The position numbers and the translations under genes were made by a program. From NCBI GenBank assembly GCA_030390025.1, contig CM059432.1:93002001-93066000 (forward strand): a stretch of DNA of 64,000 nucleotides. The letters are read 5' to 3'. Origin of the DNA: Squalus acanthias. Its lineage: Eukaryota. The notes below the pieces were generated by a model, which was not told the DNA's origin, did no database searches, and saw nothing but the letters and a program-made list of their open reading frames with translations. Below, piece after piece: positions 1 through 64,000 of this stretch (position 1 is the stretch's first letter; every line of letters starts with the position of its first letter).

Positions 1-73
1 TACCTTATGCATGTAGATACTCCAGCCTGTTCTTGATTTCCCAAACAGGTGTCTCATTCTCTTAGAAATTGCA

Positions 74-889
74 GCATACATAGAATCATAGAATGGTCAC
101 AGCACAGAAAGAGGCCATTTGGCCCGTCGAGCCCATACCGGCTCTCTGCAAGAGTACTTCAGCTAGTCCCACTCCCCTGCCCTTTCCCCGTAGACCTGCA
201 ATTTTTTCTTTCAGGTACTTATCCAATTCCCGTTTGAAAGCCACGATTGAGTCTGCCTCCACCACCCTTTCAGGCAGTGCATTCCAGATCATAACCCCTC
301 GCTGCGTAAAAAAGTTGTTCCTTATGTCGCCTTTGGTTCTTTTGCCAATCACCTTAAATCTGTGTCCTCTGGTTCTCGACCCATCCGCCAATGGGAACAG
401 CTTCTCTCTATCTACTCTGTCGTGACCCCTCATGATTTTGAATACCTCTATCAAATCTCCTCTCGACCTTCTCTGCTCTAAGGAGAGCAACCCCAGCTTC
501 TCTAGTCTATCCACGTAACTGAAGTCCCTCATCCCTGGAATCATTCTTGTAAATCTTTTCTGCACCCTCTCTAAGACCTTCACATCCTTCCTAAAGTGCG
601 GTGCCCAGAATTGGGGACACTGCTCCAGTTGAGGCCGAACCAGTGTTTTATAAAGGTTCATCATAACTTCCTTGCTTTTGTACTCTATGCCTCTATTTAT
701 GAAGCCCAGGATCCCATATGGTTTTTTTTAACCATTTTCTCAACCTGCCCTGCCACCTTCAATGATTTGTGCACATCTACCCCCAGGTCTCTCTCCATGC
801 ACCTCCCTTTAGGATTGTACCCTTTAGTTTATATTGCCTCTCCTCGTTCTTCCTACCAAAATGTATCACTTCGCACTTTTCTGCATTAA
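74..889 (-). mobile_element. CR1 LINE 3' fragment
   Basis: ORF 86..664 encodes the CR1 ORF2 C-terminus (LYKTLVRPQLE...FFTQR), followed by an (ATTCTATG)n tail. Confidence 0.92.
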
Positions 890-2002
890 ATGGTGTTCCT
901 TTTTACAGTTAATATGATTGCACAGAGCTTCATATTTCTGTGTTTATTGAGCAAAAATTCTGTGATGGGAGTACCACCTGAAAGCAACATTCCGGTTGCT
1001 TCAACAATACCATTTGCTTTGTGTAGATGAGTCTTGGATTAATTCTGATTTGATATAAAATTGGGAAGGAGTTTATGTATACTAAACAAGGCTCTAAATG
1101 AATGAATAAAATCAAGAACATTTGTGATCATACTAAGGAATTTAAAAATTGACTTAGGGGCATCAAAAAATCTTGAAATCTGGCTAGCTTTACGAAGTTG
1201 TCAAACAACTAATTTGCAGACTCGCTAGATAGGCACAGCATTTCAGTGTTTTTCAGCGTTTTCTGGATTGGAATAGCAACAGTGGTATATCTGGTCCCTC
1301 CATTATGTTTTGAAGAGTACAGCAATTGCTGGGTCTTCATGTATTTTAGGGATTTCATCAATTGAAAAGTAAATCTCATTTGTGGGACATGAGTTTGACA
1401 TGCTTCAGGCAGGTAGTTTTCATACAATTGAGTGCCTTTTTGTACTTAAAATATTGAAGTTTATGTTTTGATGATTATGCAAGAAGAAATTCTGGCTGCT
1501 TTCACTGCTTGTAATTTTCCATTGATGCACTGGAGTGGAGAAGAGGGCAAAGCTTAACAGCAAGTTCAAGCACCTTCTGCAAATGCCAATCTTGCTGTCA
1601 ATCATCTTAACATCCCCCCACTCCAAAATATGGCTGTGTTTATTAGACCCAGAAGGGAAGCATGCTAGGAGTTTTCTCCACAGACTGCCAACACAGTCAC
1701 AATGGTGCATGCTGTTGCTCATTTTCTTGGGGTTTCCTTTGCGCTGACATCTCTCAAGCCTCATGAACTCCAGCTTCTCAGAGAACCACAGACCACTGAT
1801 GAAAATTATTAGAGGCATTTCAAAGTTCAATCACTTTCTTGTGAGTATTGTATTTTTTTTTAAATTCTGCTACAAACCTTATTTTCAGGAGTGAGTCCTT
1901 TAGATTATGGCAATAACCAAAATGGCAACTGAAACGATTTTCAAAAATTATCTGGAGTGATTTAATTGGCTCTCCTTTTATTGGTAAGCGTTACATAGAC
2001 TT

Positions 2003-2590
2003 GCATAGAATATACAGTAGAGAAACAGGCCATTCGACCCAACCAGTCCATGCTGGCCTTTATGCTCCACTCAAGCCTTCTCCCATCCTTCCTCATCTAA
2101 CTCTATCAGCATAACCCTCTGTTCCCATCTCCCTCATGCTTATCCAGCTCCCCTTTAAATGCATCTATACTATTCGCCTCAACTACTCTCTGTGGTTGCG
2201 AATTCCACTTCTCACCACTCTTTGCTCACGATTCTTTGGGTAAAGAAGTTTCTTCTGAATTCCCTATTTGGTTTCTTGGTGACTATCTTGTATTGATGGC
2301 CTCTAGTTTTGATCTTCCCCACAAGTGGAAACACTTTGTGTCTACTCTATCAAAACCTTCCATAATTTTAAAGACCTCTATTGGGTCACCCCTCAGCCTT
2401 CTCTTTTCAAGAGAAAAGAGACCCAGCCTGTTCATCCTTTCCTGATGGGTATAACGTCGCAGTTCTAGTATCATCCTTGCAAATCTTTTTTGCACCCTCT
2501 CCAGTGTCTCTATTATCTTTTATAATACGGCGACCAGAACTGCACACAGTACTTCAAGTGTGGTCTAACCAAGGTTCGATACAAGTTTAT
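2003..2590 (-). mobile_element. CR1 LINE 3' fragment, decayed
   Basis: RLGLFSLEKRRLRGD motif and CR1-type 3' UTR. Confidence 0.88.
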
Positions 2591-2859
2591 CGTTGATTGA
2601 GTTGGTTGATTAACTTTTTAGTCCCCATTTGTTCTGCATGTATCCAGATGTAATACCTAAACTGACGATGGACAAAATGTGCTAGGTGCAAGAATAAAAT
2701 TTTTTACAAAATACTATCTCATGTTGCTTGTGGTAAACTGGAAGATGGTCTATTTAATAATAGGTGTGTTATGTCATGTAAGAGACAATCTGTTATCAGG
2801 GAATTTTACTGGTGCTTTGGTTTTGAATTCCACAACTGTCCATTGTTCTGTGAATACCG

Positions 2860-5800
2860 TGAAGCCAGTGTAGTTGATGTTGTGTATATGGGCATTCAAA
2901 AGGCGTTGTACCACATATTAGTAGGCTTGTTCGCAAAATTGAAACCCATGGGATAAAAGGGGCAGTAGCAGCATGGATACAAAATTGGCTAAGGGATAGA
3001 AAACAAAGTTGTAGTGAATGGCTGCATTTCAGACTGGAGAGGGGTATACAGTGGAGTTCCACCCAGGGTTCAGTACTACGACCACTGTTGTTTGTGATAT
3101 ACATTAATGACTTGGACTTGGGGGGTACAAGGCACAATTTCAAAATTTGCAGATGACTCAAATTGGAAGTGTAGCAAACAGTGAGGAAGATAGTAATAGA
3201 CTTCTAGAGGACAAAGGCTGGTGGAATGGGCGGACACATGGCAGATTAAATTCAACGCAGAAAAGTGTGAGGTGATACAGTTTGGTAGGAAGAATGAGGA
3301 GAGGCAATACAAGCTAAATGATACAATTTTAAAGGGAGTGCAAGAACAGAGAGCCCTGGGGGTGTTTGTGCACAAATCTTTGCAGGTGGCAGGACAGGTT
3401 AACAAAGCATTTAATAAAGTATATGGGATCCTGGGCTTTATAAATAGAGACATAGAGTACAAAAGCCAGGAAGTTATGCTAAACCTATATAAAACACTAG
3501 TTCAGCCTCAGCTGGAGAATTGTGTCCAATACTGAGCACCACACTTTAGGAAGGACGTGAAAGCTTTAGAGAAGGTACAGAAGAGATTTACTAGAATGGT
3601 TCCAGGGATGAGGGATTACATAGAAACATAGAAAAATAGGAGCAGGAGTAGGCCATTCGGCCCTTCGAGCCTGCTCCGCCATTCAATATCATCATGGCAG
3701 ATCCTCTATCTCAATACCATATTCCCGCTCTCTCCCCATACCCCTTGATGCCTTTTGTGTCTAGAAATCTATCTATCTCCTTAAATATATTCAGTGACTT
3801 GGCCTCCACAGCCTTCTGTGGTAGAGAATTCCACAGGTTCACCACCCTCTGAGTGAAGAAATTTCTCCTCATCTCAGTCCTAAATGTCCTACCCCGTATC
3901 CTGAGACTGTGACCCCTCGTTCTAGACCCCCCCAGCCAGGGGAAACATCCTCCCTGCATCCAGTCTGTCTAGCCCGATCAGAATTTTATACGTTTCGATG
4001 AGATCCCCTCATTCTTCTAAACTCGTGAATACAGGCCTAGTCGACCCAATCTCTCCTCATATGACAGTCCTGCCATCCCAGGAATCAGTCTGGTGAACCT
4101 TCGCTGCACTCCCTCTATGGCAAGTATATCCTTTCTTAGGTAAGGAGACCAAAACTGCACACAGTACTCCAGGTGTGGTCTCACCAAGGCCCTGTATAAC
4201 TGTAGTAAGACATCCTTGCTCCTGTACTCAAATCCTCTTGCAATGAAGACCAACATACCATTGGCCTTCCTAACTGCTTGCTGCACCTGCATGTTTGCTT
4301 TCAGTGACTGGTGTACAAGGACACCCAGGTCCCTTTGTACATCAACATTTCCCAATCTATCACCATTTAAATAATACTCTGCCTTTCTGTTTTTCCTACC
4401 GAAGTTGATAACTTCACATTTATCCACGTTATACTGCATCTGCCATGTATTTGCCCCCTCACTCAACTTGTCTAAATCGCCTTGAAGCCTCTTTGCATCC
4501 TCCTCACAACCCCCACCTAGTTTTGTGTCGTCGGCAAACTTGGAAATATTACATTTGGTTCCCTCATCCAAATCATTGATATATATTGTGAATAGCTGGG
4601 GCCCAAGCACTGATCCCTGCGGTACCCCACCAGTCACCGCCTGCCACCCCGAAAAATACCCATTTATTCCTACTCTGTTTCTTGTCTGTTAACCAATTTT
4701 CAATCCATGCCAGTATATTACCCCCAATCCCATGTGCTTTAATTTTGCACACTAACCTCTTATGTGGGACTTTATCAAAGGCCTTCTGAAAATCCAAATA
4801 CACCACATCCACTGGTTCTCCCTTATCTATTCTACCAGTTACATCCTCAAAAAACTCCAGTAGGTTTGTCAAACACGATTTCCCTTTCATAAATCCATGG
4901 TGACTTTGTCTAATCCCATTGATATTTTCTAAGTGTCCTGTTATCACATCCTTTATAATGGACTCTAGCATTTTCCCGACTACTGATAGGCTAACTGGTC
5001 TGTAGTTCCCTGTTTTCTCTCTCCCTCCTTTTTTAAATAGTGGGGTTACATTTGCCACCCTCCAATCTGCAGGAACTGTTCCATAATCTATAGAATTTTG
5101 GAAGATGACAACCAATGCATCCACTATTTCCATGGCTACCTCTTTTAGTACTCTGGGATGCAGATTATCAGGCACTGAGGATTTATCGGCTTTCAGTCCC
5201 ATTAATTTCTCCAGCACTTTTTTTTACTACTACTAATTTCCTTTAATTCCTCCTCCTCACTAGACACTTGGTTCCCTAGCATTTCTGGGAAGTTATTTGT
5301 GTCCTCTTCCATGAAGACAGAACCGAAGTATTTGTTTAATTGCTGAGCCATTTCCTTGTTCCCCATTATAAATTCTCCAGTTTCTGACTGTAAGGAACCT
5401 ACATTTGTCTTCACTAATCTTTTTCTTTTTACATACTTGTAGAAGCTTTTACAATCCGCTTTTATGTTCCTTGCAAGTTTACTCTCGTACTCTATTTTTC
5501 CCCTCTTCATCAATCTCTTGGTCCTTTTTTTGCTGAACTCTAAACTGCTCCCAATCCTCAGGCTTGCTACTTTTTCTGGCAACTTTATATGACTCCTCTT
5601 TGGATCTAATACTATCCTTAATTTCTTTTGTTAGCCATGGTTGGGCCACTTTTCCTTTTGTGTTTTTGCGGCAGAAAGGAATGTATAACTTGCAATTCAT
5701 GCATTTGTTCCTTAATTTAGTTATAGACTGGAGAACCTTACAGCAGAGAAGGCTAAGAGGAGATTTGATAGGTGTTTAAAATCATGAAAGGTTTAGATAA

Positions 5801-6137
5801 AGTAAATAAAGAGAAACTGTTTCCAATGGCTGAAGGGTCAATAACCAGAGGGCACAGATTTAAGGCAATTGGCAAAAGAACCAGAGGCGACAAGAGGAAA
5901 AACATTTTTCGCAACGAGTGGTTAGGATTTGGAATGCACTGCCTGATAGGGTGGTGGATACAGATTCAATAGTAGCCTTCAAAAGGGAATTGGATAAATA
6001 CTTGTAGGAGAAAAAATTGCAGGGATATGGGGAAAGAACGGAGGAGCGGGACTAACTGGATTGCTCTTTGAAAGAGCCGGCGCAGACTCAATGGGCCGAG
6101 TGGTTTCCTTCTGTGCTGTACTATTCTATGATTCTAT
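2860..6137 (+). mobile_element. CR1 LINE split by a nested CR1 (pieces ~2860-3613 and ~5718-6137)
   Basis: RT C-terminal sequence stops near GGGATGAGGGATT and resumes at AGTTATAGACTGGAG. ATTCTATG tail at ~6123-6137. Confidence 0.85.
3614..5715 (-). mobile_element. CR1 LINE, 5'-truncated, frameshifted RT
   Basis: ORFs 3711-5700 carry YLDFQKAFDKV, GVPQGSVLGP and FADD, with a (TTTCTATG)n tail. Confidence 0.93.
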
Positions 6138-6179
6138 GTGTGCCTATGTATGTGTGTGTATATATAAAAAAAATAACCT

Positions 6180-7370
6180 AGCCTTGGATATAGGGGGCAC
6201 AATATCAAAATTTGCTGCCAACACAAAAATAGGGAGCATAGTTGACTGAAAAGATCTGTAAGTGACTTAAGGGGAAGAGACAGGTTACTAAATTGGGCAG
6301 ATAAATGTCTGATGAAATTTAATGTAGAGAAATATCAGCTGATAGATTTTGGGAAAATGAATATGGAGAGGGTATATATACTGAATGGTAATGCATCAAA
6401 GGAAATAGAAACACAGAGAAACAGGTTCAGATACACAAGTCTTTATAGGTGAGAGGACAAGTTGATAAATTTCTAAATAAAAGCATATGGGATCCTCGGT
6501 TTCATAAATTGGGGCACAGAGTACAAAAGCAAAGAGGTGATGCTAAACCTGTACAAATCATTGGTTAGGCTTGGGATTGTGCTTCTGTAACAATGATGAT
6601 GAGACTTTGAAGGTGGTGGGACAAGTTGATCAGGCTGTTTAAAAACACATATGCGATCCTTGGCTTTACTTCACCTGAGGAAGGAGCAAATCGATAGCTC
6701 CGAAAGCTTGTGATTTCAAATAAAACTGTTGGACTATAACCTGGTGTTGTGCGACCTCTCAATTTTTACTAACAGAGGCATAGAGTACAAAAGCATTAAG
6801 ATATGGTAAACCTTTGTAAATCACAGGTTAGGCCTCAGCTAGAGTATTGTATCCATTTCTGGGCACCAGACTTCAGGAAGGATGTCAAGGAGAGGCTGCA
6901 GAGGGGATATACTAGAATGGTACCAGGGATGCAGAACTTTAGTTACATGGAGAGGCTGGAGAAGCTGGGGTTGGTCTCCTTAGAGCAGAGAAGGTTAAGG
7001 GGAAATTTAAGAGGTGTTAAAAAAAATTATAAAAAGGATTTGATAGAGTAAATAAGGAGAAACTGTTTCCACTGGTAGAAGGGTCCAGATAACCATAGGA
7101 CACAGATTTAAGATAATTGGCTAAAGAACTCTGGGGCAGATAAGTTTTTTTTACACAGTGAGTTATGATCTTGAATGCACCACCTGAAAGGGTGGCGAAA
7201 GCAGATTTAATAGTATATTTCAAAAGGGAATTGGATATATACTTGAAAAGGAAAAATGTGCAGGGTCATGGGGAGAGTGGGAAGTGGGACTCATTGGTAG
7301 TTTTTTCAAAGAGCCAGCACCGGCATGATGGGCTGTATGGCTCCCTTCTGTGCTGTATGATTCTATGTAC
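6180..7370 (+). mobile_element. Decayed CR1 pieces
   Basis: ISKFA and VRPQLEYC motifs, ATTCTATG tail. Confidence 0.8.
6671..6765 (+). mobile_element. Penelope-like 3'-end fragment with minimal hammerhead (6671-6713)
   Basis: TCAC-CTGAGGA-A-GGAGC...GCTCC-GAAA-GCT-T-GTGA. Homologous to the arms of the 37177 palindrome. Confidence 0.75.
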
Positions 7371-8688
7371 TTAATTTCCTGAACTCCACTTTCCCACCCG
7401 ATCCCCATATCCCTCGAACCCGTCTATGCACAATGCAATGGCACCTCTCCTGCAACTACAGTCAATAAGACAGCCAAACATGGAAAAAGCCGAGTAGAAA
7501 ACCAGTAAAGGACGAGGTGTTCAGGTGGAAATGATTCCGAGCAAGTCTTTATATTCTGTAACGTATTCTAAATAAAAACACCAGCTGAATTGCCATTGGG
7601 GTAGAGTTTCCGCTTTGGGCGCAATCAGCGATTCCGGCGCAAATTGCACCCGTTTTGCAAAGTGTTCTCTTCTCTCCCCCCCCCCCCCCCCCCCCGAGTT
7701 TCCGCTCACTCATTTGCATATCGCCAAACGCAAAATCTGCCATGATCCAGTGCAATTGGGCAGCTTTTTAAAATAAGTTTTGCTTTTTAAAAAAAAAAAT
7801 GCCTTCATATTTAAGAGTGGTAACTTGGGGAAGTTTGATTAAAACAGCTGAAAATGGGTTTAATCACAAAAGATAAGCATTTTTAATCAGTGTCAATCCG
7901 TCACCCATGAGTGACCTGATTTTAAATGACTGAAATTTACTTAAAAAAATATTTGCCCCTATCACTTGCAACAGCATAAACTCCTCAATATGGGAAACCG
8001 CCATGGAGGATCTACAATATGAATGGAAAATAGGGGATGAAAGTCCTTGGGATACCAAAATTAGAATATTGTCTGCTACAGGGATGGGGGAAAGGGAGAG
8101 AAGTTCATTTCACATGAAAAGCAAACCTGGTAACAAAGGCCAGATAAAACTATCTAAAAGGCTGGAGGAGACAACAGTGGAGTCTTAATGCCACTCTTTT
8201 CACAAGTTGCACTTTAATCAGTAGAGACCAGGTAAATCCAGCTTTACTTGCAGCATTACTGTGCTTGGTGTGAAAATTTAAACACAATACAATGGGCCCT
8301 TGCTGTCTGAAAATACACCCACTTGGCTTCTATGGGGGAGAAATTTGGTATTGCCCCGTTTGGGGCGCAATTATTGGCCGGGCGCAAAGTTTAGCACCTG
8401 GCGCTAATTATTGCCTCCGACTGCAAACTTGGCTTCTATTGCCCCTGGAGGTGATTGGAGCGCTAAATCAGGCGCTGCACACCTGTCTTCAGGTGCAAAG
8501 GCCGAGGAGCGAGGTGCTATCTCAGAGTGCTGGCGAAGCTCGTGATGTCAGTTAGCAATGGAACACACACTGGCCCCAGCCAGTTCTTAAAGGGGAGGGT
8601 CGATCTTGCTCTCCAGCCACACCCTGCTCATTGGAGCCTTGAATCTCGGCCTGGAAAGACCTGTGATTACATTTTCCAGCCAAGGACT

Positions 8689-10420
8689 ATGGAGAGGGTG
8701 AGAGAACAAGCTCAGCGCTTCAGCGAGCGGGCCTTGGAGGCTCTGGTTGGCGCGGTGGAGCGCAGAAGATCTATACTCTACCCTGAGAGTGGCAGGAGGC
8801 CTTTGCCGCGTGACTACAGAAGAGTGTGGAGGGAGGTGGCTCAGCATGGTGCCCAGGACCCATACTCAATGTCGCAAAAAGTTCAATTACCTCACTCGGG
8901 TCGTCAGGGTGAGTGGCTTTTTTTCAATATCTCTCCATTCCTCCATTTCAACCTCACTCTATGGCCAGTGGGTCTTAAAACCCCAATGCCCAACACTCAT
9001 CCAACACCTATGGCCCTCTCATGAAACACACATGCACATTCCACACCTTGCATACAGTAAGGGCAATTCAACTATGGGAGGCACATCAGGCAAGACCATG
9101 GCTGTACATTTACTCAGACGCCGTCCTTTTTCTTGCAGGCCAAGCTCTCTCTCAATAGGAGACAGCAGCAATGGACGGTGGAGGGCGGCCTCAGCTGCAA
9201 CCCCTCAGCGATCTTGAGGCGCGCATCCACAGGATTGTGGCAAGCCGGGTGATCGGTCCCGTCGCCCCTGGAGAGGCTGACCCTGTTCGGGACAGCAATG
9301 GTAAGGTCATCAGCTTTCTCTCCTCTCATTCCATTTGTCCCTCACAACACCAGCCTTTGACACTTTCAGTCCAACTTACTAAATCGCTGCACTTCTTCCT
9401 CCCTTACTGCCCCCCCTGTCCTCACACTAAAGCCACTCTTGTACCTCCCTGCTTTTAGATGATGATGATTCACCAGCTGAGGAGACTGGTCCTGAAGCTG
9501 CCAGTGGGAGCGAAGCCGCAGGTGAGGAGGAAGCCGGAGCATCAGCGCCACCCTCTCCCGAGGAAGCCCATGCCCACACTGGGACCACGTCTTCCCTGGA
9601 GGGGAGCAGGGGGGAAGGGTCTGATGAGGGTGAAGCTCCGGGACCCAGCGAGCTGCAGCAACGCGATGTGACTAGGGAAGCTCGGGGGGCCTTCTGCCCG
9701 GAGGGAGAGTCGGCCAGCGAGTCCTGCTGCACTGGACGCAAAGGAGGAGTGGCTCATCGCTGAAATTAACACCCAGGCGGTGGACATGCACACTCAGCTC
9801 ATGGGTGCAGTGGGAAGGGTGCCCGATTGCATTGATGCACTGGCAAGGAGTGTGGAGCACTACGTGTAGCACAGGCGCATGCCACGCTAATACTTAGTGC
9901 TGCAATTCAGTCACTGGCTGCCGTGATCCAATCTCAGACTGGTCTCATGCAGACTCAGATTGAGGCCACACAAGCACTGACTGCTGCCATTGTTGCTGGC
10001 TCGGACATATTTCCCCGGGGCTCTCACCGTGCCGCAGCAGGCCAGCAATCTGTGCTCCAGCAGATTGCTCCAGATGCTGAGGTGCTGCCCCGTGGGAGTG
10101 CCAGTCGAGCAGGGAGTCGCTGTCCTCTCTCAAGATGACAGCATTCCTGCTGCCACCACTGTCACTTCCCCATTGCACTTGCCACCGCCTGTAGCCCAGA
10201 CTGCTGCCGCCCATGCAGAGTTGGTGCAGTCTGCAGCCGGGCCTTCCAGGCCCAGAGCTGGTCGAGGCTGTCCTTCAAGGGCATCTGTAGTCTCGGTTCT
10301 GACAATCAGCAGCCTTCCACAAGCCTTGCTGCAGCCACTGGGGCCCCATTACGGAGGAGCAGTAGGGTGGGAAGGGGGTAAGTGTGCAAGGGAAGGAGAT
10401 CACCCTCGAAGGGCAAAAAG
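8689..10420 (+). pseudogene. Harbinger Myb/SANT-like (trihelix) gene, frameshifted; exons ~8689-8908, 9139-9300, 9459 onward
   Basis: RFSERALEALVGAV...W.EVA...RT..QCRKKFN.L motif and canonical GT-AG sites. Confidence 0.8.
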
Positions 10421-10644
10421 TAGGAGGTGTGACGAAATGTTGGTAAATTTTTTAATAAAGGCCGAGGTTCGTGCTCAAACTTTTGTTTAGTGTTTTGGAC
10501 ATTATCTCCAGGTTGTGAGAACCAGTAATGTTAATGAATGATTTTTTGTGTTTGTTTCTATTAGTTTGTCATGAAGAAATGACACACACACTTTGTAAAA
10601 TAAAAAAGTTTTGTATTCAGAATGTACAGGTTTGGCCTTTGGAA

Positions 10645-11160
10645 TCATTGCTGCCTTGGCCAGCTTTGGGGTTGCGGGTTGCTTTCATTCATGTTGTTCT
10701 CCCTGCCAGGGTCATGGGGAAAGAGATGTACTGGCGTCTCCTTATAGAGGGCATTTGTGACCTGACGGATACAGCAATGGACCGTGAACTGGGAGATATT
10801 GGCGATGTCCCCAGTAGCTGCTTGAAAGGAGCCGGTGGCATGAAAATTCAGAGCCACTGTGACCTTCACAGCCACCAACAGAGACGTCCTGGTCCTCAGT
10901 AGAGGCTGCAGATCTGGCTGCAGCAGGTGGCAGAGCTCAATGACCACCTCCTTGCTGAAGCGCAGCCTGCGCAAACATTGCTCCTCCGACAAATTAATGT
11001 AGGAGAATTGTTCCCGGAATACCCTGGGAGGGTAATGTCTCCTGCGCAGAGGCCTGTTAGCCCTCCTCCGTCTGGCCATGATTGCCATTCTCTCTGCGTC
11101 TCTGTTGCTTCCGATTCTGCAGGCGCAGGACGACGCCCCGAATCAGTGTAGCCCCCAAGT
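10645..11160 (-). pseudogene. Harbinger (HARBI1-like) transposase N-terminal remnant
   Basis: LSEEQCLRRLRFSKE...VTVALNFHATGSFQ...GD..NISQ. The DDE core is missing. Confidence 0.88.
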
Positions 11161-11264
11161 CTCTTGGCAATCGAAGTAATGAAGATCAAATCCAAAAGTA
11201 CCTGCAAAGTGATGCTCCGTAGCCAAAACTACTTCACACAGTGTTGACTCCATGCAGAAGTCTC

Positions 11265-11303
11265 TCTATCTCTCTCTCTCTCTCTCTCTCAGAATCTCAA
11301 TCT

Positions 11304-11335
<32 letters not shown>

Positions 11336-11339
11336 GAAT
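11265..11339. repeat. (CT)n microsatellite in two tracts
   Basis: Seen directly; each tract ends in CAGAAT. Confidence 0.9.
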
Positions 11340-11734
11340 GAGTGGTGCAAAAATGTCTACCACAGAAAAAGCCAGGAAAAGGCTACCTTTAAATAGCACC
11401 CCCAGCCCCTCACCGACTGGGAAACGTTTCGGTCTCCCTGTCGTTGCTTGTGCCAGGCGGAAAGGAGGGGGACGCCATCAGGGCGTTGCACGCTCGACTG
11501 GCGTCACAATCTGCAGACACAGGAGATCGGGGCAGTAAACTTTTGCGCCGCCGCAAAAACTCTAGTCAATTTCGCAAGCGGCGCAAGCATCGCCGTGCCT
11601 GGGCGCTAGCTGCTATGCGCCCCATTCGCGCCCTCTTGGGGCGCTAACGGGAGGCGCAAGCCAACCAAATTTTTCCCCCTATAATCTCTCACATGCAGCC
11701 TCAGTGATTACTTCATTTGTGCTTAATTGTTAAT

Positions 11735-13193
11735 GGAGGTATTGTACCCGACAATGTGGAAAACTGCCCAGGTATGTCCAGTCCACAAAAAGCAGGACAA
11801 ATCCAATCCAGCCAACTACCACCCCATCAGTCTATTCTCAATCATCAGCAAAGTGATGGTGGTGTCATCGACAGTGTTATCAAGCGCCACTTACTCACTA
11901 ATAACCTGCTCACTGATGCTCAGTTTGGGTTCTGCCAGGACCACTTGGCTCCAGACATCATTACAGCCTTGGTCCAAACATGGACAAAGGAGCTGAATTC
12001 CAGAGGTGAGGTGAGAGTGACTGCCCTTGACATCAAGGCAGCAGCTGACCGAGTGTGGCACCAAGGAGCCCTAGTAAAACTGAAGTCAATGGGAATTTTT
12101 TTGGGAGGGGAACTCTCCACGGGCTGGAGTCATACTTAGCACAAAGGAAGATGGTTGTGATTGTTGGAGGTCAATCATCACAGCCCCTGGACATTGCTGC
12201 AGGAGTTCCTTAGGGTAGTATCCTAAGCCCAACCATCTTCAGCTGCTTCATCAATAACCTTCCCTCCATCATAAAGTCAGACATGGGGATGTTTGCTGAT
12301 GATTGTACAGTGTTCAGTTCGAATTCGCAACTCCTCAGATAATGAAGCAGTCAATGCCCACATGCAGCCAAGACCTGGACGACATTCAGGCTTGGGCTGA
12401 TAAGTGGCAAGTAACATTCGCACCACACAATTGCCAGGCAATGACTATCTCCAACAAGAGAGAGTCTAACCACCGACGCTTGACATTCAACAGCATTACC
12501 ATTGCCGAATGCCCCACCATCAACATGCTGGGGGACACCATTGATCAGAAACTTAACTGGACCAGCCACATAAATACTGTGGTTACAAGAGCAGGTCAGA
12601 GGCTGGGAATTCTGCGGCGAGTGTCTCACCTCCTAAAGCCCCAAAGCCTTGCCACCACCTACAAGGCACAAGTCAGGAGTGTGATGGAATACTCTCCACT
12701 TGCCTGGATGAGTTCAGCTCCAACAACACAAGATGCTCGACACCATCCAGGACAAAGCAGCCCGCTTGACTGGCACCATATCCACCACCTTAATCATTCA
12801 CTCCCTCCACCACCGGCGCACTGTGGTTGCAGTATGTACCATCTACAAGATGCACTGCAGCAACTTGCCAAGGCTTCTTCGACAGCACCTCCCAAACCCG
12901 CAACTTCTACCACCTAGAAGGACAAGGGCAGCAAAGCGCATGGGAACACCATCACCTCTAAATTCCCCTCCAAGTCTCACACCATCCTGACTTGGAAATA
13001 TATCACTGTTCCTTCATAGTCGCTGGCTCAAAATCCTGGAACTCCCTCCCAAACGGCACTATGGAAGTACCTTCACAGGGACTGCAACGGTTCAAGAAGG
13101 AGGCTCGCCACCACCTTCTCCAGGGCAATTAGGGATGGGCAATAAATGCTGGCCTTGCCAGTGACGCCCACATCCCAGGAACAATTAAAAAAA
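11735..13193 (+). mobile_element. Non-LTR LINE of a second family (CR1/L2 group), 5'-truncated
   Basis: RT motifs NY.PISL, QFGF, LDIKAA.DRVWH and FADD, ending CCCACATCCC...AAAAAAA. Confidence 0.88.
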
Positions 13194-13289
13194 ACGAGGA
13201 GAGCAATATGTTTTGCTACCAATTAATTGTTTTATGGATTAATAGGAATCAACTGGTTTTTGTAATATATCCAGTAACGATTTCACGTG

Positions 13290-13760
13290 ATTTTATATAG
13301 CACCTTTCACAGCCTTAAGCCGACCCAAAGCGCTTTACAGCCATTTTTTTTTTTTTATTCATTCACAGGATGTGGCGTTGCTGGTAAGGTTGCCCATCCA
13401 TAATTACCCTTGAGAAGGTGGTGGTGAGCCGCTTTCTTGAACTGCTGAAGTCCGTGTGGTGAAGCGGCTCCCACAGTGTTGTTAGGTTGGGAGTTCCAGG
13501 ATTTTGACCCAGCAACGATGAAGGAACGGCGATATATTTTTAAGTACTTTTGAAGTGTAGTTACTGTTGTAATGTACAAAACGCAGCAGCCAATTTGCAT
13601 GCTCCCACAAACCGCAATGAAATAAATGAGCAGATGATCTGTTTTAAGTGTTGGCGAGGGATAAATGTTGGCCAGTACACTGGGAGAACTCCTCTGCTCT
13701 TCTTCGAATGGGTTTTTTTGTGTCCAGGTGAGAGGCCAGATGGGGCTTTAGTTCATTATC
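13290..13760 (-). mobile_element. SINE body fragment interrupted by the 3' end of the second LINE family (~13345-13535)
   Basis: Reverse-complement matches to 19317-19488 and 13000-13190. Confidence 0.7.
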
Positions 13761-14093
13761 TCAATCGCCAGCAGGAGTTCCTACCTGGCAGCGGTACAAG
13801 TACGTTGTTGGGGTTTTGAGTTGCTTGCATTTCATCCTTTCCTTATGCTTTCCTATATTTAGTCACTTTCTGATGTCAGTTTTGTTGGCGGTGTATCAGA
13901 TTTTTGAAGTGATTAGTCAGCATTTGCTAGTTAGGCATGTATGCAGACTATTCCTAATGCTGATTGTCTTGTCTATTCATTGTTAATCTTGCATTGTAGA
14001 AATGAAAATCTTAAAACTTTATGAATTTGTTCTAACAAAGCTCCAAAATTAAATTAAACTTTCACCTTAGACCTACACAAATTATTATATATT

Positions 14094-14845
14094 GGCCTTA
14101 TTTTGCAGTTGTAATGTCGGCGAAACTGTCGGCATTTGCCATCATTACTCTGTGAAACTGACAGCAACTTCTGGCGTCCACACATGCGCAGTTAAATGCG
14201 GAAATCCAGAAGTTGCGGTCATTGGGTCCCTGCTGCTCCACTGGGTGGCTGTTGAAGACCCTGCAGACAACAATCTTTAGAAATCACTGAACTGTTGAGA
14301 ACTTTCCCTTTTTACATTGTAATATCGCTGTTAAAACCCCCCCCACAAAGTTAAGCCTTGCTCAATGAGGTGTAACTGGGTTTTTAAACAGTGTACTAAG
14401 TCATAACTACTGCTGAACAACTTCTCTAGCACTGAAAAACTAATTTTATATTTGCTGAATGTCATTTTTGCATAACAATTTCATAGGTTTTTAATTAAAA
14501 AATTTTTTTTTGATTTATTTGATATTTCAGCATCTAGCCTAAGTCCATGTATATGTCCCAATCTTGATTTTGTTTTCTGTAAAATTTATAAAAAGTGAAG
14601 GATAATCAGTGCATTTTACTTCCTGGTTTGTCTGAGAGAATTCTTCAATGTGATTGCCTGCTTAGCTTGCTTAATGGCATCACTGTTGCTCGACGCTGGA
14701 GATCCCCTAGAGTTGGCGTCAGAATTAAACTAATGTCGGGAAAGGTGAAATCCATGCTGCAGAGATTGCTACATCTTTGTGGGCAGCTTTCTTTGAGGTC
14801 AGCGGCGAGCGCCGACACTTCGCCGCTGACCGCAAAATCCAAGCC
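14094..14845. mobile_element. Harbinger-type MITE
   Basis: Imperfect TIRs GGCCTTATTTTGC and GCAAAATCCAAGCC, GC-rich subterminal arms, AT-rich core. Confidence 0.6.
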
Positions 14846-15310
14846 AATGAAATATGCCAACAGCGGTCCTCAATTTCAGAAGACAGTTCCACTATATATT
14901 TTCTCAGACTCTAACTGGAGATGAAAATTCTACAGCGAAATCATGTACACCAAGGATCAGATTGAGATTACTCAAACTCTTTTGCTTGTCATCCTTCATA
15001 AACAGATATGAAGAGGTAATTAATTAAATTATCCCCACATACAATCTTAACTAGATGGAAAACTCACTTCCAAACCTTGCATATCTTATGAGAGAATGTA
15101 TGTTGAAAATATAATCCATTATTTAAATCACTAGAATTGCTACTAATTGACTTTATTAAAAGGAAACTATGTGCTTTACCATGCATGCTTACGATCAGTT
15201 TATGAACATATTGTGCAATAAGAGTTGTCCTATTGGTAATTATACTCGGGTTAATTATGAAAGAGGAACCCAAGAACTACTGTACAATGGTCATATGGAA
15301 TGACTACTAC

Positions 15311-15469
15311 CTGTTCCATGGCGTTGAGAACCTTGTTCTCCTCTTCCCCCATCACTCCTTTTAAATAGGCCAATTCCAGTTCAAGCTGTCTCTCTTGCTC
15401 CTTTAGAGAAGTTAACTGTGTGACACTGATTGAATGCTGAGAATTTTTCTCATCCCTAAGTGCTTGAAC
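15311..15469 (-). CDS. Coiled-coil gene exon 9 (VQALRDEKNSQHSISVTQLTSLKEQERQLELELAYLKGVMGEEENKVLNAMEQ)
   Basis: Acceptor tctattacag, donor CAG|GTAGTA, 159 nt, phase 0-0. No stop codon, so the gene continues. Confidence 0.88.
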
Positions 15470-17645
15470 CTGTAATAGATTTTTTTCAATCTCAGAACAA
15501 CTGTAGTGCTAAGCCTTATGATCTAAACATGATAATTTCTCTGTTAGTAGACCTCAGGAAATTAATACTCAACTCTAGCAGAACATGGCAATAGAAGAAT
15601 CTTAATGTTTAATATAGGGACATCCATCTCTGAATATGAATTACTAAAAATAATCGATTGATTCTGGCTGTCAGAGCACTTTAATTTCAGTCAGAAGAGC
15701 ACTCTACTACAAATTATCATTTCATTACTAATAACAGGGAAAAAGTTGTTTCTCCAATGGCCTTACCCATAAGTATTCATTTGAGTGAAAGAAAAAAATA
15801 GATCCAACATACTGAGGTTAGACACTAACTAGCTCATTGTCTATCTTTGTGATACCTACAGTAAGTCATGTTTTATTCCCCTAGTTAATTTTAGCCACAA
15901 TAAATGATCATAAAACCTAATTTATCACGCACAGAACAACAGATAGTAAACTATTTTTAAAATAGCTTACTAACAAATAGTTTACTAACTCAAAAATTCA
16001 CATGGCATAATTATTAAATAAAGCCATTAATATACAAATTTAATGTCTATAAAAAGCTGGGCCTGGAAATTCCTGGGTCCATGATGTGGTGGTATAAGTG
16101 TAGTGGAGGAAGACTTATGCCCACTGAAACTGGAGGAGGCTGTCAGAAATCCCGGGATCAGCTAATTTAAATAATGCTGGCGGGATTCTCCTCACTTTTT
16201 TACTCTTGCCAGCAGGGGACCAGATATGCCTGAGGAGCCCAGAAAATTTGGGAATGGCGTGGAGCAAGGGCAGCTATATTTAAAAGGGCTGCATGCAGTT
16301 AAAGGGCTGAGCAGGATCTTGGAAGAGGCACTGAAATATTTGGTGCCAAAGAAGGGAAAAGGTAAGCATCAAACTTCTGCGGCTGATGTGGAAATGCTGC
16401 TAGTTGTTATATGGAAGTTCTGCATAGCCTCTCCCAAGAGGTTCAGCAAATGGCTGAGCTAGTGGTAGAGTACTTTTTGTTCAAAGTACCCTACGTTTTA
16501 TATAGAAATATAATATATTAGTCAGAATTTTGATTGACATTTTTGCCACAAACTTAAAACATTCTTACCATATGCAGACTCTCAACTTTAGTTTCCCTCC
16601 ACACTAGGCTGCTCCAGTGGCAAGGTGCTCATCCATCCCAGAACAGCTCCAATGAAAACAAAAGCACCCTGATTCAATCTGATCTGAAAGCCACAGGATA
16701 CCACAATACCAGCTGGAAATCAGCTTTCCCAGTTGGTAACTTGGTCTGCTGGAGTCCCAATGTTCCAGACTGACTGAAGGCTGGGCCAAAGCCACACCAT
16801 CTGTTATTTCTATGGAGGAACCCTGGGACTGACTGGCATGTTCCCTATTCATGACATCGCTGCACCCAACCTAAGCTTCTCCATGTGGTCAATAAAATTG
16901 GTTTAAAAAAAACCCTAAATTATGGTGAGTCTCTAGAAAAATAACAATAGGCGAGTACTAGAAATAAAAATACTCCTCACTAGGCTAAAGTTATCCAAAA
17001 TACAGGTCGAGGCCTATTCACTCTGCAAAGTTCCAGTGACTCTCCCACAGCACCACTTTATACTATTTTTTGACTTCTGGTTATATTTTTACCTTGCTGC
17101 ATTTGCCTGTTTGAATCTGCTCGGACTGGTGGTTCAGAAAGGTCTGTTCTTTGCACAGCCCTAAATCTAGCAATGAGAGCGCAGTGCTAAGCACAACCTT
17201 TCCAAACTGCCAGTACTGCTAAATTCAAACAAGCAAACTCAGCATATTAACAAACAGATGGGAATAGAATTTTTAATGGCAAGTTTGTAACTTAGCTAGT
17301 GGGAGTGCTTTATAGACGTATTTAATTATACACAATTAGTTTTTAAATTTAGCAGGGTGTGTGGTCCGTAGCAATGGCCTTCAACATGCTGCTCAATTGA
17401 CTGTCACATTTTTAATATGATGCACGGGACAGCATGGTTCACAAATAAATCAAAAGTGCCGACCCCTCCCTCCTCCCATTTCAGGCTTTCCTCTCCTGTG
17501 GTCATATTAAGTGCTAGTCTGTAATATATTCGTATGTAAAATAACTAGACAAATAGGTTGATTGATTATACTTATATGCAGCAATAACCAAAATAACAAT
17601 ATTCATTCTAAGTATAGCCAATTAATTTTCTTGAAATGTACCTAC

Positions 17646-17808
17646 CCTCTTCAGCTCTTTAGTTAGTTCCAGCACCTGAGAGTGCAAGAGGGCATTTTCC
17701 TTAGTCAAGCGGCCACAGTCTTCTGCCATTTTATTCCTGAGAAATTTATCTTCCTCTGCCAACAACACTCTGTCCCTCAGCTTTTGCTGCAGACTGCTGA
17801 TTTCATCC
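17646..17808 (-). CDS. Coiled-coil gene exon 8 (DEISSLQQKLRDRVLLAEEDKFLRNKMAEDCGRLTKENALLHSQVLELTKELKR)
   Basis: Acceptor tttttcag, donor AGG|GTAGGT, 163 nt, phase 2-0. Within ORF 17622..17843. Confidence 0.9.
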
Positions 17809-17869
17809 CTGAAAAATGTGTTTATAGTAGGTTTGTTAATCACTTAACCTAATAAAATGCAGGGTATAT

Positions 17870-18175
17870 TTATTTGTTCACGATGTACATAATATTGGCA
17901 AGGTAGCATCTACTGCCTATCCACAGTTATCTTTAGGTAGTGCTGGTGGCTCTTCTCCTTGAACCTCAGCATCCTTGTGGTGATGACGCTCCCAGAATCA
18001 TGTTACATAGAGAATTCTAGAACATTGACCAAGCAATGATGAAGGAATGGTGATATATATCCAAGGTAAGATGATGTGTGACTTGGAGGAAAACTTGAAT
18101 GTGATCATGTTCCAATGCCATTGCTCCTCATCCTTTTTGGTGGTAGAGATCACAGGGGTTGGAGGTGCTGCATCC
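17870..18175 (-). mobile_element. Decayed 3' end of the second LINE family
   Basis: Similar to the reverse complement of 12900-13190. Confidence 0.65.
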
Positions 18176-18509
18176 TGTACATTGTATGTACTTCAGCCAC
18201 AGTGCACCAGTGGTGAAGGAATAGTTTTGAAGAAGGAATGGAAGTGGTGTATCCCATGGATCAGTGCTGAGTTAACATTTGTTCTTGATCTCGTATATAG
18301 ATTATTTGAACTTGGATGGAGGGAACACTATTAAAATTTTTTGATGAGACAAAAGCAGGGGGTTTGGCAAACAGTGAGGAGGACTGTAAAAGACTGCAGG
18401 AAAACATGGTCATAATTCCTTCAAAGTTTGAGTGCAGGTAGAGTAAGCCATAAAAAGGCAAATGGCATTTTGAGTTTTATAAATAGAAGCATGATTACAT
18501 GAGCAAAGT

Positions 18510-18527
18510 GTCAACTGTGGCTCAGTT

Positions 18528-18558
<31 letters not shown>

Positions 18559-19488
18559 GTGGGTTCAAGACCCACTCCAGAGACTTGAGCACAAACATCT
18601 CGGCTGACACGCCAGTGTGTTGGAAGTGCCGTCTTTCAGATGAGACGTTAAACCAAGGCCTTGTCTGCTCTCAGGTAGACATAAAAGATCCCATGGCACT
18701 ATTTTGAAGAGGAGCCTGGCCAACATTTATCCGTCAATCAACATCAGTAAAACATATTATCTGGACATAAGAACTGGTGCAGGAGTAGACCATACAGCCC
18801 CTCGAGCCTGCTCCGCTATTCAGTAAGATCATGGCTGATCTTCGACCTCAACTCCACTTTCCTGCCCGATCTCCATATCCCTTGATTCACCTAGAATCCA
18901 AAAATCTATCTATCTCAGTCTTGAATATACTCAATGACTCAGCATCCACAGCCCTTTAGGGTAGAGAATTCCAAAGATTCACAAACCTCTGAGTGAATAA
19001 ATCCCTCCTCATCTCAGTCTTAAATGGCTGACCCCTTATCCTGAGACTATGTCCCCTCATTCTAGACTCCCCAGCCAGGTGAAACAACCTCTCAGCATCT
19101 ACCCTGTTAATCCCCCTTAGAATCTTATATGTTTCAATGAGATCACCTCGCCTTCTAAACTCCAGAGAGTATAGGACCAATCTACTCAATCTTTCCTCTT
19201 AGGACAACCCTCTCATCCCAGGAATCAATTTAGTGAACTTTCGTTGCATCGCCTCCACGAAGAGAAGGAGACCAAAACTGTGCACAGTACTCCAGTTGTG
19301 GTCTCACCAAAGCCCTGTCATTATCACATTGCTGTTTGTGGGAGCTTGCTGTGCGCAAATTGGCTGCCACGTTTCCTACATTACAAGAGTGACTACACTT
19401 CAAAAGTACTTCATTGGCTGTAATGCACTTTTGGACGTCCTGTTGGAGAGCGTGAAAGCCGCTATATAAATGCAATTCTTTCTTTCTT
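18510..19488 (+). mobile_element. tRNA-derived SINE (DeuSINE/SacSINE-like), split by a CR1 at ~18765-19316
   Basis: A-box TGGCTCAGTTGG, B-box GGTTCAAGACCC, tail GCTATATAAATGCAA-TTCTTT. Confidence 0.8.
18765..19316 (-). mobile_element. CR1 3' fragment nested in the SINE
   Basis: ORF 18956..19189 encodes the CR1 C-terminus. Confidence 0.88.
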
Positions 19489-19700
19489 TAATGATAAATT
19501 TATGCAAGGTAATGGTTAGGCCACAGTTAGAATATGATGTGTAGTTTTAGATGGCTCCATTTTAGAAAGAACATTACAACCATGGAACGTATACAACAAA
19601 GATTCACCATAATGATATCAGCAATGGGACCTATAGTTATGAGGAGAGACACAAGATATTGAGACCATTTGCAATTAAAGGCTGAGGAGATTTAATAGAG

Positions 19701-20894
19701 CAAAAAGAAAATACTGCAGATGCTGGAAATCTGAAATAAAAACAGAAAATGCTGGAGATACTCAGCAGGTCAGGCAGCATCTGTGAAGAGAGAAACAGAG
19801 TTAATGTTTCAGGTCGATGACCTTTCGTCAGAACTGGAAAAAAGCAGGAAATGGAACACATTTTTAAGCAATTTTTTAAGATTTTTAAACAGAAGGGAAG
19901 GTCTGTGATAGGATAGAAGGCAATTTCAGATCATAAACTCGGCCCCTATCATATATATATTTTTCATCCACACTTTTTGTCTGTGTCTTTTTTTCTTCTC
20001 TTCCCACATGGCAGCTGTCTTTCATTCTGCCAGCGCAATTCACACTTAGAACATAAGAAATAGGAGCAGGAGTAGGCCAATTAGCCCCTCGAACCTGCTC
20101 CGCCATTCAATAAGATCATGGCTGATCTGATCCTAACCGCCAATCTACTATCACAGAACCATCTCTTGAACCTAACAGAATTGGACACGAAATAGGAGCA
20201 GGATCAGGCTGCACGGCCCCTGGGCCCGCTTCGCTACCCACAGGGCCATGACTGATCCGAACCTAGACTCATGTCCAAATTCCTGCCCGTCCCCCGTAAC
20301 CCTTAATTCCCTTTACTTCTAGGAAACTGTCTATTTCTGTTTTAAATTTATGTAATGATGTAGCTTCTACAGCTTTTTGGGGCAGCATATTCCATGGACC
20401 TACCACCCTCTGAGTGAAGTAGTTCCTTCTCATCTCAGTTTTGAAAGAGCAGCCCCTTATTCTAAGACTATGCCCCCTAGTTCTAGTTTCACCCATCATC
20501 GGGAACATCCTCCCCGCATCCACCTGATCCAACCCCTTCACAATCTTATATGTTTCAATAAGATCGCCTCTCATTCTTCTGAACTCCAATGAGTAGAGTC
20601 CCAATCTACCCAACCTCTCCTCATATGTCCATCCCCTCATCCCTGGGATTAACCGAGTGAACCTTCTTTGTACTGACTCGAGAGCAAGTATGTCTTTTCT
20701 TAATCTTCATCTAGAGCTTCTTAATCTTCATCTAGAGCCATCCTTTGTTTCTTAACCTGTCCCATTACCATCTCCTTTTGCCTTGAATATCTCTTAATAT
20801 CCCTTAACTTCTCCTGCCTTCTATCCTATCCCAGACCTTCTTCCCTTTTGTTCTTTCATCCCCTCCCCCCTTTCCCAGCCCCTGCACTTGCTTA
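19701..20894. mobile_element. Penelope-like insertion with inverted pieces and a 14-bp TSD (GAGATTTAATAGAG)
   Basis: TSD copies at 19687-19700 and 20895-20908. Ends match the 37890-38677 Penelope 3' region. Hammerhead core on the minus strand at ~19799-19836. Confidence 0.75.
20048..20703 (-). mobile_element. CR1 3' fragment with a duplicated 3'-terminal module
   Basis: ORF 20269..20640, followed by two GAAATAGGAGCAGG... units. Confidence 0.88.
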
Positions 20895-21199
20895 GAGATT
20901 TAATAGAGGTTTTGTTTTAATTATGAAGAGTTTTAATAGTGACTAGGGATAGACTATTTCCTCTGGTTGGGAAGACTGTGACAAGGGGTCAGCAATTTAA
21001 AATTGCCACTAAAAGTCTGAGTAGAAAGATTAGAAGACATTTTTTCGGAGTGATTATTTGGAACGCATTTTGACTGCGCATGCACACCCGTTTGGTACTG
21101 CACATGCGCACTCAATCAGGTCGCGCATGCGCAGTATCAAACGGTGCGGCGGCCTGCGTCGTCACGTTTTCCTCGGCTCCGTGCGGAGAAGTACAGGGG

Positions 21200-24100
21200 C
21201 TGGGGGGCGGGGGAAGAGATCAGAGAGGAGGTCGAGAGGAGATCGGAGGTGGGAGAGAGAGAAAGAGAAAATCGGAGGGGGGAGAGAGAAAGAGATCGGA
21301 GGGGGGGAAGAGAGAAAGAGGAGATCGGAGGGCTGAGATCGAGAAAGAGGAGATAGGAGGGGGGGAGAGAGAAAAAGAGGAGATCGGAGGGGGGAGATCG
21401 AGAGAGAGAAAGAGGAGGTCGGAGGGGGGAGAGAGAAAGGAGGTCGGAGGGGGAGAGAGAAAGGAGGTCGGAGGGGGGAGAGCGAGAGAGAGAAAGAGGA
21501 GGTCGGAGGGGGGAGAGAGAAAGGAGGTCGGAGGGGGAGAGAGAAAGGAGGTCGGAGGGGGGAGAGCGAGAGAGAGAAAGAGGAGATCGGAGGGGGGAGA
21601 GAGAGAGAAAGGAGATCGGAGGGGGGAGAGAGAAAGAGGAGGTCGGAGGGGGGAGAGAGAGAGAGAAAGAGGAGGTCGGAGGGGGGAGAGAGAGAGAGAA
21701 AGAGGAGGTCGGAGGGGGGAGAGAGAGAGAAAGAGGAGGTCGGAGGGGGGAGAGAGAGAGAGAAAGAGGAGGTCGGAGGGGGGAGAGAGAGAGAAAGAGG
21801 AGGTCGGAGGGGGGAGAGAGAGAGAGAAAGAGGAGGTCGGAGGGGGGAGAGAGAGAAAGAGGAGGTCGGAGGGGGGAGAGAGAGAAAGGAGGTCGGAGGG
21901 GGGAGAGAGAGAGAAAGGAGGTCGGAGGGGGGAGAGAGAGAGAAAGGAGGTCGGAGGGGGGAGAGAGAGAGAGAAAGGAGGTCGGAGGGGGGAGAGAGAG
22001 AGAAAGGAGGTCGGAGGGGGGAGAGAGAGAGAAAGAGGTCGGAGGGGGGAGAGAGAGAGAAAGAGGTCGGAGGGGGGAGAGAGAGAGAAAGAGGTCGGAG
22101 GGGGGAGAGAGAGAGAAAGGAGGTCGGAGGGGGGAGAGAGAGAGAAAGAGGTCGGAGGGGGGAGAGAGAGAGAAAGGAGGTCGGAGGGGGGAGAGAGAGA
22201 AAGGAGGTCGGAGGGGGGAGAGAGAGAAAGAGGAGGTCGGAGGGGGGAGAGAGAGAAAGAGGAGGTCGGAGGGGGGAGAGAGAGAGAGAGAGAGAAAGAG
22301 GAGATCGGAGGGGGGAGAGAGAGAGAGAGAAAGAGGAGGTCGGAGGGGGGAGAGAGAGAGAGAGAGAGAAAGAGGAGATCGGAGGGGGGAGAGAGAGAGA
22401 GAGAAAGAGGAGATCGGAGGGGGGAGAGAGAGAGAGAGAAAGAGGAGATCGGAGGGGGGGAGAGAGAGAAAGAGGAGATCGGAGGGGGGGAGAGAGAGAA
22501 AGAGGAGATCGGAGGGGGGGAGAGAGAGAGAGAGAGAAAGAGGAGATCGGATGGGGGGGGAGAGAGAGGAAGAGGAGATCGGATGGGGGGGGGAGAGAGA
22601 GGAAGAGGAGATCGGATGGGGGGAGAGAGAGGAAGAGGAGATCGGATGGGGGGGGAGAGAGAGGAAGAGGAGATCGGATGGGGGGGGGAGAGAGGAAGAG
22701 GAGATCGGATGGGGGGAGAGAGAGGAAGAGGAGATCGGATGGGGGGAGAGAGAGGAAGAGGAGATCGGATGGGGGGAGAGAGAGGAAGAGGAGATCGGAT
22801 GGGGGGAGAGAGAGGAAGAGGAGATCGGATGGGGGGAGAGAGAGGAAGAGGAGATCGGATGGGGGGAGAGAGAGGAAGAGGAGATCGGATGGGGGGAGAG
22901 AGAGGAAGAGGAGATCGGATGGGGGGAGAGAGAGGAAGAGGAGATCGGATGGGGGGAGAGAGAGGAAGAGGAGATCGGATGGGGGGAGAGAGAGGAAGAG
23001 GAGATCGGATGGGGGGAGAGAGAGGAAGAGGAGATCGGATGGGGGGAGAGAGAGGAAGAGGAGATCGGATGGGGGGAGAGAGAGGAAGAGGAGATCGGAT
23101 GGGGGGAGAGAGAGGAAGAGGAGATCGGATGGGGGGGAGAAAGGAAGAGGAGATCGGATGGGGGGGAGAAAGGAAGAGGAGATCGGATGGGGGGAGAGAG
23201 AGGATGAGAGGGGAGAGATCGGATGGGGGGGGAGAGGGGAGAGATCGGAGGGGGGGGAGAGATCGGATGGGGGGGGAGAGATCGGATGGGGGGGGAGAGA
23301 TCGGATGGGGGGGGGGGGAGAGATCGGATGGGGGGGGGGGGAGAGATCGGATGGGGGGGGGGGAGAGATCGGATGGGGGGGGGGAGAGATCGGATGGGGG
23401 GGGGGAGAGATCGGATGGGGGGGGGGAGAGATCGGATGGGGGGGGGAGAGATCGGATGGGGGGGGGGGAGAGATCGGATGGGGGGGGAGAGATCGGATGG
23501 GGGGGGAGAGATCGGATGGGGGGGGAGATCGGATGGGGGGGGGAGAGGGGAGAGATCGGATGGGGGGGGAGAGGGGAGAGATCGGATGGGGGGGGGAGAG
23601 ATCGGATGGGGGGGGAGAGGGGAGAGATCGGATGGGGGGGGGGGGAGAGGGGAGAGATCGGATGGGGGGGGAGAGGGGAGAGATCGGATGGGGGGGGGGA
23701 GAGGGGAGAGATCGGATGGGGGGGGAGAGGGGAGAGATCGGATGGGGGGGGGAAGAGATCGGATGGAGGGGGGAAGAGATCGGATGGAGGGGGGAAGAGA
23801 TCGGATGGAGGGGGGAAGAGATCGGATGGAGGGGGGAAGAGATCGGATGGAGGGGGGAGAGATCGGATGGAGGGGGGAGAGATCGGATGGAGGGGGGAGA
23901 GATCGGATGGAGGGGGAGAGATCGGATGGAGGGGAGAGATCGGATGGAGGGGGGAGAGATCGGATGGAGGGGGGAGAGATCGGATGGAGGGGGGAGAGAT
24001 CGGAGGGGGGGGGAGAGATCGGAGGGGGGGAGAGGTCGGATGGGGGGGAGAGGTCGGAGGGGGGGGAGAGGGGAGAGATCGGATGGGGGGGGAGAGAGGA

Positions 24101-26230
24101 AGAGGAGATCGGATGGGGGGGGGAGAGAGAGGAAGAGGAGATCGGATGGGGGGAGAGAGAGGAAGAGGAGATCGGATGGGGGGAGAGAGAGGAAGAGGAG
24201 ATCGGATGGGGGGAGAGAGAGGAAGAGGAGATCGGATGGGGGGAGAGAGAGGAAGAGGAGATCGGATGGGGGGAGAGAGAGGAAGAGGAGATCGGATGGG
24301 GGGAGAGAGAGGAAGAGGAGATCGGATGGGGGGAGAGAGAGGAAGAGGAGATCGGATGGGGGGAGAGAGAGGAAGAGGAGATCGGATGGGGGGAGAGAGA
24401 GGAAGAGGAGATCGGATGGGGGGAGAGAGAGGAAGAGGAGATCGGATGGGGGGAGAGAGAGGAAGAGGAGATCGGATGGGGGGAGAGAGAGGAAGAGGAG
24501 ATCGGATGGGGGGAGAGAGAGGAAGAGGAGATCGGATGGGGGGAGAGAGAGGAAGAGGAGATCGGATGGGGGGAGAGAGAGGAAGAGGAGATCGGATGGG
24601 GGGAGAGATGGAAGAGGAGATCGGATGGGGGGGAGAAAGGAAGAGGAGATCGGATGGGGGGAGAGAGGATGAGAGGGGAGAGATCGGATGGGGGGGGAGA
24701 GGGAGAGATCGGAGGGGGGGGAGAGATCGGATGGGGGGGGAGAGATCGGAGGGGGGGGGGGGAGAGATCGGATGGGGGGGGGAGAGATCGGATGGGGGGG
24801 GGGGGAGAGATCGGATGGGGGGGGAGAGATCGGATGGGGGGGGGGAGAGATCGGATGGGGGGGGGAGAGATCGGATGGGGGGGGAGAGATCGGATGGGGG
24901 GGGGAGAGATCGGATGGGGGGGGAGAGATCGGATGGGGGGGGGGGAGAGAGATCGGATGGGGGGGGGGAGAGATCGGATGGGGGGGGGGAGAGATCGGAT
25001 GGGGGGGGAGAGATCGGATGGGGGGGGGAGAGATCGGATGGGGGGGGAGAGATCGGATGGGGGGGGAGAGATCGGATGGGGGGGGGGAGAGATCGGATGG
25101 GGGGGGAGAGATCGGATGGGGGGGGGGAGAGATCGGATGGGGGGGGGGAGAGATCGGATGGGGGGGGGAGATCGGATGGGGGGGGGAGATCGGATGTGGG
25201 GGGGAGAGGGGAGAGATCGGATGGGGGGGAGAGGGGAGAGATCGGATGGGGGGGGAGAGGGGAGAGATCGGATGGGGGGGGGGAGAGGGGAGAGATCGGA
25301 TGGGGGGGGGGAGAGGGGAGAGATCGGATGGGGGGGGAGAGGGAGAGATCGGATGGGGGGGGAAGAGATCGGATGGAGGGGGGAAGAGATCGGATGGAGG
25401 GGGGAAGAGATCGGATGGAGGGGGGAGAGATCGGATGGAGGGGGGAGAGATCGGATGGAGGGGAGAGATCGGATGGAGGGGGGAGAGATCGGATGGAGGG
25501 GGGAGAGATCGGAGGGGGGGGGAGAGATCGGAGGGGGGGAGAGGTCGGATGGGGGGGAGAGGTCGGAGGGGGGGGAGAGGGGAGAGATCGGATGGGGGGA
25601 GAGGGGAGAGATCGGATAGAGGGGGAGATCGGATGGGGGGGAAGAGAGGGGAGATCGGATGGGGGGGAAGAGAGGGGAGATCGGATGGGGGGAAGAGAGG
25701 GGAGATCGGATGGGGGGAAGAGAGGGGAGATCGGATGGGGGGGAAGAGAGGGGAGATCGGATGGGGGGGAAGAGAGGGGAGATCGGATGGGGGGGGAAGA
25801 GAGGGGAGATCGGATGGGGGGGAAGAGAGGGGAGATCGGATGGGGGGAAGAGAGGGGAGATCGGATGGGGGGAAGAGAGGGGAGAGCGGAGGGGGGGAAG
25901 AGAGGGGAGAGCGGATGGGGGGGAAGAGAGGGGAGATCGGATGGGGGGGAAGAGAGGGGAGAGCGGAGGGGGGGAAGAGAGGGGAGATCAGATGGGGGGA
26001 AGAGAGGGGAGAGCGGAGCGGGGGAGAGAGAGTGGGGGATCGGAGCGGGGGAGAGAGAGTGGGGGATCGGAGCGGGGGATCGGAGGGGAGTTCGGAGAGA
26101 GCGGGGTGAAGGTCAGGAGCTCGGGGAGAGAAGGTCGGGAAGTTGTTGAGGGGAGCATATGAGTGCAGTGGGGAGGGTGGGGGGAAGAACGTGATCCAGG
26201 TCTAAAGTGGGGGGTGGGGAGTGGGATCGG
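21200..26230 (+). repeat. Polypurine satellite built from (G)n(AG)n-GATCGGA/GGTCGGA units, including pure 30-mer arrays
   Basis: The unit GGGGGGAGAGAGAGGAAGAGGAGATCGGAT is repeated at ~22700-23130 and ~24130-24600. Confidence 0.97.
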
Positions 26231-26530
26231 AGCAAGAACGTGATCTATCTTCCCTGCTTCAAAATTTAAAAAAGGTTAATTTAGATGGAGGAAAAAGTAC
26301 AATAAAATGGAACAGATGGAGAATCAATGTGGATAAAAGGGAAGTTGGATCCAGATTTCTTGTGTTTGTTATTTATAGAAATTTTTTAAACTGTTCCTTA
26401 TATACACATTTGTAAGTTTACTATAAATATCAAACACAAAAAAAATCTCAAGATGAACAGAATTGGGTTTAAAATGAATTTTCATTAAAATTGATTTTTA
26501 AATGTTCATGTAGCATGTTATTACAATATT

Positions 26531-27135
26531 GGCCCAGAATTTGCTGGGTAAATATTAAATGCGCACGCTGTTAGTAATGTGTAAAAAAAAAACCAGCAAA
26601 TTGCTGCCGGTAGCCTCGCAAAATCCGGAGCTCAGTCAACCTCATGAGTTTCAAGAAATTGCTGCATTTGCACGGTTAAAACAAATTAACCTTGCCGCAG
26701 AATGTTAGGGCTGGTATTAACGACATAAGAACCCTTTTAATGATGAGATTTATGTTCCTGCAAAGTCACTCAACATCAGAGGCCCAGAAAGGGAAGGGAA
26801 CAATTGAAACTGTGAAGTCGCACTCCTGCAGGTAGTAAATTGTTCTTGGTTTTTAAAATTTTTAATTTTTTTTTCTTTTTCTTTCTCCGTCTTTTAATCC
26901 AATCTGTTCCTTCTCTTTCTCTTTCTGTATTTAATTTGACTCTAATTCACCCTATTTCCTTCTCCATCTTTAAATCTCATTGGTTAAGGAGATAGACTAT
27001 TGGTCCCAGATGTGCAATTAGCCTCACTCCCCATCCAGTAATTTACGGTGCAAAATGTTTGAGCTGATGGACAAGGAAAAACATCCAACTCATGGGGCAC
27101 GCTGCAAGATGCCCTGCTCCAACAAATACTGGCCC
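26531..27135. mobile_element. Harbinger-type MITE, decayed
   Basis: Imperfect TIRs GGCCCAGAATTTG and CAAATACTGGCCC. Confidence 0.55.
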
Positions 27136-27670
27136 AATAAAGCTATTCCCGACATGGAAATACCAATAGCTTTATTACAGTAACTGGTTTTCTTTCACTG
27201 CCATAACATGGGAGTTGTAAACTGACATAAACATAATCCCGGGGCAAGAGGAATTTCCTTGGGTCAATTAGGAGTCTAGGGATGAAGACAGAACATTGAT
27301 TATTGGATAATTCAATTTTTAGACCAAAAAAACTCATCAGGACTATACACACAGTCTACTGAAGAAATATTTGTTTAGTATAGAAAATTCTTGCATGTAC
27401 AAGGTATAGGATGCTATAAGGAACAAAACATTCCACGTTCACAATGGAAACAGCCTCTCATCCCAGTGAAGCTACAAAGACAGGAATTCAAATATATGCT
27501 ATTAGTTACTGGATGAAACATAATCAGTGGAAATGTCAAGATGTTAAATCCCTTCATTATCATCACGAACATTTCTGCTTTACAGCAAATGTTTAAAGAA
27601 GTAGATTGGGTTCAATTTAAAAGCCCTTCACACTATAAAGAAAACACAGTACAATCCATAATCTCCTCAC

Positions 27671-27825
27671 CGCAGTTCACTCGCAATGTGGTCTTGCATG
27701 GATGCAGTACTGGTGTAGTACTTCTCCTCAAGCTGATGAAGGGCAACCTGGGTCTTTAATAACTCCAACTTCTTTTCTCCAAGCTGAGCCTCTGCAGCCT
27801 GGTGCTTTTCAACATGCTGATTAAG
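27671..27825 (-). CDS. Coiled-coil gene exon 7 (LNQHVEKHQAAEAQLGEKKLELLKTQVALHQLEEKYYTSTASMQDHIASELR)
   Basis: Acceptor tttttgttttaag, donor CG|GTGAGG, 155 nt, phase 0-2. Confidence 0.88.
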
Positions 27826-29107
27826 CTTAAAACAAAAACAATAAAAAATAAATGTAACTGATAAAGCATCAAAACCACTTTTTGAGGCAAAGTATCAAAT
27901 CTCTATTATTTTCCAAGCTACTGCGGTCATCCACCACCAGAGGCCGACAGCTGCTCCCAGGCCTCAGTCAATCCCAACCACCAATTGCACGAGACAATTT
28001 TCACAATCTTTCTGAAGTGAGAGCTTCATTTGTTTGTTACTTTAAAAAAAAAAGTGTAAATAATTAATCATTGCAAATAATTAAATAGGACTATAGTCCT
28101 AATTTATAATAAATTTCACCCACTGAAATAAATATACATTTTTAAAAATGTAAACTTATCATCTAAAGGAGCAAATCGGATTTTTTTTAAACTATAAAAG
28201 AGCTGAGGTAAAAAGAAAACTAAATCAGAAATAAATACTGAAAATAATTAAGTGCACAGATCATCAAGCAGCATCTGAATGAGAATGATGTTGTATTAAT
28301 CATCAAAACTCAGAACTTCTGTGCATTTCCAACACTTTAGAAAATGTATTTTATCGGATTCCTCCACATTCCTTTATTAATCTGAAAACTACTGGCTTGC
28401 ATTTCATCCCAAAATATATTCCCTCCCCAATGATCTATTCTTATAGAACAGTAACTGATGTTTGACACCCAAAGAGTAAGTCTTCACAATTTTATGCTTC
28501 TGACTGAAGATTAGCAATATATCATTCGCACATATTTAAATTCCCCTTCTTTTGAACGCTATTCTCTCTTTGTGCATGCGCTATGCACATGTACAAGCAC
28601 CAGAAGATAATAAATGGTTACATTTACTTTAGATGAAAATACTTGAGATGTTTCATTGGAATGATGGGGAGCTGTAGTCATTATTCTGTCATTAATGCTT
28701 TTATTGGCGTAAAGCTACACTTGGGGTTAAAGAAACTGCACTCTGAACATGTTACCTAAATTACTTTTGGAATTGAAGCATTTCAACATGTTAGCAAAAC
28801 TAAAAAGTTATTAAGAGACTGAGGCAATATTACAAAATAGCTTCACAATAACCAGACATCGGTGTTATCCCAAGAGTGTTTGCATGATCAGAACTGACCT
28901 GTGAAAAGTTTAAAACTCCTCCTACCTTTTAACTATTTCTATTTACAGATGTATCTGATTTTGCTTCAATGTGGGTTACTGATGGAGACATGTTGTCTGC
29001 CTGGAATACACCCAGTCTTAGAAACAAATTCTTTAGCTTAGGTTTTAACAGAAAACTTAGTCGACTTTTAAAACTATTACTTTAACAACTTCAAAACTAG
29101 AGCCCTA

Positions 29108-29843
29108 GGGGGAGAAATTCATTTTAGCCCCGTTTGGGGCGCTAAAAATTCAAAAGCGGAAAAATTAGCGCCAGATGCTAATGATGATAGGCTCCCGCGA
29201 AATTCAGTTGTCGTGCTCCAAGAGGGAAGTGGAGCGCTAAATCAAGCACTAGCACTTCCCGTGGAGCGCTAAAGCCAGCAAGAGGGGCGGTAGCGGTGCA
29301 GCGCTGCCCAATGTCGAAGGCAGCGCTGCCGAGAACGGAGGCTCCTTCCTCACTTAAAGGGAAGGGCCATCGCTGCAGGCTCTGCATTGAAACGAGGTCC
29401 CTCGTCGCCGACAGCAGCCGCAATCTAATACGATCAGCTCCAAGCACTCTAGCAGAGTGCAGGGCATTTCAATCGTGGCCGAAGAAAATGCTGCAAAATG
29501 GACGTAAGACATTACGAAGATTTTTTTTTCACGCAACCATCATCACCTTTAAATAACGCTCCCCAAGCGGCCGGCCTCCCTGACCACGCCTCCTGCAGCT
29601 GTTGGTGCTGTCGCCCAGCAATGCTACAGGGGGCGGAACCGAATTTCGGGTCCGGGGCACTACTGGGGTGATGCGCAGCACAATGACGTCACGATCTCTG
29701 GGCGCAGGAGAGCGTGGCGCTAGGGGTTACCGCCGCCGCAAACCTTGACGGGAATTTCACGGGCGCTGGTACACCCGGTCACAAAGCCGGTAGCGCCCCG
29801 TTATCGCCCCCGGAGGCGCTAACTGGAGGCGAATTTCTAGCCC
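29108..29843. mobile_element. Non-autonomous Harbinger related to 8334-11679
   Basis: TIRs GGGGGAGAAATTC and GAATTTCTAGCCC, CTA TSD. Shares CCCCGTTTGGGGCGC, GAGCGCTAAATCA and GGCGCTAAC.GGAGGCG with the larger element. Confidence 0.8.
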
Positions 29844-30329
29844 CTAGACTCCAAACTGAGACCAGCGATGAATCTCACATTTGACTAGCACCTGTACATG
29901 GGCTTCCCCTTAAGGGACATGTTTCTGGCTCATCTGTGGAGTGGATGGAAAAATAGATAAGGGTGGGGTTGTGTCCCATCCTTTCTATTCTCACCAACTG
30001 TGACACTGGCCGGAATTTTCCATGGTGTCAGCGGGCGGGATCGGTGGCAGGTCGAGTGGGAGAGTGTTTTGTTTTGACACCGGGTCAGGAACCCGCCGCA
30101 ACGTGCCTTTCCCAATGTCGGGTCTGTCAGTGCTGAGCAGACCCAACAGGCAGCGGCGGGCGACCCAATTAAACTAATTATAATGTTCTTAGCAGTCCTT
30201 AACAGGCTTTTTTACCTTTTTAACTTTAACTTCATGGCCATGGGAACCACGCTGTTCGGTGACCACATATGTCAACCTGAGGCGGGAGTTCAGTGACCAT
30301 TGCTCCAGCTGATTACTTGACAGCTTCAA

Positions 30330-31382
30330 ATGTACAGTAAAAGCTCCCACCTGACACACTTTCCTCAGCCACAAGCTATTCCTCACTGCATTTCCACAAC
30401 AGATTCACCATGCTGCAAGTCTTTCCACAAGTCTCCATCCAGTCTCACCTCACCTGTGTCATGCTCCTCCTGTAACATGTGGGAAATCATGGACGCTTCC
30501 TGTGTCCCTGACAACCATGTGTGCGGGAAGTGTGTCCAGCTGCAGCTCATGTGGGACCGCATGACGGCCCTTGAGCTGCGGATGGACTCACTTTGGAGCA
30601 TCCACGATTCTGAGAGGGTTGTGAATAGCACATTTAGTGAGTTGGTCACACCGCAGGTTAAGGCCAGAGTAGATAGTACATGGGTGACCAAAAGGCAGAG
30701 CAAGGGCAGGAAGGTAGTGCAGGAATCCCCTGGGGTTGTCTCCCTCAGCAACAGGTTCACCGCCTTAGGTGCTGTTGTCGGGGGGGATGACTCATCGGGG
30801 GAAGGCACCAGCAGCCAGGCTCATGGCACCATGACTGGCTCTGTTGCAAAGAAGGGAGGGAAAAAGAGTGGCAGGGCTATAGTAATAGGGGATTCGATTG
30901 TAAGGGGAATAGATAGGAGTTTCTGTGGTCGCGACCGAGACTCCAGGATGGTAATTTGCCTCCCTGGTGCAAGGGTCAAGGATGTCTCGGCGCGGGTGCA
31001 GAACATTCTGGAGGGGGAGGGGGAACAGCCAGTTGTCGTGATACATGTTGGTACCAACGACGTAGCTAAAAAAAGGGAAGAGGTCCTACAAGTAGAATTT
31101 AGGGAGTTAGGAGCCAAGCTAAAAAGTAGGACCTCGAAGGTAGTAATCTCTGGATTACTACCAGTGCCACGTGCTAGTAAGAGTACAGAGAACAGGATAG
31201 TTAGGCTAAATACGTGGCTTGAGCAGTGGTGTAAGAGGGAGGGTTTTAAATTTTTGAGGCATTGGGACCAGTTTTGTGGTAGGTGTGACCTATACAAAAG
31301 GGACGGTCTACACCTGTGCAAAGATGGAACTGAGGTTCTCGGGGTAAATTTTGATAAAGCAGTTCGGGAGCATTTAAACTAG
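30330..31382 (+). CDS. CR1 ORF1: Cys finger, coiled-coil/zipper and SGNH esterase; the first ~42 codons probably derive from flanking DNA
   Basis: CSSC...CGKC, IGDS, HVGTND and DGLH motifs. Confidence 0.88.
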   Translation: MYSKSSHLTHFPQPQAIPHCISTTDSPCCKSFHKSPSSLTSPVSCSSCNMWEIMDASCVPDNHVCGKCVQLQLMWDRMTALELRMDSLWSIHDSERVVNSTFSELVTPQVKARVDSTWVTKRQSKGRKVVQESPGVVSLSNRFTALGAVVGGDDSSGEGTSSQAHGTMTGSVAKKGGKKSGRAIVIGDSIVRGIDRSFCGRDRDSRMVICLPGARVKDVSARVQNILEGEGEQPVVVIHVGTNDVAKKREEVLQVEFRELGAKLKSRTSKVVISGLLPVPRASKSTENRIVRLNTWLEQWCKREGFKFLRHWDQFCGRCDLYKRDGLHLCKDGTEVLGVNFDKAVREHLN

Positions 31383-34300
31383 TATGGCAGGGGGCTAGAA
31401 ACCCATGTAGTGAAATAGAGGAAAGTGAAAGGCAGACAGAAATAAATGGTAAAAAGGAGAGGAACAAAAAACAAAGGGCCAAACTAATTCATAAAAAATG
31501 TGAGCATAAAAAAAGCCTGAGGGTTTTATACCTTAATGCGAGAAGCATCAGGAACAAGGTAGATGAATTAGCTGTGGAAATAGAGGTTAATAATTATGAT
31601 CTAATTGGGATTACGGAAACATGGTTGCAGGGTGAGCAGGGCTGGGAGCTTAACATACAGGGGTATTCAGTATTTAGGAAGGATCGACAAAAAAGAAAGG
31701 GAGGAGGGGTAGCATTGCTGGTAAAAGAGGGGATAAATGCAATTGAAAGGAAGGATATTAACTCAGTTAATACAGAATCTATATGGGTGGAGCTAAGAAA
31801 TAGCGAGGGGCGAAAAACATTAATAGGAGTGGTATATAGGCCTCCAAATAGTAAAATAGAGGTTGGGGAGGGCATCACGAGGGAAATTAGAGAAGCGTGC
31901 AATAAGAGCACAGCTGTCATCATAGGTGACTTTAACTTACATATAGATTGGACTAGCCTAATCAGTAAAAATAATGAGGAGGAGGAATTCCTTGAGTGTT
32001 TAAGGGATGGTTATCTGGATCAATATGTCGAGGAACCAACTCGGGAACAGGCTATATTGGACTGGGTACTGTGCAATGAGAAGGGACTAATTAGTAATCT
32101 TGTTGTACGGGGACCCTTGGGTCAGAGCGATCATAACATGATCGATTTCTCACTCGAAATGGAGAGCGAAGAAATTGACTCAGAGACTCAGGTCCTGAAT
32201 TTAAACAAGGGGAATTATGATGCCATTAGACGGGAACTGAGTAGGTCTGATTGGACAACGTTCCTGGGAGGACTGGAGGTAGATAAACAATGGCAAGCAT
32301 TTAAAGATAGAATGACAAAATTGCAAAAATTGTTTATACCAATCTGGCATAAAAGGAAATCTAAAAAGGTGACTCAACCGTGGATAACAGGGGAAATTAG
32401 AGACAGCATAAAATCCAAAGATAGGGCGTATAAAATAGCCAAAAAACGCGCCAGAGCGGAAGATTGGGAACAGTTTAAGATAGAGCAAAGGAGGGCAAAG
32501 GGCTTAATCAAGAAGGGCAAAATAGCTTACGAAAGCAAGCTGGCGGAAAATATAAAAACTAACTCCAAAAGCTTTTATAAGTATATCAAGAGGAAAAGAC
32601 TGGTGAAAACCAAAGTTGGTCCATTGCAGTCAGATATGGGGGAATATATAATGGGAAATAAGGAAATGGCAGACCAACTAAATGCATACTTTGGGTCAGT
32701 CTTTACGAAGGAAGACACAAAAAACCTCCCTGGGATATCGGGAAAAATAGGGACATTGGCAAAGGAGGAACTGACGCAAATCAATATCTCTAAGGATATG
32801 GTGTTAAGGAAGCTAAAGGGATTGAAGGCGGACAAATCCCCAGGGCCTGATAACATGCATCCTAGGGTACTGAAGGAGGTGGCCCTAGAGATAGCGGATG
32901 CACTAAGCATGATTTTTCAGAATTCATTAGACTCGGGAACAGTGCCCATGGATTGGAGGGTAGCTAACGTTACCCCACTATTCAAAAAGGGGGGTAGGGA
33001 AAAAGCAGGTAATTACAGACCTGTAAGCCTTACATCAGTTGTGGGCAAAATGCTGGAGTCCATCATTAAGGATGAAATAGCCGAGCACTTAGCAAATGGG
33101 GACAGGATAGGACAGAGTCAACATGGATTTACAAAGGGTAAATCGTGCTTGACTAATCTATTGGAATTTTTTGAGGGAGTAACTGGTAAAATAGATGGGG
33201 GAGAGCCAGTAGATGTGGTGTACCTGGACTTCCAAAAGGCCTTCGATAAGGTCCCACATAAAAGATTAGCATGGAAAATTGAAGCTCATGGGATAAAGGG
33301 GAAAGTATTGACGTGGATAGAGAACTGGCTGTCAGATAGAAAACAGAGAGTTGGAATAAACGGCTCATTTTCTGAATGGCAGGCAGTAACAAGTGGGGTA
33401 CCACAGGGATCTGTCCTGGGTCCCCAGCTGTTCACAATTTATATTAATGACCTGGATCAGGGAGTCGAATGCAGCATTTCCAAATTTGCAGACGACACTA
33501 AACTAGGAGGGGGGGTGGGCTCAGAGGAGGAGACCAGGAAGCTCCAGAGCGATTTGGACAGACTGGGTGATTGGGCGGATAAATGGCAGATGCACTATAA
33601 TGTGGACAAGTGCGAAGTTATCCACCTTGGGTGCAGGAACGGGAGGGCAAATTATTATTTAAATGGCAATAAATTGGGAGAGGGGGAAGTACAGAGAGAC
33701 CTGGGTGTTCTTGTACACCAGTCACTGAAGGCGAGCATGCAGGTGCAACAGGCGGTCAAGAAGGCAAACGGTATGCTGGCCTTCATAGCAAAAGGGTTGG
33801 AATACAGGAACAGGGATACCTTGCTGCAGCTGTACAGGGCACTGGTGAGACCACACCTCGAGTACTGTGTACAGTTTTGGTCGCCTCATCTGAGGAAAGA
33901 TGTTCTTGCCATGGAGGGGGTGCAGCGGCGATTCACCAGGCTGATACCAGGAATGGCGGGATTGACCTATGAGGAGAGACTATGTAGTTTAGGGATGTAC
34001 ACACTGGAGTTTAGAAGATTGAGAGGGGACCTCATAGAAGTGTATAAAATTCTGACAGGTCTAGACAGATTAGATGCAGAAGGAATGTTTCCCTTGGCGG
34101 GTGAGAACAGAACTAGAGGACATAATTTAAGGATAAGGGCTAAACCATTTAGGACAGAAATGAGGGGGAATTTCTTCACTCAGAGAGTGGTGAACCTGTG
34201 GAACTCATTGCCACAGAGGGCAGTGTACGCCAGCTCATTAAATATATTTAAGAGGGAATTAGATATATTTCTACAGGCAAAAGGGGTTAAGGGTTACGGA

Positions 34301-34417
34301 GAGAAGGCGGGGACGGGATACTGAATTGAAGGATCAGCCATGATCTCATTAAATGGCGGAGCAGGCTCGAAGGGCCGGATGGCCTACTCCTGCTCCTATC
34401 TTCTATGTATCTATGTA
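30455..34417 (+). mobile_element. Near-full-length young CR1 LINE
   Basis: Uninterrupted ORF1 and ORF2, 3' UTR and TCTATGTA tail. Confidence 0.95.
31358..34324 (+). CDS. CR1 ORF2: APE endonuclease plus reverse transcriptase; frame open from 31358, no AUG until 32138
   Basis: YLNARSI, ITETW, GDFN, SDH, YLDFQKAFD, GVPQGS and FADD motifs. Confidence 0.95.
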   Translation, partial: SSSGAFKLVWQGARNPCSEIEESERQTEINGKKERNKKQRAKLIHKKCEHKKSLRVLYLNARSIRNKVDELAVEIEVNNYDLIGITETWLQGEQGWELNIQGYSVFRKDRQKRKGGGVALLVKEGINAIERKDINSVNTESIWVELRNSEGRKTLIGVVYRPPNSKIEVGEGITREIREACNKSTAVIIGDFNLHIDWTSLISKNNEEEEFLECLRDGYLDQYVEEPTREQAILDWVLCNEKGLISNLVVRGPLGQSDHNMIDFSLEMESEEIDSETQVLNLNKGNYDAIRRELSRSDWTTFLGGLEVDKQWQAFKDRMTKLQKLFIPIWHKRKSKKVTQPWITGEIRDSIKSKDRAYKIAKKRARAEDWEQFKIEQRRAKGLIKKGKIAYESKLAENIKTNSKSFYKYIKRKRLVKTKVGPLQSDMGEYIMGNKEMADQLNAYFGSVFTKEDTKNLPGISGKIGTLAKEELTQINISKDMVLRKLKGLKADKSPGPDNMHPRVLKEVALEIADALSMIFQNSLDSGTVPMDWRVANVTPLFKKGGREKAGNYRPVSLTSVVGKMLESIIKDEIAEHLANGDRIGQSQHGFTKGKSCLTNLLEFFEGVTGKIDGGEPVDVVYLDFQKAFDKVPHKRLAWKIEAHGIKGKVLTWIENWLSDRKQRVGINGSFSEWQAVTSGVPQGSVLGPQLFTIYINDLDQGVECSISKFADDTKLGGGVGSEEETRKLQSDLDRLGDWADKWQMHYNVDKCEVIHLGCRNGRANYYLNGNKLGEGEVQRDLGVLVHQSLKASMQVQQAVKKANGMLAFIAKGLEYRNRDTLLQLYRALVRPHLEYCVQFWSPHLRKDVLAMEGVQRRFTRLIPGMAGLTYEERLCSLGMYTLEFRRLRGDLIEVYKILTGLDRLDAEGMFPLAGENRTRGHNLRIRAKPFRTEMRGNFFTQRVVNLWNSLPQRAVYASSLNIFKRELDIFLQAKGVKGYGEKAGTGY

Positions 34418-35199
34418 TTATCTCTCTTACCACATTATCTCTCTCACCAATGACAGATCGCTTCTGTCATCTGTACTTCACCTGCCATCTATTCCATCAG
34501 CATGGGTGCCGTTTATACTGTCTCACCTTGGTCCTTAGAATTGGACCACGATGAGCCCCAACACCAGCAGCACCAACAACACCACCAACTTTCTCCGCAA
34601 TCACCTGATGCTGCACAGTATAGAGGGCATCAGCACCCGACCACATTGCTGCCCAGGAGGCCAGGGATGGCCTCACCATGGCCAGATTTACTTCACTTGA
34701 CGCTACACACCCTGGCTGCAACATGATGCGCCAGGTTGGCACCACCCCACACCAACACCATAAAGCATCCCTACAGTGTCTTAGCCATTCCTTTCTCACA
34801 CATCACCATTGGGGGGTGGGGACGTTCTGTCTCCCCATTCACTGCAACTCACTAAGCCACTTCCAAAGGTGCACACAAATCTGTCCAACACCGGAAAGTG
34901 TTGAAAATAAAGATTTTAATATTTGACAGCACATTAATAGAAACTTTACATAAACATTGGATAAAACACCCAAGTGGCTACCCTTGTGTGTTGTTAGTTG
35001 GTATGATTGCACTAGGATGAGGGTGAGAGTGAGGGGTGGCTAGTGAGATGGGGATGTGATAATGTAGATAGAGAGGGATGGGTGGAGGTGCAAGGTAAGT
35101 TGGTGTGAGCAAGGATGTGCAGGAGTAGGGTAGGGAAGGCAGAGTGATGAGAATGTGATGAGAGGCAAAGCAGGCTGAGGTTGAGTGTGGCTTTGTACT

Positions 35200-35445
35200 A
35201 ACGTTTCGTGATCTAATGAGATCATTGAAATGTTTGTGCCACTGCACCCAGGTCCTCCTGACCACATCCTTGCTTGTGCCCTCCTGTGCAATGTGCAACC
35301 AGGCTGTTTTGGTCTCCTGGGGAGGTGTCTTCCGCCCATCGGAAGGGAAGAGGACCTCCCTACGTGCTCTGACTCCCTCCATAAGTATATGGAGGGAATC
35401 ATGGGAGAACCTGGCTGCAGCCCTCTGCCTCTGTGCAGTCATTGT
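35200..35445 (-). pseudogene. Harbinger Myb/SANT-like exon
   Basis: AARFSHDSLHILMEGVRARREVLFP...AWLHIAQE...RRTWVQW.K.FNDL. Confidence 0.8.
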
Positions 35446-36470
35446 CAGTGTTTGCAGCACTTCAATGCTGCAGAACACTGACAGCATAACTGTCAAAAGA
35501 AAGTTGGCCATGGTCCCTTTAAGGAAAGCGGCTGATGATGTGTCATGAATGACGTCACCAGACCCGCTTCCTCTAATTGGGCCGGGAAACGCGCTGGGCT
35601 GGCTTAACAAGACCGATCAACGTAAATTCATTTTAGACAGCGGGATGGAGCCAGTAGCGGGTCCACGACCTGCCACCGATATTGCCCGCCCCGGACCCGC
35701 TGAGGTGAGCAAAATCCCGGCCATTGTTACCAAACAATACATTTTCCAAAAGGTGTTTCTAAGTTTGACATTCTTGTGTAGAAAGTGAGGCATGTTGTTT
35801 CTCATTCCCTTCCTCTGCATACCACAGACCATCCTGTATGGTCAGAAGCCAGTGGTTTTGCCATAATTCCCACAAAAACAAATTAAATATCTTTGGTTTT
35901 TACCAAGAGTAAGTGTCTAGAATTGTCACATTAGGTAAATGTGCAGATTTAAAATGATTTGTGCTGCACAACTATAAGACACTTCAATGGCTAATGACCT
36001 GAAATAAGATGCTAATGTAGGTTTTCTTGTGTATATTGAAAGGATAGCAACAGACTAGAATAATTAACTATCCATAAAGCTCATCTCAGCACTAAACATT
36101 TATTGTATTTTTAGACCTCACATACAATATTCTCGCCAAGGGTGACAGTTAAGTCAGCCTGAACTTCAAAACACTTGGAAGATTACATATATGTTAATTA
36201 TAGCTGTTTTGTCTCTAACAGTTTAAGTTCTGATTTATAGATTTTATTCATATATTTATTGTATGTGGTTTCTGGTGTTGACAATGTTACGTTACACAAT
36301 TTATTCTCTGTTCCAATGTTTTTGGTCTTTTAGTAACACCATCCTTTTTTGAAAAATCGCAATAAATAATTACACGCATGGGACTTTGGGATATCTTCAA
36401 CATATAATGCATTTAAAAAAACGTTATATCTTAACCAAAAGAAAAATACCATAACTCCAGTCAAACATGC

Positions 36471-36655
36471 CTGTCTTTCTAGCAACCAGACTTGACGTCC
36501 TCCATCTTTTACTGCAGCAGTAGTCCTTTGCAGTTCCTGTTTGATCTTCACTAGTTCAGACTCCTTGTAAGCCATATCCTGGTTGGCAATTTCCTTTAGT
36601 TTCTTCATTTGAACCATTTCCTCGATCAGCAATCTCTTCTCACTGGAACTAGCAT
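36471..36655 (-). CDS. Coiled-coil gene exon 6 (DASSSEKRLLIEEMVQMKKLKEIANQDMAYKESELVKIKQELQRTTAAVKDGGRQVWLLERQ)
   Basis: Within ORF 36330..36698. Acceptor gtgacag has a weak pyrimidine tract. Phase 1-0, probable GC donor CAG|GCATGT. Confidence 0.8.
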
Positions 36656-37226
36656 CTGTCACAATTATATTTTTCGTCTTTAAGCACTTCAATGCCAACT
36701 AACATAGATTAATAAAGCTTTTCTTGGGATGGGAGGTAGGAAGTATTGGAAGTGAAAAAAGTTTGTCACTCCCCCCCACCCCCCCCACCCACCCCGTTTG
36801 CTTAGAAATAATCAAACTACGTTTTATTGAGTTTCATATTTAGATTCAAAACACAATAATGTAAACACGTATTTTAGAAAGAGACAGCCTATTGAGTCTC
36901 TTTTCCACAGATTGAAAGGCCAAGTGAAAATTAGAAAATTTATGGGTTGAGAGGTAATGAAAATGGTTGATAAGGAAGAGTAGTATGTTTTGGGGGAAAA
37001 AAAAGTTTGTACATTTGAAATATTAAGCGGAGGTGCGTCTGCCTGTTGTCATAAAGTTTACATTATTTACTCTTCATTACCACAAAAGAGCTTTATGAAA
37101 AATACATAAATCATTACAGTGCTTTAATATAGATGTCATGATGTGGAGATGCCGGCGTTGGACTGGGGTGGACAAAAATGAGAAGTCGCACAACACCAGG
37201 TTATAGTCCAACAGATTTATTTAATT

Positions 37227-37264
37227 TTACAAGCTTTCGGAGCTGTCGCTCCTTCGTCAGGTAA
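37227..37264 (-). ncRNA. Minimal type I hammerhead ribozyme motif (mirror copy)
   Basis: Exact reverse complement of 37317-37354. Confidence 0.72.
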
Positions 37265-37316
37265 GTTAGCAATGAGAGAATCTCCCAGAATTCTGGGAGA
37301 TTCTCTCATTGCTAAC

Positions 37317-37354
37317 TTACCTGACGAAGGAGCGACAGCTCCGAAAGCTTGTAA
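37317..37354 (+). ncRNA. Minimal type I hammerhead ribozyme motif
   Basis: Stem I UUAC:GUAA, core CUGACGA, stem II GGAGC/GCUCC, GAAA, palindromic AGCU helix III. Confidence 0.72.
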
Positions 37355-37485
37355 AATTAAATAAATCTGTTGGACTATAACCTGGTGTTGTGCGACTTCT
37401 CATTAATATAGATGGGAATTGCCTTATTTAAATATACTAGTCAGTGGTGTAAGCAGGATTTTTTTCAGAAAGGGTTTGGATATGA

Positions 37486-38677
37486 AAGCCCCCGGAGATG
37501 CAACACCTGCCCTTTTACCTCCTCCCTTCCCACCGTCCAGGGCCTCAAACATTCCTTCCAGGTGAAACAACGATTTACTTGTATTTCTTGCAATTCAGTA
37601 TACTGTATTCGCTGCTCACGATGCGGTCTCCTCTACATTGGGGAGACCAAACGCAGATGGATGACCGCATTGTGGAACACCTCCATTCAGTCCGCAAGCG
37701 TGACCCTGAGCTTCCGGTCGCTTGTCATTTTAATTCGCGGCCCCACTCCCACTCTGACGGATCAGTCCTCAGCCTCCTACACTGTTCCAATAAAGCTCAA
37801 CGTAAGCTCGAGGAACAGCACCTCATCTTTCAATTAGGCACTTTACAGCCTTCTGGACTCAACATTGAGTTCAACAATTTCAGTTCATAACTTCTGCCCT
37901 TATTTTTTGGACAGCAGCTGTTGATGATTTTGCTATTCCCATTTAAACCTCCTCTAGACCCATCTTTCATTTCTTTACTTGTCCCACTACCATCTCCTTT
38001 TGCCTTGAAAAGAAAGTAAAACTTGAATTTATATAGCACCTTTCATGACCACTGGACGTGCCAAAGTGCTTTACAGCCAATGAACTACTTTTTTTGAAGT
38101 ATAGTTACTGAGTAATGTGGTAAACACGGCAGCCAATTTGCGCACAGGAAGCTCCCACAAACAGCAATGTGATAATGTCCAGATATTCTTATTTTAGTAA
38201 TGTTGATTGAGGGATAAATATTGGCCAGGCCATGGGGATAACTCCCCTGCTCCTCTTCAAAATAGTGCCAAGGGATCTTTTACGTCCACACGAGAGAGCA
38301 GACGGGGCTTCGGTTTAACACCTCATCTGAAAAATGGCACCTCTGACAGTGCTCCCTCAGTACTGGCGTGTCAGCCTAGAACCCACAACCAAAATCCCTT
38401 TTGCACCATCATCTCTTCTGTTAGTTAATCTCTCCTGCCTTCCACCCTATCACAGACCTCCCTTTTGTTCTTTCCTCCCCTCCTCCCTTTCCCTGCCTCT
38501 GTACTTGCTTGAAACCTGTTACATCTTTAACTTTTTCCAGTTCTGAAGAAAGGTCATCGATCTGAAATGTTAAATCTGTTTCTCTCTCCACAGATACTGC
38601 CTGACCTGCTGAGTATTTCCAGCACTTTTTGCTTTTATTTCAGATTTCCAGCATCCGCAGTATTTTGCTTTTGTATT
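37486..38677 (+). mobile_element. Penelope-like element 3' part with a GIY-YIG endonuclease remnant and a 15-bp TSD (AGGGTTTGGATATGA)
   Basis: C..C...VYCIRCSRCGLLYIGETKR...HFN...LGTLQPSGLN. TSD copies at 37471-37485 and 38678-38692. Confidence 0.9.
38006..38385 (-). mobile_element. SINE nested in the Penelope 3' UTR
   Basis: Reverse complement of the 18510-family body and tail. Confidence 0.78.
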
Positions 38678-39491
38678 AGGGTTTGGATATGAGCTGGCCA
38701 GACCAAACAAAAACTACTTCAAAACAGTCTACTTTTCCAAATGGGAATTTAAAATAAAGTTCAAATAGAAGCATTACTACTATTAATCTAACAATTCAAA
38801 TGAAGCCAATTAAAAGACAATATAGTGTTGTCGGACAAAAACTTTGAAGCACCATGTCCAAGCACTGGTTATTTGTTGCTAGTCCAGCAATAACTTTGCA
38901 ACTATTCATTGCAATATCCTGGTAAACATGTAGAAGCGCAAGCCCAATTTATTGGTTTTCAATGGTCAAATTGCAGAATTGACGAGCTCTGGAAGAACAT
39001 CGTTGCTTGTGTTCCATCGAGTGATCTAGGCACATTCTTTTGAAAGAAGCAGTGGTCCGATTTTAAAAATTCATAGCGATTTAGGGGGTGTCTGACCACT
39101 CTGAACATTCTTGCTGCCTACGCCACCTGTACTCATGTAGATGACATTATCTGACTGAACAACAGCAATCCAGATTATTTCTGTGGGCCCCAGAGAAGCA
39201 GTCCTGCTCCTGTTGGCCCCACAAAAATAATTTAAAACTTACCTTTTAGGGACCTTTGCCCCTCACCCCCCAGTTTCTTGTTCAAGAACCTGACTGCCTG
39301 TGTCCCTTTTTATTAATTCCTATCCCACAACACCATCCCTGTGTAGGCCTATCAACCAAACTAACTACCCCCTATCTCAAATGTTTCTCTCAGCAGATAC
39401 CTCATGTTGTACTGAAATGTACCCAATTGCCCTCACCACAATGGGTATGAATATTTATTGGCCATCTGAGACAAAATAATGAATTGTGTAA

Positions 39492-39760
39492 TAACAACAG
39501 AAAGCGCTGGAAAAACTCAGCAGGCCAGGCAACATCCGTGGAGAAACAGAGTTAACGTTTCAGGTTGAAGACCCTTCGTCAGAACTGAGAAAAAAGCAGG
39601 AAATGAAACAGATGAAGTTGGAGGCTGGGGGAAGGAATAAAAGAACAAAAGGGGAGGTCTGTGAGGAGTAGAGACATTAAGAGATGCTCAAGGCAAGATG
39701 AGATGGTAATAGGACAGGTTAAGAAACAAAAGATGGCTTGTGTAATTGTGTAAACAAAAG
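39492..39760 (-). mobile_element. Penelope 3'-end fragment with hammerhead (39550-39586)
   Basis: AGTT-CTGACGA-A-GGGT-CTTCA-ACCT-GAAA-CGT-T-AACT, flanked by ATGAATTGTGTAA repeats. Confidence 0.75.
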
Positions 39761-40439
39761 ATGAATTGTGTAACCTCAGTGGTCACTATGGAGATCCTCC
39801 AATGCCAGAATCATTGATGCCTCAAACTTCCCTTCATCTCAGTGCTATGGCCGATGGATTTCTAAACCTATGCAAATTCACTTTTTTTTTTAAAAACACA
39901 GCACTTAAACATAACTCAACCCCAAATCCTCTGTAAAAGAGAAAAAAAGCTCCAAAATCCCAAAACATGACCCATGAAACCCACTGTGGCTTTCATGCAT
40001 TGTACACATCTCTGCTCTCATAGGGATGTGAGGCTTTACCAGCTTTCAAGATTTTTATTTTTAAAAAGTATTCCATTTCCTTGGTGTGAAGCAATTCTGT
40101 CTTTCATTTATGTACAGCTAGGTATCTGACCAATTCTGTAAACTGAGGGGGGTGATTTTCTCGGATACTTTATGCGCTAAAAAGCCTACGAGTTGGCCAA
40201 GATGGGGTCGTAAGCTACAATGCCGGTTTAGCCCGCCTTTAGCACAAGACACCATTTTGGTAAAGGAGCTTAAGTGCGCGCTAGGAACGGCTGCCCGGAG
40301 AATTGTTCAGGCACTGATTGACAATTAAGCGCTCATTAAACAGGCTGCATAACATTTTGGTGGGTAATGCTTCAATTAACGACCTCCCCTAATAACGACC
40401 AGCTAAACAGGAGTAAACAAGTCCTTGCTGAGTATTTTG

Positions 40440-43400
40440 AGTGGAAATTCTCTGAGGACGTCACCTAAAAAGAATGTGGTAGTGGTAGGGGACAGTATAG
40501 TCAAGGGGATAGATACTGTTCTCTGCAGCAGCGACTGGGAGTTCCGAAGGTTGTGTTGCCTGCCCGGTGCCTGGGTTAAGGACATCCCCTCGCGGCTGGA
40601 GAATAACTGGGAGGGGGAGGATCCAATTGTTGTGGTCCACATAGAAACCAATGACATAGGTAGAACTAGGAATGAGGTTCTGCTGGGAGAGTTTGAGGAG
40701 CTATGGTCGAAATTAAAATGCAGAACCTCAAAGGTAATAATTTCTGGATTGTTACCTGAGCCACGCGCAAATTGGCATAGGGACAAACAGATTAGAAGGG
40801 TAAATGTGTGGCTGCGGTTTGGGTGGCAGGGGTTTCGCCTCATGGGGCATTGGCACTGTTTTATAATACGGTTGGCCAAATCATCAGTGGATTGTCCAGA
40901 GATTCCAACACACACACACACGAAAGAGGGAGCTGTTCCGTTGGGACGGACTCCACTTAAGAACATAAGAAATAAGAGCAGGAGTAGGCCATACGGCCCC
41001 TCAAGCCTGCTCCGCCATTCAATAAGATCATAGCTGATCATCGACCTCAACTCCACTTTCCCGCCCGATCTCTATCTCCCTTGATTCCCCTAGAGTCCAA
41101 AAATCTATCTATCTCAGCCCTGAATATACTCAAAGACGCAACATGCACAGCCCTCTGCGGCAAAGAATTCCAAAGATTCACAACCCTCTGAGTGAAGAAA
41201 TTCCTCCTCATCTCAGTCTTAAATGGCCTATCCCTTATCCTGAGACTACGCCCCCTAGTTTTAGACACTCTAGCCAGGGGAAACAGCCTCTCAGCATCTA
41301 CCCTGTCAATCCCCTTTAGAATCTTGTATGTTTCAATGAGATCACCTCTTATTCTTCTAAACTCCAGAGAGTATAGGCCCATTCTACACAATCTCTCATC
41401 ATAGGTCAGCCCTCTCATCCCAGGAATCAATCTAGTGAACCTTCGTTGCACCGCCTCCAAGGCAAGTACTGTATATCCTTCCTTAGATAAGGAGACCAAA
41501 ACTGTGTACAGTACTCCAGGTGTGGTCTCACCAAGGCCCTGTACAATTGTAGCAAGACTTCCTTACTCTTGTACTCCAACCCCCTTGCAATAAAGGCCAA
41601 CCTGCCATTTGCCTTCCTTATTGCTTGCTGTACCTGCATGCTAGCTTTCTGTGTTTCTTGCACGAGGACACCCAAATCTCTCTGAACACCAACATTTGAA
41701 AGTTTCTCACCATTTAAAAAATATTCTGTTTTTCTATTCTTCCTACCAAAGTGAATAACCTCACATTTCCCTGCATTATACTCCATCTACCACCTTACTA
41801 ATATCCCTTTATAGACTCTGTGTTCTCCTCACAGCTTACTGTCCCACATAGCTTTATATCATCAGCAAACTTGGATACATTACACTCAGTCCCTTCATCT
41901 AGGTCATTAATATAGATTGTAAATAGCTGAGGCCCCAACACTGATCCTTGCGGCACCCCACTAGTTACAGCCTGCCAACCTGAAAGAGATCCGTTTATCC
42001 CTACTCTCTGTTTTCTGTCCGTTAACCAATCCTCTATCTATGCTACTATATTACCCCCAACCCCATGAGCCCTAATCTTGTGTAATAACCTTTTATGTGG
42101 CACCTTATCGAATGACTTTTGGAAATCCAAATATACTACATCCACTGGTTCCCCTTTATCTACCCTGCTAGTTACATCCTCAAAAAACTCTAATAAATTT
42201 GTCAAACACGATTTCCCTTTCATAAAACCATGTTGACTCTGCCTGATCATGTTATGATTTTCTAAGTGCCCCGATACCACTTCCTTAACAATGGATTCCA
42301 GCATTTTCCCGACGACTGATGTCAGGCTAACTGGCCTTTAGTTGCCTGTTTTCTCTCTCCCTCCTTTCTTGAATAGCAGTGTTACATTTGCGACCTTCCA
42401 ATCCACTGGGACCGTTCTAGAATCTAGGGAATTTTGGAAGATCAAAACCAATGCATCCACTATCTCTTCAGCCACCTCTTTTAGAACCCTAGGATGTAGG
42501 CCGTCGGGTCCAGGGGATTTGTCAGCTTTTAGTCCATTTAGTTTCTCTAGTACTTTTTCTATACTTATATTAATTACGTTAAGTTCCTCACCCTCATTCC
42601 CCACCATTTTTGGTATGCTTTTTGTGTCTTCTACTGTGAAAACAGATACAAAATATTTGTTTAACGTTTCAGCCATTTCCTTATTCCCCATAATAATTTC
42701 TCCTGTCTCAGCCTCTAAGGGACCAACGTTTACTTTTGCTACTCTTTTCTTTTTTACATACTTGTAGAAACTCTTACAATCTACTTTTATATTTCTTGCT
42801 AGTTTTCTCTCATTCTATTTTTTCCCTTTTTATCAACTTTTTCGTCAACCTTTGCTGGTTTCTGAAACTCTTCCAATCCTCAGGCTTATTATTATTCTTT
42901 GCAACATTATAAGCTTCTTCTTTCAATCTAATGCTATCCTTAACTTCTTTAGTTAGCCACGGTTGGATCACTTTTCCCGTGGAGTTTTTGTTTCTCAATG
43001 GAATGTATTTTTGTTGAGAATTATGAAATATTTCTTTAAATGCTAGCCACTGCTTATCTACCGCCATACCTTTTAATCTATTTTTCCAATCTACCTTAGC
43101 CAACTCGCCCCTCATACCTATGTAATTGGCTTTATTTAAGTTTAAGGCTCTAGTTTTGGACTTAGGCAAGTCAATCTCAAAATTAATGTGAAATTCTATC
43201 ATATTATGATCACTCTGCCCCTGAAGATCCTTTACTATGAGATTGCTAATTAACCCTGTCTCATTACACAGTACAAGATCTAAAATAGCCTGTTCCCTGG
43301 TTGGTTCCATGACATATTGTTCTAGGAAACTGTCTCGAATGCATCCCATGAACTCGTCCTCCAGACTACCTTTGCCAATTTGATTTGTCCAGTCTATATG

Positions 43401-45636
43401 AAGATTAAAGTCCCCCAAGATTATTGCATTACCTTTGTTGCAAGCTCCTACTATTTCTTGATTAATATTCTGTCCAACGGTACAGCTACTGTTAGGGGGC
43501 CTATATACTACTCCTACCAGTAAACCGGGCTGGAACCAGTGTCCGACAAATCGAGTATCTAGGGCGGTAGATAGGGCTTTAAACTACTGAAGTGGGGTGG
43601 TGGGAGGATTCAGGATTGGGTAAATTCAAAAGCAGTAAGAGAAATGTCAAGGCTGTAGAGCAGAGTAGCGATTTGGGTAAAAATAAGCAGAGTGAGTCAG
43701 GAACGGATAGAGAGCTTAACAAAGGTAATAGGGCATTACAGACGAAGGTAACATCAGGGAAAAATAGAACAAAAATAAAACTAAAGGCACTATATCTGAA
43801 TGTGTGAAGCATTTGCAACAAAATAGATGAATTAATAGCACAAATAGAAATTGATCTAATAGCCATTACGGAGACGTGGCTGCAGAGTGACCAAGGTTGG
43901 GAATTAAATATTCCAGGATACATGGCTTTTAGAAGAGATAGGCAAAATGGAAATGGGGGGTGGGGTGGTTAGCCCTGATAATAAAGGATGCGATAAAGAC
44001 ACTAGAGAGAGAAAGGATCTTATCTCAGAAAATCAAGATGTAGAATCTGTTTGGGTGGAGCTAAGAAACAACAAGGGGCAGAAAACACTGATGAGAGTAG
44101 TTTATAGGCCCCCTAACAGTAGTTGTAGTGTTGGGCAGAGTATAAATCATGAAATTAGAGGGGCATGTAACAAGGGTAATACAGTAATCATGGGGGACTT
44201 TCATATAGACTGGCCAAACCAAATTTGCAGCAATAGTGTGGAGGACGAGTTCATGGAATGTATTCTGGATAGTTTTCTAGATCAGTACGTCAAGGAACCA
44301 ACTAGGGAACAGGCTATTTTAGATCCAGTATTGTGCAACGAGAAAGGGTTAATTAATAACCTTGTAGTAAAGCAGCCTCTGGGGAAGCGTGATTATAATA
44401 TGATAGACTTTGAGAGTGATTTAGTCAAGTCTGAAACTAGGGTCTTAAATCTGAACAAAGCAAACTACATAGGTATGAGGGGCAAGTTGGCTAAGGTAGA
44501 TATAAAACTAGATTAAAAGATATGGCAGTAGATAAGCAATGGCAAACATTTAAAGAATTAATTCATAATTCACAATGAATATACATTCCCCTACGGAATA
44601 AAACCCCCACAGGAATAGAGGCCCAATAGTGACGAACAAGAGAAGTTAAAGATAGTATTAGATTAAAGGAAGATGCTTATAATGCTGGCAAAAAAAATAG
44701 TAAATTGAGGATTGGGAGGATTTGAGAATTCAGCAAAAGATGACCAAGAAATTGTTAGAGAGAGAGAAAAGAGAATATGAGAGTAAACTAACAAGAGACA
44801 TACAAGATTGTAAAAGATTCTATAGGTATGTAAAAAGGAAGAGATTAGCGAAAGTAAACATGGGTCCCTTCGAGGCAGGGGCAGGAGAAATTATAATGGG
44901 GAATAAGGAAATGGCAGAAACATTAAACGAGTACTTTGTATCTGTCTTCATGGTAGAAGACACTAGTGCGGTACTGCAAAGATCAGTGCTTGGGCCTCGG
45001 CTATTTACAATCTATATCAGTGACTTAGATAAGGGGACCAAGTGTAATGTATTCAAGTTTGCTGACGATACAAATTTAGGTGGGAAAGTAAGCTGTGAGG
45101 AAGATGCAAAGAGGCTGCAGAGAGATATAGACAGGTTAAGTGAGTGGGCAAGAACATGGCAGATGGAATATAATGTGGAGAAGTGTGAAGTTATCCTATG
45201 AGGAGAGATTGAGTAGACTAGGCCTATATTCCCTAGAGTTTAAAAGAATGAGAGGTGATCTTATTGAAACATATACAATTCTTAAGGGGCTTGACAGGGT
45301 AGTTGCTGGGAGGATGGTTCCCCTGGCTGGAGAGTCTAAAACTTGGGGTCACAGTCTCAGAATAAGACATTGGCCATTTAGGACTGAGATGAGGAGAAAT
45401 TTCTTCACTCAAAAAGGGTTGCGAATCTTTGTAATTCTCTACCCCAGAGAGCTATGGATGCTCAGTCGTTGAGTATATTCTTTGGATTTTTGGATACTAA
45501 TGGAAGCAAGGGATATGGGGATAGGGCAGGAAGGTGGAGTTGAGGTAGAAGATCAGTCATGATCTTACTGCATGGCGGAGCAGGCTTTAAAGGCCAAATG
45601 GCCTACTCCTGCTCCTATTTCTTATGTTCTTATGTG
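40440..45636 (+). mobile_element. CR1 (ORF1 esterase ~40440-40860; ORF1 end and deleted ORF2 at 43521-45636) split by an antisense CR1
   Basis: VVGDS...CLPGA...TND motifs, GCTTTAAACTA junction at ~43577, TTCTTATG tail. Confidence 0.85.
40958..43520 (-). mobile_element. CR1 LINE from mid-endonuclease to the 3' end, with stops and frameshifts
   Basis: ORFs 41047-43418 with GDFN, SDH and RT motifs. Confidence 0.93.
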
Positions 45637-45689
45637 GCACCAGCATACGTTATCCCCAAGAAAGAATAAGGAGGCCACATACTCCTTGT

Positions 45690-46650
45690 AAAATAAAGGT
45701 TTAAATGGCGTAGAGGAACAGAGGGATCTGGAGGTACAGATTCACAAATCACTAAAAGTAGCAATGCAGGTTAATATGGTCATAAAAAATGCAAACAAAG
45801 CACTGGGATTCATTTCTAGAGGGATAGAATTGAAAAGCAGAGAAACATAACATAGAAACATAGAAACATAGAAACATAGAAACATAGAAACATAGAAACA
45901 TAGAAACATAGAAACATAGAAACATAGAATCTAGGAGCAGGAGTAGGCCATTCGGCCCGTCGAGCCTGCTCCGCCATTCAATACGATCATGGCTGATCAT
46001 CCAAATCCAGTACCCTGTCCCTGCTTTAATCCCCACAGTACACATATCCCACCCTACCCCCGTAACCCCACGGGTTATGAAGTTATGTTAAACTTATTTA
46101 GACCACACTTGGAGTACTGTGAACAGTTCTGGTCTCCATATTATAAAAAAGGATAATGAGGTACTAGAGAAGGTGCAAATAAAATTACTAGAATGAAACC
46201 AGAACTGAGAGGTTATAACCATCAGGAAAGATTGAAAAGGCTGGGGCTCTTTTCTCTAGAAAAGAAGACCGAGGGGTGACCTGAGAAGTCTTTAAGATAA
46301 TGAAAGGGTTTGATAGGGTAGACGTAAAGAAGATGTTTCCACTTGTGGGTGAGACCAGAACGAGGGGCAATAAATATAAGATAGTCATTAATAAATCCAA
46401 TAGAGATTCAGGAGAAACTTCTTTACCCAGAGAGTGATTAGAACGTTGAACTCACTACCAGAAGGAGTAGTTGAGGCCACCAGCATAGATGCATTTAAGG
46501 GGAAGCTAGATAAACACATGAGGGAGAAGGAATAGAAGGATATGTTGATGGGGTTAGATGAGGAAGGGTGAGAGAAGACTCGTGTGGAGCATAAACACTG
46601 CCATGGACCTGTTGGGCGAATGGCCTGTTTCTGTGCTGTAAATTCTATAT
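45690..46650 (+). mobile_element. Decayed CR1 3' part containing a short antisense CR1 end at 45843-46075
   Basis: CR1 C-terminal sequence on both sides of the insert. Confidence 0.8.
45851..45928 (-). repeat. Expanded CR1 tail octamer (TTTCTATG)n, about 10 copies
   Basis: (CATAGAAA)n on the + strand abutting a CR1 3' UTR. Confidence 0.9.
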
Positions 46651-46651
46651 A

Positions 46652-47008
46652 CAGGAAACTCTTTTATTAACCGGCACCCAAATATCCGGAAATCTCTCTT
46701 AACCGGCAAAATTCTTGAGTAGGGTTTTCCTTCATCTCTCGTTTAAAATTAACTTTAAAAAAAACCCCGAGGCGTTTGCCTTGTATCGGAGCGTGTAGAT
46801 TGGGAGGGGAATGTGCAGCCCGGGTAGGCAGCGGACACGACAGATGGTCAGCTGGCGGTCCCCAGGGAGACGGAGCTCCGAATGCAGGCGCATGTCAATG
46901 TGTACGGGGCTCTCGTACGTTGGTAGATATAACTCTCCATTATCCGGACTTTCTGATTAACCGGCACCACGCCGGTCCCGTCAGTGCCGGTTAATAAAGA
47001 GTTTCCTG
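46652..47008. mobile_element. Tc1/mariner-superfamily (pogo/Tigger-like) MITE
   Basis: ~25-bp TIRs CAGGAAACTCTTT(T)ATTAACCGGCAC and a TA TSD. Confidence 0.85.
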
Positions 47009-47544
47009 TAATACTATGTATTTGCTACAACCCCATATTTTAAATCTTTTAATAAAGTGGTCCAAAACAGGAAGGTGCTCCCCCAGTTCAAGGTCACCTA
47101 TTAACTGTGCCGCATTACAGAACACTATGTCTGAGATTCGATCCCCTCTATGGAAAATGTAAACCCAGAGTATTTATAAAATAACTAAATTGCAAAAGTA
47201 GGTCAAGGTGACACAGGTTCAAACTAATTAAAGGCAAATTTATGAATGATGTCTGGAAGTTCTTCTTTGCACAAAATGATCAATATATGGAATTAAATTC
47301 TGGATAGAGTAGAGGAAGTGAAAATCCTGAAATCATTTAAGAAAATATTAGATGCGAGTGTAGGGTCTTTCCAGATGGAGAAACCAAGACAGACCAAATG
47401 GCACTTCTCATCTGTATTCATATTGTGATCTGGTTAGCCTTACTTGTATCATATTTACCATACTGTATCACCAGGTATAATACATTCTATTTATACCATG
47501 TATTTAAAATATTTAGAAACTGTGTGTGATTGACCAGTTGTTAC

Positions 47545-47659
47545 CTTGTGCCGAACAAAGATTTCTGTAGAAAATTTCCTTCTCTGACTTCGACATTGCA
47601 ATTCGGGCATCTTTCTTTCTAATTTCTAGCTGGATGAATTCAATTTCCGCTTGTAGCTC
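47545..47659 (-). CDS. Coiled-coil gene exon 5 (ELQAEIEFIQLEIRKKDARIAMSKSEKEIFYRNLCSAQ)
   Basis: Acceptor acttttgtag, donor AAG|GTAACA, 115 nt, phase 0-1. Confidence 0.88.
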
Positions 47660-47869
47660 CTACAAAAGTCACACAATTCACAGGGATCCTGAGAACTCCA
47701 GTACATTTTCAGAATCAAAGAAAAAAAAAATCAAAATTTTAACAAGTGTACACTTTTTAGTTAATCCTTAGAATACTGCAACTGCTTTTTCATCTGTTCA
47801 TTTTCTTAGTTCTCCTTTCTTTCTAACATTTATTAGCTATTTGTAGGAAGTCATTTTCACTGAGGGGAG

Positions 47870-48590
47870 GGGGGGAACAGTGGCAGATGGAATTTAATAC
47901 AGGCAAGTGTAAAGTATGACAAAATGAAGAAAAAAATAGGCATCATACATATTCTGCAAATGGTTTCAAGATAGCTAAGGGGGAAAGTTGACAGATAAGT
48001 GGCATTAATATACTCAGTGTTGTCCAATCAACATAGAGTAGCAACCAACAAGGGAAATAGAATGCTAAACTATATTGCCAAAACAGGACAATGCAAGTCA
48101 GAAGAAGTCATGCTTAAAATGTGCAATGTTTACACCTTGAGTATGTGTTCAGTTCTAGTCACTGAGACAGATGCATTTCAGCCCTCAAGTCAGCACAGAG
48201 AAGAGGAATGAGAGTGATTCCTGGTGTTAGAGGATTGGGTTATTTGAGAAAAGACTAGAAAAAGCTGATCTATTCAGCCTTGAAAGGAGGTCACTGAGAG
48301 CCATGTAGAGCTATAATATCAGACAGTAAACAGCATTGAAACAGTAAATCTAGAATACATTAATCTGTGGCAGTAGGACAAAGCAATACAAATTCAAACT
48401 AGCTGAAGGCAAATTTACAACTGATGTCACAAAGTTCCTTATCAGACAAAGAATTATCAACGCAGGAATGAACTGAGCAGACTATCGGAAACAAAAACCC
48501 TGGAAGCACTTAAACAGTTGGATTCTGTGATGGGGGAGGGAAACGTTTTTTCTAGAAGGCCAAATGACCTCCTCATTTGTATCTTATGAT
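47870..48590 (+). mobile_element. Ancient decayed CR1 3' fragment
   Basis: Degenerate WQMEFN..KC and downstream CR1 motifs. Confidence 0.6.
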
Positions 48591-49186
48591 TGTTAAAAAT
48601 AGTTCATTACTTTTAAACGAAACATGCTATTTTTTAAAATACTAATTGAAAGTGATGATGCACTAAAAACTAGCTAGAATGTAACATGAATCAAATTACT
48701 AGCCTGAGGCCATACATTAAACTTCCAGAGCCACAAATTTGACATTACTGAACTAGTCCTTGTACTTTAAAGCCAGAAAGTGCAGGAAACACTCAACAGG
48801 TGACAGGGAGGTGGGAAATCAACCTGGGTTCTCCCTCCCGATTGTTATGCAATGACCCCCCGAAAAGTCCCTGTGTGTCAATATTCAGTGATGATAGGAT
48901 TGGACTTGGCCGAGATGCCTTCCCTGGTCATACAGCTGTCTGATGCACACAAACAATCCTGGAGAGCTGCTGGCACTTGTGGAACTGCACTGCAATGAGT
49001 CATCACCTTCAGGCAAAAAGGGAAGAAAGTTAGAAAAAGAAAGCTTTTATATGATAGGGGAGCAATACAGATGTGAAAATTAAATACCAACATCACAAGA
49101 GGGCACTAAATGCATTACAATGTTTTTCATATTTTGTACATAGTTCAAATGAAAATTTGTCATGAGATAAGTACAATTATAACTAC

Positions 49187-49265
49187 CTTCATTTCTCTCA
49201 ACATCTTCTCAGCCTCGTATGTAATTTTTGGTGGAATGCTTGCAGCTTTCTTAGCTTGCTCCCGT
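49187..49265 (-). CDS. Coiled-coil gene exon 4 (REQAKKAASIPPKITYEAEKMLREMK)
   Basis: Follows the AC acceptor. 79 nt, donor AAG|GTAGTT, phase 2-0. Confidence 0.88.
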
Positions 49266-49481
49266 GTTAATACTTCTAGTCAAGGAGTGTACACTTTATA
49301 GATAGTATTGACGTAACATAGGAGTTTAATATCTGCAATTGTATTATTACAATAATTTATATATACTGCTATTTGTTGCCAGTAATAAAACAAAACATAA
49401 GATATGAACTCTATACGCTTCTGAATTTTTCTATACTATAATTAATCTTTATTATATTTTTCTACAAATGCTGAAGGATAT
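49266..49481 (-). other. U12-type (minor spliceosome) AT-AC intron, 216 nt
   Basis: 5' end ATATCCTTC (49481), branch site TCCTTGAC (49286-49279), 13 nt further to the terminal AC (49266). Splicing restores the frame F-L-R-E-Q. Confidence 0.9.
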
Positions 49482-49577
49482 AGGAAACTGGTTTCTAGTT
49501 CCAATAGACAAACTTGCTGCTGAAGATTCTTTATATACTCAGTTTCGATGGAAGCCAATGGCTCTGCTGCCCATTTT
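49482..49577 (-). CDS. Coiled-coil gene exon 3 (KWAAEPLASIETEYIKNLQQQVCLLELETSFL)
   Basis: Acceptor cttctattttag, 96 nt, ends at the U12 donor ATATCCTT. Heptad-like pattern. Lies within ORF 49442..49642. Confidence 0.88.
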
Positions 49578-49758
49578 CTAAAATAGAAGTGTAATAGAGA
49601 AAGTGGGAATGAACAATGTGCATTACTTACTATACCACACAAAGAGCAAGTTAAAATATGTAGCCATGTCTACTGTACTCTTGCCCATTTTTGGACAACG
49701 TTCCAGCACTGATATAGATCAACCAGAAGAGGGCCCATGTGTTGTTAATTGGGCTCAC

Positions 49759-49899
49759 CTCCTGAGATCCCTTTCACTTTTTTGCTGGATACCCACTATT
49801 TTGGTATTGGAACCAAATACCTTTGTTGGAACCAGTGGTTGAAATATCATCACTTTCAAGCCAAGGCTTTGGGGTGAGGCAGAAGCCTTCAAATAAAAA
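49759..49899 (-). CDS. Coiled-coil gene exon 2 (FYLKASASPQSLGLKVMIFQPLVPTKVFGSNTKIVGIQQKSERDLR)
   Basis: Acceptor ctttattgcag, donor AG|GTGAGC, 141 nt, phase 2-2, open frame. Internal ATG at 49850. Confidence 0.75.
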
Positions 49900-51130
49900 C
49901 TGCAATAAAGATACAAAAATAATTGAATGGATAAACTGAATCATGTTATTGTGAGATATGTAACTTGGACATTAGAAATTTCACTTACTGAGAAAAGGCA
50001 AACAAGATGTTTTTCAAAAACATGCTGAGTGATTCAATTGGTTCATTATATACCGTGACTGCAAAATATTTGAAGTTCACCCCCACTATAAAAATGTTTA
50101 CATACAGAATCACGTTATAAATGCTTACATTATGTAAGCTACTACAATCCACTATTGTATATTGCTACTTCTCAGTTATTTTTAATAAATACGTTCCATA
50201 GTTTATAGCCTAAGCCATGGTATGGTAAGGTGATTGTTCTACAGCTTTCTGAAAGCTAGGATATCACAAGAGCGCTCAGGACATATCCAGTTAACTAAAT
50301 ATAGTGGCGGGAGTTTCTGTTGACTCCTAGGCTCACTATATGATCAGATATTAGGTGTTTAATAGACACTCCAGTTTGTAGCGTGAAGACTCATGTAAAC
50401 ACAGGGTCATTGACTTCTTCCAAGCACACACGCACACATAAACCGTCTTTTGGGTTTTGCCTTATATAGTGAACTTCTTGTTCTTCCCCAGGGGTGGGTG
50501 ATGCCACAATTCCAACTTCCCACAGTCCCATCCTTCAGGATCATTACAGTAGGGAGTGAGGGCTCATTTAAGAGAGTGGTCTGTGGCACACAGCATGAGA
50601 AAGATCTGAGTAAAATCCCCCAAAAAGTAATGGCTACTATCTACTTTATCTGTTAACAACTTTAAAGAAATTAAGGAGGTTGCTCAGACATAATCCCTTC
50701 TAAATCTAAGGTGATTGCTTCTTATTAAATTATTGCATCATCATAAACAAGTACTAATAATCCATTGGAATGACCGCTTATGAGATTGAAAGAAACACTA
50801 ATCTAGCTGGTAGTACTATGTGAATATATTGCTAATCTTGCTGAAGCTAAGAACCTTATTTTATTTTTGCAGAGATTATGTTTAATATGATATGGAAAAT
50901 AATTCATCAATTTGAACAGATTTTTATTTATATTTAGTAATCTAATAAATTATAATAGTTGTGGTTTTTTTTTATATGACGCATATCTTTCACAATAGTC
51001 TAGCAGGTAAAGGCACTGCCCAGAGTAATAATATGCTACACTTAAAGGTGCCATGTTCAATTTTTGGTCTGTGCTGATTTGGCTAATCTCAGGTAGTAAC
51101 TGACATATTAATAATAGGCCTTAGCACTTT

Positions 51131-51462
51131 ACATAGAAATATACAGAAGCTACAACACAGAAATAGGCCATTAGGACCAACCAGCCAGTGTCAGCATTTG
51201 CCCATGTGAGCAAAATGTCCTAATCACACATTTACCCACTCTGTTCCCATATCCTTTCATCACCTTTGCCTTCATTCATCTATCCAATCCATTTTTGAAT
51301 GTTGCCATAGTTCCTGCCCCAACCACTAACCCTGGAAGTGAATTCCACAGCCTCACAACTCTCTGTGCAAAGAGTTTCTCTTGTTTTCTGTTCTAAATCT
51401 CTTACTTTTATTCTTTTATCTATGGCCCCTCATTCTAGACCCCTCAACTACTGAAAACAGTC
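51131..51462 (-). mobile_element. Decayed CR1 3' end
   Basis: CATAGAAA tail and CR1-type 3' UTR. Confidence 0.65.
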
Positions 51463-51464
51463 TA

Positions 51465-53141
51465 CTTTGCATCTGTCTTTACCAAGGAAGAGGATGCTGT
51501 CAAAGTCATGGTGAAAGAGGAGGTAGTGGAGATACTGGATGAGATAAAAAATGATAGAGAGGAAGTACTAGAAAGGCTGGCTGTACTTAAAGTAGATAAG
51601 TCACCAGGACCGGATGGGATGCAAGTAAAGGTGGAAATTGCTAAGGTACTGGCCATAATCTTCCAATCCTCCATAGATACGGGGGTGGTGCCAGAGGACT
51701 GGAGAATTGCAAATGTTACACTCTTGTTCAAAAAAGGGTGCAAGGATAAACCCAGCAACTACAGGCCAGTCAGTTTAACCTCGGTAGTGGGGAAGCTTTT
51801 AGAAACGATAATCCGGGACAAAATTAACAGTCACTTGGACAAGTGTGGATTAATTAAGGAAAGCCAGCAGAGATTTATTAAAGGCAAATTGTGTTTAACT
51901 AACCTGATTGTGTTTTTTGATGAGGTAACAGAGAGGGTTGATGAGGGCAATGTGGTGTACACGGACTTCCAAAAGGCGTTTGATAAAGTGCCACATAATA
52001 GGCTTGCCAGAAAAGTTGAAGCCCATGGAATAAAAGGGACAGTGGCAGCATGGATATGAAATTGGCTAAGTGACAGGAAACAGAGAGTAGTGGTGAATGG
52101 TTGTTTTTCCAGACTGGAGGAAGGTACACAGTGGTGTTCCCCAGGGATCGGTACTAGGACCACTGCTTTTCTTGATATATATCAATGACTTGGACTTGGG
52201 TGTACAGGGCATAATTTCAAAATTTGCAGATGACACAAAACTTGGAAGTATAGTGGACAATGAGGAGGAGTGTGATAGACTTCAAGAGGACATAGACAGG
52301 CTGGTGGAATGGGCAGACACGTGGCAGATGAAATTTAATGCAGAAAAGTGTGAAGTGATACATTTTGGTAGAAAGAATGGGGAGAGGACATATAAACTAA
52401 ATGGTACAATCCTGAAGGGGGTGCACGAACAGAGAGACCTGGGGGTATATGTGCACAAATCGTTGAAGGTGGCAGGGCAGGTTGAGAAAGCAGTTAAAAA
52501 GGCTTACGGGATCCTGGGCTTCATAAATAGAGGTATCGAGTACAAAAGCAAGGAAGTTATGATGAACCTTTATAAAACACTGGTCTGGCCTCAACTGGAG
52601 TATTGTGTCCAATTCTGGGCACCACACTTTAGCAAGGATGTGAGGGTCTTAGAGAGGGTGTAGAAAAGATTTACAAGAATGGTTCCAGGGATGTGGGACT
52701 TCAGTTACGTGGATAGACTGGAGAAGCTGGGGTTGTTCTCCTTAGAGTACAGAAAGTTGAGAGATTTGATAGAGGTGTTCAAAATCATGCGGGGTCTAGA
52801 CAGAGTAGATAGAGAAACTGTTCCCATTGGCGGATGGGTCGAGAACTAGAGGACACAGATTTAAGGTGATTGGCAGAAGAACCAAAGGTGACAGGAGGAA
52901 AAACTTTTTTACGCAGCGAGTGGTTAGGATCTGGAATGCACTGCTTGAGAGGGTGGCGGAGGCAGATTCAATCGTGGCTTTCAAAAGGGAATTGGATAAG
53001 CACCTGAAGGAAATTTTTTTGCAGGGCTACGGGGAAAGGCGCGGGGGGTGGGACTAGCTGAAGTGCACTTGCAGAGAGCTGGCACAGGCTCATCGGGCCG
53101 AATGGTCTCCTTCTGTGCTTTAACCATTCTATGATTCTATG
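51465..53141 (+). mobile_element. CR1 LINE, 5'-truncated, same subfamily as 74-889
   Basis: ORFs 51508-53057 carry RT motifs, followed by an ATTCTATG tail. Confidence 0.93.
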
Positions 53142-53620
53142 ACATGGGCAGCAAAGTTTTGGATGAGCTTACATTAATGGAGGGTGCAAGGTGGGAGGTC
53201 AGCCAGGACAACAAGCGTTACTGCCTTCAGAAGAGAGTTTTAAAAAAAGGCTTAAATTTTCTGTATTGTTAACATGTAGTATAACTTGATCTGAACTTAT
53301 ACCTGAAATTAAGTGCCAGGTTGTTCCTCTTCAATGATTTTCTATTTGTGTTTCTCACTTTTTCTAGAAAGAAAGCATAAATGAACTTTCCAATAACTGT
53401 TTTACACAATGGCATTTTAGAATTATGCTTTAAGTCTCGTCTCATCAGGTAGAAGCACTGATTCAATTAATAAAGTACAAAACAAGACCAAACATTGTCC
53501 CAGGTAAAACAAACCAACTGGCTAGACCTCCATCTTGGTGTTAAACGTGCCTCCAAAAATTCATCCAAAGTGCAATCATTCCCGAAATATTTCTAGTTAC
53601 CAATGGTTCAACACTTTTAC

Positions 53621-53640
53621 CGCTGCTGCTTACCAGACAT
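53621..53640 (-). CDS. Coiled-coil gene coding exon 1 (MSGKQQR)
   Basis: ATG at 53640 just downstream of the X-box promoter. Donor CG|GTAAAA at 53620 is phase 2, in frame with exon 2. A competing donor G|GTAAGC lies at 53633. Confidence 0.55.
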
Positions 53641-53701
53641 TTCACTGGAATTTCCCTCTTTGCAGCTCCGATGTTCGGGGTTTGCACCAACTCAGCCTCA
53701 G

Positions 53702-53715
53702 GTTACCATAGCAAC
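53702..53715. promoter_or_regulatory. RFX X-box GTTACCATAGCAAC
   Basis: Near-consensus 14-bp imperfect palindrome about 60 bp upstream of the ATG, in a small CpG-containing patch. Confidence 0.8.
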
Positions 53716-53730
53716 AGCTCCCCGCCTGCT

Positions 53731-53764
53731 GACTTCCTGGAGACGGTTCCCGCCCCCGGAAGTG
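53731..53764. promoter_or_regulatory. ETS (GACTTCCTGG, CCGGAAGTG) and GC-box (CCCGCCCCC) promoter motifs
   Basis: Direct motif matches next to the X-box. Confidence 0.6.
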
Positions 53765-54305
53765 AAGCGTTTGCACTAGCTGGGAGGAGGCAGCGGCTGT
53801 ACAGGAGAGCAGAAATGACCTGCGGGAGTTAGTGTAATACATCTATAGACTTATTGGTTGAATCACTGCTTCTGTCTGATGTGTTACAGGTGGAAAACAA
53901 TGTTTTCTTTTTTTTAAAAAGTCGTTAATCGGAAGCCTGAAATCTAAAAGCATTTACAACTGCCTCCAGTTAATCTCAGCAGTTTACAAGATTTGCCCAT
54001 TTAAAGCAATGGCCTTCAAGGTGCAGCTGATCATCAATCGTGCTCCAGAGATAGGAGATGGCGAAAATGTAATATTTACATATGTGGATTTAGTTTCTAG
54101 TTTAAAAGTCTACCTCCATGGTCGATTCCCCGTGAAAGTATTTTTTAAATTAAGGTTAAATATTGCAGGATCATGATCACTGGTACTGTTCACACATGGG
54201 GGGCAATTTTCATTGTAGGCGACATTGGACAGGCGATGGGCGTAGCGATCGGGTCACCCACCCAATGTCACCTATTTTTCATAGTTGGGCCTCATTTTAA
54301 TTCAA

Positions 54306-54435
54306 GAGCAAAATACTGCGGATGCTGGAAATCTGAAATAAAAACAGAAAATGCTGGAAATACTCAGCAGGTCAGGCAGCATCTATGGAGAGAGAAACAG
54401 AGTTAATGCTTCAGGTTAATGGCCTTTCATCAGAA
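54306..54435 (-). mobile_element. Penelope 3'-end fragment with a 15-bp TSD (CTCATT[T/G]TAATTCAA)
   Basis: TSD copies at 54291-54305 and 54436-54450. Degenerate hammerhead core. Confidence 0.78.
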
Positions 54436-55269
54436 CTCATTGTAATTCAACAGGCAAGCTGCTCACACCTTTCCAGCAGGGACAGGCAGCTCACTTATTG
54501 GATGGGATGGTGGTGAATTCAGTGACTCCTCTGCAGAGCCGAGCAGCAGAGAGATGTTGGGTTGGGGTTGGAGGGCAGGCAGGTGTAGGGACTGGCAGTG
54601 GGCGGAGTGATTTTTGTGGCTATTAGGAAAAGCCTCCCTTAAAGACTAATGATTAGTCTATTCTATGTACAGTGCCACACAAGTGCTTCACCTAATGCAA
54701 GCTCAAAATTGCATCAGGGTCCTATTATGTCATAGGAACCAGATTTGCATATATTAAATGGACTCTGTTTTGGCCATTAGAATGCTGCCTTGCCTATTTC
54801 CTGGCCCACTCCAAAATCACAACAGGCTGGACGCCGGTGGGAACTCAGTGCCGTCTTGCAATTTTCATTCCCATCTGCCGGAGAAGAAAATTGGCTTCAT
54901 AATTTCCATACATTCAGCAGCTCTGGGAAAGCCATTGTGCCAGAGCACTTTCCATCCCACTCAACAACAACAGTAACAACTTCCATGTATATAGTGCCTT
55001 TAACATAGTAAAAGGTCCCAAGGCGCTTCACAGGAGTGTAATCAGACAAAAATTGACACCGAGCCAACAAAGTAGACATTAGGACAGGTGACCAAAAGCT
55101 TGGTCAAAGAGGTCAGTTTGATGTAGCATCTTAAAGGAGGAGAGAGTGGTTTATGGTGGGAATTCCACAGCTTAGGGCCTAGACAGTTGAAGGCACAGCC
55201 ATGAATGGTGGGTGAAGGGAGTGGGGGATGCACAAGACTAAATGGCTACAGGAGAAAGAAACCAAACCA

Positions 55270-56545
55270 AACACCTCCCAAACCCACGACCTCTACCACC
55301 TAGAAGGACAAGGGCAGCAGGCACATGGGAACACCACCACCTCCAAAATTCCCCTCCAAGTCACACACCATCCTGACTTGGAAGTATATCGCCGTTCCTT
55401 CATCGTCTCTGGGTCAAAATCCTGGAACTCCCTCCCTAACAGCACTGTGGGAGTACCTTCACCACACGGACTGCAGCGGTTCAAGAAGGTGGCTCACCAC
55501 CACCTTCTCAAGGGCAACTAGGGATGGGCAATAAATGCTGGCCTTGCCAGCGACGCCCACATCCCATGAACAAATAAATGAATTCCTGCAGCGATGTCCT
55601 GGGGCTGAGTTGATTGGCCTCCAACAACCACAACCATCTTCCTTAGTGCTAGGTATGACTCCAGCCAGTGGAGAATTTTCTCCCTGATTCCCATTGACTT
55701 TAGTTTTACTTGGGCTTCTTGATGCCACACTCGGTCAAATGCTGCCTTGATGTCAAGGGCAGTCACTCTCACCTCACCTCTGTAATTCAGCTCTTTTGTC
55801 CATGTTTGGACCAAGGCTGTAATGAGGTCTGGAGCCGAGTGGTCCTGGCGGAACCCAAACTGAGCATTGGTGAGCAGGTTATTGGTGAGTAAGTGCTGCT
55901 TGATAGCACTGTTGACGACACCTTCCATCACTTTGCTGATGATTGAGAGTAGACTGATGGGGCGATACTTGGCGGATTGGATTTGTCCTGCTTTTTATGG
56001 ACATACCTTGGCAATTTTCCACATTGTCGGGTAGATGCCAGTGTTGTAGCTGTACTGGAACTGCTTGGCTAGAGGCACGACTAGTTCTGGAGCACAAGTC
56101 TTCAGCACTACAGCTGGGATGTTGACGGGGCCCATAGCCTTTGCTGTATCCAGTGCATTCAGCCATTTCCTGATATCGCGTAGAGTGAATTGAATTGGCT
56201 GAAGACTGGCTTCTATGATGGTGGAAACCTCAGGAGGAGGCCGAGATGGATCATCCACTCGGTAGTTCTGGCTGAAGATGGTTGCAAATGCTTCAGCCTT
56301 GTCTTTTGCACTCACATGCTGAGCTCCACCGTCATTGAGGATGGGAATGTTCATGGAGCTTCCTCCTCTTGTTGGTTGTTTAATTGTCCACCACCATTCA
56401 TGACTGGATGTGGCAGGACGGCAGAACTTTGATCTGACCTATTGGATGTGGGATCACTTAGCTCTGTAGTTTCCGCTGTTTAGCATGTATGTAGTCCTGT
56501 GTTTTAGCTTCACCAGGTTGGCACCTCATGTTTAGGTACACCTGA
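55270..56545. mobile_element. Second-family LINE pieces: 3' end on + (55270-55580) abutting an RT fragment on - (55581-56545)
   Basis: ORFs 55518..55931 and 55995..56354, homologous to 11735-13193. Confidence 0.85.
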
Positions 56546-57539
56546 TGCTGTGGGAAAGTGAAACCGATGTTGGATTAGAGGCCAGTACATTGAGTGAGGT
56601 GAGGTATCGCCATTCAGATTGGCATAATGTGGAGAGAGCTACTGGAGAGGAAAGAGACTTTGACCCCTCCCCAAAGGGTGGGTGTTTTTAAACAATCATT
56701 ATTGGATCAGTCCCCTTACACAGGAGGCCAATGAGGATGTAGGGTGTTGGGGATGCGGGGGCCTGGGCGGGCAGGTGCCGGATGTTCCGGCTGCATGGAG
56801 CAGGTGGCAGCCAGAGATGAGGCTGCAGTGATGCTTGTGCCCGCTGGCTGCATGCAAATTAGATGGGGTCAGGACAAGCAATTTCACAGATTTTCAGAGC
56901 GTATCATTTGTAATTGTTTTGTATTTTTTTTCTGCTGGCCTTTTTGTCAATTGTTTTAAATTTTTTGCTCCCAACTGGCACCAACAGGGAATGAACTCCC
57001 TTTCCTGTGGTGCTTTGAAGAAGCATGTTTGCCTGTTATTTCTTATTCCCCTGCCCTTCTACTCTTGGCAATGCAGCAAATGGGCTGAAATGCCTTTGTA
57101 GCCTTTTCAAAGGCTTTCAGGATTGTGATATTTCCCTTGTCCCTATTCTTTTAAATTTCACTTACATGCAATGTTCCGCTCCCCACACCTTTGCAAATTT
57201 GCATCTGAATCTGTGCATAATTATACAAATAGGTGACCCATGAAATTTGAGTGTTATTAGTATATTACCATTCCGACAGGATTAGCACCAGCTCTTAATC
57301 ATTTATAACTGATTTACAGCAATGGAGGAAAATCAGCCTATTCGTATCGTTGGTGAAATTAAATATTTTTTAAATAAATGTTAAAGGTTAGAGAAAAAAA
57401 TCCATGTATTATATCTATAAGTATTTAACAATTAAAGAAGCTGACCTTTATAGCTATCTTCTCTTGCACATTCATGGGAATTATTCATTCTCGTACATAC
57501 ATTATCTATGGTTTTTAACAATTATTCTTGACGTTCAAG

Positions 57540-57925
57540 CCTTGAGCACATAATCTAATCTGACACTTAAGTGCAGTACTAAGGGAGTACTGCAATCTGA
57601 GGAGCCATCGTTTGGATAAAACATTAAACCGAGGCCCCGTCTGCCCTCTCAGACGGACGTAAATGATCCCATGGCACTATTCGAAGAACAGGGGAGTTCT
57701 CCCAGTGTCCTGGTTAACATTTATCCATCAACCAATATCACTAAAATGGATTATCAGGTCATTTATTTCATTGCTGTTTCTGGGAGCTTGCTGTGTGTAA
57801 ATTAGCTGATATGTTTCCCTACATTACAACAGTGGTTACACTTCAAAAAGTACTTAATTGGCTGTGAAGCGCTTTGGGATGTCCTGAGGTTGTGAAAGTC
57901 ATTATATAAATACCAGTTTGTTTGT
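57540..57925 (+). mobile_element. SINE, 5'-truncated (18510 family)
   Basis: Body and tail are collinear with 18585-19488. Confidence 0.78.
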
Positions 57926-59546
57926 TTATTACAAGATGTCTCTGTCTGAAGATGACATGAGTTGCAGGACCTAAAGAAATGTCAAGTTACTGTAAGCACA
58001 TATATACAGAGATCTGAATTTTAATCCAAAATAATCCTGTAATATTGTCGATCATGCATCAAAAATGTTAAATTTCTTTGGGTTCTGCATTTTATTTCTA
58101 TCAAACAGAAGCATATTGCAATGGTAAGATTCTTTTAAAACTGTAAGTAATATATATACAATGGTAAGTAATGTACTGCAGAATGTAGCTCCAAGGATAA
58201 GCTTTTCCAATATATTTGTTTCTTTAAACTCTGCTGTCCTATTAAAAACCATAAAGGCTTGTTGGTAATCCACGTGCTGCATGAAAAATCTTTTGATTGG
58301 ATTACTACTACGTTGTGATTCACTGTGGCATTCATTATCCCCTATGTAATCAGCACAAGAAGATATAATCTCTGGAAAAAAAACAAGCTGGTCTCATCCC
58401 AGTTTGCCATGAAGCCTGTATGTTTCAGCCAGTGATGTCATGATTTGATTCATAGACTATTTATGCAATGTGTCCATATGTGTGGCATGATGAGATAGGT
58501 AGACACTAAATAATGAAATACTGGAAAAGGTAGTGACAGTTATGCTCAAATCTGATTTTAGAAAGATGTTTTAAGTAGAGGACAAAATGAGAGCTAGTGG
58601 ACAGAGTAGCAAAGTCAAATGATGAGATAGAACAGGAAATTGGTGGGAACAGATCTGAGCAGGAATGGTGAGAGGCAATCAGAGAAAGGCTTGAGGCGGA
58701 ATGGATTTAGCTAGATTGGCCAAGGCACAGAGTATGGTTATAAGAGAATTATTTTCTGTACAAAAGCAGAAAAATTATGAATTTAAATCCCTGCATATAT
58801 TATAATTATTATTCTGCAATGAGGATACCATAAGAGGCTTTCTGGTTCCTCAATCAATTTAATTTCAATATCACTTTTAACTGTAATTAACACACTTTTG
58901 ATTTTTATTAAGATCACATTAATATAGCAGAAAGTGAGCATGAGTCTACCATTTAATCTTGTAGTTAAGATGATTTTAATAAATCACTCAAATTTTGCTG
59001 TCATGTCTTATGGCATCATTTAAAATCTTTTTACTCAATTCCAACCATCTATAATTCTACATGTCATCAGCCTCACCCTAGTGTACAGCTAAGTACAGGT
59101 ATATGTGCTGATCTATAACCTTGGATTCAATTTAATGTCAGTTCTAATAAAATAAAATCCCTTTTAAAAACAATAAAGTCCCCAATCATATCTCTTTTGT
59201 GTAATATTGCACATTTTTAAAAACAATCCTCCCCCCACTAATTTTCTCCATTTTTCTCATCTACTCTACTGAGGGCGCTGACTTACACTACAATTCCAAG
59301 GGTGCCAAGAGCCCTTATCCACGTGATAATTCTTCAGACAGTGCACGCCCAAAGAGGCCCGAGGATCGATGGAAATTGGTCCTCGGGCCTCATCTGAATA
59401 ATTGGGGAGAGTTGACGGCACTGGTTGCGCCTTCACAGGCAGTTCACCTGACATGAGATGCCAATTTTGTGCCGCCTTCCTCGACGGCACCGTTTCTCTG
59501 GTAGGTCCGGGAGTGAGGGGGGTGCGATTGCAACTCCTGTGGAGTC

Positions 59547-59878
59547 TAGGGTTGCCAACTCTGGATGTTCATTTTCCTGGCGTGTCATCACATGACCTGT
59601 CTCCAACCGCACCGCCCCCACACTCCCGCCACTGGTCACATCAATTGGAAAACGAATAGACTTTTCATCAACCGATTGGAGGATTCTTGATTGCCAGTCA
59701 AACAGCGTTTTTTCCCATGTCCATTATTTTATTAACTAAGAAATGAAAGTGTTCAAAGAAAATTAAAAATAAACAATTTTTTATTGCCCCTATGATTTTT
59801 CTCCTGAGTTGCTTGCAGCAGTGTCCTGGAGATTAGTCTTTAATTCCTGGAGACTCCAGGGCAATCCTGGAGGGTTGC
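59547..59878. mobile_element. hAT-like non-autonomous element
   Basis: Begins TAGGGTTGCCAAC and ends with repeated CCTGGAG motifs and GAGGGTTG. Confidence 0.45.
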
Positions 59879-60321
59879 GGGAGCACTCCTGCTCCTCCTG
59901 GCTACAGAGGAACTTGCTTCTTAAAAGAAAATTAAATAGCTTACCTTTGGCTGGTGGCTGCGGGCCTGCTGAATAATCTTGAGTGGGGCAGGCCCAACTC
60001 GACTGCTCATCACTGCCCGATTTGTCAAAGAGGTCTTTTTTCAGGTGTTAGGGCCCTAATTTACATATTCAAGGGGCCTAATGACTACAAAATGTGTCCC
60101 GTGAATCTGGCAGTGGGACCAATGCCTGCGCAGATTGGACGCAGACTGTCCCACTGCAAAATGGGTGCAACGCAAACCAATTTCTACCCCCTGGTTATTT
60201 CTTTTCTGCACGATGAAAGATTGACAGACTACAAAATATATTCAAAGTGACATTATTTTATCATGTTTGAGTGGATGGTGTTATTAACATTATCTTTCCT
60301 CGTGCATTTACCCTCTTTGAA

Positions 60322-61275
60322 TCATGAGCTTTTGTCTTTGTTCCCGTATAGTTGACTTACTCCTAAGTGCTCCCCGGGTGAAGAATTAAGAGAAGTGGCT
60401 TGCTGCTCAGCCAATTGACAAGCTGCAGGGAATTCAGCATCTGTGACTTCCCCTGATGTACCTGCATCAATGCCAAGAGACTCCTTTGCTGAAGTCACTT
60501 GGGACTCATTGATTTTGGGGGTAGAGCCTGCAGTCACTTGTGCAGTGTCACGTGATAGCACAGAATTGCTGCTGACACGAGTGGCAGCTGGCTGCTCCTG
60601 TGTTTTCCACGTCACTGCTGGAGAGCATATTGTCATCAGGCTCACTGATCCCTCTATGGGTTCTCTGAAAGTCTTCCTTATGGTTGCCTGGAAGCATTCA
60701 TCAAACAAGCAGAAGCCACTCATGGCAGCTTCCTGCATACTAGGTGATGTGAAGAATCCCATGAGTGGCATCATAAATTATCTGCTCCTTCATAAAATCA
60801 TACCTGTCAGTTTCCACTGTGCTGGAAGATTGTCCTTAGAGCCTCCATGTAGGTATGATGTTCCTCAAACATCCTTCTTTTCATGCAAGTGTCCATGTGT
60901 TCTGGGTCACACAACTTTGAAGCCATACCCTCTCCTCAGCCTCCACTGGGAAGGGGCAAATCCACCTCCACTTGCCACACCTCCAGGTCCCCCATGCTCG
61001 GTGAATCACCTGGTACCAGTTCCTCACTACGACTATCTAATTCCAACCAGTTGGATATCTCTGACCTGCAGCTTGGAAGAGAGGAAGGAAGTGTGGCAGG
61101 TGGTAACTTGGAGGGGTTTGGAGCAGAGGTAGATGGGGCGGGTTGAATCAGGTAGATGCGCAGCTTGGGCCTCCTTCTTATCATCATCTCCATATATAAC
61201 GAGAAAGGCCCCAGGTCCTGCTCCTGAGCATCATCTTCCTCCAGCTGAGACCCTTGTTGCTGTGGTGGATCTGCA
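60322..61275 (-). pseudogene. Decayed Harbinger Myb/SANT-gene 3' exon-like sequence
   Basis: Acceptor ttcctgcag, then an acidic stretch (EEDDAQEQ), PSTSA and a low-complexity S/A/Q tail resembling 9459-10420. Frame is broken. Confidence 0.45.
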
Positions 61276-61468
61276 GGAATGGATGGCAGAAGGTAAGAAT
61301 CTTCCTTAGAATAAACTTCTCAAAACCGATCTCTTTGACCAAGCTTTCAGGCAACCATCCTATTCACTTTCTTGGCTCAGCATTTATTTTCCTTACATCT
61401 GTCTGTGAAGCACCTTATGTTACAGGCAATATATAAATGCATATTGTTACTGTTGTTATGTGTACATT

Positions 61469-62234
61469 GGCCCAGAAATTGAACTTCGATGGTTGTCGCG
61501 GGGGTAAGGATCCCCCGCGATATCGCACTCCGCGCCTGCCTTTATGGTTTTGGCCCACACGAACTTCAGTTCCTGGGCCTCTCCCTGGTGCCGGCGCGCA
61601 GTGTGTGCGTGTCCCAGAGGCGCAGTTAGTGCGATGCGACCTCTGGGATCACGTGGGCCAGTTAAAGCCAATGGCAGCACACCATCTTTCATTCATAGTT
61701 TTGACAGGAAGAGCTGTCAAAACTATGAATACAACAAGCCCCCAAAAGAACAGCTAAACCTCAATTAAATAAAAAAAAAAAGCCATCACATTAATAAAAT
61801 AACTATAGTTAAATAAATTAACCACTTTAAACAAAAATTTAAATTTTTGAAAAAATTTAAATTCTTTTTAAAAGTTATAAAAATAAACTTACCTTTCTTT
61901 AAAGTCTCTAAAAAAGATAAACCTGTTGAAATTTTTTTAAAATAATACTTAATTAACTACTTACCTTGTTAAAAGGGGGTCTTACGCCTGCTTTCTTCAT
62001 GTGTAAAATCTTCAACACTTACCTGCGCGTTCAAACCTGAAAAAAAAACTAAGTGTGCTGCGTGCGCGCAACCTGTAGTGCGCACGCGGTTCACTTAGGA
62101 ACCGCCCCCTTCGCAATACCCGAAGTGCCGGTTTCCCACGCATGCGCAGTGCATGCAGGAAACCGGCACTTCGGGACCTAATACGCGAGAGTACACAGTG
62201 CGTAATCTCCCATATTAGGTCTAATTTTTGGGCC
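61469..62234. mobile_element. Harbinger-type MITE
   Basis: TIRs GGCCCAGAAATT and AATTTTTGGGCC, AT-rich core. Confidence 0.7.
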
Positions 62235-63646
62235 AATGTGTATAAACACATTAATGTAACATATATCAGTGTTTTTCAAACTTAATTGTGTGAAGGACCC
62301 CTACAAATAAAATCATGCTTCTGCAGACCCTCCAAATATTGACACACTCCTAGAGATCCCCTGCAAATATTTATATATTCTTGTGTCTAAACTTCTGAAA
62401 GAACCATGTCAACTACCCAAAGAAAAAGAAACAGTGCTATCTTGCAGAAAACATTTTTAATATATACAGCAACAGAAATAACACACGTCAACAAATACAG
62501 AAAGTATATACTACAGATTTTTTGAGACACTATGCTCATAGCAGGCCTTAAATGGTCAAATCTCATGAACTTAAGGACCCCTTAGCTTGGAAACCTGACA
62601 TAGGATTAATATATGACAAATGTCTGCATAATCATGCAATCTCATCAAGGTGGCACCAAAGAGTCTTTGTCTGTATTAATCCCACAATTCTGTTTCCTTG
62701 AAGTTAATGGTTTCTCTTGAGAGGGTCCACAACCTACTGCACTCGTTGCCCTCATATAATACGTGAATGATTAGAATAATTACAGTGGATCAAGACATGT
62801 TGATTTAGCACCTGGAAATTCATTTGTTTCTCTGTGTGAGCATTGTGTTTTTATATATCTATAATTATCTATAATTACTCAGACTTGGCTTCTTCTCTAT
62901 ATATGTTCTCAATCTACATATTAAAAAAGGCTTATTTTTTTGCCTTAGCTTGTTGATGTTTCTTGAGCCATGAGGTTACGTCTGAACTTTCAGTTGTTCA
63001 TAATAGCCGCACCCAAGCTCACATGCTCTGGGACATATTGCCAAGCTCTTTGTCTCTGTTGCCTACCTGTGGATTGTTCTGCTGCACCAAAAAAGGTCAG
63101 CATATTTCTCCATTATGCAGTCCACAAAGACTCTATGGTACTGTCTCCAAAATGGGCTTTTCCCAGATTTAATTATGCCACTCCTGTATTTGGGAACAAC
63201 TCCACAGATGTATTAAAAATGTTTTTGTTATTTATACTGGGCAAGTGGCTTTTCAGCTACGAGCATTATTGCAGATGCACGTTTTCTGTTGTTCTCATAA
63301 ACTAAATTGAAATAAAGATTAATAACCAATAAGAATGAACAACAATTTTTTTGTTTGCAAAATTGAGTTGATCTTACCAGGTTTTCACTGTCCTACTGGA
63401 AGAATTGATGCTTGTTAATTCAATTCAAAATAAAGAATGGTCTCTACTGCCACCCACAGTCAATCCTCTGTACTTGAGAGGCCATAAAGAAATGTTTTAA
63501 AGAAATGCTTGGATTTATATAGCACCTTATCACATGTCATAACATTTCAAAATACTTCGCATGAATTACTTTTTCAAGTGTAGCTGTAGATGTTACACAG
63601 GCAAATAAGTGATTAATAGTGAACAAGTAGATGGTATATTAATTTG

Positions 63647-63935
63647 ATAGCAAAATACTGTGGATGCTGGAAAATTGAAACAACAACACAAAACACTGGA
63701 AAAACTCAGCAGGCCAGGCAACATCCGTGGAGAGAGAAACAGAGTTAACGTTTCAGGTTAGACCACCCCTTTTGTTCTTTTATTCCTCCCCCCAGCCTCC
63801 CCCTTGCTTTTTTATGTTTCATTTCCTGCTTTTTTCTCAGTTCTGATGAATGGTTTCGACCTGAAACGTTAACTCTGTTTCTCTCTCCACGGATGTTGCC
63901 TGGCCTGCTGAGTTTTTCCAGCGTTTTCTGTTGGC
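63647..63935. mobile_element. Inverted-repeat Penelope-end insertion with an 11-bp TSD (ATATTAATTTG) and hammerhead at 63839-63874 (+)
   Basis: TSD copies at 63636-63646 and 63936-63946. Inverted arms at ~63697-63758 and ~63859-63921. Confidence 0.82.
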
Positions 63936-64000
63936 ATATTAATTTGCTGCCTGATCATTAGTGATCAAAGGGAATTTTATTATGTGCTGAGAAATCTCAG

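Follow-up and report, generated by a model that had tools for sequence, protein, structure and literature searches.

ORF2 of CR1 retrotransposons is probably expressed as an ORF1-ORF2 fusion by programmed -1 frameshifting, as judged from a CR1 copy of Squalus acanthias and its relatives. The observations behind this proposal are the layout of the element, the phase of a slippery heptamer at the ORF1 end, the lack of a usable AUG in the shark copy, and the conservation and covariation of the heptamer. Because ORF1 ends on a slippery sequence and distant relatives carry other slippery sequences, ORF2 is most likely reached by a one-base slip. The original prediction of an esterase-endonuclease-reverse transcriptase fusion made by programmed frameshifting is supported by family conservation and covariation, from which we infer the mechanism.

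Structure of the CR1 copy and its ORF junction

The window, i.e. the whole stretch of 64,000 nucleotides that was analyzed, contains a young CR1 LINE of the esterase type. For the coordinates of its features see Table 1. The esterase domain of ORF1 was assigned to PF13472 (Pfam, E = 1.9e-11), and homologues of ORF1 are found in sharks, rays, coelacanth, turtles, frogs, lizards and bony fish. The 5' limit of ORF1 is approximate. The copy is apparently cut at its 5' end, with the first ATG at position 30477; seven of the eight close homologues shown begin 11–15 residues ahead of an MWE/MCE motif, where the window copy has no ATG. The endonuclease of ORF2 belongs to PF03372/PF14529 (Exo_endo_phos, Pfam).

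A stem-loop in the 3' UTR followed by a short microsatellite tail is a defining trait of CR1. The stem of the main copy recurs at four other 3' ends within the window. In a reverse transcriptase tree the copy falls within an 18-row group (87/95) together with the bird sequences P0136 and P0141 and locus L003; the tree holds no curated CR1 reference, and the bird rows are taken to be CR1. A comparison by eye shows that the junction resembles rows labelled LINE/CR1. The window copy also has no poly(A), as described for CR1 (PMC2734521). No clean target-site duplication was found around the window copy.

Table 1. Coordinates of the CR1 features within the window.
Feature	Position	Strand	Remarks
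ORF1, CR1 copy	30453..31382	+	CxxC...CxxC motif, linker, SGNH/GDSL esterase (~30882-31328), end ...REHLN-stop
ORF2	31358..34324	+	-1 frame, 988 codons without stop, first in-frame ATG 32138
Slippery heptamer T_TTA_AAC	31373..31379	+	final two ORF1 codons and preceding base
ORF1 stop TAG	31380..31382	+	adjoins 3' end of heptamer
Basic, A-rich linker ahead of endonuclease	31383..31516	+	-1 frame free of stops
G run GGGGG	31390..31394	+	10-11 nt past heptamer; candidate stimulator
APE endonuclease domain (YLNARS...SDH)	31517..32143	+	SDH at 32126-32134
Reverse transcriptase domain RVT_1	32993..33625	+	Pfam PF00078
3' UTR	34325..34418	+	stem-loop 34358-34396 and short TCTATGTA-type tail
Decayed ORF1 end/ORF2 start, other CR1 subfamily	43525..43830	+	heptamer 43578-43584, G-rich stretch from 43594

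The layout of the junction is as originally predicted. ORF1 ends with CAT TTA AAC TAG, so that the heptamer is read in phase as T_TTA_AAC. ORF2 occupies the -1 frame and overlaps ORF1 by 25 nt including the stop codon. Its first ATG is located two codons past the SDH motif, and no AUG precedes the end of the endonuclease. From the heptamer to position 31516, frame 0 contains four stops and frame +1 contains nine. The bases at the ORF1 stop are TAGTA and not UAAUG; an ATG at 31384 belongs to the +1 frame, where a stop follows at 31396. For the junction peptide, a tandem-slippage model leads us to expect EHLN/LVWQGAR or EHLK/L... The first of these is part of the original prediction, whereas its alternative, REHFK, corresponds to plain -1 translation and would not be a product of slippage.

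Evidence from this one copy is weak and not decisive, because TTTAAAC occurs 23 times in the window (both strands), the 301 codons of ORF1 hold three in-phase canonical heptamers (31241, 31346 and 31373), and the -1 frame stayed open in 3.5% of 20,000 shuffles of the linker. The in-phase heptamer at 31346 was discarded as a shift site: a shift there would run straight into a -1 stop, and most related contigs have T in place of A31348. Among the 40 of 113 variant rows listed for related contigs, none falls within 31373-31394. A contig diverged by 16% retains the phase across the junction, and the 42-nt difference in its linker region corresponds to complete codons.

A different CR1 subfamily in the window had been predicted to keep GCTTTAAACTA at the same junction. 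This sequence is indeed present, with its heptamer in phase with the ORF1 remnant (...RAVDRALN). TAC occupies the place of the ORF1 stop codon, and in the copy as it stands the endonuclease is in frame +1 relative to the heptamer, not -1. This decayed second copy backs the motif and does not confirm the phase of ORF2.

The junction in vertebrates and distant relatives

Conservation of the heptamer and its phase, which the original prediction named as a test, extends far beyond the shark genome and is seen in LN-stop ends, in consensus rows and in canonical replacements in distant lineages. LN forms the ORF1 end in 91 of the 120 homologues listed, most of them from vertebrates. In the anchored ORF1 tails the penultimate residue is L in 89/91 and the final residue N in 90/91, an invariance equal to that of the catalytic D-G-x-H; the ten residues ahead of LN are variable. 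After de-duplication, all 23 of 23 tails end on LN.

The same end was found in published consensus sequences (supplement of PMC13343379, first 400 nt of each row), where ORF1 closes with TTTAAAC and TAG or TAA in 16 rows from chimaera to crocodilians. These ORF1 ends make up 16 of the 22 TTTAAACTA-bearing rows shown and come from chimaera, sharks, rays, bony fish, coelacanth, frog and crocodilians. All eight uncut ORF1 ends reached by upstream search terms carry TTTAAACTA. Gene models agree with this picture at the protein level: the stingray models P0037 and P0123 and the protein P0085 contain FKL in the -1 frame, which in P0037 and P0123 is open through to the endonuclease. Frog models contain VKL, which implies G_UUA_AAC, the variant of equine arteritis virus. 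Several ORF2 homologues start with a methionine 8–86 residues ahead of the endonuclease; gene callers force such starts.

The ORF1 part, or a 5' exon with an AUG, might instead be joined to ORF2 in the RNA by splicing or transcriptional slippage. We regard this as extremely unlikely. The junction contains CTAG with a possible acceptor AG, and in the models P0037, P0123 and P0131-P0135 ORF2 is fused to ORF1 or to host exons, but these are automatic models and not evidence of expression. Moreover, the stop is TAA in 5/16 consensus junctions, so that no acceptor AG exists there, and a pyrimidine tract is absent. Splicing had been named in the original prediction as an outcome that would speak against it; GT..AG ends occur in none of the four joints listed across the junction (contigs only, the RNA status of the runs being a guess). 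The listing for these contigs shows no indel at the heptamer.

Further searches returned no vertebrate junction DNA from viral contigs, genome contigs or plasmids. The matches in genome contigs are bacterial esterases with neither endonuclease nor reverse transcriptase alongside, and the 80 loci from metagenome contigs are distant and include no vertebrate-type one. Atlas clusters are mostly chordate. The 14 matches to longer ORF1 proteins are mostly chimeras with host exons and include no full esterase-endonuclease-reverse transcriptase protein, which is weak evidence. No CR1 junction sequence was found in the supplements of PMC4120745 or in the searched supplement files of PMC4316615.

Distant relatives hold GN, KN, GF, FF, NF or NL at the position of LN, all of them dipeptides encoded by other X_XXY_YYZ heptamers. 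Among 133 representatives (from 150 listed representatives of 50% clusters), 108 carry a heptamer-compatible dipeptide 21–33 residues past the catalytic Asp (GN 34, KN 19, LN 12, GF 11, FL 9, FF 7, NF 5, others 11), compared with 19% of like windows elsewhere in the same proteins and with a mean of 62 and a maximum of 84 in 2,000 tail shuffles; the dipeptide set and the window were chosen after the tails had been seen, and related sequences were counted as independent. The remaining 25/133 lack a canonical dipeptide. The codon-end rule is obeyed in 100/108 cases and broken in 8/108. Residues that have no codon ending in U (K, E, Q, M or W) precede LN in 3/97 cases vs 22/32 for GN, and residues without a codon ending in G precede GN in 0/32 cases vs 27/97 for LN. 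This bias matches what would be predicted for U_UUA_AAC and G_GGA_AAC, respectively. In many KN, NF and NL cases ORF1 continues for 10–15 codons past the dipeptide, and the motif is thus not a C-terminal protein signal.

Most of these heptamers were deduced from protein; L003 and L005 are examples read from DNA. L003 contains G_GGA_AAC-TAG and L005 contains A_AAU_UUU, both in phase. In each locus the heptamer is the sole in-phase one in ~350 codons of ORF1 and is located where ORF1 and a -1 ORF2 overlap. The -1 frame of L005 is open from precisely the heptamer onward and contains no ATG ahead of the endonuclease. ATGs are present in L003, at -16, +182 and +191.

In another, separate lineage, 24/27 loci carry UGA-C followed by an in-frame ORF2, a junction whose sequence corresponds to a putative readthrough context. 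The heptamer is absent from this lineage and a terminal Asn is common. One member, L048, has ORF2 in the -1 frame without a heptamer and probably contains an indel.

Conservation of LN could also reflect a constraint at the protein level: the esterase would require a C-terminal Leu-Asn, heptamer and overlap would be by-products, and ORF2 would be made by internal entry or from a sub-genomic RNA. The Leu does match the hydrophobic periodicity of the final helix, Asn is frequent at the end of the heptamer-free UGA-C proteins, and in the window ORF1 chance alone yields roughly one in-phase heptamer per 100 codons. Nevertheless, we consider this explanation very unlikely. The Leu is exchanged for Gly, Lys, Phe or Asn in relatives and almost never for Ile, Val or Met (2/91 tails), the codon ending of the preceding residue follows a rule, and all DNA examples of Leu-Asn use TTA AAC, one of 12 possible codon pairs.

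Somewhat less improbable, though still unlikely, is termination-reinitiation, i.e. a restart of ORF2 near the ORF1 stop, either at an AUG (UAAUG as in SART1) or, as has been suggested for L1, without an AUG. In that case the conserved bases would serve as a termination or reinitiation signal. Precedents among LINEs are SART1 and L1 (available sections of PMC3894237, PMC3708506 and PMC5009743), and for ORF2 of mammalian L1 an AUG-independent initiation is thought likely (PMC5009743, same sections). In line with this, TAATG with its ATG in the ORF2 frame occurs in 2/16 consensus junctions, L003 has an ATG 16 nt ahead of the stop, and the vertebrate heptamer abuts the stop. On the other hand, no AUG is present at 14/16 consensus junctions or in the window copy. 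Reinitiation also leaves unexplained the X_XXY_YYZ swaps with their covarying first base, the motif located 10–15 codons ahead of the stop in L005 and in KN, NF and NL proteins, and a -1 frame that is open back to the heptamer.

Candidate stimulators of frameshifting

The weak downstream hairpin noted in the original prediction folds no better than shuffled sequences (z = -1.0) and was rejected as a stimulator. Local folding, which involved no dedicated pseudoknot program, gave no stable structure 3' of the heptamer (z from -1.0 to -0.05). Position C31404 is T in most related contigs.

The best candidate for a stimulator is the G run 10 nt downstream, which recurs at the same spacing in several consensus rows. 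Pairing of this run with the 3' UTR was also considered. The 3' UTR is its best partner of 65 windows in the main copy and the third of 37 in the second copy; 3–19% of shuffles and 7–62% of G-matched windows equal this pairing. Both co-folding and a fold of the whole element keep the local stem, and we treat the pairing as a marginal, weak lead. It is absent in L005, L037, L039, L050 and L066. A further reading, with about an even chance of being correct, is that the signal of vertebrate CR1 goes back to the ancestor shared by all jawed vertebrates. Its last step, in which a short G-rich motif 10 nt downstream would take the place of a local pseudoknot and act through a bound protein or through base pairing with the element's own 3' end, is unlikely when taken alone.

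A possible parallel is provided by PRRSV, where frameshifting is protein-stimulated and CCCANCUCC, 11 nt 3' of the site, is bound by nsp1beta and PCBP (available sections of PMC5009743). Both motifs are short, unstructured and at a similar distance, a likeness of spacing only. Unlike the PRRSV motif, that of CR1 is G-rich and has no known binding protein.

Proposed mechanism and known systems

Based on these results we propose the following mechanism. Most ribosomes would translate ORF1 and stop at the UAG, yielding the esterase ORF1p. On a minority, the Leu-tRNA and the Asn-tRNA would slip back by one base on U_UUA_AAC and so bypass the stop. The shifted ribosomes would continue through the linker into endonuclease and reverse transcriptase. 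The resulting Gag-Pol-like fusion would have ~1,290 residues and be made in a low, fixed proportion to ORF1p. We infer slip, fusion protein and ratio from the observations above.

According to the available sections of PMC5009743, U_UUA_AAC and G_GGA_AAC belong to the heptamers on which mammalian ribosomes shift most readily. These sections describe -1 frameshifting at U_UUA_AAC in infectious bronchitis coronavirus and at G_UUA_AAC in equine arteritis virus, as well as for gag-pol of retroviruses and LTR retrotransposons. CR1 shares with these systems an in-phase X_XXY_YYZ at the end of the upstream ORF, a polymerase ORF in the -1 frame and the same heptamer variants. It differs in that the host of the signal is a non-LTR element without a protease and in that no stable hairpin or pseudoknot was found 3' of the site. 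Closer in type are TRE5-A and TRE3-A of Dictyostelium, APE-type non-LTR elements with two overlapping ORFs; in each of them ORF2 expression requires a -1 frameshift (review PMC5911963, available part). They have another ORF1, with no esterase named in that part, and belong to one amoeba lineage, whereas the signal of CR1 is conserved throughout the jawed vertebrates and, in other lineages, changes according to a rule.

SART1 and L1 resemble CR1 in having a bicistronic RNA with ORF2 expressed at a low level; they yield a separate ORF2p, whereas the CR1 layout points to a fusion (PMC3894237 and PMC3708506, available sections). The same sections of both papers call ORF2 production from LINE RNA an open question, and frameshifting is not among the options listed in those of PMC3894237. 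Canonical vertebrate CR1 shares the esterase ORF1, the APE-RT ORF2, the 3' stem-loop and the short tail with the window copy (available parts of PMC13343379 and PMC3905857). These parts do not address the translation route of ORF2, and the term "frameshift" does not occur in the main texts. A literature search, whose reach excluded the primary papers of 1997–2003, found no report of CR1 frameshifting.

Among retrotransposon groups, CR1 predominates in most vertebrates (PMC13343379, available part). If the proposal is true, the active CR1 enzyme would be an esterase-endonuclease-reverse transcriptase fusion and not a free ORF2p, and ORF2 annotations starting at the first AUG would therefore miss the endonuclease. 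A membrane-binding esterase would be physically tied to the reverse transcriptase. A conserved -1 frameshift would also offer a precise and cheap test, and the family would supply a very large natural set of frameshift sites that apparently lack the RNA structure usual at such sites.

The main copy and its junction

CR1-type LINE pieces are abundant throughout the window, and the relevant coordinates are collected in the table. The main copy belongs to a young, abundant CR1 family; 629 of 2,803 contigs from one DNA run were at least 99% alike. Among the homologues listed, its nearest named relatives come from sharks and rays, which makes a cartilaginous fish the probable host. The copy seems to be 5'-truncated, with the first few codons of ORF1 missing, and is therefore probably inactive itself.

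Features of the window and of related loci
Feature	Position	Strand	Remarks
CR1 copy	about 30453-34418	+	esterase ORF1; uninterrupted 988-codon ORF2 with APE endonuclease and RT
Opening of ORF2	31358		-1 frame
Main-copy heptamer	31373-31379		T_TTA_AAC, in phase with ORF1
First ATG of ORF2	32138		beyond the SDH motif
Heptamer of second site	43578-43584		decayed copy of another CR1 subfamily
Decayed CR1 esterase fragment	40398-40871		isolated, without junction; adjoins 3' end of opposite-strand CR1
Purine-rich tandem array	21074-26200		about 5 kb; GC skew +0.88; most frames open, up to 1,691 codons
Apparent Harbinger/PIF transposase and Myb/SANT-like partner remnants	8467-11142 and 34978-35616		frames judged by eye
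A_AAU_UUU	L005:1350-1389		exactly at opening of -1 ORF2, 12 codons before ORF1 stop
TGA-C loci	L012, L013, L017-L020, L022, L023, L026, L032, L037, L039, L042, L044		metagenome contigs
TGA-C loci, further	L049-L051, L053, L055, L056, L062, L064, L066, L070		metagenome contigs

The sequence agrees with the original prediction in that ORF1 ends CAT TTA AAC TAG with an in-phase heptamer, ORF2 is open in the -1 frame and its first ATG comes late. Between the heptamer and the endonuclease start there are no stops in the -1 frame, four in frame 0 and nine in frame +1. By itself this junction is only suggestive, because ORF1 carries three in-phase heptamers in 301 codons and shuffled linkers were open in the -1 frame in 3.5% of trials. 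The motif had also been noted at the corresponding junction of a second site. The heptamer there is indeed in phase with the ORF1 remnant, but the stop reads TAC and the endonuclease frame, as it stands, is +1. One of the frames resembling Harbinger/PIF transposase or Myb/SANT-like partner remnants lies immediately 3' of the main copy.

The most likely mechanism, and in our judgment a quite probable one, is tandem -1 slippage on U_UUA_AAC. It would produce the junction ...EHLN/LVWQGAR... and a low level of an esterase-EN-RT fusion. UAAUG coupling, reinitiation, IRES and 2A are among the options reviewed for LINE ORF2 translation (PMC3894237, PMC3708506). Reinitiation at ORF2 is an unlikely explanation.

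Conservation among vertebrate relatives

The junction feature is real and the first reading is supported by its conservation. We found 264 ORF1 homologues and counted tails in the 120 listed, which span sharks, rays, coelacanth, bony fish, frogs, turtles and lizards. LN forms the C-terminus in 91 of the 120; where DGxH lies 22-30 residues before the C-terminus, it does so in 81 of 85. With the catalytic motif as anchor, 91 tails could be compared: 89 have the L and 90 the N, and the residue preceding LN is highly varied. Residues without a U-ending codon (K/E/Q/M/W) occupy this position in 3 of 91 tails, and in 1 of 23 once the tails are de-duplicated; four neighbouring positions together have them in 115 of 364 cases. 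A p-value for this scarcity is overstated because the sequences are related.

CR1 consensus sequences (supplement of PMC13343379) were covered over the first 400 nt of each row and appear gappy, so that reading frames are unreadable there. Among the 22 listed of 23 places with TTTAAACTA, 16 are ORF1 ends (followed by TAG in 11, TAA in 5), in a search that itself selects for the motif. Judged by row codes, these ends come from chimaera, catshark, dogfish, stingray, sawfish, bowfin, Aldrovandia, coelacanth, frog, alligator and crocodile. A motif-independent search with the upstream DGLH codons listed 21 rows; TTTAAAC was present in all eight reaching the ORF1 end, a subset of the 16, and a ninth row breaks off at GCTTT. 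TTTAAACTA also occurs 5' of ORF1, in the 5' UTR, in the consensus sequences SquAca_CR1-18 and SquAca_CR1-3.

In two gene models (P0037, P0123) ORF1 continues via FKL into the endonuclease, and in the frog models P0131-P0135 via VKL. The latter, together with the frog ORF1 end ALN, imply G_UUA_AAC; G_UU(A) is given for equine arteritis virus in a frameshifting review (PMC5009743). Splicing or transcriptional slippage is the least probable explanation of the junction: GT..AG was found in none of the four joints listed, on contigs from runs of guessed RNA status. One diverged contig (68 differences in 431 nt) spans the junction with just two compensating gaps, and carries 214 nt in place of 172 nt in the main copy. 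Three CR1 proteins filed as Pseudomonas aeruginosa, Carnobacterium maltaromaticum and Protopolystoma xenopodis (P0009, P0129, P0084) probably represent contaminating host DNA.

Covariation in distant relatives and candidate stimulators

We regard the comparison with distant relatives as the strongest test of the frameshift reading. Of 80 metagenome loci, 40 include the end of the esterase as well as the start of the endonuclease. ORF2 lies at -1 in three of them (L003, L005, L048), and the junction is broken or +1 in ten. In the RT tree, L003 clusters with the main copy and with bird proteins (support 87/95); its ORF1 ends CAG GGA AAC TAG with ORF2 at -1, and ATGs able to start ORF2 are also present. 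L005, a distant LINE remote from the CR1 group in that tree, carries a third heptamer at the DNA level.

The L003 ORF1 query returned 2,245 representatives at 50% clustering, and tails were taken from 150 listed. Of these, 81 end 23-30 residues past the catalytic Asp, with GN in 30, LN in 8, KN in 3 and GF-x or FF-x in many others. A dipeptide encodable by XXY YYZ codons was found at Asp+21 to Asp+33 in 108 of 133 usable representatives (17 rows without anchor or tail were dropped), compared with a mean of 62 and a maximum of 84 for shuffled tails, in a test devised after the tails had been viewed. Like windows elsewhere in the proteins passed in 19% (6,703/34,669). In 100 of the 108, whose heptamers are deduced from protein, the preceding codon is able to end in X. 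Gln precedes GN in 22 of 32 cases and LN in 0 of 97.

Exchange of Leu for Gly, Lys or Phe with a covarying preceding residue is what the tandem-slippage rule would predict. Protein-level constraint on the ORF1 end, with ORF2 made via another route, does not predict it and is highly improbable. We infer a frameshift mechanism that is well constrained by this covariation. Nine tails (P0268, P0272, P0347, P0363, P0336, P0358, P0303, P0366, P0368) end in EN, DF or SN and lack a canonical dipeptide; these could be G_GAA_AAC, G_GAU_UUY or U_UCA_AAC variants.

A weak downstream hairpin had been noted; local folds were no better than shuffles. A G run begins 10 nt past the heptamer in the main copy and five consensus rows (AllMis-1b, AllMis-6a, CroPor-3a, PriPec-7, ScyCan-1a) and 6-12 nt past it in most other rows, L003 and the second window copy; it is absent from two gappy rows. 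Its spacing resembles that of the protein-bound motif of PRRSV (PMC5009743), and it may simply encode glycines. Pairing of the G run with the 3' end ranked first of 65 windows in the main copy; it is marginal against shuffles and outcompeted by the local stem. The CR1 site would work like viral -1 sites but differs in that no stable downstream structure was found.

Such frameshifting is established for viruses and LTR elements (PMC5009743), and a review legend states it for the non-LTR Dictyostelium elements TRE5-A and TRE3-A (PMC5911963). CR1 is not mentioned in the first 300,000 of 449,034 characters of PMC5009743. A term search for 'frameshift' gave no hit in the available text of PMC13343379, PMC2734521, PMC4120745, PMC3905857 and PMC11203168, and solely other senses in that of PMC4255032 and PMC11835228. 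No CR1 frameshift paper was among the literature matches listed, whose coverage is thin for subscription papers and leaves the first turtle and chicken CR1 descriptions outside. It is possible, if less than even, that those descriptions already proposed the overlap or frameshift.

An in-frame UGA-C lineage

ORF2 follows directly in frame behind the ORF1 stop in 27 of the 40 loci, which amount to few independent families (about six rough groups). The stop context is TGA-C in 24 of the 27 (CTA 9, CTT 8, CCA 4, CAA 2, CCT 1). These loci are a separate esterase-LINE lineage, of which L048, at -1 without a heptamer, is a member. Most loci of the lineage have ATGs before the endonuclease, and a G-rich stretch often lies a few codons past the stop. 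An ESM Atlas cluster of 103 proteins (about 486 residues), with GDSL esterase and Exo_endo_phos in all members, possibly represents natural in-frame esterase-endonuclease fusions. A UGA-C context favours stop-codon readthrough. If readthrough holds for these loci, two lineages would arrive at an ORF1-ORF2 fusion by different routes.
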